A stretch of DNA of 64,000 bases from Candidatus Latescibacterota bacterium (GTDB taxonomy: Bacteria > Latescibacterota > UBA2968), in NCBI GenBank assembly GCA_965204745.1, contig OZ242010.1:5312001-5376000 (forward strand). Reading direction: 5' to 3'. Made by a program: the position numbers and the translations under genes. Below, piece by piece: positions 1 through 64,000 of the stretch (the first letter of the stretch is position 1; every line of letters starts with the position of its first letter). The notes beneath the pieces were generated by a model. It saw only the letters and a list, made by a program, of their open reading frames with translations, made no database searches and was not told the DNA's origin.

Positions 1-157
1 ATTCGGTGAACACGATCACCTGCACGTCCGACAAATCGGGAATCGCATCCAGCGGCGTGTTCACCATAGCATACACGCCCCAGCCGATCACCATCACCGT
101 GGCGATCACCACCAAAAAACGATTCTCCACACTCGCTTGGATGATTTGGTTTAACAT
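1..157 (-). CDS. cusA: CusA/CzcA-family heavy-metal RND efflux pump, 5' end (runs off window)
   Basis: Hand translation from ATG 157: MLNQIIQASVENRFLVVIATVMVIGWGVYAMVNTPLDAIPDLSDVQVIVFTE. PLDAIPDLSDVQVIV is the CusA N-terminal signature. Confidence 0.85.
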   Translation of the reverse strand, partial: MLNQIIQASVENRFLVVIATVMVIGWGVYAMVNTPLDAIPDLSDVQVIVFTE

Positions 158-190
158 GGCAGCGGTGAAAGGTGAGAGGTGAAAGGTGAA

Positions 191-332
191 AGGTGAGAGG
201 GCCGCCCAACAGCCCATCCGCAAGTAAGAGGTGAGACGGGAGAGGTGAGAGGGCCGCCCAACAGCCCATCCGCAAGTAAGAGGTGAGACGGGAGAGGTGA
301 GAGGGCCGCCCAACAGCCCATCCGCAAGTAAG
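191..332. repeat. 52-bp tandem repeat (about 2.7 identical copies), preceded by GGTGA(A/G)A heptamers
   Basis: Unit aggtgagagggccgcccaacagcccatccgcaagtaagaggtgagacgggag starts at 191, 243 and 295 (partial). Confidence 0.95.
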
Positions 333-442
333 GGGGAATGGCGAGAGGTCTTCGGGGTTCATGGCGTTATCCATTCGCCCAAAGCCATCAAATCCGCCCT
401 GGATGCAACCCTTTAAGAAAGCCATGCGCTCCCCCTTTCCTC

Positions 443-463
443 GTAGGCACAGGCGTAGCCTAC
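443..463. repeat. GTAG-type REP-like palindrome
   Basis: gtaggc-acaggcgta-gcctac. Confidence 0.55.
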
Positions 464-540
464 AATGAGCGAAGCGAATAACGGGGGCCGGGGGGATAGG
501 GCTATGGCGGTAGGCCGGTTGGGGAACGCGGTTGGGGGTA

Positions 541-2154
541 CTATCCTCCGAACAGGCGGGCGAAAATGATAAAATCCGCGAAATCGACGCGGCCGTCTTG
601 GTTGAGATCAAAGCGGGAATCAAAGTCCGCGTCGCCTTGGCGCAGGCCGAAGTGTTCGGCGAACAAGCGAAAATCGTCAAAACTCCGTTGTCCATTGCCA
701 TCAAAGTCAATGCGCGCGGCATAGCCCACGCTGGGAGATAGGGCGATGTACTCGTCGCCTTTTCGATAGGGCACGTATTCCATTGCCACGAGGAGCATTT
801 CATCCGTGGTTTTTTCGCCCCACGCCACCGTGCGCGGGGGGGAATTGGGATTGAGCGGATTGCCGACGGTATTGTCATACGTGACGACAGCGTGAATTTT
901 CGATCCCGCGACAATTTTCTGAAAATGCGTGAAGGTGTAACTGCCCTGCCAATCAAAATCCCAGTCTGAAATCCGCACGAGATTGACGCGCTTGCCCTGT
1001 GGATCCACCGCGTACACGTCCCATGACCTGCCCAGCAAGTGCATGTGCGGGTAGATGGACAACAAGCTGATGTCTTGATCGATAGTGAGGGTACCGCGAA
1101 AGGTTTTGACCCTGCGTGCCGGGATGACAAAGCGGCTGTCGATCTCGAGTTTTGCCATCGGATTGATCGCGCCAAACAAGTCGTCCGCGCTGCCGAGGAG
1201 ATCGATCAAGTCTTCGACAGTGGGCGACAAATCCCCGAGTGCTTTGAGTTGCTCGATGTCGCGCCCGCCAAAAAGGCCGAAGAACGCTTTGACGTCATTG
1301 AGCGAAAAAGGCACGATAGCGATGAGGCCCACCTCTCTTTCGAGGGGTTCTTTTTTGAAAAAGATGTTCACGCTGGATCGATCCGACTCTGCAATGGGCC
1401 AGGGCGCGTAATGCACTTGGATGAGCAAATCGGCGTCTTTGGGCAAGATCTGTCCAACGCCCTGGGGAAATGCCACCGGGCGCGCGCCCGGGGTATAGGA
1501 GGGCAGGAGGGCGGCAATGGGCGAATCGAACCCGCCAAAAGACGCGTACCCGTATTCCGGGGTTTCGAGATCTTTTCGGCGCGCCGTGCCCGTGATGTCA
1601 ACCGCGAGAAGCGCGTGGTGAACGATCTGGCGATTGCCCGGCCGAAATTCAATCGCCGCGATAGCCCGATGTTCTGTCAGCCCGGTTGGGAGGACGAAGA
1701 CCTGATACTGGTCCTCGTTATCCCCGCGGATGGTAAAGGGTTCTGCCATGGTCAAGACGAGGTCCGGCGTGCCGAGTGCAGACCCCGTGGGAAAGGTCGG
1801 CAGCGGTGCTTCGAGGGCGAGGTCGCCTCGCGGAAATCCCGCGTCGACCCAATCGCGGATCAGGTCAATTTCGCTTTGCGTCAATGTTTGTTCGCCGATG
1901 TGCCGGCCGTAATTGGGATTGGGTTTCCACGGCGGCATTGCCCTGGTCTGCGTGACGTGTTTGACCATGGTCGCGTACGCCGCAACCTCGCTGTAATTCG
2001 TAAAAGGCATCGGCCCAATTTCACCCGTGCGATGGCAAGATGTGCAGTTGTTGTAGATGATCGGGGAAATGTGTTCGCCAAACGCGATGGTTTGTGCGTG
2101 CGGCGAAGCAAGGGCGCAGGCGAGTGCGAGAATCAACAGGGCGAATACGCGCAT
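541..2154 (-). CDS. Secreted cytochrome c / copper type II (PHM/DBH-like) monooxygenase-domain protein with C-terminal double EF-hand/dockerin-like tail
   Basis: Signal peptide; heme motif CTSCH; Cu ligands IVHH, QVHY, PHMH, DEM; WDFDWQ; C-terminal DFDGNG...DLNQDGRVDFADF. Confidence 0.8.
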   Translation of the reverse strand: MRVFALLILALACALASPHAQTIAFGEHISPIIYNNCTSCHRTGEIGPMPFTNYSEVAAYATMVKHVTQTRAMPPWKPNPNYGRHIGEQTLTQSEIDLIRDWVDAGFPRGDLALEAPLPTFPTGSALGTPDLVLTMAEPFTIRGDNEDQYQVFVLPTGLTEHRAIAAIEFRPGNRQIVHHALLAVDITGTARRKDLETPEYGYASFGGFDSPIAALLPSYTPGARPVAFPQGVGQILPKDADLLIQVHYAPWPIAESDRSSVNIFFKKEPLEREVGLIAIVPFSLNDVKAFFGLFGGRDIEQLKALGDLSPTVEDLIDLLGSADDLFGAINPMAKLEIDSRFVIPARRVKTFRGTLTIDQDISLLSIYPHMHLLGRSWDVYAVDPQGKRVNLVRISDWDFDWQGSYTFTHFQKIVAGSKIHAVVTYDNTVGNPLNPNSPPRTVAWGEKTTDEMLLVAMEYVPYRKGDEYIALSPSVGYAARIDFDGNGQRSFDDFRLFAEHFGLRQGDADFDSRFDLNQDGRVDFADFIIFARLFGG

Positions 2155-2159
2155 GGGGG

Positions 2160-2687
2160 TTACTCCTGTGCTGTGTTTTGCAAGGGCGTGATGAAGCAGC
2201 CAATGGCTTGGGTTTTGCGAAATGTCGAGGGCTTTTTGTTGCGGAGGACATTCAGGACATCCGCGAGGTCATGCTCGGTGACGACCCTGCGCCGCTTGCC
2301 CACGCGCGCAAAGGTGTTGTCAATGCGGCCCTGGTAGATCGCGGTATTTGACGAATCGACAACCACGACCTCGGGCATCACGGTTATCCCAAAGCGCTTC
2401 ACCCATGTGTGGGCGGAATCCCGGATGCAGGAGAACGGCAGCATGTATTTCTCTTTGAACGCGGCGATGGTGGTCGATGTGGAGAGCGCGTTGGGGAACA
2501 CGCCGATAAATGCGAGTTCTTCAGCCGCGTACTTCGCGTGCAACTTTCTCAGCGTCAGGGTGTAATGCCGCGAGACCGGACAGGTTTCCCCGAGAAAGAC
2601 ATAGACCTTATGCGGCGCGCAAATCCCCGATCCGACCAAGAGCAAAATCGCACAGGGGATGACCAAAATAGCATGACGCCAATTCAT
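2160..2687 (-). CDS. Exported redoxin (thioredoxin-fold) protein, usual partner of the monooxygenase family
   Basis: ATG 2687 after a GGAGGAG RBS; signal peptide; FLGETCPVS, PEVVV, YQGRIDN, AIGC motifs; stop 5 nt before the monooxygenase. Confidence 0.8.
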   Translation of the reverse strand: MNWRHAILVIPCAILLLVGSGICAPHKVYVFLGETCPVSRHYTLTLRKLHAKYAAEELAFIGVFPNALSTSTTIAAFKEKYMLPFSCIRDSAHTWVKRFGITVMPEVVVVDSSNTAIYQGRIDNTFARVGKRRRVVTEHDLADVLNVLRNKKPSTFRKTQAIGCFITPLQNTAQE

Positions 2688-2721
2688 CGATCTCCTCCAC
2701 GAAACAATGGAAAAATTTGCG

Positions 2722-2750
2722 TTGACAACTACACATTTGTTTATGATAAT
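2722..2750 (+). promoter_or_regulatory. Sigma70-type promoter for the methyltransferase
   Basis: TTGACA-17 bp-GATAAT. Confidence 0.6.
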
Positions 2751-2857
2751 GCCTTCACAATAGCTATTGCAGAGGAAAGCATGGGGCAATCAACGCCTCA
2801 GTTCAACCCAAACGCAGAATAACTTCGTTCAAAATTTTTAAGCGAAAAGGACAGGCG

Positions 2858-4603
2858 GTGGTCATCACAAAACAAAAGGCAATGGGGGTACATTTTACCC
2901 CTCCTGAATTGGCCCGGTTTGTAGCGCGGAGAATTATTAACGCATTCTCTTCCAATGCCTCAAAGCACCTCAGGGTTCTCGATCCCGCTTGTGGAGATGG
3001 CGAATTGCTTTTGGCATTTGCCGAAATGCTTCCCGACTCATTTCAAGGCCGATGTACTTTGGTAGGTATCGAGTCAGACTGTTCATCATTGCATCGCGCG
3101 AGCGAACGATTGGCGCACTTGCCTCAAAAAGAAGTCGAACTCCACGAAGACGATTTTCTAGCGTTCTACGAAAATCAGCAGAAACGCCCCGATTTGTTTC
3201 ATCTCCCTTCAAACGGTCATTCGCTTGTAAAACCCGCCGATGTCATTATTGCAAATCCCCCTTATGTAAGGACACAGATACTCGGCGCCGCGAAAGCACG
3301 AGAATTATCGAACCTTTTTGGTTTGAAGGGGCGGATCGATCTCTATCAGGCATTTCTGATTGCAATGACCGATCATTTGTCTCCGGGGGGAATGATCGGC
3401 GTCATTACTTCAAATAGGTTTCTTTTTACCCGAGGTGCAAGTGTTGTGCGAGAATTTTTGGATCGTCAATACCATATCACTGAAATTTTTGATCTTGGAG
3501 ATACGAAACTTTTTGACGCTGCGGTACTGCCCGCGGTGTTTATAGGACAGCGCAAATCCGACGGTGAATTACCCGACAAAAAGTTACAAAAATTTGTGAA
3601 AATTTATGAAAATCTGAACGGCAATGACAATTCCAAACAAAATGTAGAGTACTCTGACTCCGTGTTCAAAGTTCTCGAAAGCGAAGCCATTGGCACGTAT
3701 CAAATCCAGAGTAAATGCTTCAATATCTCCCGAGGTCTTCTTTCTATCCCAGCCTCATCCTCCGAACCGTGGCGCATGGTCACGGCAGGGGAAAGTGCTT
3801 GGCTCAAAAGGATAAACGCTCGGGCCTTTTATCGCATTGGAGATATTTTGAAAGTTCGAGTGGGTATTAAGACCACGGCGGATGAGGTGTTCATCAGAGA
3901 AAATTGGGACGCGCTTTCCAAAACGCGAAAGCCAGAAAAAAAACTCCTTCAATACTTGCTGTCTCATGGCGATGCGGCCCGTTGGCGTTCTCTAACGAGG
4001 AAAGAGGCCCTCAAGCAAGTCTTGTACACTCATGAAGAGAAAAATGGCAGACGTCAGGCGATTGATTTATCTGAATATCCACGAGCTAAGGCGTATCTCT
4101 CTCTGTATCGAAAGCGTTTGGAAGGCAGAAAATACGTTTTGAAAGCGAAGCGCAATTGGTACGAGATCTGGGTACCTCAAAATCCCCATCTGTGGAAACG
4201 GCCCAAAATCGTTTTTCCCGATATAAGTTTGGTGCCCAAATTTTTCTATGATGCAGATGGATATATCGTCGATGGCAACTGCTACTGGATTCCACTGGAA
4301 AACGGAACGGATGAAGAGGTGCTTTTTCTGATACAAGGCGTGGCAAATTCAAAACTCATGACGCGCTATCACGACCTTTCATTTAACAACAAGCTCTATG
4401 CTGGACGGCGGCGATATTTGACTCAATACGTTCAAAAGTATCCCCTTCCCGATCCAACCACCCGCGACGCACAGCAGATTGTCGCTCTGGTCAAAGCGTT
4501 GGTATTTTCTGTCTCAGATGATAAATCGCGTGATGAAAAAGAACGAGAATTGGAAATTACGGTCGCAAGTGCCTTTGGCGTAGAGCCCGTGTCCGAAATT
4601 TAG
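2858..4603 (+). CDS. Type II N6-adenine DNA methyltransferase (gamma class, Eco57I/TaqI-like with C-terminal TRD)
   Basis: FTPPELA, VLDPACGDG (motif I), IANPPY (motif IV), DLY; visibly AT-richer than the flanks. Confidence 0.9.
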   Translation: MVITKQKAMGVHFTPPELARFVARRIINAFSSNASKHLRVLDPACGDGELLLAFAEMLPDSFQGRCTLVGIESDCSSLHRASERLAHLPQKEVELHEDDFLAFYENQQKRPDLFHLPSNGHSLVKPADVIIANPPYVRTQILGAAKARELSNLFGLKGRIDLYQAFLIAMTDHLSPGGMIGVITSNRFLFTRGASVVREFLDRQYHITEIFDLGDTKLFDAAVLPAVFIGQRKSDGELPDKKLQKFVKIYENLNGNDNSKQNVEYSDSVFKVLESEAIGTYQIQSKCFNISRGLLSIPASSSEPWRMVTAGESAWLKRINARAFYRIGDILKVRVGIKTTADEVFIRENWDALSKTRKPEKKLLQYLLSHGDAARWRSLTRKEALKQVLYTHEEKNGRRQAIDLSEYPRAKAYLSLYRKRLEGRKYVLKAKRNWYEIWVPQNPHLWKRPKIVFPDISLVPKFFYDADGYIVDGNCYWIPLENGTDEEVLFLIQGVANSKLMTRYHDLSFNNKLYAGRRRYLTQYVQKYPLPDPTTRDAQQIVALVKALVFSVSDDKSRDEKERELEITVASAFGVEPVSEI

Positions 4604-5769
4604 GGGTCGTGAACCGCTCGACCTTCATATTGGTCAAAGAAGCTCATCGGAATCGCCCTTTGGCATTTGTAGTTCGTACTGGAAACATAAGAGAAATGCT
4701 CGCCTAATTTTTCCCCAGGACACAACACAACGCCTGTGACGACACCTGTTTTTTCGTCCGTCAATGCAATCAGATATCGAATATCCGATGTCGTGAACCC
4801 CGGACATGCGGGAACATCTTCCTCGACTCGAGGGCTGTACATACCCAAGTCAATGGTGGGCGAATCTTGCACTTTGACTTCGAGTGCTTGATTGGGCAAA
4901 TCGGGATAGCTTCCCATGAGTGGTTCATCCGCACGCGGCATATATCCCAGATACTGGGAAATGAGCAGTTCGAGAAATTGCCCTCGGTTTTTGGTGGTAG
5001 CCCCCTCAATTGTTGCATTTATCAGACGGACCGCTACTTTCTCTCGCAATATTCGCAGTGCCAGTACTCGCCCCTGTCTGGGCTTGTCACGCATAGAAGC
5101 GCGTGGCCTTTCATAAAGTTGCGAAACCATTGTCGCAACTTTAGCGGTATCTGGATAATAGAGAATGGGGGGCCGCGTCTCCAAAATTTTCCTGCGTGTT
5201 TTATCGGTGATAATGAGTTGATGCTTGATTGTGGGCCTGCTAAATTTTCCGAAATGATCGACGATATAATCCGATGATAAGAGGAAAATAGAACGCACTT
5301 CGAAGGTATGGGGATCGACGCGCACGATAACGAATCTAACATCTCGGTCACGCAAGTTTTCCCCAAAAGCGTACTCGATTTGGATACTTTCTCCTACGGG
5401 ATTTCGATTCCATACTTGGAGATTGTACGCCGCGCCCGTTGTAACGATATAGGTGTCGATATATTCTCGCAGAATCCGCGGTACACCTTTCTTTTTTGGA
5501 GGGATGATCGTATAGGAAGCCCGATCACATGGCGGCGGCAACGGGTGTTTTTCAAGTGTTGCCGCGATCAAATTTCGCATATTCGTGCCGTCGGTTCTCG
5601 TTTTCCGCGTCAATGGAAATGAGGTTCCGATCAGCACGCTTAAGCACTCAACGAGGATTTTAGGCGGTGTGAGCGCGTTTTTATTTTTCGGCGGAATCGT
5701 TAAGGGGTTATTCAAAGCGAGCCCCATCTTGAAATGGCGAATGGACTTGTGCAATACCGCGTATCGCAT
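4600..5769 (-). CDS. Putative type II restriction endonuclease cognate to the methyltransferase
   Basis: Convergent with the MTase (4-bp overlap), same AT-rich composition, PD-(D/E)xK-like YPDLPNQALEVK. Start uncertain (5769 or 5727). The upstream part of the 524-aa ORF is a shadow of the uronate isomerase gene. Confidence 0.7.
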   Translation of the reverse strand: MRYAVLHKSIRHFKMGLALNNPLTIPPKNKNALTPPKILVECLSVLIGTSFPLTRKTRTDGTNMRNLIAATLEKHPLPPPCDRASYTIIPPKKKGVPRILREYIDTYIVTTGAAYNLQVWNRNPVGESIQIEYAFGENLRDRDVRFVIVRVDPHTFEVRSIFLLSSDYIVDHFGKFSRPTIKHQLIITDKTRRKILETRPPILYYPDTAKVATMVSQLYERPRASMRDKPRQGRVLALRILREKVAVRLINATIEGATTKNRGQFLELLISQYLGYMPRADEPLMGSYPDLPNQALEVKVQDSPTIDLGMYSPRVEEDVPACPGFTTSDIRYLIALTDEKTGVVTGVVLCPGEKLGEHFSYVSSTNYKCQRAIPMSFFDQYEGRAVHDP

Positions 5770-5771
5770 CT

Positions 5772-7013
5772 TCAATCCAGCAATTTGCCCCCGCCGAACA
5801 TGGTCGAGATGTCGCGTTGGATGTCGGCTTGGGTGAGGGGCCAGCCCGCGGCGCGGAGCGATTCGTATTTCTCGACGAAAACCGGGGCGATGACTTGGAT
5901 GGCATGCGTCCATTTGTAGAGCAACTGGTCGAGGATGCGCGCATCGGAGTGCTGCGGGACAAAACTCGTGCCGAGCAGTTCGAGGCGTTCGGCGGTAATT
6001 TCGCGGATGATGCTCGGATTGTTCAAAAACCACCAGCAGCCAAAGGGATGCACATTGGGAAATTTGCGGCCCGTCACGCAGAGTTCGTGCTGGTTCTCGC
6101 GCGAGAGCAAGGTGATGAGAAAATCGACCTCCGGCCAATCGCGGGCGATGCGCTCGAGGTTCGTCATATCCCACTTGCCCAAACTGTCGCCCCCGTCTTT
6201 GAGCACGGGGTTGACCTGCCGCGTCACCCCGATCATCATCGCCGATGGGATTTGCAATTCCCGCGCCGTGGGATACACCACGTTGCCCATCATCAGGGAG
6301 ATGCTGTCCGCTGAGGGATATGCAAAATCCGGGGGAAGCGAGATCGCCATGTAGCGCGCGTCCATCTTTGCCACCCAGTCCGCGAGATAGCGGCGCAGTT
6401 CCGAAAAGGTCTTGTCGGACAACCCCTCTTCCACGTCATACCCCAAACCGCGCAGTTTGCCCACCGGCGTCGGCCAGTTCATCAACGCGCTGTCGAGGCG
6501 CAAGACCGCCTTGAAGCGCGGGTCAATGGAAACGCCCTGCTGCCACATCGCGCCTTCGGCGTCGTCGAGCGGATCATTGGTCATGTACACACAGGCGACC
6601 CCGGCTTTTTCAAACACCATATCGGTGTATTCTTCGGGCGTCTTGGAGGCGTAAAAGGCGCGAAACTCGGACAGGTCTGTAGCACGGGGATTCAGCCCCA
6701 AGCGGCTCATCACAGTGACCACGCCCAGTTGTGCTTCGGAAATCGGCGAACTGTTGCCCACGAAAAGTCGTCGCCAGATCACGTCGGCCTGTTCCGCAGT
6801 GGGCATATTGTTAAACGCGGCCACCGAGACGCCTTCGGGCAACATGCGCGAACACTCGGCTTTGAGATAGTGGTAGGTCAGCAACTCGTCCGGCCCGGCC
6901 AGGTACAACGCGCCCATCGACGCGGGGTAGAGATGCGTGTGAATATCGACAATGGCGTGGTTTTGAAATGCGTTCTCCACGGCTTTTGCGATTGAAAAAT
7001 TGGACATGTTCAT
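5772..7013 (-). CDS. Uronate (glucuronate) isomerase, BH0493-type amidohydrolase
   Basis: DIHTHL; MTNDP; GCWWFLNNPSII...ERLELLG..FVPQHSDARILDQLLYKW; AAGGGG RBS. Confidence 0.85.
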   Translation of the reverse strand: MNMSNFSIAKAVENAFQNHAIVDIHTHLYPASMGALYLAGPDELLTYHYLKAECSRMLPEGVSVAAFNNMPTAEQADVIWRRLFVGNSSPISEAQLGVVTVMSRLGLNPRATDLSEFRAFYASKTPEEYTDMVFEKAGVACVYMTNDPLDDAEGAMWQQGVSIDPRFKAVLRLDSALMNWPTPVGKLRGLGYDVEEGLSDKTFSELRRYLADWVAKMDARYMAISLPPDFAYPSADSISLMMGNVVYPTARELQIPSAMMIGVTRQVNPVLKDGGDSLGKWDMTNLERIARDWPEVDFLITLLSRENQHELCVTGRKFPNVHPFGCWWFLNNPSIIREITAERLELLGTSFVPQHSDARILDQLLYKWTHAIQVIAPVFVEKYESLRAAGWPLTQADIQRDISTMFGGGKLLD

Positions 7014-7042
7014 TCCCCTTTTCGCGAATGCGATGAATTGGA

Positions 7043-7885
7043 TCAATACCGGTCGATCAGAAACAGAAATTCGCGCCAGTTTTTGATTTCGACATGCGGA
7101 TCCGGGCCGTCGAGCGGCGCGTCCAACCGGTTGTACCACACGGCGCCCATGCCGGCATTGTGCGCGCCGGCAATGTCGTATTGCGGCGTATTGCCTATGT
7201 ACCACGCATCCGAGGGTTTCACGCCGAGCTTGGCTGCAGCGGTTTCCAAGATGAGGGGATGGGGCTTACGCACCCAGTAGTCCGCGCTCGACATGAGAAA
7301 TTGAAAATAATTCGCGAGCCCCTGTCGCTCGAGTTCCCACCACAACGTGTTGCCACAAAACGCGGCATTGCTGACAATGCCCATTGGAATGCGTTTTTCG
7401 TTCAATGTTTTGAGGGCATTTTCCACACCCGGTTCGGGCCGCCACGACATGGCCGCACGCCAAAACACGCGCTCAACTTCCTCGGGCGCACAATCAAAGG
7501 CGATGTGCAGAGCTTCGTAAACATGGCGTTGAAAAATGTGCGGATGAAATTCCACCTGCGCTTTTTCGCGGCGCGGAATGAGGTCGCGGTTCATGCTTTC
7601 AATGCGCCTGCCGATGTCTTTGACCGTATGGCCCGATGGGTTGTTGGCGATTTCGAGCGTGGCTGCAATCCCCGCCTCCGGGTCAAAGCCGAGATGCGTC
7701 AAGAGCGTGTCGCCCATGTCGAACAAAACGCCGAGCGGCTTTTGCAAGGTCGACGCCCGTTGCGCCTTGGGTCGGGGTCGTGTTTCGCGCATTTCCGCCG
7801 CGGTGACCGTTTTGTGCTCGGTTCGCTCACCGCTCGCCTCCCGAGTCTGAGAAGCGCGAATAGCCTGCGGCCGATTTTGTCGCAT
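7043..7885 (-). CDS. HAD-superfamily hydrolase
   Basis: FDMGDTL, VSN, RKPHP, YIGN...DIAGA motifs; start uncertain (7885 or TTG 7747). Confidence 0.85.
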   Translation of the reverse strand: MRQNRPQAIRASQTREASGERTEHKTVTAAEMRETRPRPKAQRASTLQKPLGVLFDMGDTLLTHLGFDPEAGIAATLEIANNPSGHTVKDIGRRIESMNRDLIPRREKAQVEFHPHIFQRHVYEALHIAFDCAPEEVERVFWRAAMSWRPEPGVENALKTLNEKRIPMGIVSNAAFCGNTLWWELERQGLANYFQFLMSSADYWVRKPHPLILETAAAKLGVKPSDAWYIGNTPQYDIAGAHNAGMGAVWYNRLDAPLDGPDPHVEIKNWREFLFLIDRY

Positions 7886-8070
7886 CTCTTAGCCGCTCCT
7901 TCAAATTGTATGAAATCGACTTTATCGCATACTATCGCATGCTACACAAAAGCCAATGACCGTTGATTCGATTGCCGCTTCTTTGGGCGTGCGTCCACGC
8001 GCTTACAACCTCGTGTCCGTCTTATCGTTCCTCCACGTCCGTTTATCGACTCGGCAGGGCTTGCCGCGTC
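7873..8070 (-). ncRNA. Predicted TnpB omega/reRNA (scaffold over the tnpB 3' end and right end, plus about 20-nt flank-derived guide)
   Basis: Known TnpB architecture; boundaries are inferred, not observed. Confidence 0.5.
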
Positions 8071-9262
8071 GTATTGTGCAAGATTTCTTGCCGCGTTCAA
8101 ATCGCGGTCAAGAACCAGTCCGCAGGACAAGCAGACATACTCACGCTCTGACAAATCCATAGCAACCTTGCGCTGTCCACAGCCAGAGCATGTCTTCGTG
8201 CTGGCAAACCACCTGTCGGCTTTCTCAAAGGCCACGCCAGACCATTCGCACTTATACGCCAACATACGCAAGAAGCCTGCGATGCCGGCGCGGTGGAACG
8301 CACGCGACAGGCTTTTGTTGCGGCGCATACCGGCGACATTCAGCGTTTCGACAATCACCTTGCCAACGGTCGTCGCTTTGACCAAAGCGGAAGTGGCTTT
8401 GTGATGAACATCGTTGCGAATGGTTGTGATGCGTCCGTAGATGCGCTGGCGTTGGTCATACAAGCGTTGCCTGCGATTACTGCGTTGGTTCTTGCCATGC
8501 ACATGCTTTGAGCGTGCGATGGCTTTATCTACTCGGCGCAACTTCCGATACTGCGTATCAATTGATCCTTTTGGATTGTCTATCGTTGTGCCATCAGAAT
8601 AGGTTGCCAGCGTCTTGATGCCCATGTCAATGCCGATGGGTTCACCAGACCGCTTATCGGGCACAGCCTCGCCAGTATCGACAGATAGACAAACAAACCA
8701 GCGGTCATGCGTCTTTGTCACCGTGGCTTTGACAATCTCGCCGGGAAAGCGCAGACGCTCAGCCATCTTGACCCAACCAATTTTGGGGAGATAGACCTTT
8801 TTGCCGTCCACCTTGACCGTACCGGGCCCATTATCGGCTTGGTACGCACGCTTACCAGACCGCTTGCGGTGTTTTGGAAACCTCGCTGGCGATTTCTTGT
8901 CTTGCCACCTCTTGATGGCAAAGTCCAAATCGTGAATGGCGTTCTTTGATGCGTTCTGCGACAACTCGACAGACCATTCATACTCGGCATACTTGACCGC
9001 ATTGAACTCCCGCTTGAGCGTATAGACCGACTTAAACACGCCCATATCCAGGGCGTGTTTGAACGCATTGAGGGCGTGATTATACGCAACACGAGCATAG
9101 CCACAGTGCTTTGACAACCGCGTCGCCTGGGCTTTATTCGGCTTCAGTGCATTTTTGTGCGTCTTAACCATTGGCCTATCCAATCTTCAACACCAACTGC
9201 TTTCGCTCGATAATATACGATTTTATACGATACGATACGATTATAGCGAAATGTTACTTACC
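7893..9262 (-). mobile_element. Non-autonomous IS607-like element carrying only tnpB
   Basis: Minus-strand GG at both junctions (9261-9262 and 7893-7894). ATACGAT motifs at 9215-9241 and inverted ATCGCAT/ATCGACT motifs at 7915-7940, each about 20 bp in from the GG. No tnpA. Confidence 0.65.
7942..9171 (-). CDS. tnpB: RNA-guided endonuclease TnpB
   Basis: HTH-like N-terminus (AR.AYN.AL); RuvC-I GIDMG; RuvC-II IVETL; zinc finger CSGC...CLSC; RuvC-III DRDLNAARN, all intact. Confidence 0.95.
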   Translation of the reverse strand: MVKTHKNALKPNKAQATRLSKHCGYARVAYNHALNAFKHALDMGVFKSVYTLKREFNAVKYAEYEWSVELSQNASKNAIHDLDFAIKRWQDKKSPARFPKHRKRSGKRAYQADNGPGTVKVDGKKVYLPKIGWVKMAERLRFPGEIVKATVTKTHDRWFVCLSVDTGEAVPDKRSGEPIGIDMGIKTLATYSDGTTIDNPKGSIDTQYRKLRRVDKAIARSKHVHGKNQRSNRRQRLYDQRQRIYGRITTIRNDVHHKATSALVKATTVGKVIVETLNVAGMRRNKSLSRAFHRAGIAGFLRMLAYKCEWSGVAFEKADRWFASTKTCSGCGQRKVAMDLSEREYVCLSCGLVLDRDLNAARNLAQYDAASPAESINGRGGTIRRTRGCKRVDARPKKRQSNQRSLAFV

Positions 9263-9348
9263 CTCTGTCGTTCCTATATCCTCGCCACTCCGCTCTTCCC
9301 AAGTATAGGTTGGGAATGGCGATGAAGCAAGCGAGAATATGGCGAGAT

Positions 9349-9430
9349 GTAGGGGCGGCGCAATTAGCCGTTCTCAAGCCAGTTCATGGATGGGAAACGA
9401 CGAGCGAGGTAGGGGCAGTGCCCCTGTGCC
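9349..9430. repeat. Two GTAG-type REP-like elements
   Basis: gtaggggcggcgcaattagccg (9349) and gtaggggcagtgcccctgtgcc (9409). Confidence 0.5.
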
Positions 9431-9508
9431 AAAAAAAAATGATGTGGCTATCAGAAATTATCATACCTTTTCGATATGGATGGGAATAATGTGAAAAAGG
9501 AGAATAAC

Positions 9509-10336
9509 ATGGTTTCTGATCTCGATATCTATCTGTTCGACTTGCGCGGGTACCTGCTTCTGGAAGGCGCGCTGACCGATAGTGAAGTTCGGGCATTGAA
9601 CGGGTGTTTGGACGAAATTCCCGCGCTCGCGCCGGGCGACTGGTATGGGTATATCCACGGCCATGCGTATGGCGATGTCACATCGGGAATCAACTATCAG
9701 CAGATTTACGAGGCGGGCGAGCCGTATGAAAAGCTGATCGACCATCCGTCTTGGTTTGAACACGTCAAGTTGTTCATCGGCGGCGAAGGCACCTTTGACT
9801 ACCATCACGGCCCCGTGTTCATCGACGAATGTTTTGCCAATTTCCGCGGGCCGGGCGAGGCCATTGGCCTGCATTCGGGTGGGTTTCCGCCCATTCACAG
9901 AAATCAGTTTCGCTATCGCGGCGGCCGGTTTATGTGCGGGCAGATCAACGTGCTGATCGCCCTCACAGACATCGGGCCGGGCGATGGGGGAACGATGCTG
10001 ATTCCGGGCAGCCACAAATCGAATTTCAAGCATCCGCATTACGACAAACAGCGGATGGGAGAGAACAGGTCCGTCGATGGCACCCTAGGCGCGATTGAAG
10101 TGTTTATGAAGGCGGGCGATACCTTGGTTTTTGTCGATGGGATTTCTCACGGCTCCGCCAAGCGCGTCAACGAGGGCACGCGGCGCATTGTCGTGTATCG
10201 CTACGGCCCTTCGTGGGGAAATTTCCGGCACGGGTACCAGCCCTCACCGGAATTGCTCGACCGCCTCACACCCCAACGCCGCCGCATCGTCCAACCCCAG
10301 GTCTTGCTCCCACGCGAACCACAAATCAAAAAATAA
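9509..10336 (+). CDS. Phytanoyl-CoA dioxygenase (PhyH)-family Fe(II)/2OG enzyme, HxG variant
   Basis: YLFDLRGYL, LHSGG, IPGSHKS, SHGS, RR..V.RY; AAGGAG RBS. Confidence 0.85.
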   Translation: MVSDLDIYLFDLRGYLLLEGALTDSEVRALNGCLDEIPALAPGDWYGYIHGHAYGDVTSGINYQQIYEAGEPYEKLIDHPSWFEHVKLFIGGEGTFDYHHGPVFIDECFANFRGPGEAIGLHSGGFPPIHRNQFRYRGGRFMCGQINVLIALTDIGPGDGGTMLIPGSHKSNFKHPHYDKQRMGENRSVDGTLGAIEVFMKAGDTLVFVDGISHGSAKRVNEGTRRIVVYRYGPSWGNFRHGYQPSPELLDRLTPQRRRIVQPQVLLPREPQIKK

Positions 10337-10371
10337 AAAAAGGAAGGCGACCTGCCTTCCCCCTTTCTTTT
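10337..10371. terminator. Bidirectional intrinsic terminator
   Basis: A-tract, ggaaggc/gccttcc stem, T-rich tail, between convergent genes. Confidence 0.7.
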
Positions 10372-10386
10372 GCACAAAAAATGGCA

Positions 10387-11232
10387 TTAGCACGTTGCGC
10401 CGAGTTGGTCGCCGCCGTAGATGGCTAGGCGTTCTGCTGTGGTCAGCGCGACAGCACGTTGAGGGCGGTAGTGGTATTGCAAGGCCCTGCGGCGATAGGG
10501 CGAGCGATTGGTCGGGCTACCGTGATGGGTCAAGCCGTGCCAGAACAGGCAACCGCCGGGATCGAGCGGCACAGTGACGCTGTTGGGAACAGCCACATCC
10601 GCGTCGCATATTTGCCAGTCGCGCCGCTTAAAATGCGGGATCGGGCCATGTTGGTTAGAACCGGGAATGATGTGCAAACACCCATTTTCTTCGGTGGCCG
10701 CATCTATCGCAATCCACACCCCGACAACCGTGGTGTGAACGGGATAATTGAAATACGCGCAGTCTTGGTGCCATGGCTTCTCGCGGCCAATGCGCGGGGG
10801 TTTGATCAGCCCCATGTCCTGAAAGAGCACGGGCGTGTCGTTCATCATGCGGGCGAGCACAGCGAGCACGTCGGGGGCATAAGCGAGGGCAGAGAGGCGG
10901 TCGTCGCTATCGACAAATTGCCAGAGTTTCCGCACGGCATCGCGGCGCGCCTCACCCGTGAGTGTGGAAAAACACCCGCGGTTGTCGGCTTCGACCTGCA
11001 AGCCCTTAAAGTCCGGATTGTTGCCATCGATGAGGTGCCACATCGCCCGGCCAGCGGATTCAATTTGTTGCGGCGCGAACGCCTGCCGAATGGCGAGATA
11101 CCCCTGTTCGTGAAACCGGGCGATTTGACGGTCGTCAATATCGGCGAGCGTATCGAGATACTCGGCCCGTCTGTTCGCGCTGTAGAGCGATGGGTCATGG
11201 ATCTCGATAGACACGGGAACTGGTTCTGCCAT
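10387..11232 (-). CDS. PhyH-family dioxygenase
   Basis: FHEQGYL, KPWHQD, ENGCL.IIPGS, HHGS..N.S..RRAL; AGGAG RBS. Confidence 0.9.
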   Translation of the reverse strand: MAEPVPVSIEIHDPSLYSANRRAEYLDTLADIDDRQIARFHEQGYLAIRQAFAPQQIESAGRAMWHLIDGNNPDFKGLQVEADNRGCFSTLTGEARRDAVRKLWQFVDSDDRLSALAYAPDVLAVLARMMNDTPVLFQDMGLIKPPRIGREKPWHQDCAYFNYPVHTTVVGVWIAIDAATEENGCLHIIPGSNQHGPIPHFKRRDWQICDADVAVPNSVTVPLDPGGCLFWHGLTHHGSPTNRSPYRRRALQYHYRPQRAVALTTAERLAIYGGDQLGATC

Positions 11233-11257
11233 GAGATACTCCTGAAAAGATGGAAGT

Positions 11258-11328
11258 TTAGCCACGAGCGAGGTACAACTGGCAACAGCCCGTTCAAAAA
11301 CACGAGCGGGGTACAACTGGCGACAGTC
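11258..11328 (-). repeat. Two copies of the palindromic GAAC.GGCTGTCGCCAGTTGTACCCCGCTCGTG repeat
   Basis: Reverse complement of the units at 35.76 kb and 52.2 kb. Confidence 0.85.
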
Positions 11329-11381
11329 CGATCAAACAAAGATACAAGAAACCTTTACAGGCTATCGTCGCGGTGGTGAAA

Positions 11382-11409
11382 GTAGGGGACTATAATTATA
11401 GCCCCCTAC
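11382..11409. repeat. GTAG-type REP palindrome
   Basis: gtagggg-actataattatagc-cccctac. Confidence 0.7.
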
Positions 11410-11495
11410 GCCATTCAATCTGGGGCATGTTGCGGCACGACCAGGATTTTGATGGCGAGAAATTCTATCGGATCACCGCGCAAACCCCTTGACCT

Positions 11496-12455
11496 TTAAG
11501 AGCGTATCTTATTTTTTTCGCTTTCTAATGCGAGGAGCATGACCTCTGTTGTCGTTAGCAAATCCAGCGCGTTGTGGAACAGAATATCGCGCATTTGCAC
11601 GGCATTGCCCGAGAGCACAAAGCGGTGGTACGCGTCGGGAATTTCCGCGCCCGGAATATCGCCGCGCCGGATGCGGTGGCAAAGATGGCGTTCCAAGGTC
11701 TGCAACTTGCAGTTGGGCAGTTGCCGGCCCCAAAACCGCCGCGCCACATGCAACATGTCAATATGCGCTTGTCGCAGGCAGAAGGGCACGCCCAAGAACG
11801 CGCACCGGTCGCGGATATAGGGCAAATCGTAGGACTTGCCATTGAAGCTGACAATCACGCTGGACGCATCCAACAGGGCGGCGAAGTGCGTCAACAGCGC
11901 GGCTTCTTCGGTGTAATCGCGGGCTAGCAGTTGGACGACGCGCAAGTCGCCATTGAACTGCGCCAAGATGCCGATCAAGAACAAGGGCGTGCCCGCGGTC
12001 AATCCCGTGGTTTCGATATCCACGCAAATCACATCGCGGGCATGGGCGTCGATGAGGGGATGGAAAGTGTCGTAGCGATCCCACGGCACATTGCCCGCGT
12101 GCAACGCGCTGATCGCGCGTGTGTATCGCTCGGCAAATGCCCGGCCGCCGCCGTGCAGAATTTCTCGCACGGTTTGGTCGATCCGCAGAAACGCGCCCGC
12201 GGGCGTCTGGATCGCTTGGCCCTGCGCCACTTCGCTCAACGAGAGGTGCAACCGCGCATCGGCCGCGGTCGCCATGACGCGCAAGTCGCGGGCATCGGGC
12301 ACGGGCGTGCGGAATGAGGTCGCTGCGTTGCCGCGGTTTTTTTGATCGGTTGCAACGGGGCGGTGCTCGGATTCGGACACTTCGATCTCGTCTTTGTGTT
12401 TCAAATCGCGGCGGTTGAGCGCGGCAATGCGTTTTCGCATGTCATCGGAAATCAT
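11496..12455 (-). CDS. YprB/MrfB-like RNase H-fold (DEDD) exonuclease
   Basis: DIETTG, SFNGKSYDLPY, HIDML, L.TLE..L...R.GDIPG, HNALDL. Confidence 0.85.
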   Translation of the reverse strand: MISDDMRKRIAALNRRDLKHKDEIEVSESEHRPVATDQKNRGNAATSFRTPVPDARDLRVMATAADARLHLSLSEVAQGQAIQTPAGAFLRIDQTVREILHGGGRAFAERYTRAISALHAGNVPWDRYDTFHPLIDAHARDVICVDIETTGLTAGTPLFLIGILAQFNGDLRVVQLLARDYTEEAALLTHFAALLDASSVIVSFNGKSYDLPYIRDRCAFLGVPFCLRQAHIDMLHVARRFWGRQLPNCKLQTLERHLCHRIRRGDIPGAEIPDAYHRFVLSGNAVQMRDILFHNALDLLTTTEVMLLALESEKNKIRS

Positions 12456-12542
12456 AGGGACAATATACTTTCAGAACCGCCCATCCGTCAAGGTGTAGAA
12501 ACTTCTCGCATGAACGAAATGGGTTTATTAAATTACGGGTCT

Positions 12543-14447
12543 ATGAAACGCATCTATTTTTGGATTTTCTTTTTTTTGGTAGGGTGTCTCGCGCCCGATC
12601 CTGGGCAACGCGAAGCGGGTGAGGCCGTGCAGTCCAATGCGGTGATCCGCGAATCGCGCGCACCCGAGCAGATCGATCCCACAATTTTGATCGACCGCAC
12701 CTTTGGCGAAGCCCCCGGCCTCGCTGAAAAAGTCAAAAGCGGCAAACTCCCTCCGGTATCTGAACGCCTGCCGGAAAATCCCCTCGTGGTCATCCCGATA
12801 GACACCATCGGACAATATGGGGGCATCTTGCGCCGCGCACTCACGGGCGACATCATCCAAACAGCGGGCGCGAATAAAACCCTGAGCGAAAATCTGATGG
12901 GATTTTCCCGGCCCTTGCCGGACAGCATTGTACACAACCTCGCAGAAAGTTTTGAATTTCGAGACGCGGGTCGAACCGCGATTTTCAAAATCCGCAAGGG
13001 CATCAAGTGGTCCGATGGCGCGCCATTTACGGTTGACGACATCTTGTTTTGGTACTACGACATGACCTTTGACGACAATGCCCGGCCGCACAACCAGCCG
13101 GTTCCCCCTTCGGTGTGGGTGGTGGATGGCAAGCCCATTGACTTGGAGAAGATCGACGATCATACCTTGAAAGTCTCGTCGTCCAAACCCCTCGGCCGCG
13201 TCTTGCACGCGCTGTGTTCAGATGTGGTTGCACAGCCCAAACACCACTTGTCGCACTTGCATCCGCGGTACAATCCGGAAGCGCGTTATGAGGAGTTTCG
13301 GGAAAAAGCCACGAATGCCATGCTCATCATGAAACCCGGGATGCCGCGCTTGTCTGCGTGGGTGCCCGTGGAATGGATTCGCGGGCAACGCATCGTTTAT
13401 GAGCGCAATCCTTATTATTGGAAGGTGGATACCGCGGGCAATCAACTGCCTTATGTGGACCGCCTCGAATTTACGGTCATCCAAGACCCGCAGGTTATTT
13501 TGCTCAAATTCGTCAATGGCGAGCTCGACTTGTTTGGGCGGTATTCCCGCATCAACATGTTTCCCACCCTGCGCGCCGAAGAAACAGAGGGCAAGTTCAA
13601 ATTGCGAATCACCGGGCCGGACCGAGGGCCGGCGTACTATCTCAACTGGGATACGCCCAAACCCGCGCTGCGCGAAGCCTTTCGCAACCGGGATGTGCGC
13701 GTCGCCATGTCGCACGCGATCAACCGCGAGGAGATCAACCAGATCGTGTATCACGGCTTGCTCGATCCCTCGGGATATTCTTTCGCGCCCTCCAACCCGC
13801 ACTACGCCGAGGCGGCCTATCGCAAATATTCTGCCTTTGACCCGGCCCTATCCCGCGACCTTTTGGACAGGGCCGAGTACCGCGACACAGATGGCGATGG
13901 GTGGCGCGAGCTCCTGGACGGGTCGCGTTTTGAACTCAATATCGACGTGATTCCCGGGGTCGGCGTGGATGTGTCCGAACTCGTGTCCGAACACTGGCGC
14001 GACATTGGCATCAAAGCCAATTTGAATATCGCGTTGCGCGACATCGTATGGCCGCGCCGGCTCAACGGGGAATTTGACATCCACCACTGGGGACTCGAAG
14101 GCCCGGCCGATCCTTTGGGCCGCCTCAACGACTGGGCGATTATGGCGCCCACCGTGCCCTTTTGGCACCGCAATGCGTCCAAAGAAGGCCCGGCGTGGTT
14201 GCGCGAAGCCACGGCCCGCATCAAAAAGGTGTTGACGAGCGTCGATCCCATCGCCGTACACCGGGAAATGACAGACGTGCGCGACCTCCACACCGACAAT
14301 GTACCCGTTATCGTCGTCGGTTCCGCCTATTCCATCTGGGGGGCGAGCACGCGACTGGGCAATGTCCCGCTTCAAGGCAGCGCCGCAGACGTACATCGCG
14401 GCTGGGGCCGCCCCGTGTTCCACGAACAGATTTTTGTGAGGAAGTAG
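12543..14447 (+). CDS. ABC transporter substrate-binding lipoprotein, family 5
   Basis: Lipobox LVGC; LPPVSERLPENP; IRKGIKWSDGAPFT.DD; ERNPYYWKVD.AGNQLPY. Confidence 0.9.
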   Translation: MKRIYFWIFFFLVGCLAPDPGQREAGEAVQSNAVIRESRAPEQIDPTILIDRTFGEAPGLAEKVKSGKLPPVSERLPENPLVVIPIDTIGQYGGILRRALTGDIIQTAGANKTLSENLMGFSRPLPDSIVHNLAESFEFRDAGRTAIFKIRKGIKWSDGAPFTVDDILFWYYDMTFDDNARPHNQPVPPSVWVVDGKPIDLEKIDDHTLKVSSSKPLGRVLHALCSDVVAQPKHHLSHLHPRYNPEARYEEFREKATNAMLIMKPGMPRLSAWVPVEWIRGQRIVYERNPYYWKVDTAGNQLPYVDRLEFTVIQDPQVILLKFVNGELDLFGRYSRINMFPTLRAEETEGKFKLRITGPDRGPAYYLNWDTPKPALREAFRNRDVRVAMSHAINREEINQIVYHGLLDPSGYSFAPSNPHYAEAAYRKYSAFDPALSRDLLDRAEYRDTDGDGWRELLDGSRFELNIDVIPGVGVDVSELVSEHWRDIGIKANLNIALRDIVWPRRLNGEFDIHHWGLEGPADPLGRLNDWAIMAPTVPFWHRNASKEGPAWLREATARIKKVLTSVDPIAVHREMTDVRDLHTDNVPVIVVGSAYSIWGASTRLGNVPLQGSAADVHRGWGRPVFHEQIFVRK

Positions 14448-14494
14448 CGAGCGATCAACCCTCCCCATCCACCCCGGAGATATGTTTCGCCGAC

Positions 14495-14565
14495 CTCTTG
14501 GGGATTGTGTGGCCTTCTCACGTCTCACGTCTCGCTTTTAGGGTTGTGTGGCCTCTTGCATCTTT
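14495..14565. repeat. Composite heptamer (CGTCTCA) repeat with two gg..ttgtgtggcct spacers
   Basis: gggattgtgtggccttctcacgtctcacgtctcgc...gggttgtgtggcctcttgc. Confidence 0.6.
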
Positions 14566-14651
14566 GGGCCGCCCCGTGCAGATTTTTGTTAGCGAAAGGC
14601 TATCTCCGCAGAGACGGCCTTTCCCGATTCCTTTACATTTGGGAGAATGAT

Positions 14652-15893
14652 ATGGATGACCAACAATTGGAACAAGCCTTGCAGAAGGTTGGAAAAGAAT
14701 GCTTTGTGACCTATCTTGAGAAGTTCGCCGACTTTTCGATAGTCAACAAAGATGTTGCCGCACAGATTAAGGCGGAGAAAAATTACACGGACAAAGCCTG
14801 CCAATATCGCACAAACGATGCCCGCCGCATCATCAGGGCAGGCCAAGCTGTGGATGCCTTGATCAATATTAGCCAATCAAATGTGCCAAGCCATGTTATG
14901 GAAAAAGCTCGCAAAATTGCCGAGCGGGCCAATGCCGAAAATAAGGGCAAGTCGGTCAATGGCTCTGATCTGCTACAAATTATCGCGGCCTCAGTCGGTC
15001 TCACTTTTACCTACGCGATTGACAACATCCTTAAAGATGGTTGTTTTCTTGATCGGGCCAAACTGGAAATGGTACTACAGCGGCTCAAGGACAAGAAGAA
15101 CCTGATTCTACAGGGGCCGCCGGGCACGGGCAAGACTTGGCTGGCTACCAAGTTGGCGTTTGCTCTGCTTGGGGGCAAAGACAGACGCAGGGTGGAGCGT
15201 TTCCAGTTTCATCCCAATCTCTCTTACGGGGACTTCATCCGCGGTTACCGTCCTCAAGGTGAAAAAGGGCCAACGCTCGTTGACGGTCCGTTTCTCAGGG
15301 TGGTTAATAACGCGAAGGAAGAGCCTGATCGCGATTACGCACTCGTCATTGAAGATATAAACCGGGGCAACCCGGCCCAGATTTTCGGCGAGATGCTGAC
15401 CCTGCTGGAAGCCGACAAGCGCGAGTACAGTGACGCACTGACGCTGGCCCATCCTCATACTCCTGATGAGCGCGTCTATATTCCGCCTAATGTGTATGTT
15501 ATTGGCACGATGAATGTCGCGGATCGCTCTTTGGCACTCTTCAATTTGGCTCTCCGACGCCGATTTGCGTTCGTTGACCTGGAACCCATTTTCGACACCA
15601 CTTGGCGCGACTGGGTCAACCGGGAGTGTGACATAGATAGCGACTTTCTATCGACCATTGCAAATCGGCTGACGTCTCTGAATGAGCAAATCGCAGCCGA
15701 TCACAATCTGGGGCCACAATTCCGAATCGGGCACAGCGTCGTAACCCCTCAACCCAACGCATCGATTACTGATCCGATAAAGTGGTTCACAGATGTCGTC
15801 GAAACCGAGATAGGCCCCATGCTGGATGAGTACTGGTTCGATAATGCGGATGAGGCTCAAAAAGCAAAGCGAGCACTGCTGGAAGACCTGTGA
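14652..15893 (+). CDS. mcrB: McrB-like AAA+ GTPase (type IV restriction motor), no intact mcrC downstream
   Basis: GPPGTGKT, QFHP.LSY.DF, IEDINRGN, GTMNVADRS, ALRRRF, IGHS, LDEYWFD. Confidence 0.85.
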   Translation: MDDQQLEQALQKVGKECFVTYLEKFADFSIVNKDVAAQIKAEKNYTDKACQYRTNDARRIIRAGQAVDALINISQSNVPSHVMEKARKIAERANAENKGKSVNGSDLLQIIAASVGLTFTYAIDNILKDGCFLDRAKLEMVLQRLKDKKNLILQGPPGTGKTWLATKLAFALLGGKDRRRVERFQFHPNLSYGDFIRGYRPQGEKGPTLVDGPFLRVVNNAKEEPDRDYALVIEDINRGNPAQIFGEMLTLLEADKREYSDALTLAHPHTPDERVYIPPNVYVIGTMNVADRSLALFNLALRRRFAFVDLEPIFDTTWRDWVNRECDIDSDFLSTIANRLTSLNEQIAADHNLGPQFRIGHSVVTPQPNASITDPIKWFTDVVETEIGPMLDEYWFDNADEAQKAKRALLEDL

Positions 15894-15985
15894 TGATAGC
15901 CCCTAACACTATTGACCGTGCGGACCGCGCTATTGCCGAAGAGGCCATCGGCGCGGTGTTGGACAACGGAGAACTGATTGCTTGA
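15893..15985 (+). pseudogene. 30-aa ORF translationally coupled to mcrB, possible truncated mcrC 5' remnant
   Basis: TGATG overlap with the mcrB stop; MIAPNTIDRADRAIAEEAIGAVLDNGELIA*; ends at the repeat tract. Confidence 0.3.
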
Positions 15986-16078
15986 ACGGTTGGGCGTTGG
16001 GCGGCCCTCTCACCTCTCACCTCTTGCCTCTTGCTTCTTGCCTCTCACCTCTCGCCTCTCACCTCTCACCTTTCACCT
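15981..16078. repeat. Composite heptamer (CCTCTCA/CCTCTTG) tract with G-rich spacer
   Basis: About 10 heptamers; the spacer is the reverse complement of a variant of the 52-bp unit at 191. Confidence 0.85.
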
Positions 16079-16079
16079 T

Positions 16080-17078
16080 ATGATCAACTACATCATCCGC
16101 CGATTGTTGCACATGATCCCCACGCTGATCCTGATTTCCATGGTCAGCTTCGCGGTGATTCAAGCGCCGCCGGGCGATATGCTCACGTCTCGCCTCGCGG
16201 AATTGGCCGAGCAGGGCGAGTTGGGGTCCGAAAGCGCGATGGCGCAAATTGACGCCCTGCGCGAACGCTATGGGCTCAACGATCCGATCTACGTGCAATA
16301 CGCGCGCTGGATCTGGAAAATCGTCAGCAAAGGCGATTTTGGGCAATCGTTCACGTACGAAATGGACGTGATGGAACTCTTGGCCGAACGCTTGGGACTC
16401 ACCTTGACCCTGACGCTCTCCACCTTGATCTTTACGTGGATCGTCGCCATACCCATTGGCATCTACTCGGCCACGCGGCAATATTCCATTGGGGATTACG
16501 GCTTTACCTTTCTCGGGTTCATCGGCCTTGCCACCCCCAACTTTTTGCTGGCACTGGTCATTATGTTCATCCAAGTCTCGGTCTTTGAAGCCGAATCGGT
16601 CGGGGGGTTGCTCTCGCCCGAATACATCGGCGCGGCGTGGTCGTGGGCAAAATTTGTCGATTTGCTCGAGCACATCTGGGTGCCCATTCTCGTCATTGGC
16701 ACGGGCAGCACGGCGGGCATCATCCGCATTATGCGCGGCAACTTGCTCGACATCCTCGGGCAACAACACATTCAAACCGGGCGCGCCAAGGGCCTCAAAG
16801 AAGGCAAGGTCATCGTCAAGTACGGCGTCCGCATTGCCATCAACCCGTTGGTCAGCCGCCTCGGCCTCGAGTTGCCCGGCCTGCTCTCGGGCGCGGTTGT
16901 GACCGGCATCGTGCTCGGCTTGCCGACGGCCGGCCCCATTTTTTTGACCGCGCTCACGTCGCAAGACATGTACTTGGCGGGCGCATTCCTGCTCTTGGCC
17001 GCCACGTTTTTGCTCGTGGGCAATTTGTTGGCGGATATTCTTTTGGCATGGCTCGATCCGAGGATTCGCTATGAGTAG
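16080..17078 (+). CDS. ABC permease OppB/DppB-like
   Basis: YIIRRLL, GDFGQS, TGRAKGL, D.LLAWLDPRIR. Confidence 0.9.
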   Translation: MINYIIRRLLHMIPTLILISMVSFAVIQAPPGDMLTSRLAELAEQGELGSESAMAQIDALRERYGLNDPIYVQYARWIWKIVSKGDFGQSFTYEMDVMELLAERLGLTLTLTLSTLIFTWIVAIPIGIYSATRQYSIGDYGFTFLGFIGLATPNFLLALVIMFIQVSVFEAESVGGLLSPEYIGAAWSWAKFVDLLEHIWVPILVIGTGSTAGIIRIMRGNLLDILGQQHIQTGRAKGLKEGKVIVKYGVRIAINPLVSRLGLELPGLLSGAVVTGIVLGLPTAGPIFLTALTSQDMYLAGAFLLLAATFLLVGNLLADILLAWLDPRIRYE

Positions 17079-18201
17079 CATCGATCAAACGACGCCGGAG
17101 GTACAGGCGGAAGAAGCCGCGACCGCGGGCACGTATTCGCAGCGCGAGTTGATCTGGCGGCGGTTCAAAAAACACCGCGCAGGCGTCGTGGGGGGATACG
17201 TGGTGCTCTTTCTGTATGTCTGCGTTTTCATGGGCGAATTTTTGGCGCCGCACGACCCGGCGCATCGCTACTACAACTACGTTCATTTGCCCGCGCAGCG
17301 CGTTCACATCTTTTCCGAGAACGGCATCCACTGGCCCTTTGTCTATGGGATCAAAAAGGCGTTTGACCGGCAAACCGGCATCAAAACCTATACGGAAGAC
17401 GCCTCGGCGCGCTACCCGGTGTACCCGTTTGCCCGCGGCGCGGAATACGCATTTTACGGCCTCTTTCGCACGGATATTCACTTGTTTGGCACGGGCAAGG
17501 GCAACCCGCTGTTCCTCTTGGGCACGGACCGGTTTGGGCGCGACATGCTCTCGCGCATCATCGTGGGCGGGCGCATCTCCCTCACCATTGGCCTGCTCGC
17601 GGTGCTCATCAGCCTCACCCTCGGCTCTGCGCTCGGCGTGATCTCGGGCTATTACGGCGGCCATGTCGATAACATCATCCAGCGCATCATCGAACTGATC
17701 TTTGCGTTTCCATCCATCCCCATTCTCATGGCCCTCAGCGCGATCTTGCCCCCAGAGTGGCCCTCGCATCTCGTTTTTATGGGCATCGTCACCGTGCTCG
17801 CGCTCGTGGGTTGGGGCGGCCTCGCCCGGGAAATCCGCGGCAAGACCCTGTCCATCCGCGAAGCCGATTTCGTGCTGGCGGCCCGCGTGGCCGGCGCCAA
17901 AGACAGGCGCGTCATTTTTCGGCACTTGCTCCCGTCGATGTTTAGCCACATCATCGTCATCGCAACCCTGGCGATTCCGGGATTCATCCTCGGCGAAAGC
18001 ACGTTGAGTTTTCTCGGCTTGGGCATCAAACCGCCCATGACCTCGTGGGGCTTGCTCTTGGCCGACGCGATGAATATTCACTCCCTCAGCTTGTATCCCT
18101 GGCTGCTTTTGCCCGGCGTGTGCATCATCATCGCGGTGCTCGCGTTCAATTTTCTCGGGGATGGGTTGCGCGATGCCGCGGATCCGTATTCGAGCAGATA
18201 G
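17071..18201 (+). CDS. ABC permease OppC/DppC-like
   Basis: WRRFKK, LGTDRFGRD.LSR, ESTLSFLGLG, FNFLGDGLRDAADP. Confidence 0.9.
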   Translation: MSSIDQTTPEVQAEEAATAGTYSQRELIWRRFKKHRAGVVGGYVVLFLYVCVFMGEFLAPHDPAHRYYNYVHLPAQRVHIFSENGIHWPFVYGIKKAFDRQTGIKTYTEDASARYPVYPFARGAEYAFYGLFRTDIHLFGTGKGNPLFLLGTDRFGRDMLSRIIVGGRISLTIGLLAVLISLTLGSALGVISGYYGGHVDNIIQRIIELIFAFPSIPILMALSAILPPEWPSHLVFMGIVTVLALVGWGGLAREIRGKTLSIREADFVLAARVAGAKDRRVIFRHLLPSMFSHIIVIATLAIPGFILGESTLSFLGLGIKPPMTSWGLLLADAMNIHSLSLYPWLLLPGVCIIIAVLAFNFLGDGLRDAADPYSSR

Positions 18202-18224
18202 CGCGGATCGTTTGAGGACTTCCC

Positions 18225-19214
18225 ATGACACAACCGCTTTTGGACATCTGCGACCTCAAAACCTATTTTTACACGGACGATGGGATCGTGCGCGCAGTCG
18301 ATGGCGTGTCCCTGTCCATGATGCCGCAACAGACCCTGGGCGTGGTGGGCGAATCCGGGTGCGGCAAAAGCATCACGGCATTTTCGACCATGCGCCTCAT
18401 CCCAAGCCCGCCGGGCAAAATCGAAAACGGGCAGATTTTGTTTCGCAAAACCCCAAAAAGCGATCCCATCGACCTGACCCAACTCAACCCCAAAGGCGCG
18501 CAGATGCGCGGGATTCGCGGGAATGACATCGCCATGATCTTTCAAGAACCCATGACCTCGCTCAGCCCGGTCCACACCGTGGGCAACCAGATCGGCGAAG
18601 CCATTATGTTGCACCAAAATGCGGACAAAACCGAGGCTCGGGAACGCGCCATTGACGCGCTCAACAAGGTGCGCCTGCCGCGTCCGGACCGCCAGGTCGA
18701 TGCCTATCCCCACGAACTTTCGGGCGGGATGCGCCAACGCGCGATGATCGCCATGGCCCTGTCGTGCAACCCCAACTTGCTCATCGCGGACGAACCCACC
18801 ACGGCCTTAGATGTGACGGTGCAGGCCCAAATTTTGGACCTGATGCGCCAACTGCAATCCGATATCGGCATGGCGATTATGCTCATCACGCACGACTTGG
18901 GCGTGGTCGCCAGCATGGCGGATTACGTCGCGGTGATGTATTTGGGCAAGATCGTCGAGTATGCCGACACGCGCACCATTTTCAAAAACCCGCGCCATCC
19001 CTATACCAAGGGCTTGCTGAACTCCCTTCCCCAAGTGGGGCACAAACGCCGGCTCGTGCCCATTGAAGGCGCGATTCCAGATCCGTTTGAAATCCCCCAG
19101 GGCTGTGCTTTTGCCCCGCGTTGCCCGCACGCCATGCGAAAGTGCCGCGAAGAACCGCAACTCCTCGAAATCGCATCGGGCCATCGCGTGAGTTGTTGGT
19201 TGGAAAATGATTGA
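18225..19214 (+). CDS. ABC ATPase OppD/DppD-like
   Basis: [30 protein letters not shown]-terminal Cys cluster. Confidence 0.92.
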
Positions 19215-20256
19215 TGGACAAAACGCCATGACAAAAACGAACGCGCAACCCCTCCTCGAAGTGACGCAACTCAAGACCCATTTCCCAATTAAAAAGGGCA
19301 TTTGGCGGCGCGTGGTGGGCTATGTCAAGGCCGTAGATGGGATCGACCTGACCCTGTACCGCGGGGAGACCCTCGGTTTGGTGGGCGAATCCGGCTGCGG
19401 CAAGACCACGGCGGGGCGGTCGATCATTCGCCTGATCGAGCCTTCGGCTGGGAAGATCGTTTTCCACCACAACGGCGAGCCGATTGACCTGCGCGGCTTG
19501 GGCAAGGAAGATATCCGCAACCTGCGGCGCGAATTGCAATACATCTTCCAAGACCCCTTCTCGTCGCTCAACCCGCGCATGACGGTTTTCGACCTCGTGG
19601 CCGAACCCCTCGTCATCAACCGAGTCGCGTCCGGCGCCGAACTCGAAGACCGCATCGAGCAGTTGCTCATCCGCGTGGGCTTGCGTCCGGATCACCTGCG
19701 CCGCTATCCCCATGCGTTTTCGGGGGGGCAACGCCAGCGCATCGGCATTGCCCGCGCCCTCGCGCTCAATCCCAAACTCGTCATTGCCGACGAGCCGGTC
19801 TCTGCCCTCGACGTGTCCGTACAAGCGCAGGTCATCAACCTCCTCGAAGACCTGCAAGAAGCCTTTGGCCTGACGTATTTGTTCATCGCGCACGACCTCG
19901 GCGTCGTGGAACACATTTCGGATCGCGTGGCGGTGATGTACCTCGGTCAGATCATCGAGATCACCACCTCTGAGCGGCTCTATCAAAATCCCCTGCATCC
20001 CTATACCGCGGCCCTTTTATCCGCCGTTCCAGTTGCGGACCCGGATGATCGACGCCAGCGCATCTCTATCGAAGGCGATGTGCCCGATCCCGCGGATGCC
20101 CCATCCGGATGCAAATTTCACACGCGCTGCCTGTACGCGCAGGACAAGTGCAAAACAGAAGCGCCCCAGCTAAGAGAAATCGAACCGGGGCACGAGGTGA
20201 GTTGCCACTTCGCGGGCGAACTCACATTCTCCGATCACCACGTCGAACCCGCTTGA
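19207..20256 (+). CDS. ABC ATPase OppF/DppF-like
   Basis: [25 protein letters not shown]; start may be 19228. Confidence 0.92.
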
Positions 20257-20285
20257 CCTGGGACCGTGCTTTGGTATTTTGAAAA

Positions 20286-20564
20286 ATGAACTGGACCGTC
20301 ACAATAGGTACGAGGGCACAAAAACAAATCAGGCGTTTACCCGAACAGATCAAAAAGAATCTTGTTGCTCTGATCAGAGAGATTGAAGTGGCAGGTCCAG
20401 TTCGTGGGAACTGGCCTAATTATAGCTCTCTCGGAAGAAATCGGCACCATTGTCACATCAAAAAAGGAAGACCGACTTACGTCTCTGTTTGGGAAGTAAA
20501 GGACAAAAACATCAAACTGGTAGAGGTGACTTATGCAGGTACCCATGAAAAAGCACCGTACTGA
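20286..20564 (+). CDS. RelE/HigB-fold toxin
   Basis: 92 aa, basic; WPNYS.L...HCHIK.GRPTYV..W...YAGTHEKAPY; lies upstream of an HTH gene. Confidence 0.7.
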   Translation: MNWTVTIGTRAQKQIRRLPEQIKKNLVALIREIEVAGPVRGNWPNYSSLGRNRHHCHIKKGRPTYVSVWEVKDKNIKLVEVTYAGTHEKAPY

Positions 20565-20889
20565 AGCAGACACCATTGAACTGCGCTTTCTCGGTCCGCA
20601 AGAAAAACGCAAGCAAGCCATTCGCGTACTCGATTCCATGGGCTTTGTGGATATATCCGATTCAGTTCCCTGGCAGGCGTGTTTTTCGTATGCTGACGAA
20701 CAGTTGCCCAGCATTTCTCTGGCGGGAGCAAGGGAAAAGGAAGGGTTGACACAACGAGAACTGTCTCGGTTGACGGGCATTCCGCAACGACGTATTTCAG
20801 AAATGGAAAATGGCAAACGGCCCATTCAAAAAGAAACAGCGAAAAAACTGGGGAAAACACTCAACATCAGCTATAAAGTCTTTCTGTGA
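20545..20889 (+). CDS. XRE/HigA-type HTH antitoxin
   Basis: LAGAREKEGLTQRELSRLTGIPQRRISEMENGKRPI; overlaps the toxin 3' end. Confidence 0.8.
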   Translation: MKKHRTEADTIELRFLGPQEKRKQAIRVLDSMGFVDISDSVPWQACFSYADEQLPSISLAGAREKEGLTQRELSRLTGIPQRRISEMENGKRPIQKETAKKLGKTLNISYKVFL

Positions 20890-20952
20890 ACCGACAGATC
20901 GCCTAAAAATATCCACTGAAATTTTTTGACGCTCGTCTTTCCGAGGGAAGCG

Positions 20953-21750
20953 ATGTCTTTGACGCAAGCGCAAATTGACCGCTTTCGCAAGTGGGGGTAC
21001 GCGGTCGTGCCCGATATGTTCACGCGGCGGGAAGTGCGTGCGATGCGCGGGGAACTCGACCGCTTCAAGCGCGAGGGGCTTCTCCGCAATGTGGCGACGG
21101 ATGGCGATGGGCAAACCCATTCGCAAACGCAGATCAACTTGCAGATTTGCCCCATCACCCCCAAGAGTGCGTTTTACCGCGCCCTGCACTTTCACCCCAA
21201 GGTCATCGCGCTCGTCGAACAACTCATCGGCTCGCCCTTTGTGTTCTACCTCGATCAGATCTTTCTCAAACCCGGCAAACAGGGCATTGGCACGGACTGG
21301 CATCAGGACAACGCCTATTTCAAAGTCAGGGACCCGGGCAAAGGCGTTGGGATGTGGGTTGCCCTGCACGATGCGACTATCGCCAACGGCACCTTGCACA
21401 TCATTCCCGGCAGCCATCGAGAAAACCATGCCCACGACCGCGATCCCAACAGCGACCACCACATTCACTGCGCCGTGCCCGAAGAGAGGGCCATCCCCAT
21501 TGAATTGCCGGCCGGAGGCGCGGTCTTTTTTAATTTTGGCATCGCGCACAGCACCCGCGCAAATACCACAGCCCGAGAACGCGCGGGCCTTGCCCTGCAT
21601 TTTTTGAACGCGGACTATATTCCCGAAAACATCAGAGGCACGCGGCGATATACCCACCTCACAGGCCCTCTCGCCACGGGTGGGAAGAGGGAATACGGCC
21701 GCTGCATTGCCAACACTTGGCGCGATGAAGTGGATCGCGTGCTTGGGTGA
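20953..21750 (+). CDS. PhyH-family dioxygenase
   Basis: FRKWGY, DWHQDN, NGTLHIIPGSH, AHST.AN...RAGL. Confidence 0.9.
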   Translation: MSLTQAQIDRFRKWGYAVVPDMFTRREVRAMRGELDRFKREGLLRNVATDGDGQTHSQTQINLQICPITPKSAFYRALHFHPKVIALVEQLIGSPFVFYLDQIFLKPGKQGIGTDWHQDNAYFKVRDPGKGVGMWVALHDATIANGTLHIIPGSHRENHAHDRDPNSDHHIHCAVPEERAIPIELPAGGAVFFNFGIAHSTRANTTARERAGLALHFLNADYIPENIRGTRRYTHLTGPLATGGKREYGRCIANTWRDEVDRVLG

Positions 21751-21833
21751 ATCGTGCGTGCCCATCCTCTCTACCCCGCCGCTTTGGGCGATGCCCCCGT
21801 GTCCGCCCGCCGAAAAAAAATTGAAATTAGCTG

Positions 21834-21862
21834 TTGACATGTTTCCCCAAATCAGATAGTTT
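21834..21862 (+). promoter_or_regulatory. Sigma70-type promoter heading the viperin unit
   Basis: TTGACA-17 bp-TAGTTT. Confidence 0.55.
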
Positions 21863-22054
21863 TTGAGCAGAACATAGAACCTCGTGCTTTGATGCGTTTT
21901 GCATCTCTTCCGATCCCGATGGTCTCAGTCGGGAATCCTACGGGTTCGACAATCTGTAACGGGATGCGCGGATTGTTTGGTTTTATTCGACAAGCCGATA
22001 ATCCCGTTCGATTGCCCCACTTGGGATAGGGTGTCGCTTAACAAAGGAGTGGGA

Positions 22055-23854
22055 ATGAGCGAAGCCAAAGATGGCCGTTCTGGCCTTGTTTTTCCGCTAC
22101 GCGATTCTTCTTCCGAAGAAATTTTCCTCATTGTGCAGTGCCTTCAGGACGCTGGTTTTTCCCGCCATGACCGAGCATGGCTGGTGCGCGTTTTTGAACG
22201 CCCAGATTGTTTTGGCGATCCCAACGGGGACGCTGTGTTGAAAGAGGCGTTTGCGGCTTCTTTTGAGCATGTTCTGCCCGGCGTCGTGGAAGAATTGGGC
22301 GAACCGGAGCAAACCGAGGAAGACAGGCAGAACCGCTTGGCACTTCTGTTCGGGTTCCTGCTTGGCTTTGGGCCGATCTACAGCGAGGTGGTTCTACCCG
22401 ATGACAGGCTCGGAAAATCGGGCGACGCTTGGCATGTTCCCGCGTGGGTTGGCGCGTTCCAAAAGCACGCGAGGTTTTGTGCGAAAAGTCTGGGTTGGCA
22501 AAAACTCAATGCGTTGCGGGACGCGGGTGTTTTTCGATTCTTTGACCTGATTCCATTTCTCTTTCCCAAAGGCGTGCCATTGGCCCAGGTCGTGGAGTTG
22601 GGCTTGTTAAATCCGATTCTGCGACGCGGATGGTCGAGCGATGATTTTCGGGATCCCAGAGAACTCGAGTTTTGGTTGATCTGGCGATTTCGCACGGATG
22701 CCGAATGCCGCGACATGATTGACCTGCACACGTTATTGCGAGCGTTTTCAGAGTTTCCCGATGGCGTTTTGGGCGATAAAATACTCGGGCTGTTGAACGC
22801 CATCGAATACGCTATGAACCTGGGATCGGCATTGGGCGATAAACGCCTGAATGCGTTGGGCGACGGATGGCGGGTTGTTGCACGGGAGTTGACGCCGTTT
22901 TGGGAACTGTTGAATGGGAAATCGCCAGAGTCGCAGCCGCAACCCTCATCCCTGCTCAAAGCATGGTGGCGGTTGGCTGTGGCGATTCACTACAAAAGTA
23001 TGGGTGGGTTGGAATCCGATCTCGCCGATGAACTCAGGAACCAGCTCGTCGAAAGTGCCGCACGGCACATTGGGATTTTGCGAAAGATAGTGCGAGAAAC
23101 GCCTGAAAATTTTGCAGGTAGGGATTCGACGGGAATGCCCGTTTCCGATTTTTACGACAAGGCGTTTGAAGTGCTGTGCATTTTTGCACCCCCGTGGAAA
23201 TGTCTGAAGTCCTTATTGCTGGCTTTTTCCGAGATGACCGTGCCGGCCATTGCATCTGATCTGCGGCCATGGGCAGAAGCGAACAGAGAAGCCCCGCCGC
23301 ATCCGCATCATCACATCCCGCTGTGGATCGGCATCGCCATGTATCCGCAGAATCTTCGGAATGAATTGAAGCGAGACCCGCACTTGCGGCGGTTGCGCGA
23401 GGAGTTCGCCAAATTTTGCCTCGACCGGCTCAAAACAAAAAAAATTGACACCGAGGCGAAAACCGAGGTGTCTGATTACGCAGATGAAGAATTTGTCGAA
23501 CCGCGTCGCCCGTGGCGACGGTGCTATGTGCAAGCCGTAACCGCATTGCGCGTCAATCCCGGCGGCCGGGCGCACAGAACCCTGTTCTGGCTTTCTAGGA
23601 ATGATCCGGATAAAACGGTCCGAGAATTTGCAAAACGAGCGCACGGACAAATTCGGCATCTCAACCGCAACAAATCGAATTTAGATCGCGGTGCATCACC
23701 CCGCCGCCCCCTATTTGAAGCCTTTTGGTGGCTTCGCCAAGCGCATCTGTTGACGCTCGACAAACCGATTGATGAGGCGGGCGCGCTGCGAACGCGCAGA
23801 ACGGAGTTGCACCGCACCCGCGAGAAAGCTGATCGCCTCAATTGGGAAGCATAG
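22055..23854 (+). CDS. Uncharacterised 599-aa, probably alpha-helical protein
   Basis: AAGGAG RBS before ATG 22055; long open frame; Trp/Arg-rich C-terminus (SPRRPLFEAFWWLRQAHL); no family recognised. Confidence 0.75.
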   Translation: MSEAKDGRSGLVFPLRDSSSEEIFLIVQCLQDAGFSRHDRAWLVRVFERPDCFGDPNGDAVLKEAFAASFEHVLPGVVEELGEPEQTEEDRQNRLALLFGFLLGFGPIYSEVVLPDDRLGKSGDAWHVPAWVGAFQKHARFCAKSLGWQKLNALRDAGVFRFFDLIPFLFPKGVPLAQVVELGLLNPILRRGWSSDDFRDPRELEFWLIWRFRTDAECRDMIDLHTLLRAFSEFPDGVLGDKILGLLNAIEYAMNLGSALGDKRLNALGDGWRVVARELTPFWELLNGKSPESQPQPSSLLKAWWRLAVAIHYKSMGGLESDLADELRNQLVESAARHIGILRKIVRETPENFAGRDSTGMPVSDFYDKAFEVLCIFAPPWKCLKSLLLAFSEMTVPAIASDLRPWAEANREAPPHPHHHIPLWIGIAMYPQNLRNELKRDPHLRRLREEFAKFCLDRLKTKKIDTEAKTEVSDYADEEFVEPRRPWRRCYVQAVTALRVNPGGRAHRTLFWLSRNDPDKTVREFAKRAHGQIRHLNRNKSNLDRGASPRRPLFEAFWWLRQAHLLTLDKPIDEAGALRTRRTELHRTREKADRLNWEA

Positions 23855-23902
23855 TGTCCCCCTGCGGCGATAGATACCAACGAGAAAGGAGGTGATGAGA
23901 AT

Positions 23903-24067
23903 ATGGCGAAAATCAGTGGCAATCGCTCGGGCGGTACCCGCAGTGGCGGTAAAGGTGGTCGGCAAAGCGGCGGTCAAAGCAAAAGCCGTGGAAGTGGCGG
24001 CTGGCCGAGCAAGACCGGCAACCGCTCCGGCACTGGCCGAACCAATGCCCCGCCGAAAAGCAAATGA
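23903..24067 (+). CDS. 54-aa Gly/Ser/Lys/Arg-rich small protein (absent from the ORF track)
   Basis: AAGGAGGTGA RBS; MAKISGNRSGGTRSGGKGGRQSGGQSKSRGSGGWPSKTGNRSGTGRTNAPPKSK*. Confidence 0.65.
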   Translation: MAKISGNRSGGTRSGGKGGRQSGGQSKSRGSGGWPSKTGNRSGTGRTNAPPKSK

Positions 24068-24243
24068 ACTGATCGGAAGGTGCTGATAACGCCAGTTCAT
24101 TCACGCGATCAACACCTTCCGCCAACAACTGGTGCGTCCGCACTTCGTGGCTCAATAGCCACCCGTTTGATCTCTTCGAGATCGTGCTATGGCGCATCCT
24201 TTCAAGACAATTTTTGAATCGCCTTGTCAAAGGAGAAAGGATC

Positions 24244-25143
24244 ATGAAAATGACCATCAATTCCCCCGATCTGTCGCAGAAAATTCCATCGGTCAACTAC
24301 CATCTCTGGGAGCCGTGCAACATGCGTTGCAAGTTCTGTTTTGCCACATTTCAAGATGTCAAGCGAGACATGGAACTGCCCAAAGGTCACTTGCCGGAGA
24401 ATGAGTGTCTCTCGGTCGTGGATCGACTTGCCGAAGCCGGTTTTGAAAAGATCAATTTTGCCGGCGGAGAACCCACGCTTTGCCCTTGGTTGCCAAACTT
24501 GATCAAGCGGGCAAAGAACCATGAGATGGTCACCTCCATCGTTACAAATGGATCGAGAATCACCGATCCATGGCTGGACGGGCTGAACGGAAGTTTGGAC
24601 TGGATCGCGTTGAGCATTGATACCGTTGATCCGGAAAAACTGAAACGCTCGGGTCGCGCACTTGGTGGTGGAAAGAAACCCATGACCGAGGAAGAATATC
24701 TGGGCATCATCCGCACCGTAAAGCGACGAGGGGTTCGGCTGAAAATCAACACGGTCATCACTTCTGAAACGTGGCAAGAGGATTTTACCGACTTCATCAG
24801 ATCGGCCAAACCGGAGCGATGGAAGTTGCTCCAAGCCCTCCGCGTCGAGGGGCAAAATGACGCGCATATCGCCGATTTCGAGATCGCGCCAGAGCAATTC
24901 GAGGCGTACGTCCAACGCAATCGCATCGTCGAAAATGACGGTATTATCGTCGTGCCAGAGAGCAATGAAATGATGACGGAAAGTTATGTCATGATCGACC
25001 CAGCGGGCCGCTTTTTTGATAACGCACAAGGTGCCCATACTTATAGCCGCCCTATTTTGGAGGTTGGCATTGAAGATGCTTTGCAGGATGTATCGGTTGA
25101 CCGTGAACGTTTTCTCAAAAGAGGAGGGCAGTATGAGTGGTGA
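24244..25143 (+). CDS. Prokaryotic viperin (pVip), antiviral radical SAM ddhNTP synthase
   Basis: SVNYHLWEPCNMRCKFCF, KINFAGGEP, KINTV, RWK, M.ESY.MIDP.GRF, and the viperin-type C-terminus F.KRGG.YEW. Confidence 0.92.
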   Translation: MKMTINSPDLSQKIPSVNYHLWEPCNMRCKFCFATFQDVKRDMELPKGHLPENECLSVVDRLAEAGFEKINFAGGEPTLCPWLPNLIKRAKNHEMVTSIVTNGSRITDPWLDGLNGSLDWIALSIDTVDPEKLKRSGRALGGGKKPMTEEEYLGIIRTVKRRGVRLKINTVITSETWQEDFTDFIRSAKPERWKLLQALRVEGQNDAHIADFEIAPEQFEAYVQRNRIVENDGIIVVPESNEMMTESYVMIDPAGRFFDNAQGAHTYSRPILEVGIEDALQDVSVDRERFLKRGGQYEW

Positions 25144-25343
25144 TACACTCCCGCGCTGAAGCGAAGCGGGGTGAGGCCGTTAGAAATGAGGAGCGAAACC
25201 TCGCTGAGAAAGTTGCCCGACGCGAGGCAGTGCTTCAGGCGTACCGGATGTTTGACCCGATTGAGATCGATACCAGTCACCTCGATCCCGATGCCGTACT
25301 CGTAGCGGTGCTCGAGGTTCTGCACAAATCCGTATTGTGTTAA
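25137..25343 (+). pseudogene. C-terminal remnant of a CMPK2/thymidylate-kinase-like gene
   Basis: R..RGE...EE..LA.....R..V.QAY....EIDTS...P..V resembles the lid and C-terminus of NMP kinases; no P-loop; overlaps the viperin stop. Confidence 0.55.
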
Positions 25344-25354
25344 GCATCTGATAC

Positions 25355-25395
25355 AAAAAAGTGCCCCGGCGATGTTTTGCCGGGGCACTTTTTTT
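25355..25395. terminator. Bidirectional intrinsic terminator
   Basis: aaaaaagtgccccggc-gatgtttt-gccggggcacttttttt. Confidence 0.9.
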
Positions 25396-25427
25396 GTCAC
25401 CGTCGAGGGTTTAATCCGCGCCATCCC

Positions 25428-27989
25428 TTAATCCGCGACAATCCGCGATCCAGACTGGAGAAACCGGCCCGTGTGGGAAGTGGGAACGCGGGTGATCGCT
25501 TCGGGGGTGCCCGTGGCGACGATGTGCCCGCCGTTTTCGCCGGCGTCGGGGCCGAGGTCGATGATCCAGTCGGCGCGTTTGATCACGTCGAGATTGTGCT
25601 CGATGACGAGCGCGGTATTGCCGCGATCCACGAGGCGGTCGAGCACTTCGATGAGCACGCGGATGTCGTCAAAGTGCAAGCCCGTGGTGGGTTCGTCGAG
25701 CAAGTACAGGGTCTTGCCCGTGGCACTGCGCGCCAGTTCAGTGGCGAGTTTCACGCGCTGTGCCTCGCCGCCGGACAATGAGGTGGCCGCCTGCCCCAAG
25801 CGCAAATAGCCCAGGCCCACGGCTGCGAGGGAGTTGAGGTGTCGCTGTGCGGCGGGAATGTTGCGGAAAAAGGACTGCGCCTGCGCGACGGTCATGTTCA
25901 ACGCGTCGGCGATGGAACTGCCCTTGTACCGGACCTCGAGGGTTTCCCGGTTGTAGCGCGTGCCCGCGCAGGTGTCGCAAGTGACGAACACATCGGGCAA
26001 GAAGTGCATCTCGATGCGGCGCACCCCATCGCCCTGACAGGCTTCGCACCGCCCGCCCTTCACATTGAAACTGAACCGGCCCGCGCCATAACCGCGCACT
26101 CGGGATTCGGGCAGTTGCGCGTACAGGTCGCGGATGGCGGTGAACGCGCCGGTGTACGTGGCGGCATTGGATCGCGGGGTGCGCCCAATGGGCGATTGGT
26201 CGATGCGGATGACCTTGTCGAGTTGCCCCATGCCCTCTATTGCGCGATGGGGCAGGGGGTCTGCATTCGCGCGGTGAAAATGCCGGGCGAGCGCGGGATA
26301 CAGGGTTTGGTCGATGAGCGAACTCTTGCCGGAGCCGGACACGCCGGTGACGCACACAAAAACGCCCAGTGGAATATCCACCTCCACGTCTTGCAAATTG
26401 TGCCCACGGGCGCCCCGAATCGAGAGATGGCCGTGCGGTTGGCGCGCATCCGGAGGCGGGGGAATGGTCTTGCGCCCCGAGAGATAATCGCCGGTGAGGG
26501 ATCGTTCATCGGCCATCACGGTTCGCGGCGCACCCTTTGCGATCACCCGGCCCCCGTGTTCGCCCGCGCCCGGCCCGAGGTCGATGAGATAATCGGCCAT
26601 TTCCATGGCTTCGCGGTCGTGCTCGACCACGATGACCGAATTGCCCAAATCGCGCAGATTGCAAAACGCTTTGATGAGTTTGCGATTGTCGCGGGGGTGC
26701 AGGCCAATGCTCGGTTCGTCGAGCACGTACAGGACGCCAACGAGGCGCGTGCCGATTTGCGTTGCCAAGCGGATGCGCTGAAATTCGCCACCGGAAAGCG
26801 TGGTTGCCCTGCGGTTGAGCGCGAGATACCCCACGCCCACATCTGCGAGAAAGCCGAGGCGGCTTTCGATTTCGCGGATCAGGGGCGCGGCGATCTCGGC
26901 GGCATTGTCTCGCAAGTCGAGCGTTTGAAAAAACCGCCTGATCCCATCGATGGGCAGGCGGGCGATATCGGCGATGGTGCTATCGGCAAGGGTGATGGCT
27001 AGCGCCTCTGCGCGCAAGCGCGTGCCATGGCACTCGGGGCAGGTTTGATCGCGCACGCGCGAATCGGAATCGCCCGGGGCCGGATCGCTGCTAGATGGAG
27101 GCTTGCTGAATAACTCCCCGTCAGCGCCTGCGTTGGAAACCGTCCCAAGGCCATCGCAGGTCGGGCAGGCGCCATAAGGGCTGTTGAAGGAAAACAAGCG
27201 CGGTTCGATGGCGTGGATTTCAAAATGGCCCTCTGTGCAGGCAAAGCGCGTGGAGAACGTCCAGTCGCCTTTGCCGACAATGTCGAGTGTGGCCGTGCCG
27301 TCGGCCAAATCGAGCGCGGTTTCGAGCGAATCCGCGAGGCGCGAAGCCAGGTTGCCGCGCACCACCAAGCGATCCACGACCGCGTCAATGCTGTGCGCGG
27401 CGCGTTTGTCCAAGGTGATCGCACGGTCGAGCGGCAGAATCGCGCCATCCACGCGCACGCGCAGATAGCCCGCTTTTCGCAACTGCACAAAAACGCTTTG
27501 CTGCCCGCCTTTTGCATTGCGGACCAGCGGCGCGAGCACCTGAAGGCGTTGGCCTTCGGGCAAGGCGAGCACGCGATCCACGACTGCCGCGACCGTCTCT
27601 CGGACGATGACCTGCCCACAGACCGGACAATGCGGCGTGCCAACTCTGGCAAACAAGAGGCGCAAGTGGTCATAGACTTCCGTCAACGTGCCCACGGTCG
27701 AACGCGGTGTGCGGGGCATGCCGCGCTGTTGAATTGCCACCGCAGGCGAAAGACCTTCGATGCTGTCGGCATCGGGCTTGTCCATCAAATCGAGAAATTG
27801 CCGCGCGTACGCAGACAGGGATTCGACATAACGGCGTTGCCCTTCGGCGTAGATCGTATCAAAAGCCAACGACGATTTGCCCGACCCGGAAGGCCCGGTG
27901 ATCACGACCAGACAGTTGCGCGGAATGTCCAAGTCGATATTTTTGAGGTTGTGCTGCCGCGCACCGCGAATGGTGATCGTATCGCTCAT
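25428..27989 (-). CDS. uvrA: Excinuclease ABC subunit A (853 aa, short)
   Basis: [37 protein letters not shown], second Walker [10 protein letters not shown], zinc finger CEAC...CDTC. Confidence 0.95.
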
Positions 27990-28051
27990 ATCTCAAAATA
28001 GCCGAACCGCGCAAAAAATCAACCGCGTCGTATCGGCCTTCGGAAATTGCC

Positions 28052-28080
28052 TTGACATCGCAAAAATTATTTATTAGCAT
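28052..28080 (+). promoter_or_regulatory. Sigma70-type promoter
   Basis: TTGACA-17 bp-TAGCAT upstream of the giant FtsX-like gene. Confidence 0.55.
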
Positions 28081-28223
28081 AAAATTCGCTTTGTTTGGAT
28101 CCGTAAGGAGATATGGACGATAGCCTGCTCGTTCCCCTGCCTCTGGCTGTAAAAGTCCTACATCGCGCCTAATTAGACTTGGAAACCGGATCGTCGTTTT
28201 CGCCTTTTAACAGGAGCTTTGCA

Positions 28224-31200
28224 ATGCGTAAAGTCGGCACAGGCATTCTTTGGGTCATCACGATTTTGATGTTGTCGTCGGTGACTGTGTTCAACCCGGG
28301 GCAGGTGACGGATTTTTTCGTCACGCTTTTCAATATCAAACCGAGCATTCCCGAGCTCAAGCCCATCGAGATTTCGGAACGCGACCGCGAGATTCGGACC
28401 GTTGTCGAGTCCATTGCCCAAGAAGACGTGCGCCAAGTCATCGCGGACCTCTCGGCGATGGGATCGCGGGTGCCGGGCTATGCGGGGCATCGGCAGGCGT
28501 TTGAATACGTCAAACGGCAGTTTGAACAAATCGGTCTGGAAAACATCCAAGTCGAAGAACACCTGGTCACGGTGCCCATCGACAAAGGCGCGGCCCTTAC
28601 CCTGACGGAAACCGGCGAAAAAATCGAGATTTACGGGTTCTGGCCGAACCACGTTCAAACGCCTTCCATCCCCGGGGCCGGGGTTTCTGGCCCCCTGATT
28701 TACGGAGGCAAGGGGGCGTTTTCAGAACTCAATGGCAAACGGGTTGAAGGCAGCATCGTGTTGATGGATTTCGATTGCGACCAAGGATATCTCAGCCCGC
28801 GCATGCTCGGCGCGCAGGCGATTTTGTTTTACGACAATGGGCGCGTCACCCGAGGGCAAGCGATAGACAAGTTCTTGCCGGTGCCGGTTGACGTGCCCCG
28901 GTTCTGGGTGGAGAAAGCCGACGCGATGCGCCTGCTCGAGATGGCCGAAACCCAATCGCCAGAAGTGCATTTGACGTCGCGGATGGACTGGGAAGAAGTC
29001 CCGGCGTGGAACATCTTTGCCACCTTGCCCGGCTCGGATACGTATATCACCGAGCGCGAAGAGCGCAAGTGGAAGGATCAGCAAATCGCGTTGAGCGCGT
29101 TTTACGACGCGATTTCAGTCGTGCCCGCAATCGCGCCGGGCGCCGAGAACGCCTCGGGCATGGCCGCGCTGTTGCACGCGGCGAAAATCCTCAAGCGGCA
29201 TCCGCCGAAATACTCCGTGACCTTTTTGGCGACTGGCTCGCACTTTCAGGGCTTGGCCGGCATCAACGATTTCGTGTATCACCACGCGCGCGAAAGCGAC
29301 CACTTCCGCGACAAAATTCCGGATAGTTTGTCCGCCGAGGGCGCGTATCTCGACGGGGAGTTCATTCACCGAGACAGCGAGGATTTCGAGGAGCTCATCC
29401 CGGACAGTTACAAGATCGACTTTCGGTTGTTCGTGGGCTTGGACTTGTCGAGCGAATCCGACCAGTTGGCGAGTTTTTCGCACGGCACGTTTAACAACCC
29501 CAACTGGCAGACCGACAATTATCTGAACAATTTGCTCGCGCCTTATGCGGACAAGTTCGACAAGTACATGGCCAAGGTTTTTCCCGGAGAGGAAAACCGG
29601 CATGTGGATGCCATCGCCCCGCCCAAGCGCACCTGGAAAAATTTCATGCCCATTCGCATGGGCTTCGACAGCGAGGCGGTCACGTTTGTGGGCAAAGAGG
29701 GCATTACCCTGGCCACGCCCTCGACCGTGCGTCGATTTGTCGATACGCCCATCGACCAGGTGGAGCGCGTCAACATGGACAATTTGACGCGCCAAGTGCA
29801 AACCGCGGTTGCGGCGATGATGAAGGCCGGCGAGGATGCCGAGTTTTTCAGGGTGTCCAAGCTCAAGTTGCAAGACCGCGGGCACAGCTTGTCCGGGCGC
29901 GTGTTGTGGTTTGACCGCAATGTGGATTTCGCCTTGCCCCGCGTGCCGGTGCCGGGCGCCGTGGTCACGTATCGGCAACCGGGCAATGTGCCGAGTTGTG
30001 CGGGCGTCCGCACCTTGATCATCGACAAGACCACGCGCGGGCCGATTTACGATGTCGATAAATTGGCGGGCGGCAGGACCGATGTGGATCCCAACTTGTT
30101 TGGCAAAGAGGAGCGCGTCAAAGAAACCGGGGTGTTTTCCTTCGACATTATGCGGAACCGCTTTACCAATCGCATTTTGTCCTACGACATTGACGAGGAG
30201 GGCAGAATCACGTCCGCGCCGGATATGGGGTCCGAAGGCGAGGACAAGTTCCCCTTGCTCCAGCGGTATGGCTGGTGGGAAAACGAAATGATAACGGTGT
30301 TGTTCAAGTGCCGCTCCATCAGCGTTTTTGAAATCATCGACTCGAGTTATTTGTCCGCGCTCGATTTTATGACCGTGCTCAACGAGAACGACACCACGCC
30401 CCTGGAATTTGGCAACACGTACTTGCCCGGGCAAAGCACCAAAGAGGGCGATGTGACGCGCGCCGCGGTGACATTTGCGCGCATCGATGAAGTCACGGGC
30501 GAGGCCGAGCGCCTGAAGGTGTTGATGAGCACGGGCCTGTTTGGGGTGAAGTACTTGCTGATCAACGCGCCGCAGGAATTTTTGGACACGCCGATTGACA
30601 AGAGCCAAGTGAATCCCACGCTCTTGGAAGAGGCGCGGGGCGAGGGCTACGCGCCCGGGGTCATTTTCCGACCCTCGTATCAGGCGGCGCGAGATATGTG
30701 GGTCATCGACGACGTGCGGATGAAACAACTCGCGCAATTCGGCATTGAGAACAACCGCCTCACCCTGTTGCACAACAGCGCGCGCGAGGCCCTCCTCGAA
30801 GCCCGCCAATACCTGGAAAATTTGGATTACGAAGGCTTTATGGCCGCTTCGCGGCGCGCCTGGGGCCTCGAGGCACGCGGGTACCCAGAGGTGATGGCAA
30901 CGGCCAACGACACGGTGCGGGGCATTATTTTTTATTTTATTTTGCTGCTCCCGTTTTCGTTTTTCTGCGAGCGGTTGTTGATCGGCGCGTCGAGCATTAC
31001 GGCGCGCTTGAGTTGGTTCGCCGCGTTTTTCATATTTTTCTTCATCGTGTTGCGCTTCGTCCACCCGGCCTTTCAGCTGAGCAATTCCCCGTACATCATC
31101 TTTCTCGCATTTGTGATCATGGCCTTGGGCGGGGTGGCCATGGTCATCGTGGTGTCCAAATTCGGGGACGAAGTTCGCAAGATGAAACAGGCTTCTGCCG

Positions 31201-33077
31201 GCACGTACGAAGCGGACGTGGGGCGCATCAGCGCGACGTCGGCCGCGGTCGTGCTGGGGATTTCCAACCTGCGGAAGCGGCCCATGCGAACCGGGTTGAC
31301 GGCGATTACCCTCACCTTGTTGACGTTCACAACCCTGTCCTTTACGTCCGTGCAAACGTCCCTGAAATTTTACAAATTGCCCCGCGACAACGAGCCGTCT
31401 TACCAAGGGGCATTGGTGCGCGACCGGTCGTGGCGCGGCATGCAGGAATCCGTGCTCAACTACTTGCACAGCGCGTTTGAGGGCCGCGCGGATATCGTGC
31501 CGCGGTCGTGGTATTTGTCGCAGGTGCGCGGGGAACGCGCTTACGTGAATTTTTCGCGCGTGACCGAGGCCACCGCAGATATGGGCCCCAAAGAGATTTA
31601 CGCGGATTTCGACGTGGGCATCACCACGGGCAAAGACAGCTTTGTCAACGCGCTATTGGGCCTCACCCCGGACGAAACCAAAATCACCGGCGCGGATCGG
31701 TATTTGATGAGCGGGCGGTGGTTCCAGCCCGGGGAGGAGTTCGTCTGCTTGTTGCCCAATGACTTGGCGGAACTCGTGGGGATTTTCCCGGAAGACGCGG
31801 GCACGGCGAAAATCGAAATGCAGGGGCAGATTTTTACCGTGATCGGCATTCTCGATTCCGAGGCGTTTAATAAGTTCAAGGATTTGGACGACGAAAAGCT
31901 GACCCCGGTCGATACGGTGAAGGAAAAAGACGACTTGGCAGACGCGCAAGACCAAGACCCGCGCGTGGTCGCCGCCGCGCCTATCGAAACCTTTACGCAT
32001 CTGGAATCGACGAATGTGCTCGTCGTGCCCTACGAGTACATCCGCGACATCGGGGGCGTGTTGGCGTCGGTTGCTATCGCCAATTTCAAGGATGACAGCG
32101 GGCAGCCCAAATCGGATTTCGTGCCGGATATCGAGGAGTTCATGGCGCGCGTGTCCCTGACGATGTTCGTGGGCAAAGGCGAAGGCGTCACGGTGTACAG
32201 TTCGATAGGGTCCACATCGCTTTCCGGCTTGGGCAATTTGTTCATTCCCATTTTGATCGCCGCGCTCATCGTGCTCAATACCATGATGGGCGCCGTGTAC
32301 GAACGCTTCCGCGAGATCGGGATTTATTCATCGGTGGGCTTGGCGCCCAATCACATCGCCGCGCTTTTCCTCGCCGAGGCCGGCGTGTTTGCCACCCTCG
32401 GCGCGGTGATGGGCTATTTGATCGGACAGGTGCTCGTGCTCGTGTTGTACAACCAGGGCTTGTTGGGCGGGCTGGAATTGAATTACTCGTCCCTGTCCGC
32501 GATTTCCGCCACCCTGATCGTGATGGCAACGGTGTTTCTCTCCGCGCTTTATCCGGCGAAAAAAGCCGCGGATATGGCCGTGCCCGACGTGACCCGCAAG
32601 TGGGAATTTCCAGATCCGGATGGGGACCGCTGGGTGTTCGACTTTCCCTTTACCGTGGGCGGGGCCGAGGTCTTGGGCATGTATTCCTATCTGACGCGGG
32701 TGTTCGAATCTTATGGCGAGGGGTCCGTAGGCGATTTCGTGGCGGACCACGTCAAGTTCTGGTCCGAGGATCACGCGGGCGAGCCGCAGTACAATATCGA
32801 CCTGACCGCGTGGTTGGCGCCTTATGATTTGGGCATCAGCCAGGAAGTGCAACTCAAGGCGATTCCCACGGGGGAACACAATATTTACAAGATCGAGGTG
32901 ATCATCAATCGCTTGAGTGGCGATGTGGCGTCGTGGAAGCGGATCAATCGCGGATTTTTGAATGTGCTGCGTAAGCGGTTCCTGGTGTGGCGCACCATTC
33001 CGGGGGACATGAAGTTCAATTACGCAGAAGAAGGCCGCCGGATCTTGTCTGGCGAAGTTTTGGAAGAAGTCGCATAA
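28224..33077 (+). CDS. Giant membrane protein: PA/M28 peptidase-like domain, TM bundle and MacB/FtsX-like permease
   Basis: SRVPGY.G, APGAENASG; NLRKRPMRT.LT; V.ER.REIGIYSSVGLAP..I..LFLAE; CAGGAG RBS. Confidence 0.8.
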   Translation: MRKVGTGILWVITILMLSSVTVFNPGQVTDFFVTLFNIKPSIPELKPIEISERDREIRTVVESIAQEDVRQVIADLSAMGSRVPGYAGHRQAFEYVKRQFEQIGLENIQVEEHLVTVPIDKGAALTLTETGEKIEIYGFWPNHVQTPSIPGAGVSGPLIYGGKGAFSELNGKRVEGSIVLMDFDCDQGYLSPRMLGAQAILFYDNGRVTRGQAIDKFLPVPVDVPRFWVEKADAMRLLEMAETQSPEVHLTSRMDWEEVPAWNIFATLPGSDTYITEREERKWKDQQIALSAFYDAISVVPAIAPGAENASGMAALLHAAKILKRHPPKYSVTFLATGSHFQGLAGINDFVYHHARESDHFRDKIPDSLSAEGAYLDGEFIHRDSEDFEELIPDSYKIDFRLFVGLDLSSESDQLASFSHGTFNNPNWQTDNYLNNLLAPYADKFDKYMAKVFPGEENRHVDAIAPPKRTWKNFMPIRMGFDSEAVTFVGKEGITLATPSTVRRFVDTPIDQVERVNMDNLTRQVQTAVAAMMKAGEDAEFFRVSKLKLQDRGHSLSGRVLWFDRNVDFALPRVPVPGAVVTYRQPGNVPSCAGVRTLIIDKTTRGPIYDVDKLAGGRTDVDPNLFGKEERVKETGVFSFDIMRNRFTNRILSYDIDEEGRITSAPDMGSEGEDKFPLLQRYGWWENEMITVLFKCRSISVFEIIDSSYLSALDFMTVLNENDTTPLEFGNTYLPGQSTKEGDVTRAAVTFARIDEVTGEAERLKVLMSTGLFGVKYLLINAPQEFLDTPIDKSQVNPTLLEEARGEGYAPGVIFRPSYQAARDMWVIDDVRMKQLAQFGIENNRLTLLHNSAREALLEARQYLENLDYEGFMAASRRAWGLEARGYPEVMATANDTVRGIIFYFILLLPFSFFCERLLIGASSITARLSWFAAFFIFFFIVLRFVHPAFQLSNSPYIIFLAFVIMALGGVAMVIVVSKFGDEVRKMKQASAGTYEADVGRISATSAAVVLGISNLRKRPMRTGLTAITLTLLTFTTLSFTSVQTSLKFYKLPRDNEPSYQGALVRDRSWRGMQESVLNYLHSAFEGRADIVPRSWYLSQVRGERAYVNFSRVTEATADMGPKEIYADFDVGITTGKDSFVNALLGLTPDETKITGADRYLMSGRWFQPGEEFVCLLPNDLAELVGIFPEDAGTAKIEMQGQIFTVIGILDSEAFNKFKDLDDEKLTPVDTVKEKDDLADAQDQDPRVVAAAPIETFTHLESTNVLVVPYEYIRDIGGVLASVAIANFKDDSGQPKSDFVPDIEEFMARVSLTMFVGKGEGVTVYSSIGSTSLSGLGNLFIPILIAALIVLNTMMGAVYERFREIGIYSSVGLAPNHIAALFLAEAGVFATLGAVMGYLIGQVLVLVLYNQGLLGGLELNYSSLSAISATLIVMATVFLSALYPAKKAADMAVPDVTRKWEFPDPDGDRWVFDFPFTVGGAEVLGMYSYLTRVFESYGEGSVGDFVADHVKFWSEDHAGEPQYNIDLTAWLAPYDLGISQEVQLKAIPTGEHNIYKIEVIINRLSGDVASWKRINRGFLNVLRKRFLVWRTIPGDMKFNYAEEGRRILSGEVLEEVA

Positions 33078-33111
33078 CGCGCATTCGTGGATTCCTTACC
33101 GGGAGGCAATT

Positions 33112-35166
33112 TTGGCAACCGAACCGAGAGATGCGGAAGAAACAAAAGAGGACCTGGCGGAATACGAACAAATTATGCCAGAGGACGCGCCCTTTGAAGA
33201 GGGCTTTGGCTGGAAGACGATTTGGGCGACGGTGTTCGTGGGCTTGGTGATGCTGCCCGGCGCGATTTATCTGGGCTTGGTGACGGGCCAAAGCATGGCC
33301 GGCGCGTCCGAGTGGGTGACGATCATTCTCTTTCTCGAGATTGCCAAACGCTCGTTTGTGCGCCTCAAAACGCAGGAAATTTTGATCATCTACTGGGTGG
33401 CCGCGGGCCTGTTGGGCATCGGCGTGAAACTCGGCTCGGGCGCGCATCTGTACGGCGGGCCTTTTGGCGGCCTGATCTGGGACCAGTATTTGATTCAATC
33501 GCCCGCGGCAATGGGCCTGGATAAATACATTCCCAACTGGGTGACGCCCCCGCTCGATTCGCCCGTGTATGCGGACCGCACCTTCGTCCATCAGGACTGG
33601 GCTTTGCCGGTGTTGATTCTGTTCTTGGTCATGATCATCAACCAGACTGCGCGCTTGTCCTTTGGGTACGTGATGTTCCGCATTACCAGCGATATCGAGC
33701 AACTGCCCTTTCCGCTCGAGCCGGTTCACGCGCGCGGGTGTACTGCACTGGCCGAGACCTCGTCCAAGACCGAGGGTTGGCGGTGGCGCGTGTTTAGCAC
33801 GGGGACGTGTATTGGGCTCGTCTGGGGCTTGCTCTACGTGGTCGTGCCCACATTGTCCGGCATTTTCCTAACCGAGACCGTTCAGGTCTTGCCCATTCCA
33901 TTTATCGACTTTACGGCCGAGGTCAAGACCATCTTGCCCGCTGCGGTGTTTGGACTGGGAACGGATTTGGGGCATGTGTTGCTCGGGTTCGTCCTGCCGT
34001 TCTACGTGGTGGTCGGGTCCTTTATCGGCGCGGTGCTCGGCAATTTGGTGATCAATCCCATGCTCTATCTCCACACGGATGTGTTGAGCCGCTGGGCGCC
34101 TGGCATGACGGCGATTCCCGCGAGCATTTCCAATCGCTTCGACTTCTGGTTGAGCTTTGGGATCGGCACGTCTATCGTGATCGCGCTCACCGGGTTTTAC
34201 ATGGTGGGCAAAACCCTGCTGGAACAGCGCAAGATGCAACGGGAAACCGGGCATCATTCCCTAAAAATTAGCCTGGATGATTTGCCAGAAGGGCGCGGGG
34301 ATATCGCGCTGAAGTGGCCCCTGGTCTTGTGGGTGCTGGCTTCTTTTGCCGCCATTGGCTTGTGCTATTGGCTCGTGCCCGAATTTCACTGGGGTTGGCT
34401 GGTTTTCTTCGCGTTTATTTATACGCCTGTGTCGTCTTATATCGGCGCGCGGATGATCGGCCTGACGGGCAGCCCTTATGGAGCGAGCATTCCCTATATT
34501 CGGGAAGCGGCCATTTTGCTGTCGGGGTACAAGGGCGTGGCCGTGTGGTTCGCCCCCATTCCCCTGCACGACCACGGGTTGGCCGTGCGGTCATTCAAGC
34601 AACTGGAATTGACCAAGACGAAGATCGGCAGTTATGTCAAAATGGTGGCGATCACGTCGGTTGTGATTTTCCTGTGTAGCTTCATGTTCTACGAGTTTAT
34701 CTGGCGTTTGGGCCCCATTCCATCTTCGACTTATCCCTACGTGCAACTGTTCTGGCCCTTTGAAGCCACGATGCAGACGATGTGGCTCAAATCGACTTTG
34801 CCCCCCGGCGAAGTGCAGGGCGCCGCTGGTTTGGAACTCCTGCGGGATATCATCAAGCCGAAATACATCGGCGTCGGGTTGGTTTCGGGCGGGCTTATCT
34901 ACGTGGCACTGGTCGCCATCAAGGTTCCCGTGCTGGCGTTTTTCGGATTTGTGAATGGCCTGGCCCAATGGCCGCACTTCGTCATTTTGAACTTTGCCGG
35001 CGCCATGCTCGGTCGCTACCATTTTTCCAAGCGGTTCGGCGAGTCCAAATGGAAGGCTTACGCGCCGATTTTGTTGGCGGGCTATTCCTGCGGCATGGGC
35101 CTGATCGGCATGACTTCGATAGCCGTGGCGCTGATTTCCAAGGCCGTGTCTCAGGTGGTGTTTTGA
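33112..35166 (+). CDS. OPT-like multi-pass transporter
   Basis: TTG start with GGGAGG RBS; many TM segments; DIEQLPFP, PYIREA. Confidence 0.7.
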   Translation: MATEPRDAEETKEDLAEYEQIMPEDAPFEEGFGWKTIWATVFVGLVMLPGAIYLGLVTGQSMAGASEWVTIILFLEIAKRSFVRLKTQEILIIYWVAAGLLGIGVKLGSGAHLYGGPFGGLIWDQYLIQSPAAMGLDKYIPNWVTPPLDSPVYADRTFVHQDWALPVLILFLVMIINQTARLSFGYVMFRITSDIEQLPFPLEPVHARGCTALAETSSKTEGWRWRVFSTGTCIGLVWGLLYVVVPTLSGIFLTETVQVLPIPFIDFTAEVKTILPAAVFGLGTDLGHVLLGFVLPFYVVVGSFIGAVLGNLVINPMLYLHTDVLSRWAPGMTAIPASISNRFDFWLSFGIGTSIVIALTGFYMVGKTLLEQRKMQRETGHHSLKISLDDLPEGRGDIALKWPLVLWVLASFAAIGLCYWLVPEFHWGWLVFFAFIYTPVSSYIGARMIGLTGSPYGASIPYIREAAILLSGYKGVAVWFAPIPLHDHGLAVRSFKQLELTKTKIGSYVKMVAITSVVIFLCSFMFYEFIWRLGPIPSSTYPYVQLFWPFEATMQTMWLKSTLPPGEVQGAAGLELLRDIIKPKYIGVGLVSGGLIYVALVAIKVPVLAFFGFVNGLAQWPHFVILNFAGAMLGRYHFSKRFGESKWKAYAPILLAGYSCGMGLIGMTSIAVALISKAVSQVVF

Positions 35167-35248
35167 ACTGGAACTTTTAATCGGGCATGGGTCGTCTAAG
35201 GGGTTGCGATGCATGCCCAATTTCACCCTTTTTCAAAGGAGCAACAAG

Positions 35249-35749
35249 ATGCAGAGGTTTCGACTTTTCGGGGTTTTGGCGATGGCGATGCTCATCGCAA
35301 CCGCCTGCGACGTGTGGGCACAGCCGAGAGGCGATGGCGGTGGTCAAGGCCGGCGCGGCGGGGTTCAGGTGCAGCGATTTTTGCCCGTGGAACAAGTGCT
35401 GAGTTATTTGGCATTTAACGACAATATCGCCCTGACGGACGAACAACTCGCCGAGGTGCGCGCAACGCTCAAGGGGATTTACACCAAACGCCAAGAACTC
35501 CAAAGAAGCATGCGCGAGAACAACGATCAGCAAGCGGCCATGCAGTCGGTGCGCGAATTGCGGATGGAGATGACGCAGGGGTTGAGCGCGATTCTCACCG
35601 CCGATCAGACCAAGGTGTTTCAAGAACAGATGCAGCGGATGAGCCAGCGCGGGCAACGCGGGCAGGGCGGTCAGGGGCGTGGTGGTGGCCGTGGTGGTCA
35701 AGGCGGCGGTCGCGGCGGTGGCCAAGGCGGCCAAGGCGGTGGGGCGTAA
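35249..35749 (+). CDS. Exported Spy/CpxP-like helical protein with Gly/Arg/Gln-rich tail
   Basis: Signal peptide; LTDEQ and LTADQ motifs; GGQGGGRGG tail. Confidence 0.65.
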   Translation: MQRFRLFGVLAMAMLIATACDVWAQPRGDGGGQGRRGGVQVQRFLPVEQVLSYLAFNDNIALTDEQLAEVRATLKGIYTKRQELQRSMRENNDQQAAMQSVRELRMEMTQGLSAILTADQTKVFQEQMQRMSQRGQRGQGGQGRGGGRGGQGGGRGGGQGGQGGGA

Positions 35750-35757
35750 TACCAATC

Positions 35758-35962
35758 GTGCCTTTGAACTGGCTGTCGCCAGTTGTACCCCGCTCGTGCC
35801 TTTTGTGCCTTTTGTGCCTTTTGTGGCTAAACTCACCTCTCACCTCTCACCTCTCACCTCTCACCTCTCACCTCTCACCTCTCACCTCTCACCTCTCACC
35901 TTTGAACCTGGCTATCGCCAGTTGTATCCCTTTTGTGCCTTTTGTGCCTTTTGTGGCTATCA
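35758..35962. repeat. Composite repeat: palindromic unit, TTTTGTGCC 9-mers, about 9 CCTCTCA heptamers, second palindromic unit, 9-mers
   Basis: Read directly from the sequence. Confidence 0.9.
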
Positions 35963-36056
35963 CCTCCAAGCGGGTTTCTTTGACAGAAGCCCGCTTTTGT
36001 TTTTTTATTTTTCCGGAAAATGGGTTACATTGCCACACACATTCTGGGAGGGTGTC

Positions 36057-37403
36057 GTGGTACCCAAATTTTTCAAACATCTCGAGCGGCCTTTTTCGTT
36101 CGCGGTCGTGAGCGATACGCATTTTGTGACGCGCGATTTCGTCGGGCAAGCGTTTGACGAGACGCGGCCGCTCAATGCCGAGGGGTACGCGGAAAACGTG
36201 ACCTATTCGCTCGCGCCGATGATGGATGCGCTGCGCGATCTCAAGCCCGATTTTCTCGTTCTGACCGGCGATGTGGCCGAACAGCCCTTAAAACCGGAAC
36301 GCCACGCCGAGAACCTCGAAGCCGCGCTGGATTTTTTTGCGACGAGCGAGATCCCCCTGATCGTGGCGCGGGGCAACCGGGATGGCGCGGCTGTTTTTGA
36401 CGAGGTCGTCGGGCCGCGCACGGCGCGATTGCTCGGGCAGGACGCGCCCTATTTTGCGTTTGAGGTGGCTGGGTGCCAGTTCGCGGTTTTGGATACGCCG
36501 TGTTGGGATGCCAAGCAGTATCACTGGCTCGACGCGGTGTTGGAATACGACCATGCCCCGCGCTTTTTGCTGGGCCATCATCCCATCTGGCCCGTCGCGC
36601 GCGCTTTTTTTGAGAACCGGGATTTTCAGGCCGATATGGAATCATTGCTGTCTCGCCATGCGGTGGATGCGTATTTTTGCGGGCATTCGCACCATCAAAG
36701 CCTCTTGTTGCACCGCACCCCACATTTGCCGGTGTTGCAGTGCATGGGCGCGCTGATCGGAGTGCCCGAGGCCCTGCCATTGCCGCTCGACCACGTCCAA
36801 GCCCTGTTGCCCACGCCCGATGATATGATGGCGGTTTGGCCCGGGTACCTCGAAAACACGGCGCCGGGTTGGTTCATGGGACATGTGGCACACGGGCATG
36901 CGCGCGTAGCATGGCACCATATCAACCGCGGGGCCGAGGCCATTGTGAAGTGGTTTCGGCCGGGGGATATTCAATCTTTTTGGACGATGGCGCCCGCGCC
37001 CGCGCCGCAACTGGTCGAGGCCAATTTGAGACGCATTCGGCAGGGATTTCTCCGCTTCTGCGCTTACGAGAGCATGGCAGATGCGCGCGTCTTTCTCAAT
37101 GGCAAAGAGATCGGGTTTTTGCCCCGCGCCGATCATTTCGCGCCCAGGCAACTGCCCGTGCCTCCAAACGCGCTCGCGGGTTTGCAGATGGAAAACAAGG
37201 TGCGAATCGAACCGGGCGCAGGCAACGAGATGACCCTCGGTAACCTCGTGCTCGAAGTGGTTATGCCCGGCGGGCGCAACGCACGCTCGCAGATTTTTGA
37301 CGATATTTACACGTGGTCCAACCGGTGGGATGCGTACGAATCCGAGACCGTCAAAAAACTCAAACCGGGCCGTCCTTTGACGACGGTATTGTCTTTCAGG
37401 TGA
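36057..37403 (+). CDS. Calcineurin-like metallophosphoesterase with C-terminal beta domain
   Basis: SDTH, LTGD, GNRD, GHHP, GHSH; GGGAGG RBS with GTG start. Confidence 0.8.
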   Translation: MVPKFFKHLERPFSFAVVSDTHFVTRDFVGQAFDETRPLNAEGYAENVTYSLAPMMDALRDLKPDFLVLTGDVAEQPLKPERHAENLEAALDFFATSEIPLIVARGNRDGAAVFDEVVGPRTARLLGQDAPYFAFEVAGCQFAVLDTPCWDAKQYHWLDAVLEYDHAPRFLLGHHPIWPVARAFFENRDFQADMESLLSRHAVDAYFCGHSHHQSLLLHRTPHLPVLQCMGALIGVPEALPLPLDHVQALLPTPDDMMAVWPGYLENTAPGWFMGHVAHGHARVAWHHINRGAEAIVKWFRPGDIQSFWTMAPAPAPQLVEANLRRIRQGFLRFCAYESMADARVFLNGKEIGFLPRADHFAPRQLPVPPNALAGLQMENKVRIEPGAGNEMTLGNLVLEVVMPGGRNARSQIFDDIYTWSNRWDAYESETVKKLKPGRPLTTVLSFR

Positions 37404-37431
37404 CGAGTCCGCTCTCTGAATGGGAGAACCG

Positions 37432-39450
37432 ATGACCAACCGACTGATCCGCGAGACCAGCCCCTATTTGTTGCAACACGCGCACAATCCGGTCGCGTGG
37501 TATCCTTGGGGCAAAGAGGCGTTTGAAAAGGCCGTTGCCGAAGACAAGCCCATTTTTTTGAGCGTGGGCTATGCGGCCTGCCACTGGTGCCATGTGATGG
37601 CGCACGAGTGTTTTGAAGACCCGGAGATCGCGCGGATTATGAACGCGCATTTCGTCAATGTGAAGGTGGATCGGGAGGAACGCCCGGATGTCGATGAGAT
37701 TTACATGAACGCGGTGCAGGTGATGACCGGATCCGGCGGGTGGCCCATGAGCGTGTTCTTGACGCCGCAGGGCATTCCGTTTTACGGGGGTACGTACTTC
37801 CCCCCGCGCACGCGGCACAATATACCGGGCTTTCCCCACGTCTTGGAATCCGTTGCCAAACACTATCGGGAACGAGGCGACAATGTGGCGGAGGTGGCGA
37901 ATCGGTTGCACGCGCACCTGCGGCAAATGACGCGCATGGACGCGCTGACAGACGCGCTCGGGGATGCGGATTTTGAGATGGCGTTCCAAAAAATCAGGGC
38001 GAATTTCGACTTTCAAAACGGGGGGTTTGGCACGCGACCCAAGTTTCCCAATGCGATGAATCTCGAAGTGTGTTTGCGAACCCATTTGCGGACCGGGAAC
38101 GCCGAGGCCCTGGAGATGGTGACGTTGACTCTGGAGAAGATGGCACACGGAGGGATTTTCGATCAACTCGGCGGGGGGTTTCACCGGTATGCCGTGGATT
38201 CCCGCTGGCTCGTGCCGCATTTTGAAAAGATGTTGTACGACAACGCGCTACTCGCACGGCTGTACACGCAGACCTATTTGGTGACGAAGCGCCCGTTGTT
38301 TGCGCGCATTGCCCGATCCGTTTGCGAGTACGCAATGAGGGAGATGACCGCGCCCGAGGGCGGGTTTTACTCCACGCAAGACGCGGACAGCGAGGGGGAA
38401 GAGGGCAAGTTTTTCGTGTGGGAACCGCAAGAGGTGATCGCGTTGTTGGGCGAGGAGGATGGCGCGGCGTTTTGTCGCTATTGCGATATTACGGCGCGGG
38501 GCAATTTCGAGGGGAAGAATATCCCGAATATCCCGATAGACGAAGAGGTGGATGAAGCCGCGATGGCGCGATGGCGGGCGGTGTTGTTTGAAGCGCGGGA
38601 ACGGCGCGTGAAGCCCGACCGCGATGAGAAAATTCAGGCGAGTTGGAATGGGCTGATGATTTCCGCGTTTGGGCAGGCGTATCGGGCGTTTGGGCAACCG
38701 GCGTATTTGACGCATGCGGCGAATGCAGCGCGGTTTGTCCTCGATCACATGCGGACCGATGAGGGCCTGTTGTTGCACACGTATTGCGATGGTCGGGCGC
38801 GGTTCAATGCCTATTTGGACGATTACGCCTGTTTGATTCTCGGGTTGATCGATTTGTACGAAGCGGGTTTTGACCCGTCCCATCTCGCGGCGGCGCGGGA
38901 TTTGATGGCGGTGATGATCGATCAATTTTGGGATGATGCCGATGGCGGCTTTTTTTATACCGGGAAGGACCACGAGCGCTTGATTGTGCGGTCAAAAAAT
39001 CCCTTTGACAATGCCACGCCTTCGGGCAATTCCACAGGCGCGTTTGCCCTGATGCGGTTGAGTGCATTGCTCGAGCGTGCGGATTGGTGGGCGATGGCCG
39101 AGCGCGTGCTGCATCTTTTTGGTCGGCAGATCCGGGAGGTGCCCTCGGGGTTTGGCAACATGGTGTGCGCGTTGGATCTCTTTTTGCAACGGCCCATCGA
39201 GGTCGCTGTCTTGGGGCCGCGCGACCGTGCAGATACCGCCGCGTTGCGCGATGTGGTCGATCAAACGTGGCGGCCCCAGGTCGTTTTGTGCGGCGGCGAT
39301 TCCGCGTCTGACGCCATCCCCCTGTTGCAAAATCGCGGACTGGTCAATGCCCGCGCCACCGCGTACGTCTGCCGCAATTTCAGTTGTTCCGAACCGGTCA
39401 CCGACGCGGAGGCACTCAGAAAATTGCTGGATAAGCGGGCTGATTTTTGA
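37432..39450 (+). CDS. YyaL/SPATA20-like thioredoxin-domain protein (DUF255)
   Basis: [37 protein letters not shown]. Confidence 0.92.
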
Positions 39451-39555
39451 ATATATTGAACGCGCCTGGGATTGGGCATTGTTCACGCGCCACAGACGAT
39501 TTTGACGGGGACGCAAACCCCTCATACCATCAACTCCTAACAGAAAGGATAGGTT

Positions 39556-40101
39556 ATGGCAGATGTTTTGATTATTGGCGATGGGCCTGCGGGATTGAGT
39601 GCCGCGTTGTTTTTGGCAAAAAACGGGCAGCGCGTCACCGTGTTCGGGCAAGACAGCACACCCATGCACAAGGCCATGCTCTACAATTATCTGGGCATTC
39701 CCGAGATGACGGGCAGCGAGTTTCAGCGGGTTTCTCGCGCACAAGTTCAGCAGCAGGGCGGTCAAATTGAGGATATGGAAGTGACGCATGCCGAGAAGAC
39801 CGATACCGGCTTTGCCATCACCACTGAGAACGGCGACCGCAGGGAAGGCAAGTATCTCGTGCTCGCCACGGGCACCAATACCAAACTGGCCGAAGGGCTG
39901 AATTTGGACAAGCAGAACAAGGGCATCGTCGCAGATGCCGACGGCAGAACTGCGGTCAAGGGCCTGTTTGCCGTGGGCTGGAACACGCGCCTCATCCGCA
40001 CGCAGGCGATCATTTCCGCGGGCCAAGGCGCGGCCACTGCGCTGGAAATCCTGTCGCTCGAAGCCGGTGAAGATGTGCATGACTTTGACGTCGTCGAGTA
40101 A
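39556..40101 (+). CDS. Short FAD-dependent thioredoxin-reductase-like oxidoreductase
   Basis: DVLIIGDGPAGLSAA, LATG, GLFAVG, QAIISAGQG. Confidence 0.8.
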   Translation: MADVLIIGDGPAGLSAALFLAKNGQRVTVFGQDSTPMHKAMLYNYLGIPEMTGSEFQRVSRAQVQQQGGQIEDMEVTHAEKTDTGFAITTENGDRREGKYLVLATGTNTKLAEGLNLDKQNKGIVADADGRTAVKGLFAVGWNTRLIRTQAIISAGQGAATALEILSLEAGEDVHDFDVVE

Positions 40102-40249
40102 GCCGCTGCGCTGCATACGCATCGCTCCGCGAGGTTCTAGATATGCCCTGTGCAAACTCTGGAGCCTCTCTTTTTTCTTATTACCCCCATGGCCTTGCGC
40201 GTTGATTTTGTCGAGGAAAATGGGCGGGTTGATCAAACGAGAAAGCAAC

Positions 40250-40822
40250 ATGTCTGAAACGCGGTGTGCAAAATTCGATTATGCGAAAACGATTGCCGAT
40301 CCCTTGCGCCGTCGGCTCTATGTTTGCGCGCTTGTGACGGAAGCATTACCACAATCGGATGGGTTGCCTTGTGTGGTCGTTGGGGACAATGCCTTGGAAT
40401 TTTATACGCTTGGTGCGTATGCCACTGTGGATGTCGAACTCGTGAGTGCAAGGCGAACCGAAATTGGCAATTTGTTGGAAAGTTGGGGATTTGAGCGGGC
40501 GGGTAGGCATTGGCATCACGCGGAGTTGGATGTTTTGATCGAGATTCCCGATGATGTTCTCGCCGGATCTGAAGATAAGGTGATCCAGGTCGAGATTGAG
40601 GATTTGACGGTCTATATCATCGGCGTGGAAGATCTCATCATTGATCGACTCGGTGCTTATACCCATTGGCATTCAACCGATGATGGAAATTGGGCACGGG
40701 AACTCATGGTGCTCTACCGGCAAGACATTGACTGGGCATATCTCAAAACCCGCGCCCAATCGGAAGGGATGCTAAAAGCTCTGATCGCGCTTGGAAATCA
40801 GGTAAAGGAAGACGGACAGTGA
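40250..40822 (+). CDS. Putative minimal nucleotidyltransferase (DUF6036-like)
   Basis: VVVGDNALEFYT.G.YAT.DVEL, EDLIIDRL, IDW.YL..RA. Confidence 0.6.
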   Translation: MSETRCAKFDYAKTIADPLRRRLYVCALVTEALPQSDGLPCVVVGDNALEFYTLGAYATVDVELVSARRTEIGNLLESWGFERAGRHWHHAELDVLIEIPDDVLAGSEDKVIQVEIEDLTVYIIGVEDLIIDRLGAYTHWHSTDDGNWARELMVLYRQDIDWAYLKTRAQSEGMLKALIALGNQVKEDGQ

Positions 40823-41067
40823 AAACGATAAATTTTGATCAGCACGTTCGGGAAATGCGACCGCGGGCGCGGCGTTATCAAATTGAGCAACGCGCACGAC
40901 AGCGCCATCGTCCGGCCCGTCGGCGGCCTCGAGACGCGGATGCGCGACAGGAGTTGCTTCAGTTGGCATTCAAACGCCGCGCGAAGTGGTTGGCAGATGG
41001 CAGACTCGAAAAACTCGGCCCCAGACACTATCGAGTACGTCTCGATAAGGAGATTCACAATGACTGA
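40819..41067 (+). CDS. Small basic protein coupled to the nucleotidyltransferase
   Basis: GTGA overlap; 82 aa, Arg-rich. Confidence 0.55.
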   Translation: MKTINFDQHVREMRPRARRYQIEQRARQRHRPARRRPRDADARQELLQLAFKRRAKWLADGRLEKLGPRHYRVRLDKEIHND

Positions 41068-42313
41068 AAATGTGCAGAAGTTCGGGGGGGCGTTTCGACC
41101 ATTTGCCATGCTGATGCTGTGCTCGGTCGTTGCGGCGACGGCGTGGGGCGGGTTTCGGGATGGGAAGGATGCGTATGACAAGGGGGACTACGCGACTGCG
41201 TTGGCGGAGTTGCTACCGGCCGCCGCGCAAGGCCATGCAGAGGGGCAGTATCAACTCGGGGTGATGTATTACTTTGGGTATGGGGTGAAAGAAGATGATG
41301 CAGAGGCGATCAAGTGGTTTCGCAAAGCCGCAGACCAAGGCCATGCGATGGCGCAGAACCACCTCGGCGACATGTATTACTACGGGTATGGCATAGCGGA
41401 AGACAATGCGGAGGCCATGAAGTGGTTTCACAAGGCCGCAGCGCAGGGCTATGCCGAAGCCCTGTTCAACCTCGGCGTGATGTACGCCAAGGGGTATGGC
41501 GTGGCGAAAGACGATGCAGAGGCGATCAAGTGGTTTCACAAAGCCGCAGCGCAGGGCTATGCCGCGGCCCAATTCAGCTTGGGCGCGATGTATTCAGACG
41601 GGTATGGCGAGGCGAAAAAAGACGTGGCTGAAGCCATGAAGTGGTTTCGCAGAGCCGCGGATCAGGGCTATACCAAAGCGCAGTACATCTTGGGCTATAT
41701 GTATGAGAACGGGACCGAGGTGCCAAAAGATTTGGTGGAGGCGCACAGGTGGTACACCCTTGCCGAAGCGCGAGGGGAAAACATCGCCGGGTACAAACGC
41801 GCTGAACTCGCCGAGAAGATGACCGATGCCCAACTCGTGGAAGCCAAACGCAAGGCACGCGATGGGCTACAAGCCGAGGACTTTACGCTGTGGACCCTCG
41901 CGGGCGAGCGGTTCAACCTATCGGAAAACGTCGGCAAACCCATCTTCCTCAACTTTTGGACGACGTGGTGTCCGCCCTGCATTGCCGAAATGCCGGCCAT
42001 GGAAAAACTGAAACAGACTATCGGCGACTCGGTGCAGATCGTGGGGATTAACCTGCAAGAATCGCCTGCCACTGTGCGGCGGTTCATCCAAAATCGCGGC
42101 TTTACCTGGACGTTTCTCCTCGACCTGCGGCGCGAAGTGGGCAATGCGTACAATGTCAGTGGCATTCCCGTCTCTTTTTTTCTCGACACCAATGGCAGAA
42201 TCGTCCACCGCTTCAACGGCGCACGAGACTACGAGACGTTCTTAAAAGCAACGCGACAGGTGATGGGGATGGAGGCTGAAAAATGGGGGCCGGGAGTTGG
42301 GACTGACAACTGA
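41060..42313 (+). CDS. Exported Sel1-repeat protein fused to a TlpA/ResA-like thioredoxin domain
   Basis: Signal peptide; about 5 Sel1 repeats (AQ..LG.MY..G.GV..D..EA.KWF.KAA.QG); FLNFWTTWCPPC. Confidence 0.85.
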   Translation: MTENVQKFGGAFRPFAMLMLCSVVAATAWGGFRDGKDAYDKGDYATALAELLPAAAQGHAEGQYQLGVMYYFGYGVKEDDAEAIKWFRKAADQGHAMAQNHLGDMYYYGYGIAEDNAEAMKWFHKAAAQGYAEALFNLGVMYAKGYGVAKDDAEAIKWFHKAAAQGYAAAQFSLGAMYSDGYGEAKKDVAEAMKWFRRAADQGYTKAQYILGYMYENGTEVPKDLVEAHRWYTLAEARGENIAGYKRAELAEKMTDAQLVEAKRKARDGLQAEDFTLWTLAGERFNLSENVGKPIFLNFWTTWCPPCIAEMPAMEKLKQTIGDSVQIVGINLQESPATVRRFIQNRGFTWTFLLDLRREVGNAYNVSGIPVSFFLDTNGRIVHRFNGARDYETFLKATRQVMGMEAEKWGPGVGTDN

Positions 42314-42361
42314 CAATGCAAATAAAGAGTTGAATCCATCGCGCCCTTGTCCTTTTATCTA

Positions 42362-42403
42362 GGACCTACCCCCCTGGCCCCCCTTCCTGTGAGGAAGGGG
42401 GGA
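42362..42403. repeat. C-run/G-run palindromic repeat
   Basis: cctacccccctggccccccttcctgtgaggaagggggg; related inverted copy at about 428-503. Confidence 0.6.
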
Positions 42404-42563
42404 AGAACATCTTTCCGTTGCGGAGAAGAGTCGGAGAAGGGGCATCCATCGTTTGTTTTAAGACACGTTCTAAGGGGCGATTCGGTAATGGATGACTCGT
42501 CCATGTCTTTGGACAATTGGTCTCGGCTTGTTTCCTACTCGCTTTCTACTCTTTATTCGCATT

Positions 42564-42792
42564 GACAACTGACAACTGATCACTTGGGCAGTTGCGGGGT
42601 TGCTTCACCTCTTCCCTCTCCCCTCTTACGTCTCACCGAAGGGGTTGGGCAGGGTAGGGACTGACAACTGACAACTGACTACTGACTACTGATCACTTGG
42701 GCAGTTGCGGGGTTGCCTCACCTCTCACCTCTCCCCTCTTACGTCTCACCGAAGGGGTTGGGCAGGGTAGGGACTGACAACTGACAACTGAC
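42564..42792. repeat. Two about 110-bp composite units with GACAACT/GACTACT and CCTCTC heptamers and G-rich spacers
   Basis: gatcacttgggcagttgcggggttg...gaaggggttgggcagggtagggactgacaactgacaactgac occurs twice. Confidence 0.9.
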
Positions 42793-42796
42793 GCGG

Positions 42797-42825
42797 TTGA
42801 CAAAACTGGATAAATTGGGTATGTT
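42797..42825 (+). promoter_or_regulatory. Sigma70-type promoter for the yicC operon
   Basis: TTGACA-17 bp-TATGTT. Confidence 0.55.
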
Positions 42826-42888
42826 TTTCGGCTTTCGCAACGCATTGTCGAGGCATTTTTTTTTAGGTCGTCAAAGACGGGAGCGGGC

Positions 42889-43767
42889 ATGATCGGCAGC
42901 ATGACGGGGTTTGGCAAGGGCGTGGCAGAAGGGGAAGTCGGGCGCGTGATCGTGGAAGTTCAGTCCGTGAATGGCAAGTACGGGGATGTGGTCGTACACC
43001 TGCCCTGTTCTTTGCCCGAACTCGAATCGCGCATCAATGCGCGGGTTTTGTCGGTCTTTTCGCGGGGGCGGATCACTGTGATCGTCACCTTGCAGAGCAA
43101 CGTGCCGGAGCAGGGGTTGCCCGTGCTCAAAACCGAGGTGTTGGCAGCGTATCTCAAAGGGATTGAGGCTATCCGCGCCCAGGCCGAGTTGGCGGACGAG
43201 GTCGATGTGATGCAGGTCGCGCAGTTGCCGCAGACATTTGCGTTTGAAGTTCCAGAAATCGATGTCGACGCCCTGTGGGACGCGGTGGCTGACGCACTAG
43301 ACCAAGCCCTGTGCGCGTGCCGGACCATGCGCTTGGCAGAGGGCGAGAAGCTCGTCGGAGATTTTCGAGAACGCATTGTCGTCATCGAGAACTTGCTCGC
43401 GCAGGTCGAGGCATTGGCGCCTAGGCGCGTCGAGGCGGTTCGCAAGCGGTTGGAAGAAAAAGTGGCGCGCCTGACCAGGCCCGAACAGGTCGATGAAAAC
43501 AGGTTGATGATGGAAATTGCCCTGTTGGCCGAACGCAGCGACATCACCGAAGAATGCGTGCGCTTTCACAGCCACAACGCGCAATTTCTCGACATGCTCG
43601 ACCGGGAAGAAGCGGTTGGGCGGCGGCTCAACTTTTTGTTGCAAGAAATGCTCAGAGAAGCCAACACAATGGGGTCCAAGGCCGGGGATGCGGACATCGC
43701 GCATGTGGTCGTCGCGATCAAAGAAGAGATCGAAAAACTCAAGGAACAGGTGCAAAATATTGAATGA
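42889..43767 (+). CDS. yicC: YicC/YloC endoribonuclease
   Basis: SMTGFG, DITEE..RF.SH, GRRLNFLLQEM.REANT.GSK, EQVQNIE. Confidence 0.95.
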   Translation: MIGSMTGFGKGVAEGEVGRVIVEVQSVNGKYGDVVVHLPCSLPELESRINARVLSVFSRGRITVIVTLQSNVPEQGLPVLKTEVLAAYLKGIEAIRAQAELADEVDVMQVAQLPQTFAFEVPEIDVDALWDAVADALDQALCACRTMRLAEGEKLVGDFRERIVVIENLLAQVEALAPRRVEAVRKRLEEKVARLTRPEQVDENRLMMEIALLAERSDITEECVRFHSHNAQFLDMLDREEAVGRRLNFLLQEMLREANTMGSKAGDADIAHVVVAIKEEIEKLKEQVQNIE

Positions 43768-44437
43768 CCATGCCCGTACATTGCGCTGCAAATTGGCCGC
43801 TGATCCCGCTGCGTATGCCGCGATCGTCGCCGGGCCATCCGGCGTTGGGAAAACGTCGATGTGCCAAGGGGTTTTGCGCGCGGATTCCGGGGTGCAACGG
43901 TGCGTGACGACCACGACTCGCCCGCAGCGCGCCGGCGAAATCAATGGGGTGTCGCGTCATTTTGTGAGCGTGGCCGAGTTTGAGGCGATGAAAGCGCGGG
44001 GCGATTTTGTCGAATGCGCCGAGGTGTATGGGCATCATTACGGCGCGACATTTGACGCGGTCGCAAGGGCCTTAGATGGCGGGCAGGTGATGTTGATGGA
44101 TGTGGATGTGCAAGGCGTGGCAACTTGGCAAGCGGTGTTGAAAGACCGCTGCGTCACGGTATTTGTGGTGCCGCCCTCTGTCGATGTGCTCGCAAAGCGA
44201 TTGACCGCGCGGCAAACAGAAGGCGCGGTCGCATACCACAGGCGGATGGAAACCGCCAGGGTTGAACTTTCACAGGCAAAAAACAGCGATTATATTGTCG
44301 TCAATGACGTGTTGGAAAATGCCATCGCGGATTTGCAGGCCATTATCCGTGCGGAGAAGCAGCGTACGCAACGGGTCACTTTGAAAGGAGTGTGGGATGC
44401 CAAACGTGTTTTTCACAGAGGAATTGACCGAGGGTGA
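43760..44437 (+). CDS. gmk: Guanylate kinase
   Basis: GPSGVGKT, TTRPQR.GE..G, YG, DVDVQG; follows yicC; start approximate. Confidence 0.9.
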   Translation: MNDHARTLRCKLAADPAAYAAIVAGPSGVGKTSMCQGVLRADSGVQRCVTTTTRPQRAGEINGVSRHFVSVAEFEAMKARGDFVECAEVYGHHYGATFDAVARALDGGQVMLMDVDVQGVATWQAVLKDRCVTVFVVPPSVDVLAKRLTARQTEGAVAYHRRMETARVELSQAKNSDYIVVNDVLENAIADLQAIIRAEKQRTQRVTLKGVWDAKRVFHRGIDRG

Positions 44438-44624
44438 GGACATGACCCCCTACGCGGCGGTGTTGTTGGCGTCGCGGGAGGCGCGCAGGCTCAACAAGGA
44501 TCGCTTGCTCGCGGGCGTGCCCGAAGGCGAAGAGAAAATTACGACTATCGCGCTGAAGCGCGTTGTGGGCAAAAAAATTCAGGTGCGCCATGCTGGTGGG
44601 AAAGCGGATTCTTCTGGGCGTTAG
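44397..44624 (+). CDS. rpoZ: RNA polymerase omega subunit
   Basis: Y.AVL.AS.EAR.L, K.TT.AL; gmk-rpoZ-coaBC synteny. Confidence 0.75.
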   Translation: MPNVFFTEELTEGEDMTPYAAVLLASREARRLNKDRLLAGVPEGEEKITTIALKRVVGKKIQVRHAGGKADSSGR

Positions 44625-45795
44625 TGGCGGCATTGCCGCGTACAAAAGCGTCTCCTTGTTGCGCTTGTTGCAAAAAGCAGGTGCCGAGGTTCGCGTGGTG
44701 ATGACCCAGGCTGCACAGAGATTTGTGCAGCCTCTCACGTTTGAAGCCCTGTCGCGCCACCGGGTCTATGGGGATTTGTTTCCCGAATCCGGCGATCCAG
44801 AAGTGGTGCACGTTCAGTTGGGCAAGTGGGCGGATTGGGTCGTTGTCGCGCCTGCCACTGCGGATTTCATCGGCAAAATGGCGCACGGCTTGGCAGACGA
44901 TGTGTTGACCTGCGTGTTGTTGGCAACAGAGGCGCCGGTTTTGATCGCGCCGGCAATGGAATCGCAGATGTGGGAACACCGCGCGGTTCGGGACAATGTC
45001 CGCACGTTGCGAAATCGCGGTTGCGAAATGGTCGCGCCGGGGGCCGGGCCGCTCGCGTCCGGCGCGCAGGGCATCGGGCGCATGGCAGAACCGGAGGAGA
45101 TCGCCGAAGTGGTCGGCGCGATGGCGGGGGCGGCGCAATCGCTCGTGGGACGCCGCGTTGTCGTGACCGCGGGCAGGACCGAGCAACCCATCGATCCGGT
45201 GCGCTTTATCACCAACCGATCCACGGGCAAGATGGGCTATGCCATAGCCGAACAGGCGAGGCGCCGGGGCGCTGCGGTCACGCTGATCAGCGGGCCGACG
45301 GAACTGACAGCCCCCACAGGCGTAAGCATGGTGTCGATTCGCACGGTCGCGGCATTAAAGGCCGCGACGATTCGCGCGTACCAAAACGCGGACGCGCTGA
45401 TTATGACCGCGGCCGTGCTCGATTTTCGGCCCGAAGAGGTCGCCGAATCAAAGATCAAAAAACGCGATGGCGGCCTTTCGCTTCGCCTGTTGCCCAACGA
45501 GGATTTTTTGATTCCCTTGGGCGAAACCAAGGGCGAGCGGGTCGTCATCGGGTTTGCCCTAGAAACGGACGACGCGCTGGCAAATGCCCGCAAAAAGCTC
45601 GACGAGAAGCATCTCGACTTGATCGTGTTGAACGAATTAAATGTGGAAGGCGCCGGGTTTGGGGTCGATACGAATGTCGTCACCTTGATCGCACCGCACC
45701 GCGACGCGGTCGCCTTGCCGTTGATGTCCAAGCGCGATGTGGCGGATCGGATTTTGGACTGGCTCGTTTCGCATTGGGAGAACGCCCATGGATAA
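44590..45795 (+). CDS. coaBC: Bifunctional phosphopantothenoylcysteine decarboxylase/synthetase
   Basis: GGIAAYK, APAM, TAG.T...[22 protein letters not shown]. Confidence 0.95.
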
Positions 45796-46450
45796 ATCTC
45801 CGGATATTTTGGAAACCCTGTCGCTCGCTCGCGATTTTTTGGCGCGGGAAATCCCCGGCCCGATAGCGCGGGCAGGTGTGCAGGCGCAGGACGACGATCC
45901 CCTGGCCGCGTTGGGCGCCGAGGCGGGTGCGTGTCAAAAATGCGGCTTGGCCCAAACGCGGCTGTCGGTCGTGTTTGGCAATGGCCGTGCAGATGCGGAC
46001 TTGGTGTTTGTCGGCGAGGCGCCCGGCGCGGAAGAAGACCGGCAAGGCGTGCCGTTTGTGGGCGCGGCCGGGCAATTGTTGACGCGCATGATCGAGGCGA
46101 TAGGCCTGGCGCGGGAAGACGTGTACATCGCCAATATCGTCAAGTGCCGGCCCCCGAATAACCGGGATCCCAAGCCGGATGAAATCGCCGCGTGCCGGCC
46201 CTATTTGGAACGGCAACTCGAACTCATCGCGCCGGTCGCGATCTGCACTTTGGGCAGGTTTGCCGCGCAAACCCTGTTGCAGACGACCGAGACTATCGGC
46301 CGATTGCGCGGCCGGGTTTTCGACCGCTATGGCGCGAAGGTGGTGCCCACGTATCACCCGGCCGCGCTGTTGCGAAATCCGAGGTGGAAACGCCCGACTT
46401 GGGAAGATTTGAAACTCGTGCGAAAACTTTGCGATGGAACGGAACTTTGA
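45788..46450 (+). CDS. Family 4 uracil-DNA glycosylase
   Basis: CQKC, GEAPG.EED..G.PFVG, KCRPP.NR.P, YHPAA. Confidence 0.92.
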
Positions 46451-47826
46451 TGGCGTCCGCAAATGCGACATCGAGCACTGTTGAACGCGCCTTGCCCCAA
46501 GCCGTGGAGGTGGAACGCGCGGTGTTGGGGGCGATGCTGATCGACAACATGGCGATCAACCGCGTCACCGAGGTCTTGGGCGATGAAACCGCGTTTTACC
46601 ACACGCCGCACCGCAGGGTGTACGCGGCGATTCAAAAATTGTCCGAGCAGGGAGAGCCGGTCGATCAAGTGACCCTGAGCCAGGCCCTGTCGCGGCGCGG
46701 GCAACTTGACGAGGTGGGCGGCCCGGTTTTCATCGCGGAATTGGCCGGGGACATGGCGACCGCGGCCAATGCGGAATACCACGCGCAAATCGTGTTGGAA
46801 AAGGCGCAGCGGCGGCGCTTGATCGACGCGGCCACACAGACCATTGCCGAGAGCTACGAGGACGCCGAGAATGTGCGCGAGTTGATCGACCGCGCGGAGC
46901 AACGGGTTTTTCAAATTGCCGAGGGCGAATTGGGCAAAGGCGTGCTGCCCCTCTCGGCTGCGATTACCGAGGCGTTCGTCGCTATCGAACGCGCCCACGA
47001 ACACCCCGGCGCGCTGACCGGCGTGACCACGGGCTATACGGAATTGGACGAGATCACCGCGGGCTTGCAAGCGTCCGACATGATCATCTTGGCGTCTCGG
47101 CCGTCCATGGGCAAAACCGCGCTGACCCTGTGCATGGCGCGCAATGCCGCGATCAAGGGCAATGTGCCGGTGCTGTACTTTTCGCTGGAAATGTCGACCG
47201 AGCAACTCGCGCAGCGGTTGTTGTGCGCCGAAGCGCGCGTGAGTTCCCACCGCTTGCGAACCGGCCGCCTGTCAGAGGAGGAGTGGCAACGCCTGTCCGA
47301 GTGGACGAGCAAGTTGATCGACGCGCCCCTGTACATCGACGACACGCCGGCGATTTCCGTGATGGAATTGCGGGCAAAAGCGCGGCGCGCCAAATCCGAA
47401 TACGATATCGGGTTGATCTTTGTCGATTATTTGCAGTTGATGACCGCGTCTGAAAATTTCGGCAACCGGGAACAGGAAATCGCCTATATTTCGCGGTCGC
47501 TCAAAGCCTTGGCCAAGGAATTGGACGTGCCGCTCGTGGCATGCGCGCAGTTGTCCCGCGCCGTGGAGAGCCGCACGGACAAGCGCCCGCAACTATCGGA
47601 TCTGCGCGAGAGCGGTTCGCTAGAACAAGACGCGGACGTGGTGATGTTTCTCTTTCGGCCCGAGGTGTACGGCATTGTCGATGAAGAGGGCAGCACGCAA
47701 GAAGGCGTGGCCGAGATCATTTTGGGCAAGCAGCGCAGCGGCCCGATTGGCAATGTTTTTCTGTCTTTTGTCGCGGAGTCTCTCCGGTTTGAAGAACCCG
47801 AACTCTACCGAGAAGAATTTCCCTAA
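46450..47826 (+). CDS. dnaB: Replicative DNA helicase (no intein)
   Basis: E.AVLGA, SRPSMGKT, FSLEM, DYLQL, DLRESGSLEQDAD. Confidence 0.96.
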   Translation: MASANATSSTVERALPQAVEVERAVLGAMLIDNMAINRVTEVLGDETAFYHTPHRRVYAAIQKLSEQGEPVDQVTLSQALSRRGQLDEVGGPVFIAELAGDMATAANAEYHAQIVLEKAQRRRLIDAATQTIAESYEDAENVRELIDRAEQRVFQIAEGELGKGVLPLSAAITEAFVAIERAHEHPGALTGVTTGYTELDEITAGLQASDMIILASRPSMGKTALTLCMARNAAIKGNVPVLYFSLEMSTEQLAQRLLCAEARVSSHRLRTGRLSEEEWQRLSEWTSKLIDAPLYIDDTPAISVMELRAKARRAKSEYDIGLIFVDYLQLMTASENFGNREQEIAYISRSLKALAKELDVPLVACAQLSRAVESRTDKRPQLSDLRESGSLEQDADVVMFLFRPEVYGIVDEEGSTQEGVAEIILGKQRSGPIGNVFLSFVAESLRFEEPELYREEFP

Positions 47827-47837
47827 AGGAATGGGCT

Positions 47838-49199
47838 ATGGGCAAAGTGCGCGTGCGGTACGTGTGTCAGGAATGCGGCGCAGACGCGAGGCGGTGGTTT
47901 GGTCGGTGCATAGCCTGCGGCGCGTGGAACTCGTGCGTTGAAGAAACGCCGATGCCAAAAACCACGCGCCTGTCGGGCGATGTGGTCGCGGCAAATCCAC
48001 CACAGCCGATTACGGAAGTGAAAGGCGGCAGCGAAGACCGCATCGAGACGGCTATCCGGGAATTTGACCGCACCTTGGGCGGCGGCATCGTGCCCGGCAT
48101 GGCCGCGCTCATCGGCGGGGATCCCGGCATCGGCAAATCCACCTTGCTCTTGCAGGGGGCGTCGCAACTCGCGTTTTCCGGCATGAAGGCGTTGTACGTC
48201 TCCGCAGAGGAATCGCCCCGCCAAACGCGGATGCGCGCCCAACGGGTCGGCGCGCTGTGCGATGAGTTGTTCTTGATTTCCGAATCCAATCTCGATCTGA
48301 TTTGCGCCCATATCGACGCCATGCAACCGGTTGCTGTCGTGGTCGATTCCGTGCAGACCATTTTCTCGCCGGCACTGCAAAGCGCGCCCGGCAGCGTGGC
48401 GCAGGTGCGCGAATCTTCGGCAAAGCTGGTCGCGCTGGGCAAACGCATGGGCACGGCGATTTTCCTGATCGGTCACGTCACCAAAGAAGGCACAGTGGCC
48501 GGGCCGCGCGTGCTCGAGCACATCGTGGATACGGTGCTGTACTTGGAGGGGGAACGACACGGCGCGTTTCGCATTTTGCGGGCCGCGAAAAACCGGTTTG
48601 GATCGACGAATGAGATCGGCATTTTTGAAATGCGCGATGAGGGGATGGTCGAAGTGGCGAATCCCTCGCAGGTGTTTTTGCCCGACCGAGACGCGGAACG
48701 CGAGGGCACGGCTATCGTTTGCACGGTCGAGGGCACGCGGCCCATTTTGGTCGAAGTTCAAGCCCTCGTCAGCCGCAGCAATTTCGGGTATCCACAGCGC
48801 GTTGCCACCGGGTTTGATGCGCGGCGCATGGCGATTTTGATCGCGGTGCTCGAGAAGCGGTCGGGCCTGCAACTGGGCGGCGAGGATATTTTTTTGAAGG
48901 TCGCGGGCGGGTTGCGCGTCAACGAACCGGCCGTGGATTTGGGCGTGGCCATGGCGATGGCGTCGAGTTTTCGCAACGCGCAGATGCCCCGGGATACGGT
49001 CGTGATCGGCGAGGTGGGCCTCGGCGGCGAAGTCCGCGCCGTGGGGCAAATCGAGCGCAGAATGGCCGAGGCGCGCAAATTGGGCTTTACGCAGTGCGTT
49101 GCGGCCAAGGCGAATTTGAGCGGCGCGCGCATTCCCGATGGCCTGTCGCTGATCGGGGTTCAAGACGTGGATGCCGCGCAAGACGTGGTGTTTTCTTAG
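47838..49199 (+). CDS. radA: DNA repair protein RadA/Sms
   Basis: CQEC...CIAC, GDPGIGKST, KNRFG, GEVGLGGE. Confidence 0.96.
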   Translation: MGKVRVRYVCQECGADARRWFGRCIACGAWNSCVEETPMPKTTRLSGDVVAANPPQPITEVKGGSEDRIETAIREFDRTLGGGIVPGMAALIGGDPGIGKSTLLLQGASQLAFSGMKALYVSAEESPRQTRMRAQRVGALCDELFLISESNLDLICAHIDAMQPVAVVVDSVQTIFSPALQSAPGSVAQVRESSAKLVALGKRMGTAIFLIGHVTKEGTVAGPRVLEHIVDTVLYLEGERHGAFRILRAAKNRFGSTNEIGIFEMRDEGMVEVANPSQVFLPDRDAEREGTAIVCTVEGTRPILVEVQALVSRSNFGYPQRVATGFDARRMAILIAVLEKRSGLQLGGEDIFLKVAGGLRVNEPAVDLGVAMAMASSFRNAQMPRDTVVIGEVGLGGEVRAVGQIERRMAEARKLGFTQCVAAKANLSGARIPDGLSLIGVQDVDAAQDVVFS

Positions 49200-49223
49200 G
49201 CGATTATCAGACTGGAGAAAGGC

Positions 49224-49856
49224 ATGAGACAGATGAGGAGGCACGGGGGGGCGAACCCGAGCAGGCGCATGACGCCGAGAACGGCTTCCAAATTGCTCGC
49301 CCTGATGTTGCGGCACGCGCCCGATGAGTTTGGGCTGGAGGTCGATAGCCGAGGATTTGCCGAACTCGACGCGGTTGTGCAGGCGTTTCAAGGCAAAGAT
49401 TCGCAATTCACACTTGAAGATATCGAAAAAGTGGTTTATGATGGGGAGAAGGATCGGTTTGAAATCGTGGATGATCGCATTCGCGCGCGGTACGGGCACA
49501 GTTTTTCTATCGATCTCGGCCTCGATCCATCAGAACCGCCCGAGTTTTTGTACAAGGGCGTGAATGCCGCAGAGGTCGAGCACCTGTTGGCCGATGGCCT
49601 GGCGCCGGATAATCGCGCTTACGTGCATCTGTCGTTTGACGCAGAGGTGGCCGCGCAGTTGAGCGCGCGGCCCGGCCGCCGGGGGGCCGTCCTCAAGATC
49701 GCGGCTACCCGCGCACATGACGCAGGCGTGGCGTTTTACGATTGCGGCCCGACCATTTTGACCAAGCGCGTTCCCAGCGAATTTTTGGCGTTGGAACAGC
49801 CGCCAGCGCACGAAGAGATGACGTACGGCCGGCGGAGACGCTTCACGAGTCGGTAA
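49224..49856 (+). CDS. kptA: RNA 2'-phosphotransferase Tpt1/KptA
   Basis: SK.L...LRH.P, K.RF, IRARYGHS, R.YVHLS. Confidence 0.85.
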   Translation: MRQMRRHGGANPSRRMTPRTASKLLALMLRHAPDEFGLEVDSRGFAELDAVVQAFQGKDSQFTLEDIEKVVYDGEKDRFEIVDDRIRARYGHSFSIDLGLDPSEPPEFLYKGVNAAEVEHLLADGLAPDNRAYVHLSFDAEVAAQLSARPGRRGAVLKIAATRAHDAGVAFYDCGPTILTKRVPSEFLALEQPPAHEEMTYGRRRRFTSR

Positions 49857-49906
49857 TGGGAAAGTCGCTAAGTACTCGCGTTATGACGAAAAATACAGTG
49901 TCTAAA

Positions 49907-50797
49907 ATGGATAAATCACAGACAAAAATCATGCTCGACACGGCCGCAAAATTGGCGCGGGACACCTGCGCGGATATGATTTTGCTCGTGACCCACTCCG
50001 GCATCCCCCCCGCGGCTGTGCAGAAACTCAATACCATCTGTCGGGTCTTGGTCGCGACGCGAGACGAACATTTCCCGTGCGACATCGAAAAGACCGGGGC
50101 GCAACGGTTGATTTGCGATTACGATGGCGCGCACTTCGAGCGCGTGCGGCAATGCGTCATCAAGGGCATGGACGAGGGGCATATTCGGCGCGGCGCGCGC
50201 TTGGTATGCCTGAGTCGCCTGCTGACCCCACACGGGGTTGACGCGCTGATGGTGCTGGATACGGATGTCGGGTTTGACGGGTACGACCCGGCCGATATTG
50301 CGGAACTATCTGGCGATTTGCCGGTGCGCGTGGTCAAAACCGTGCTCAATATCGCGCTCGACATCGGGCGGGATGGGCGCGAAGGCGAACCGGTCGGCAC
50401 GTTTTTCGTCATCGGGGATTCCGAGCGGGTGTTGCGCCATTCGCGGTCTATGACCTTTGATCCGTTTCGGGGATATTCCGACGAGGAAAAGGATATTTGC
50501 AATCCGGATATTCACGAAGGCGTCAAAGAAGTCGCGCTGATGGATGGGGCATTTGTCGTTCGGGACGATGGGGTTATCCTGTCGGGCGGGCGGTATATTT
50601 CCGCCAATGTGCAGGGCCTCGTTTTGCCCAAGGGCCTGGGCGCGCGCCATGTGGCTGCGGCATCCATCACCAAGACCACCCATGCCATTGCCGTGGCCGT
50701 TTCCCAATCCACGGGGACGGTTCGCGCATTTAAGCGGGGCCAGATCGTTTTGCAACTCAATTCGGACCATCGGCACATCAGGCAAGATCGGCGATAA
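49907..50797 (+). CDS. Diadenylate cyclase (DisA_N domain; DacZ/CdaZ-like architecture)
   Basis: GREG..VGT.F, DGAF, GLGARH.AAA.IT, VSQSTG; no TM or HhH domain; start uncertain. Confidence 0.8.
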   Translation: MDKSQTKIMLDTAAKLARDTCADMILLVTHSGIPPAAVQKLNTICRVLVATRDEHFPCDIEKTGAQRLICDYDGAHFERVRQCVIKGMDEGHIRRGARLVCLSRLLTPHGVDALMVLDTDVGFDGYDPADIAELSGDLPVRVVKTVLNIALDIGRDGREGEPVGTFFVIGDSERVLRHSRSMTFDPFRGYSDEEKDICNPDIHEGVKEVALMDGAFVVRDDGVILSGGRYISANVQGLVLPKGLGARHVAAASITKTTHAIAVAVSQSTGTVRAFKRGQIVLQLNSDHRHIRQDRR

Positions 50798-50804
50798 AAG
50801 AGAA

Positions 50805-52073
50805 ATGTTCGGAAGACGCTGGATCGCGCCCCTGTCGACCGGGGCGGTTATGGCGGGCAGTTTTGTTGCGATGCTGGCATGGGGCGGGCGAGTGCCGGTT
50901 TTTTTTGTGCTCTTTGGCCTGGCGTCTGTGGCCTATTTGATTGCGGTTTGGCATTGCGACCGCATGCCCTTGCCGGTGATCGCGGTCGCCGGCATCGCGT
51001 TTCGGGTGATTATGCTCTTTGCCACACCCGCGCTGTCCGATGATGTTTATCGCTATGCGTGGGATGGGCGCGTGCAGTGGGCCGGCATCAATCCGTATTG
51101 GTTTGCACCGGCCGCGGCCGAGTTGGCGCATTTGCGAGACGCGCGGATTTATCCCCATATCAATCACCCGGAACTGCCGACCATCTATCCGCCCGGCGCG
51201 CAAGTGGCGTTCTGGTTGGGATATGGCATGTCGGGGGGTATCGCGGGCATCAAGGCATTGCTCGCGGGCGCGGATTTGCTCGCGGGCTGGCTGTTGGTGC
51301 GGTTGCTCGGGCACTTCAATCAGCGAGCGCAATGGGTTTTGATCTATCTGTGGCATCCGCTGGTGGTGGTGGAGATCGCGGGAAACGGGCATCTCGAAGC
51401 CCTGGGCATCGCGGCGGTGTTGGGCGCGTTGTATTGCTTTTTTAAGGGCAGGGACTACATCGCACTCGGCGCGCTGGGCGGGGGCGTTTTGGTGAAGTTC
51501 CTCCCCGTCGTTTTGTTGCCCGCGTTCGCGCGTTGGAAAGGATGGCGACCGCTAAATTGGCCCGCACTGCTCATCGCGTTAGGCGTGGTGTCGCTGGGTT
51601 ATTTGCCGTTTGCCTGGGCGGGTGCGCCGGTTTTTGGCAGCTTGGGCGCGTACGCACAACACTGGTCGTTTAATAGCGCGGCATTCGATGTTCTCGTGTT
51701 GCTTTGCGGCGACGGGCAACTCGCGCGGGGCATCATCGCCGCGCTTTTTGTCGGGATCGCGCTGTGGCTCTCGTGGCGGCGCGTGTCCGCATTGCGCCAT
51801 GCGTATCTGACTGCTGCGGCCTTTGTCCTGCTGACGCCTACGCTGCATGCGTGGTATGTGGTGTGGCTGATTCCATTTCTCGCGTTCTATCGGCATCCCG
51901 CGTTGATCGCGTTTTCCCTGCTGGTGGTTTTGTCCTACGATGTTCTGATTCCATATAAAGCCACTGGCGTGTGGGAAGAAGCCCCGTGGGTGCAATGGGC
52001 CGAATTTGGCGGCGCAGCACTGGTGGGCGTCACGGCGTCGTTCTGCAAGCGAAAAGAGAAACGGAAATCTTGA
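50805..52073 (+). CDS. GT-C fold membrane glycosyltransferase (GT87/DUF2029-like)
   Basis: LSDDVYRYAWDG, NPY, TIYPP, GH.E, H.WY; multi-TM. Confidence 0.85.
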   Translation: MFGRRWIAPLSTGAVMAGSFVAMLAWGGRVPVFFVLFGLASVAYLIAVWHCDRMPLPVIAVAGIAFRVIMLFATPALSDDVYRYAWDGRVQWAGINPYWFAPAAAELAHLRDARIYPHINHPELPTIYPPGAQVAFWLGYGMSGGIAGIKALLAGADLLAGWLLVRLLGHFNQRAQWVLIYLWHPLVVVEIAGNGHLEALGIAAVLGALYCFFKGRDYIALGALGGGVLVKFLPVVLLPAFARWKGWRPLNWPALLIALGVVSLGYLPFAWAGAPVFGSLGAYAQHWSFNSAAFDVLVLLCGDGQLARGIIAALFVGIALWLSWRRVSALRHAYLTAAAFVLLTPTLHAWYVVWLIPFLAFYRHPALIAFSLLVVLSYDVLIPYKATGVWEEAPWVQWAEFGGAALVGVTASFCKRKEKRKS

Positions 52074-52156
52074 CGAAAATAGGGCGTTGTTTTTATTTTA
52101 TTCAACTCGAAGGATTCCGCGATAGGCTGACCGCTACCCTCTTGTATCTTCAGGCG

Positions 52157-52463
52157 AACACGGGGACATCGCCCCTACACACTACTCGCCTTTGAACTGG
52201 CTGTCGCCAGTTGTACCCCGCTCGTGCTTTTTGTGGCTAATCGCCCCTTGTGGCTCACTTCAGGTAGGGTGGTCGGGCGGGGACTGACAACTGACAACTG
52301 ACAACTGACAACTGCCTCTTGTGCCTTTGAACGGGCTATCGCCAGTTGTACCCCTTTTGTGTTTTTGTGCCTTTGAACTGGCTGTCGCCAGTTGTACCCC
52401 GCTTGTGGCTAAAATCCCATCTCACGTCTCACGTCTCACGTCTTACGCTTTTCACGTCTCACG
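52157..52463. repeat. Repeat cluster: REP half (cccctac), three palindromic GAAC.GGCT.TCGCCAGTTGTACCCC units, GACAACT and CGTCTCA heptamer tracts
   Basis: Read directly from the sequence. Confidence 0.9.
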
Positions 52464-52488
52464 CTTTTGATCGAAAGGAGAAAAATAG

Positions 52489-52977
52489 ATGGTGGTGTTG
52501 CGAGTTGTGTCCCTGTTCTTCATACCGCTAGTGTTGGCATGCGGCGGGCAAAAGCAGGCGGCGAACGCCCTGTTTGAGGAGGGCGAAAAGGCCACGCATG
52601 ACGTGGCGACGCATCCGGTTGCCGAGGCCAAGTTGTCGGAATTTTTGGCGCGGTTTCCGGACGATCCGCGCGCAGAAGTGGCTTTGCAAGCCCTGGCGCG
52701 AGTGTTGATCAATTTGCAAAAATACAAAGAAGCCATTACGCGATACGAAACCCTGATCGAGCGGTTTCCGCAGAGCCGATATCGCGTGCAAGCGCGATTT
52801 ATGATCGGGTACATCCACGATCAACAAGGCGATCACGAAGAGGCGCGGGCGGCCTATCAACAGGTCGTGGATGCGTATCCGACCTCCGAGTTGGCAGACG
52901 ATGCCAAAATTTCGATTCAAAACTTGGGCAAGACGCCCGAGCAGTGGTTGCGTTCCAAACCCATCAACCGAGAGTGA
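52489..52977 (+). CDS. TPR lipoprotein (BamD/YbgF-like)
   Basis: Lipobox LAC; F..RFP....A..A and YP.S.LA.DA repeats. Confidence 0.8.
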   Translation: MVVLRVVSLFFIPLVLACGGQKQAANALFEEGEKATHDVATHPVAEAKLSEFLARFPDDPRAEVALQALARVLINLQKYKEAITRYETLIERFPQSRYRVQARFMIGYIHDQQGDHEEARAAYQQVVDAYPTSELADDAKISIQNLGKTPEQWLRSKPINRE

Positions 52978-52981
52978 TGCG

Positions 52982-53986
52982 ATGTCAGTTGGATCAGTCG
53001 GACAGGATATTCAAGTTATCAATGAACGGGTCGGGCGCGAGAGCGCGTTTGTCGATAGGCTCATGACCGAAGTGGGCAAGGTTATCGTCGGGCAGCAGGA
53101 TATGATCGAGCGGTTGCTGATCGGCCTGTTGTGCAACGGTCACGTCTTGCTCGAAGGCGTTCCCGGCCTGGCCAAGACCCTGGCGGTCAATTCATTGGCG
53201 CAGGCGATTCGGGCGTCTTTTAAGCGCGTGCAATTCACCCCGGATTTGTTGCCCGCGGACTTGATCGGCACAATGGTCTATCACCGCGAGACCGGGCAAT
53301 TCGTCGCGCAACAAGGGCCGATTTTCGCCCAACTCGTGCTCGCGGACGAAGTCAATCGCGCCCCGTCAAAGGTGCAAAGCGCGATGCTGGAAGCCATGCA
53401 GGAACGGCAAGTCACCATTGGGAACGAGACCTTTGCCATGCCCGATCCCTTTTTGGTGCTGGCAACGCAGAATCCCATCGAGCAAGAAGGCACGTACCCG
53501 CTGCCCGAAGCGCAGGTGGACCGGTTCATGCTCAAAGTGCGCGTGACGTACCCCAACAAGCAGGAAGAGCGCGCCATCGTGGATCGCATGAGCCGAGACG
53601 ACGCCCCGCACATTGAAGTGATCACAACGACCGAAGATCTCATTCGCGCGCGCAAAGTGACCGATGAGATTTACATCGACGCCAAGATCAAGGACTACAT
53701 CGTCGATCTGGTGCTGGCGACCCGAGATCCGGGCGCGTATCGCTTGGGCGATTTGCACGCCCTGATAGAATTTGGCGGGTCCCCGCGCGCATCTATCGCC
53801 CTTGCCCGAGCCGCCAAAGCCCATGCGTTTTTGCGCCACCGCGGCTATGTCACCCCCGAAGACGTGAAGGCCATTGGCATGGATGTCCTTCGCCACCGCA
53901 TCTTGGTCACGTACGAGGCCGAAGCCGAAGAAATCGACTCGGAAGAGATCGTGCGCCAAATATTCGATCACGTTGAAGTGCCTTAA
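52982..53986 (+). CDS. moxR: MoxR-family AAA+ ATPase
   Basis: LLEGVPGLAKT, QFTPDLLPAD, DEVNRAP.KVQSA.LEAM.E, ATQNPIE.EGTYPLPEAQ.DRF. Confidence 0.93.
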   Translation: MSVGSVGQDIQVINERVGRESAFVDRLMTEVGKVIVGQQDMIERLLIGLLCNGHVLLEGVPGLAKTLAVNSLAQAIRASFKRVQFTPDLLPADLIGTMVYHRETGQFVAQQGPIFAQLVLADEVNRAPSKVQSAMLEAMQERQVTIGNETFAMPDPFLVLATQNPIEQEGTYPLPEAQVDRFMLKVRVTYPNKQEERAIVDRMSRDDAPHIEVITTTEDLIRARKVTDEIYIDAKIKDYIVDLVLATRDPGAYRLGDLHALIEFGGSPRASIALARAAKAHAFLRHRGYVTPEDVKAIGMDVLRHRILVTYEAEAEEIDSEEIVRQIFDHVEVP

Positions 53987-53992
53987 AGGCGG

Positions 53993-54170
53993 GAAGAAGC
54001 AAGAGGGGAGAAGCAAGAGGGGAGATGAGAGAAGGCCACCGCGCTATCCCTCTCAAGTGGTCAGTAGTCAGTAGTCAGTGGTCAGTAGTCAGTAGTCAGT
54101 CCCCGCCCGATAGCCCATCCACAAGTAAGAAGCAAGAGGTGAGACGGGAGAAGGCCACCCCAACACCCCA
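53993..54170. repeat. Composite heptamer repeat (AAGCAAG/GAGGTGA and GTCAGTA tracts) with three C-rich spacers
   Basis: Includes agcccatccacaagtaag, nearly identical to part of the 52-bp unit at 191. Confidence 0.85.
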
Positions 54171-54213
54171 AAACCCGATGCACTTCGTCGATTTGTCTAT
54201 TTTAGGAGAAAAA

Positions 54214-55239
54214 ATGAAAACACATGTATTTACCAGCGGGCAAGCGGGGTATCACACCTACCGCATTCCCGCATTGTCGGTGACAAAAGCGGGCACCTTG
54301 CTGGCGTTTTGCGAGGGGCGGCGCAATGGCCGCGGGGATCACGGGGATCTCGATTTGCTGGTGAAGCGGTCGGAAGACGGGGGCGAAACCTGGTCTGAAC
54401 AGCAATTGATTTACGGCGAGCCGGGCGAGGTGACGATAGGCAATCCCTGTCCCGTTGTGGATGCGAACACGGGCGCGATCTGGTTGCCGTTTTGTCGGGA
54501 AAATGACGCTGTGTTGATCACACACAGCGAGGATGATGGCAAGACATGGGCCGATCCCGTGGGGATCACCGCGGATGTGAAGAAGGCCACCTGGAACTGG
54601 TATGCGACAGGGCCGGGCATTGGCATTCAACTCCAACGGGGGGAACACGCGGGGCGGTTGGTGATCCCGTGCGACCATCGAGCGGATGAAATGTACGGCA
54701 ATGGTTCACACGTCATTTACAGCGATGACCATGGGGCAACGTGGCACCTGAGCGCGTCGATCACACCGGGGGCAAATGAGTGTCAGGTCGTGGAATTGGA
54801 CGATGGATCGTTGATGATGAATATCCGGATGCAGACGCACAGCGACGGGGTGCGCGGGATTTCGGTGAGTCGAGATGGAGGACACAATTGGTCCGAGATC
54901 GTCCACGATGCGAATTTGCCGTGTCCAAAATGTCAGGCGAGTTTGGTGGGCAAAGGCGACCGATTGGTATTTTCAAATCCCGTATCGCCCACGCCGCCAG
55001 AAAATCCCGCGCGGGGAACCCGATTTTATCCGGGCAAGGGCCGAGGCGAGCGCGTGAACCTAACCGTTCGGTTGAGTGAAGATGGCGGGCGGACATGGCC
55101 TTGGAGGAAATTGTTGTACAAAGGCCCGGCAGCGTATTCGTGTTTGGCACTCTTACCCGATGGCGACATGAGCTGTTTGTATGAGGCGGGAGAAGCGCAT
55201 CCGTATCAATACCTGATTTTTGAGCGGTTTAGAATATAG
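54214..55239 (+). CDS. Sialidase-family (GH33/BNR) protein
   Basis: YRIP; Asp-boxes SEDGGETW, SEDDGKTW, SDDHGATW, SRDGGHNW, SEDGGRTW; AYS. Confidence 0.9.
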   Translation: MKTHVFTSGQAGYHTYRIPALSVTKAGTLLAFCEGRRNGRGDHGDLDLLVKRSEDGGETWSEQQLIYGEPGEVTIGNPCPVVDANTGAIWLPFCRENDAVLITHSEDDGKTWADPVGITADVKKATWNWYATGPGIGIQLQRGEHAGRLVIPCDHRADEMYGNGSHVIYSDDHGATWHLSASITPGANECQVVELDDGSLMMNIRMQTHSDGVRGISVSRDGGHNWSEIVHDANLPCPKCQASLVGKGDRLVFSNPVSPTPPENPARGTRFYPGKGRGERVNLTVRLSEDGGRTWPWRKLLYKGPAAYSCLALLPDGDMSCLYEAGEAHPYQYLIFERFRI

Positions 55240-55249
55240 CTTGCAAAAT

Positions 55250-56029
55250 TCAAAATCGGCGTTCGGACGAACGACAACAGCGAAAACCAATTTCCTTCCC
55301 CTGCCATCTGGGATCGAGCCGTCCGCGCTCCTGTACCCTGACGGCCGGCGCGCCATTGACCCAACTGCCACCTCGCATCACGCGCAATCCCCCACTTTCT
55401 GGCCCCTTGGGATTTTGTTGCGGGCTGTTGCGATAATAATCCACCCGGTACCAATCGGCCACCCACTCCCACACATTGCCCGCCAAATCAGCCACCTCAA
55501 AAGGACTCAGGCCCTTGGGAAAACTGCCAACGGTCGCGGGCTTGCCCAAATGCCCATTAAAGTTCAATTTTGTCGGATCGGGTTCCCCGTTGCCCCATGG
55601 ATAGATTCGCCCATCGCCACCTGCCGCCTTTTCCCACTCCGCCTCTGAACACAACCGTTTGCCTGCCCACGCGCAAAAATCTCGGGCATCGAACCAGTTG
55701 ACGCAGACGACCGGTTGCCGTGCAACATTAAACCCGACCGAATCGATACAGGCCGATGGGCCGCGTCCCGTTGTCGCAACGAATAATCGGTACTCCGCAT
55801 TGGTCACTTCAAAACGATCGATCCAGAAAGCCTCCAAAAACACCCCATGCGCGGGGCCTTCATCGCGGCCAAATTCATCGGTACCCATCACAAATTCGCC
55901 CGTTGGAATTTGCACCATTTCTGAGACCCCTTCGGGCGTCGCTTCCGGCTGAACGGGAAAATCATCCCCGCAACCGGCGAGCAATCCCATCCCTATCAGC
56001 GCACGCAGAAATTTCAGAACACACGACAT
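55250..56029 (-). CDS. FGE/SUMF1-domain lipoprotein
   Basis: Lipobox LAGC; F.MG, EVTN..Y, RL.SEAEWEKAA, D.AGNVWEW, RGGSW, GFRC. Confidence 0.9.
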   Translation of the reverse strand: MSCVLKFLRALIGMGLLAGCGDDFPVQPEATPEGVSEMVQIPTGEFVMGTDEFGRDEGPAHGVFLEAFWIDRFEVTNAEYRLFVATTGRGPSACIDSVGFNVARQPVVCVNWFDARDFCAWAGKRLCSEAEWEKAAGGDGRIYPWGNGEPDPTKLNFNGHLGKPATVGSFPKGLSPFEVADLAGNVWEWVADWYRVDYYRNSPQQNPKGPESGGLRVMRGGSWVNGAPAVRVQERGRLDPRWQGKEIGFRCCRSSERRF

Positions 56030-56140
56030 CGCAATCGATCTCCTAAATTATGCGGTTGGGATAGCGCAGAAACGGGATGGCGGAACCGCGTCCTTTAAGG
56101 TGAACGAACAGAGCTATGCGACAAGAGATGATCGCACTTC

Positions 56141-56175
56141 AAAAAAAAAGGACACCCAGTTGGGTGTCCTCTTTT
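56141..56175. terminator. groEL intrinsic terminator
   Basis: A9, aggacaccca/tgggtgtcct stem, tttt. Confidence 0.85.
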
Positions 56176-56193
56176 GCTGAAAAGCTGACCGCT

Positions 56194-58138
<1,945 letters not shown>

Positions 58139-58187
58139 TGCTATGCCTCCTTGTGCGAGGTGGGGTAAAAAACGAAACGATTTCTTT

Positions 58188-58214
58188 TTAGCACTCTTGG
58201 CCTTCGAGTGCTAA
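58188..58214. promoter_or_regulatory. CIRCE operator (HrcA site)
   Basis: Perfect TTAGCACTC-N9-GAGTGCTAA upstream of groES; minus-strand promoter TTGCGT-17 bp-TATATT at 58252-58224. Confidence 0.95.
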
Positions 58215-58319
58215 CGCGGGCAAAATATATCAAAGTCCCTTTGACTACGCAAGAAAAAATTAAAAAGTGGGACGATCTCTCTCGAGACCGCCCCACTCAA
58301 AAATCGATCATCGCCCAAA

Positions 58320-58766
58320 TTACTCGGCATTGTACATCTCTTGAAACGCCAGCACGAGATCGCGCAAGGTTTGGGCATTGGCCGGGTCTGTGGTCTGTTT
58401 GCACTTCATGGCCGTGCGAATGATTTTGTGCAACGCGACCAGCTTATCCGTATAGGCTTTCATCGCCGCGGCGTCATCCGCTGCTGGCTCTGTGATTCGC
58501 TGCGCGAGGAAATATTGCGCCACGACATCGCGGATGTGGTCCGCGTGGTGCTCTTTGTTGATCACCCACCGCACGATCTGATTGTCATTTCTTTCGCTTT
58601 CCCCGGACAACTTGTCGATTTCGTTCATCGACTTTTCAATGGTGTCCACATCTTCCAACAGGGCCGCAAACCGCCCCTCATCGCCGTAAATCCCGCACGG
58701 AATCTCGCAGTGCGCGCCCACGAGCGCGGGATAGAGGAACAACATCACAAAAAAACAGCGTCTCAT
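58320..58766 (-). CDS. sodN: Nickel superoxide dismutase
   Basis: Ni-hook HCEIPCGIY after a hydrophobic leader; RWV..KE.HA, QYFLAQR, KCKQ. Confidence 0.9.
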   Translation of the reverse strand: MRRCFFVMLFLYPALVGAHCEIPCGIYGDEGRFAALLEDVDTIEKSMNEIDKLSGESERNDNQIVRWVINKEHHADHIRDVVAQYFLAQRITEPAADDAAAMKAYTDKLVALHKIIRTAMKCKQTTDPANAQTLRDLVLAFQEMYNAE

Positions 58767-58835
58767 CTCGATCTCCTTTTGGTGAAATGTTCACAACTGC
58801 GTCTCGCGGACAATATAACACAAATCCGCCCAAAA

Positions 58836-59921
58836 TCAAAATCCCCACATTCGCAACGCCGCATCGGTCTTGATGTCCAACCCCATCGCGCGCAAGGGCT
58901 CGCGGCTGTCCAACAAAAATCGCTTGACCGCCCCGATGCCCACGACAAAGCCCAAACCGGGCTCGACCACCTCGCGCTCTGCAACCGAAATTTGACCGAG
59001 CAACTCGGGCGACAACACAGTGCCCTCGTTCAACCTTTGGTCGGGCAGCAACAACCGGAACGTCTCGGTTGTAGCCCCGCGGCACAGGCCCACGAGTTCC
59101 AAATTGGGCAAGCCATCGCGCACCGCAACCACGGGCCCGCCGCTATATCCCGCACGGATGGCCGCATCGACAAAAAACCGATCCTCGTGATAATCGTCCA
59201 AACTCACCGTGCCCGCGGTGAGGCGCGTCTTGCTTTTTGGGTGGCCGACGATATAGACAAAATTGCCCCATTGCAGCTCCGACGTCTTGCCGATAGGCAG
59301 CAAAAAGGGCGAGGGCTTCCGCATCACATGGGGGATATTGAGTTTGAGCAACGCGAGGTCCGCTTCCCGGTCCAGGCGAATAATTTTTGAATGGATGCTC
59401 TCGCCGTCGCGGTTGACCACCTGCAATGCCGCGCTGGTCTTAATGGAAATCCGCTCGAGCACGCTCGTTTCCATGCCACGCGCATCCCGCATGTAATACC
59501 GAATGGTATCGGCCGCGGTCACCAGATGGGCAGCCGTCAGCGCGATTGCGCTGTCGTACTGATTGGCAACCGATTGCCGCGCGATCACGAGGGCCGTGCC
59601 CACCTTGGAATACGAATCCACGGTTTTGCGGATGCCATCTCGCAACAGCCGATAGCCCGTGGGGCTGTTTTCGTCTGCGAGCGGCAAGCGCAACAACAAG
59701 CCCCGGTCATTTCTCATACTATGCGTGTAAAACACATTGGCGTATTGCGGCGTCCAGATAACTTTCACGGTAGAAACAAAGAGGGTTTCAAATCCAGATT
59801 GGGCATTGCCCCGCCCAACCGGCACGCGATAATCGTATTCGCCATCCGGCGCCAAAACGTATTGCGCGGCGCATCCCATCAGAGCCATTGGCATCAACGT
59901 GAAAAACCAGACCTTTTGCAT
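58836..59921 (-). CDS. Trypsin-like serine protease lipoprotein
   Basis: Lipobox LMGC; TAAH, DLAL, GYSGGP catalytic triad. Confidence 0.85.
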   Translation of the reverse strand: MQKVWFFTLMPMALMGCAAQYVLAPDGEYDYRVPVGRGNAQSGFETLFVSTVKVIWTPQYANVFYTHSMRNDRGLLLRLPLADENSPTGYRLLRDGIRKTVDSYSKVGTALVIARQSVANQYDSAIALTAAHLVTAADTIRYYMRDARGMETSVLERISIKTSAALQVVNRDGESIHSKIIRLDREADLALLKLNIPHVMRKPSPFLLPIGKTSELQWGNFVYIVGHPKSKTRLTAGTVSLDDYHEDRFFVDAAIRAGYSGGPVVAVRDGLPNLELVGLCRGATTETFRLLLPDQRLNEGTVLSPELLGQISVAEREVVEPGLGFVVGIGAVKRFLLDSREPLRAMGLDIKTDAALRMWGF

Positions 59922-60038
59922 TGCTTTTTCGCGCCCTTTCCGTATATTCCCATGTCGTTTTCTTCCACCGCAGTATAACACTTCGGCACTCGAAGTCAAG
60001 CGCTGCCATCCTCTCCCGCCTCTTCTCACGCTACCATA

Positions 60039-62225
60039 ATGAACAATACGTCTGTCTCACGCGATCAGGTCTTGGCCGTTGCGCGCCAGCAATCCAAGCA
60101 CCCGCTCAAAATGCGCGAACTCGCCCGCGCCCTTTCCGTACCCGATAGAAATTATCCAGCATTTCGCAACCTGATTCGCCGCATGGTGCGCGACGGTAGC
60201 CTCGTCAAGTTGCGCCACAACAAGTACGGCCTGCCATCCGCCCACGGCCACGCGGTTGGTCGCATCGCCATCCAAATTAGTGGCTACGGCTTGGTCGCGC
60301 CCGAAGACGGAGGCGAGGAGATTTTTGTCGCGGCGAAACACCTCGGGCAGGCCCTACACGGCGACCGCGTTGTGGTGCGCGTCACCTGCGGGGCATGGGG
60401 CGACAATCGGCCAGAAGGCGAGTTGATTCGCATCGTTGCACGCGCCGAGCAGCGCGTGGTGGGCACATATTTCGATAAGAGGTTCGGCTTTTTTGTCTCT
60501 GACGATCCGCGTATCCAAATCGACATTCCCATCCCCAAGGACCCGCCCCACAGAGCCGAGCACGGCCAAAAGGTCGTGGTTCATCTCACATTTCCCGCTG
60601 TTCACGCGCCTCCCCAAGCGCGGATTGTCGAAGTCTTGGGCGATTCCGACGATCCGAACATCGAGACCCTGGTCTTCATCAAAAAACGCGGCCTTCCCCT
60701 CGAGTTTCCCGGTCCTGTACTCGATGCGGCAGACGCGGCTCCGCAACACATCCCACCCGCTGAAATTGAACGTCGCCTCGACTTGCGCGCCCTGACCTGT
60801 TTTACTATCGACCCGGCAGACGCACGCGATCACGACGACGCCGTGTCCCTGCAAGTCTTGGACGACGGGAACTACTGCTTGGGCATTCACATCGCCGACG
60901 TCAGCCACTACGTGCCCGAGGGTTCGCCCCTCGACCGCGAGGCGATAGAGCGCGGTTGTAGCGTTTATCTGCCCGACCGCGTGATCCCAATGTTGCCGGA
61001 AAAACTCTCTGCGAATATCTGTTCCCTGCGCCCGTGCGAAGACCGCCTGACCATGAGCATCCTGGCGCGCATCGCGCCCGAAGGCGAGTTGATCGACGCG
61101 CAGATTGCAGAAACGATAATCCGCAGTCGCGGCCGCCTGTCTTATGAAGACGTGCAAGATGTGCTCGACCAGCGCGACGGCGACAACCCCGCCCAGGCCT
61201 TTGCCGATATCCTCAAGCGCATGGACGCGCTGCGAAGTGGGCTAATGGCGAACCGCAGAAACAGAGGCGCGGTTGATTTTGAAATTCCCGAACCGCAGAT
61301 CGTCCTCGATGACGAGGGCCAGCCCATCCATATTCATCCGCGTGCCCGACTGAACAGCCACCGCCTCATCGAAGAATTTATGCTCTTGGGCAATGAAATC
61401 GTCGCCCGATACATGACCGAACGCGGCATGCCCATTCTCTACCGCGTACACGAACCGCCCGATAGCGAAAAACTCGCGGCGTTTTTCAGCATGGGCAAAG
61501 CCCTGGGCTATCGCCTGTCCAAGCAAGCGCTGACAAGGGGTAAGTCAGCATCCACGCGGCGCGGCACCATCCAGCAATTTCTCGACGAGTTCAAGGGCAA
61601 ACCCATCGGCCATATCTTGTGCAACCGCCTGTTGCGCTCGATGAAAAAAGCGGTCTATACACCCGTCAACCGCGGTCATTTTGGGTTGGCCTGCGATACT
61701 TATACGCACTTCACGTCGCCGATTCGCCGCTATCCCGATCTGATCCTCCACCGCGCCCTCCGAGACGCGCTCAACGACGCGACCACGCCGACCAGCATGG
61801 CGCGCCTCGCCCGTCGCCTGCCCGATATTGGCGACTTGACGACCGAGCGCGAAATCGCCGCGCAAAGGGCCGAGTGGGATGCTGTTCAGTTGATGCAAAT
61901 TCTCTATCTCGAAAACAAAATAGGCCGGCATTTTGATGCCACTATCGTAGATGTGCGTCCCATCGGCTTTTTTGTGCAACTTTGCGATGTGCTCATCGAG
62001 GGTTTGGTTCACGTCAAATATCTCGACGACGATTATTATACTTATCGCGAATTGCAAGGTACGCTCGTTGGCGACTACACCGGGAAGACCTTTCGAATCG
62101 GGGATTCGGTTCGCGTGCAACTCGCCCAACTCGACCGCCAACGCCTACGGATCGACTTCCACCTCTTGTCGCACAGGAAAAATAACAACCCCAAACGCAG
62201 TCGGAAAAGACGCGGGAGCAGGTAA
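60039..62225 (+). CDS. rnr: Ribonuclease R
   Basis: FTIDPADARDHDDA, HIADVS, LIEEFML, HFTSPIRRYPDL, S1 domain, basic tail. Confidence 0.95.
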   Translation: MNNTSVSRDQVLAVARQQSKHPLKMRELARALSVPDRNYPAFRNLIRRMVRDGSLVKLRHNKYGLPSAHGHAVGRIAIQISGYGLVAPEDGGEEIFVAAKHLGQALHGDRVVVRVTCGAWGDNRPEGELIRIVARAEQRVVGTYFDKRFGFFVSDDPRIQIDIPIPKDPPHRAEHGQKVVVHLTFPAVHAPPQARIVEVLGDSDDPNIETLVFIKKRGLPLEFPGPVLDAADAAPQHIPPAEIERRLDLRALTCFTIDPADARDHDDAVSLQVLDDGNYCLGIHIADVSHYVPEGSPLDREAIERGCSVYLPDRVIPMLPEKLSANICSLRPCEDRLTMSILARIAPEGELIDAQIAETIIRSRGRLSYEDVQDVLDQRDGDNPAQAFADILKRMDALRSGLMANRRNRGAVDFEIPEPQIVLDDEGQPIHIHPRARLNSHRLIEEFMLLGNEIVARYMTERGMPILYRVHEPPDSEKLAAFFSMGKALGYRLSKQALTRGKSASTRRGTIQQFLDEFKGKPIGHILCNRLLRSMKKAVYTPVNRGHFGLACDTYTHFTSPIRRYPDLILHRALRDALNDATTPTSMARLARRLPDIGDLTTEREIAAQRAEWDAVQLMQILYLENKIGRHFDATIVDVRPIGFFVQLCDVLIEGLVHVKYLDDDYYTYRELQGTLVGDYTGKTFRIGDSVRVQLAQLDRQRLRIDFHLLSHRKNNNPKRSRKRRGSR

Positions 62226-62316
62226 TTTTGAACCTTTATCGCGCTCAAACATTAAAGGCCATATATTTTTCGGTTGATGTATCAACGGCCCTGCGGTCAC
62301 TTCAAAGGAGGAAGTC

Positions 62317-62847
62317 ATGATAACGAGACTTTTGGTCATCTTCGTTTTGATGTTGTTTTCAGGTGTTGCTTTTGGTGCTTCACCTAATCCGAGTGTTGAA
62401 GAAAGATTGGCGATACTCGAGACAAAATTTGATGCGTTGAGCAAACAGATCGAAGCCAATCATCAATCCACACTCAAGTTGATTGAAGTCAGTAATGAAG
62501 CAACGAACAAGCGGATCGATGCCAGCAATGAAGCAACGAACAAGCGGATTGATGCGTTGAGCAAACAGATCGAAGCCAATCATCAATTCATACTCAAGTT
62601 GATTGAAGTCACCAATGAAGCAACGAACAAGCGGATTGATGCCAGCAATGAAGCAACGAACAAGCGGATTGATACCTTAAATAATTGGGGGATTGCGCTA
62701 TTCGCGGGTGTCTTGGCGTGGACTGGGGTTTTCATAACCCATGCGTTGGGGTTTTGGGGCGTTTCTAAACGCGACAACGCTGTGACAACGCCAACAGACG
62801 CCGATAGGCCAGAAGCGAGCCCAGTGATACAATCCGCTGATGCATGA
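62317..62847 (+). CDS. Signal peptide, 11-residue coiled coil and C-terminal TM protein, copy 1
   Basis: AAGGAGG RBS; EATNKRIDASN repeats; TM WGIALFAGVLAWTGVFI. Confidence 0.8.
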   Translation: MITRLLVIFVLMLFSGVAFGASPNPSVEERLAILETKFDALSKQIEANHQSTLKLIEVSNEATNKRIDASNEATNKRIDALSKQIEANHQFILKLIEVTNEATNKRIDASNEATNKRIDTLNNWGIALFAGVLAWTGVFITHALGFWGVSKRDNAVTTPTDADRPEASPVIQSADA

Positions 62848-62928
62848 TGGGTCGGTTGTCCTATTTGGTCGCGTGAACCGATAAAACGCGCCTACAACGG
62901 CCCTGCGGTCACTTCAAAGGAGGAAGTC

Positions 62929-63459
62929 ATGACAACGAGACTTTTGGTCATCTTCGTTTTGGTATTGTTTTCAGGTGTTGCATTTGGTGCTTCACCTAAT
63001 CCGAGTGTTGAAGAAAGATTGGCGATACTCGAGACCAAATTTGATGCGTTGAGCAAACAGATCGAAGCCAATCATCAATCCACACTCAAGTTGATAGAAG
63101 TCACCAATGAAGCAACGAACAAGCGGATTGATGCCAGCAATGAAGCAACGAATAAGCGGATTGATGCCAGCAATGAAGCAACGAACAAGCGAATTGATGC
63201 CTTGAGCAAACAGATTGAAGCCAATCATCAATCCATACTCAAGTTGATTGAAGTCACCAATGAAGCAACGAACAAGCGGATTGATACCTTGAATAATTGG
63301 GGGATTGCGCTATTCGCGGGTGTCTTGGCGTGGACTGGGGTTTTCATAACCCATGCGTTGGGGTTTTGGGGCGTTTCTAAACGCGATAATACTGTGACAG
63401 CGACAACAGACGTCAATAGGCCAGAAGCGACCCCAGTGATACAATCCGCTGATGCATGA
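62929..63459 (+). CDS. Coiled-coil membrane protein, copy 2
   Basis: As copy 1, with a different module arrangement. Confidence 0.8.
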   Translation: MTTRLLVIFVLVLFSGVAFGASPNPSVEERLAILETKFDALSKQIEANHQSTLKLIEVTNEATNKRIDASNEATNKRIDASNEATNKRIDALSKQIEANHQSILKLIEVTNEATNKRIDTLNNWGIALFAGVLAWTGVFITHALGFWGVSKRDNTVTATTDVNRPEATPVIQSADA

Positions 63460-63542
63460 TGGGTCGGTTGTCCTATTTGGTCGTGTGAACACCGATAAAA
63501 CGCGCTTACAATGGTCCTGCGGTCACTTCAAAGGAGGAAGTC

Positions 63543-64000
63543 ATGACAACGAGACTTTTGGTCGTATTCGTTTTGATGTTGTTTTCAGGTGTTGCATTTG
63601 GTGCTTCACCTAATCCGAGTGTTGAAGAAAGATTGGCGATACTCGAGACCAAATTTGATGCGTTGAGCAAGCAAATTGAGGCCAATCGTCAGGCCACACT
63701 CAAGTTGATTGAAGTCACCAATGAAGCAACGAACAAGCGGATTGATGCCAGCAATGAAGCAACGAACAAGCGAATTGATGCCTTGAGCAAGCAGATTGAA
63801 GCCAATCATCAATCCATACTCAAGTTGATTGAAGTCACCAATGAAGCAACGAACAAGCGGATTGATACCTTGAATAATTGGGGGATTGCGCTATTCGCGG
63901 GTGTCTTGGCGTGGACTGGGGTTTTCATAACCCATGCGTTGGGGTTTTGGGGCGTTTCTAAACGCGACAACGCTGTGACAGCGACAACAGACGCCGATAG
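63543..64000 (+). CDS. Coiled-coil membrane protein, copy 3 (truncated by window end)
   Basis: ATG 63543 with the same RBS; one 33-bp module shorter; absent from the ORF track because there is no stop in the window. Confidence 0.8.
   Translation, partial: MTTRLLVVFVLMLFSGVAFGASPNPSVEERLAILETKFDALSKQIEANRQATLKLIEVTNEATNKRIDASNEATNKRIDALSKQIEANHQSILKLIEVTNEATNKRIDTLNNWGIALFAGVLAWTGVFITHALGFWGVSKRDNAVTATTDAD

Follow-up and report, generated by a model that had tools for sequence, protein, structure and literature searches.

The window analysed here is a 64,000-nt stretch of the genome of a Candidatus Latescibacterota bacterium. Positions 21834-25395 hold a same-strand block that contains every part listed in the original prediction, which had been made from the DNA letters. 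It runs from a promoter through a structured leader RNA (R1), the gene for a 599-aa protein (c0), a micro-protein gene, a second structured RNA (R2), a prokaryotic viperin (pVip) gene and a decayed kinase gene to a terminator, and this order is that of one conserved unit. For comparison we used a related set of 41 genome loci (labelled L001 and so on), 40 of them with downstream DNA. The sigma-70-type promoter, as read from the sequence (21834..21862, plus strand), comprises a -35 element TTGACA at 21834-21839, a 17-nt spacer and a -10 element TAGTTT at 21857-21862. A generic promoter scan did not call it because the -10 element fits just three of six positions. Of the 47 instances of R1, 36 have a perfect TTGACA no more than 75 nt upstream, and 35 have a -35/-10 pair at the correct spacing. 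The generic scan did report a promoter-like site at 24224-24251, which could drive pVip separately and counts against the single-unit reading. At the far end lies a bidirectional intrinsic terminator, likewise read from the letters (25349..25395), consisting of an A-run, a 10-bp GC-rich hairpin (GTGCCCCGGC...GCCGGGGCAC) and a T-run. It is common to the block and the convergent uvrA gene, and has one copy in its own genome; a similar hairpin (82-90% identity) stands at the module end in at least 15 related loci. The predicted run from a TTGACA promoter to a terminator was thus borne out, both in its coordinates and in the retention of the two signals among relatives.

Family matches also confirmed the predicted placement between a PhyH gene (20926-21750) and uvrA (25428..27989, minus strand; 853 aa, with UvrA_inter and ABC_tran domains). 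The latter is a conserved anchor, which the module adjoins in several relatives, including L002, L003 and L005. When positions 16000-32000 were compared with the uvrA-centred loci of four same-genus genomes lacking c0, uvrA was the sole nucleotide-level match. The toxin-antitoxin pair proposed nearby (20286..20889, plus strand; G+C 0.47) stood in one half: the 118-aa protein is antitoxin-like, with an HTH_3 match of 9.6e-14, whereas the overlapping 92-aa ORF has no match in Pfam (E up to 10), PADLOC or NCBIfam. Further upstream, 6-19 kb from the block, the window carries a type II restriction-modification (RM) pair and another REase-like gene. The block is poorer in G+C (0.51-0.56) than its flanks (0.59-0.65), and both this and the restriction genes count towards a role in defence.

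The largest protein of the block, c0 (22055..23854, plus strand; 599 aa), has 427 homologues and 450 representative clusters among its relatives, with the ATG start kept among homologues and the C-terminal 200 residues highly conserved. It had been described as unassignable to any family, and indeed no match was obtained in Pfam, NCBIfam or PADLOC, nor does it have a recognisable NTPase, cyclase or other enzymatic domain. Its AF2 model is confident and all-helical (pLDDT 89.7, pTM 0.87). The best fold matches are ARM/HEAT proteins, with Z up to 8.5 and TM up to 0.26, a range common for helical repeats; a PDB profile search returned designed helical repeats alone (E around 1e-3), and an Atlas feature search returned HEAT_2 clusters at 0.88-0.89. 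At the sequence level, no HEAT/ARM family of Pfam matched c0, and there was one chance-level match among 75 family members. The model predicts c0 to be an all-alpha, ARM/HEAT-like solenoid of no described family.

Downstream of c0, the 54-aa ORF at 23903..24067 (plus strand) had been proposed as a micro-protein gene. This assignment is upheld by a strong, perfect Shine-Dalgarno sequence (SD; AAGGAGGTGA, 23885-23894), kept in 22 of 22 sequences, and by differences that fall 3408/2891/5962 by codon position with a median dN/dS of 0.22, a pattern typical of a translated gene. The product is rich in Gly, Ser, Arg and Lys, carries the conserved motif GWPSKTGxxSGxGRxNAPPK and has no family match, including in Pfam, PADLOC and NCBIfam; its family HMM found it in 25 of the 41 genome loci. 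Across loci the slot holds three unrelated types of hydrophilic peptide, one of them seed-maturation-protein-like by a sub-threshold match (3.7e-4; 21.2 bits where the cut-off is 22). Such peptides, small, disordered and furnished with very strong SDs, fit a stress-response reading as well. The block would then be a stress or dormancy operon, in which hydrophilin-like micro-proteins, made in abundance, accompany an RNase and nucleotide-modifying radical-SAM enzymes through which RNA or nucleotide pools are remodelled, under metabolite control of the riboswitch type; the presence of two riboswitch-like leaders suits this too.

The identity of the cargo speaks differently. By its sequence, the apparently intact radical SAM gene at 24244..25143 (plus strand; 299 aa) fits the definitions of the pVip family, as had been predicted. 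In a PADLOC search, in which c0 and the micro-protein gave no match, the pVip models matched it at 1.7e-114 to 2.7e-81 (pVip-kinase 1.7e-114; pVip 3.5e-89). With 308.9 bits it clears the 180-bit cut-off of the NCBIfam equivalog NF038283 viperin_w_prok, and it matches Pfam Radical_SAM at 2.2e-20. Residues 15-299 align with residues 30-309 of mouse viperin (5vsl; E 8.7e-43), CNMRCKFC falls on the viperin CxxxCxxC motif, the C-terminal end reads KRGGQYEW (RGGQYEW), and C25, C29 and C32 are invariant across 18 module pVips. An equivalog-level viperin argues against the stress operon.

The pVip gene is followed by what had been taken for a kinase remnant, correctly so. At 25137..25343 (plus strand) the C-terminal 57-68 residues or so of a viperin-associated nucleotide kinase are left and the P-loop is lost; in tblastn the remnant covers only residues 141-197 of the 201-aa L005 kinase, at 63% identity. 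A complete VakA- or PDC-M51B-type kinase with an N-terminal P-loop is absent from the window block. Intact kinases of 198-212 aa occur in L005, L022, L026 and L034, and truncations like that of the window in L001, L009 and L018. The full-length kinases of relatives match Thymidylate_kin of Pfam and PADLOC PDC-M51B/VakA, so that the relatives' order, pVip and then a dTMP-kinase-like gene, resembles known pVip defence, from which the window departs in its decayed kinase. As far as is known, pVips are encoded either singly or together with a kinase gene. In the available part of one report, the kinase is the sole frequent partner, found with 12% of bacterial viperins; apart from it, only eukaryotic viperin fusions to other domains are mentioned there, and no alpha-solenoid partner is named in that part (10.1101/2023.09.13.557418).

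Collecting the relatives of c0 and scoring what accompanies them, as the original prediction had proposed, gave a consistent picture: a same-strand effector follows c0 in 40 of 40 loci. It is pVip in 14, a beta-CASP RNase (c1) in 25 and a B12 radical-SAM enzyme (c4) in 8, with two effector types together in 7. Within the window's own genus the cargo is pVip (the window, L001, L002 and L005), c1 (L003 and L004) or c4 (L014). In distant metagenome loci, where c0 is 31-47% identical, an effector lies directly downstream in 13 of 23 (pVip 7, c1 4, c4-like 2). These observations support genetic coupling of c0 and the micro-protein to pVip, as opposed to chance neighbourhood. The two upstream genes had been thought to be either partners of pVip or a separate defence module in the same island. 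The second alternative fails, as c0 and the micro-protein form one unit with the cargo. The first survives in that pVip comes after c0 in 14 of 40 genome loci and in 7 of 23 distant ones, where c0 is no more than 31-38% identical, but the partnership is not pVip-specific, because the same chassis carries c1 more often (25/40) and also c4 (8/40). Unlike in known pVip defence, pVip is here one of three interchangeable cargos behind a chassis of predicted solenoid, micro-protein and two RNAs.

Two of these cargos have their own resemblances. The commonest, c1, has Lactamase_B, Beta-Casp and RMMBL domains and in this is like aCPSF1 and Cas14 of type VII CRISPR. Although the respective models match it at 3.2e-96 and 5.9e-92, it falls far short of both curated cut-offs, scoring 323 bits where 580 are required and 309 where 800 are; Cas genes are absent from its surroundings, and PADLOC gave no match. 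c1 is missing from the window block; one 55%-identical paralogue lies elsewhere in the genome. For c4, the match is to PADLOC PDC-M51A (2.7e-88, model positions 5-414 of 420), and for the kinase to PDC-M51B (2.7e-28). PDC-M51, a B12 radical-SAM enzyme plus kinase, is a putative candidate system in PADLOC, of which a literature search found no mention. In contrast to it, most c4 loci are without a kinase and with c0, and the window has the kinase remnant only; neither window nor own genome holds a c4-type gene (PDC-M51A), just partial matches of 23-24% identity.

What the cargos share is their setting between structured RNA and terminator. R1 (21876..22039, plus strand) forms a three-way junction, in which P1 closes P2 and P3, together with a variable hairpin P4 and a candidate pseudoknot (AUCCU:AGGAU/GGGAU). 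The predicted structured leader thus turned out to be a conserved structured RNA with compensatory changes: nucleotide identity is 77-89% where protein identity is 55-70%, and 12 of the 16 pairs that RNAalifold gives carry compensatory changes. R2 (24122..24222, plus strand), another three-way junction, lies between the micro-protein gene and pVip, and its nucleotide identity is 75-94% upstream of all three effector types. In alignments fitted to the covariance models, which favours the structures, 23 of 29 R1 pairs are compensatory with 90.4% paired (about 99% in P1-P3), and 14 of 24 R2 pairs with 96.1% paired; 0 of 500 shuffles reached the observed values for either RNA, and slid controls gave pairing of 22-54%. 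The R1 model has 47 matches in 44 of 45 close-clade sources and the R2 model 35 in 32 sources, with one each in the own genome, and every match is on the gene strand in an untranslated region. Of 31 family genomes, 8 bear c0, and these same 8 are the ones in which each RNA occurs; R1, R2 and the micro-protein belong to the close clade and were not found at distant c0 loci. Rfam 15 returned nothing for window positions 20000-26000 at E <= 1 except terminator-like noise, and nothing for L021, L040, L055 and L022 at E <= 0.1 except an unrelated TPP riboswitch. R1 and R2 are previously undescribed structured RNAs, supported by covariation.

As multi-stem junctions that are untranslated and covarying, R1 and R2 have the structure of a riboswitch or cis-regulatory leader, and we regard them as putative regulators. 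R2 offers, in addition, the anti-SD:SD option of SD-sequestering leaders: there is complementarity between its 3' tail (AUCCUUUC, 24196-24203) and the SD region of pVip (GAAAGGAU, 24235-24242). All 35 R2 matches lie within 250 nt upstream of an effector (16 pVip, 14 c1, 5 c4). The tail:SD duplex reaches z < -1.64 in 18 of the 35, pairing being clear in those 18 alone, and matched changes of tail and SD are seen in L038 (UCUCCUC/GAGGAGA) and L011/L013 (CUUUUC/GAAAAG). That the tail complements the SD of the very effector it precedes suggests that the cargo is regulated. Unlike known riboswitches, the two elements have no Rfam 15 match, differ from each other within one operon, and, in the case of R2, precede three unrelated genes. 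Alternatively, they could be protein-binding operators.

The same R2 and terminator bracket the cargo across loci, an arrangement that would favour homologous exchange. This raises the possibility that pVip, with its kinase, is an autonomous cassette in a recombination hotspot behind an unrelated c0 and micro-protein operon, R2 and the terminator being the exchange flanks and c0 irrelevant to pVip function. Bernheim and colleagues are said to have found in 2021 that pVips expressed in E. coli work alone, which would agree with such autonomy, as does the rarity of partners other than the kinase in the available part of the report cited above. In L022, L026 and L032, moreover, pVip and its kinase appear to have entered between c0 and the micro-protein/c1, a copy of R2 standing on either side of the pair. 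Against a hotspot, every one of the 40 loci has an effector, and c0 plus micro-protein stands alone in none. Nor can a hotspot defined by R2 explain the distant c0 relatives, which keep pVip, c1 or c4 directly downstream without R2. Together with the complementarity of the R2 tail to the effector SD, this makes an unrelated operon improbable, in our judgement.

The distribution of the module bears on the choice between stress and defence. c0 is patchy, occurring in 19 of 168 and 32 of 176 genomes of two phyla and in 8 of 21 genomes of the genus, even among complete genomes of one genus, and the operon has spread horizontally. Such patchiness speaks against a stress operon, as do the swapping of effectors, which is typical of defence systems, and the matches of c4 and the kinase to defence-island-derived PADLOC candidates. 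In 15 of 41 loci the module has RM, PDC and HEC genes no more than 6 kb away, which also leans towards defence, in a count that lacks a proper background control and for which the window control is not independent. On the other side, many loci are flanked by housekeeping genes (AcrB, SelA, oxidoreductases, ABC transporters), c0, the micro-protein and c1 go unmatched in PADLOC, c0 is absent from 72,556 plasmid records and 50,697 phage records, and the unit contains no recombinase or mobile-element genes. Weighing these, we consider a stress or dormancy role unlikely.

We lean, with modest conviction, towards a modular, RNA-gated anti-phage system in which pVip is interchangeable cargo. On this reading the block is a copy of an operon that is self-contained and has spread horizontally, with a constant chassis (promoter, R1, c0, micro-protein and R2) ahead of an exchangeable slot for at least one effector gene: pVip with or without kinase, the beta-CASP RNase and/or the B12-dependent radical-SAM enzyme. 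The window's cargo is the apparently intact pVip and the decayed kinase. A single transcript would start about 6-8 nt ahead of R1, which would control c0 expression, and R2 would keep the effector untranslated through pairing of its tail with the SD. Release would come with a signal: a small ligand might serve, or else c0, the basic micro-protein or both might sense infection and then act on the RNAs. The role of c0 may be that of a sensor or regulator. The viperin family makes 3'-deoxy-3',4'-didehydro-NTP (ddhNTP) chain terminators; the freed pVip would accordingly convert NTP to ddhNTP and halt phage transcription.

Such an anti-phage system would be analogous, not homologous, to CBASS, Avs, Lamassu and similar systems, and to solenoid sensors like the C-terminal domain of DSR2, with a constant c0 and alternative enzymatic effectors in a patchy, cross-phylum distribution, and with a modelled repeat-solenoid architecture suited to partner binding. 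It differs in that c0 has no recognisable enzymatic domain, effectors are stackable in one operon, and control appears to act via cis-acting structured RNAs. Bolder, and to us rather doubtful, is the proposal that the c0 family stands for a class of modular immune system not described before, in which a solenoid sensor and two new RNA switch classes hold effectors directed at nucleotides or RNA (viperin, beta-CASP RNase, B12 radical-SAM enzyme) translationally silent until infection. If true, R1 and R2 would be without precedent as riboswitch-like elements given over to gating anti-phage effectors; what they sense might be an alarm signal derived from nucleotides, or the product of viperin itself.

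A short, presumably highly expressed peptide gene directly upstream of radical-SAM genes also brings RiPP-like pathways to mind, with the micro-proteins as precursor peptides modified by the radical-SAM enzymes and processed by the metallo-beta-lactamase-fold protein, and c0 as scaffold. The module hosts are sponge symbionts, a setting known for RiPP-like and natural-product pathways, and c4 is weakly similar to B12 radical-SAM C-methyltransferases of such pathways (KedN5 family, 2.7e-29, far below cut-off). We nevertheless hold this to be very improbable. The window's radical-SAM protein is viperin over its full length, nucleotide-binding C-terminal extension included, and it is no peptide maturase, as neither a SPASM nor a RiPP-recognition domain was reported; c1 has the RNA-specific RMMBL and Beta-Casp domains. 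Finally, loci with the beta-CASP RNase as sole effector keep the micro-protein without any radical-SAM gene, and one peptide type precedes three unrelated enzymes.

The block lies between a PhyH gene (20926–21750) and the convergent uvrA (25428–27989), and ORF calling places four genes in it, all on the plus strand: a 599-aa protein, hereafter c0 (22055–23854), a 54-aa micro-protein (23903–24067), the 299-aa prokaryotic viperin pVip (24244–25143), and a 68-aa kinase remnant (25137–25343). Its G+C content is 0.51–0.56, against 0.59–0.65 in both flanks. The original prediction had read this stretch as one same-strand block, and the gene calls bear this out; comparison with related loci takes it further. 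The block appears to be one copy of a conserved unit, with a constant chassis of promoter, leader RNA (R1), c0, micro-protein and second RNA (R2), and a variable effector behind it. That these parts make up one unit we consider very probable.

Viperins are among the few immune enzymes common to bacteria and animals, and we know of no account of how they are controlled in bacteria. The pVip of the window matches the PADLOC pVip models at 1.7e-114 to 2.7e-81, scores 308.9 bits with the NCBIfam equivalog viperin_w_prok (cut-off 180), and in the alignment to mouse viperin (5vsl, E 8.7e-43) is covered from end to end, both CxxxCxxC and the RGGxYxW at the C terminus lying within it. By all sequence tests applied, the protein thus qualifies as a viperin, as first proposed, and pVip itself is of an already known kind. 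The downstream ORF had been taken for a kinase remnant and is indeed a C-terminal fragment: it matches only residues 141–197 of the 201-aa dTMP-kinase-like protein encoded after pVip in relatives, which matches PADLOC PDC-M51B and VakA. The P-loop part is deleted in the window, and comparable truncations occur in three related loci (L001, L009 and L018).

The variable part became apparent from 41 species-representative genomes encoding c0 (49–86% identity), which belong to Latescibacterota and Poribacteria except for two labelled otherwise. Forty of the loci extend beyond c0, and every one of them has, after c0 and in its orientation, one or two genes from a set of three effectors: pVip (14 loci), c1 (25) or c4 (8), with two types together in seven. 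c1 is a 460–570-aa beta-CASP metallo-beta-lactamase RNase with Lactamase_B, Beta-Casp and RMMBL domains; it is nearest to aCPSF1 and type VII Cas14, yet falls below both cut-offs. c4 is a B12-binding radical-SAM enzyme that matches PADLOC PDC-M51A at 2.7e-88. When metagenome contigs were searched with a distant 18-row sub-alignment of c0, 26 c0 loci came up, several of which appear to be duplicates of one another; 23 are distant (31–47% identical to the window c0), and 13 of these have an effector directly downstream (pVip in seven, c1 in four, a c4-like gene in two), while six of the other ten stop within 700 nt of c0. The adjacency of c0 and pVip, first noticed in a single locus, recurs in both sets.

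Within the window's genus alone, the module carries pVip in the window, L001, L002 and L005, c1 in L003 and L004, and c4 in L014, and uvrA also adjoins it in L002, L003 and L005. The cargo would thus have been swapped over a short evolutionary scale while c0 was retained. Such turnover might also be expected of a recombination hotspot holding an autonomous pVip; with c0 preceding one of the same three effector types in every genome locus that has downstream DNA, we regard that explanation as unlikely. Under the preferred reading of an exchangeable cargo, the beta-CASP RNase and the PDC-M51A-type radical-SAM enzyme are marked as candidate effectors of one pathway. Two further observations concern stray copies. 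The window's own genome has one c1 paralogue far from the module (G000:C1:3981584–3983209, minus strand, 55% identity), whose open frame is longer, at about 840–900 aa; R1, R2 and the micro-protein occur in that genome only in the module, with none at the paralogue. In L014 (9935–10339, the genome of G085), an extra R1 copy and a fragment matching c0 residues 524–591 follow the intact module 2 kb downstream and look like the remains of a second one.

The c0 protein had been described as assignable to no family, and this stands: no match was obtained in Pfam, PADLOC or NCBIfam, and Pfam likewise returned nothing meaningful for 75 diverse relatives. The family is nevertheless sizeable: of 8000 candidates scored, 427 proteins reach E ≤ 0.001 (the best 120 being 58–94% identical), and a set of 50%-identity clusters contributes 450 representatives, of which 150 reach E ≤ 1e-30; its most conserved part is the C-terminal 200 residues. 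AlphaFold2, supplied with the family alignment, confidently predicts an all-helical structure (pLDDT 89.7, pTM 0.87); the N-terminal 215 residues folded alone reach a pLDDT of only 57.9. Foldseek found no match to the model at E ≤ 0.001 in either the PDB or the viral BFVD. A wider structure search returned only generic ARM/HEAT solenoids (karyopherins, designed armadillo proteins, PBS-lyase-type HEAT repeats) at TM ≤ 0.26 and Z ≤ 8.5, within the chance range for helical repeats, and the sequence profile retrieved only designed repeat proteins from the PDB. The lack of a family match, the all-helical model and the purely generic matches together indicate a predicted alpha-solenoid of no described family. 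Its fold and its constancy allow a guess that c0 may be a sensor or regulator. Predicting a c0–pVip complex from the two alignments scored 0.00 in two runs, which, run without controls, is evidence neither way. Some relatives look like tandem fusions of two c0 units, for example P0121 (1195 aa; G197:C1:1770741–1774199); such apparent fusions have five matched stretches in a single frame of 1177–1195 aa.

Upstream of c0, the structured leader that had been proposed is well supported. R1 (21876–22039, plus strand) shows 77–89% nucleotide identity across loci whose c0 proteins are only 55–70% identical, and for 37 aligned leaders the common fold is a three-way junction with compensatory changes in 12 of its 16 pairs. 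The covariance model finds 47 copies, all on the gene strand; they cover 44 of 45 close-clade sources and are missing only from L020, a locus that begins within c0. In an extended structure comprising P1–P3, a hairpin P4 and a candidate pseudoknot, 90.4% of cells are paired and 23 of 29 pairs have changes on both sides; none of 500 shuffles attained the observed values, and slid controls gave 25–54%. P1–P3 are about 99% paired, P4 is weaker (73%), and the pseudoknot is paired in 90% with little variation. These values are biased in favour of structure, since the leaders were aligned by fitting them to the model. R1 is tandemly duplicated in L029 (5630–5980) and L036 (4740–5945), and the latter locus also has an IS5-family transposase (263 aa, 1.6e-66) between R1 and c0. 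In L031 (7933–8049) and L032 (7969–8085), R1 does not precede c0 but comes after it, ahead of the micro-protein or pVip; the leader thus belongs to the module and not strictly to c0.

Both ends of the block were read from the sequence. The promoter consists of TTGACA (21834–21839), a 17-nt spacer and TAGTTT (21857–21862) on the plus strand, and the terminator of an A-run, a GC-rich 10-bp stem and a T-run (25349–25395). A generic promoter and terminator scan called neither, so their weight rests on conservation. For the promoter, an exact TTGACA precedes 36 of 47 R1 copies, and in 35 a spaced −35/−10 pair ends 6–23 nt ahead of R1, which would place R1 at or near the transcript 5′ end. For the terminator, the hairpin recurs with 82–90% identity at module 3′ ends in at least 15 loci from two phyla (among them L002–L005, L011, L014, L022, L026, L028, L029, L035, L036 and L041) and has a single copy in its own genome; hence the hairpin moves together with the unit and is no genome-wide repeat. 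Both elements had been part of the original prediction.

The micro-protein gene also proves real. A near-perfect Shine-Dalgarno (SD) sequence, AAGGAGGTGA, stands 5–8 nt ahead of the ATG in all 22 complete copies, differences at codon positions 1, 2 and 3 number 3408, 2891 and 5962, and the median dN/dS is 0.22 (168 of 231 pairs usable). These features argue that the micro-protein is translated, probably as an abundant peptide, basic and disordered. Its family is present in 25 of the 41 genome loci, and neither Pfam, PADLOC, NCBIfam nor the homologue search supplied a family or name; that search gave just 7 matches, since short genes are seldom called. The same slot holds another small hydrophilic protein in 12 loci, mostly with a strong SD, and neither type in four. 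Ten of the 12 (in L003, L005, L011–L013, L015, L016, L019, L037 and L041, each at about 7750–8100) have 50–65 aa and the motif NRANQLNPNNDAYWxSRG, with no family found, and the peptide in L009 and L018 (about 7895–8060) is seed-maturation-protein-like at a sub-threshold 3.7e-4. A RiPP-like cluster, which a peptide gene ahead of a radical-SAM gene might call to mind, seems highly improbable to us.

In the gap that separates the micro-protein gene from the gene that follows lies R2 (24122–24222, plus strand), which is 75–94% identical across loci irrespective of what that gene is. It forms a three-way junction of 24 pairs, with 96.1% of cells paired and 14 pairs compensatory, values attained by none of 500 shuffles. 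The model finds 35 copies in 32 sources, each followed by an effector start no more than 250 nt away (16 pVip, 14 c1, 5 c4), and the double-cassette loci L022, L026 and L032 have two each. Directly after the R2 closing stem comes AUCCUUUC (24196–24203), complementary to GAAAGGAU at the effector ribosome-binding site (24235–24242), and matched variants of tail and SD occur in L038 and in L011/L013. Against shuffled tails, the tail:SD duplex comes out stronger (z < −1.64) for 18 of the 35 copies, chiefly those with high scores. Whether R2 gates effector translation through this anti-SD pairing, as proposed, we hold to be about evenly balanced. Rfam 15 has no family matching either RNA. In the window's family, each is present in exactly the 8 of 31 genomes with c0; general repeats were considered and rejected, each RNA being single-copy in the 5.48-Mb genome. 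A truncated match to the TPP riboswitch in L022 (1–61; 45 bits, E 1.1e-5, below the gathering score) is cut by the locus end and unrelated to the module. In only 3.6 kb, the compact, conserved unit links viperin to the c0 family and to two structured RNAs absent from Rfam.

The distribution of c0 is patchy: of the 168 genomes from the window's phylum, 19 encode it, as do 8 of 21 from its genus, where many of the c0-less genomes are complete single contigs, and 32 of 176 from the Poribacteria phylum. The collections of plasmids and phages gave no match to it. Module flanks vary by lineage and are often housekeeping genes, a setting in which a stress or physiology operon might be looked for. PADLOC matches at E ≤ 1e-5 were obtained for 25 out of 125 representative proteins encoded nearby (within about 6 kb), a raw count, and these are distributed over 15 of the 41 loci; they include type I, II and III restriction-modification (RM) parts and the candidates PDC-S01, PDC-M07, PDC-S57, PDC-S70, PDC-S11 and HEC-04. 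Upstream in the window are a type II RM pair (2858–6174; methyltransferase 4.6e-212, with an REase-like neighbour), a TnpB/Cas12f-like gene (7942–9183) and a further REase-like gene (14505–15893, REase_II/MkoA-like), which suggest a loose defence island extending to the module. The 23 ORFs past uvrA (28–64 kb) gave no specific match. The neighbours in 15 loci and the upstream RM and REase-like genes lean towards a defence-island setting. The unit probably works in defence, and a stress or physiology operon is rather improbable.

Taken as a whole, a modular anti-phage system whose effector translation is RNA-gated is the reading towards which we incline, if only slightly; that it would represent a new class of RNA-gated modular immunity is doubtful. 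The viperin literature, as far as it was available, mentions no alpha-solenoid partner or leader RNA, though preprint supplements may list neighbours, and no mention of PDC-M51 was found in the literature searched. Within the parts of the libraries and papers accessible to the search, the chassis appears to be absent, namely the c0 family, the two RNA motifs, the micro-protein slot and the effector exchange, the last with its PADLOC candidate and Cas14-like RNase. Three questions become directly testable at this locus: whether bacteria gate viperin activity at all, what role the alpha-solenoid family has, and whether defence effectors come under new RNA switches.

In a nucleotide comparison with four c0-less genomes of the genus, uvrA alone aligns, and other genes stand beside uvrA there (in G083, for example, ResIII, an epimerase and a 338-aa gene), so this comparison does not fix the exact insertion ends. 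The datasets listed as containing 21800–25400 include no RNA; all are sets of metagenome contigs, from sponges and other sources. Just past uvrA lies a 1632-aa ORF (28179–33077), residues 866–1517 of which match PADLOC CARF_LolE_TM at 2.5e-55; judging from LolE_TM in the model name, our guess is that the permease region drives this match. The window uvrA itself encodes 853 aa, against 917–924 aa in several relatives of the genus, and about 65 residues near residue 300 are missing from both it and the G083 protein.
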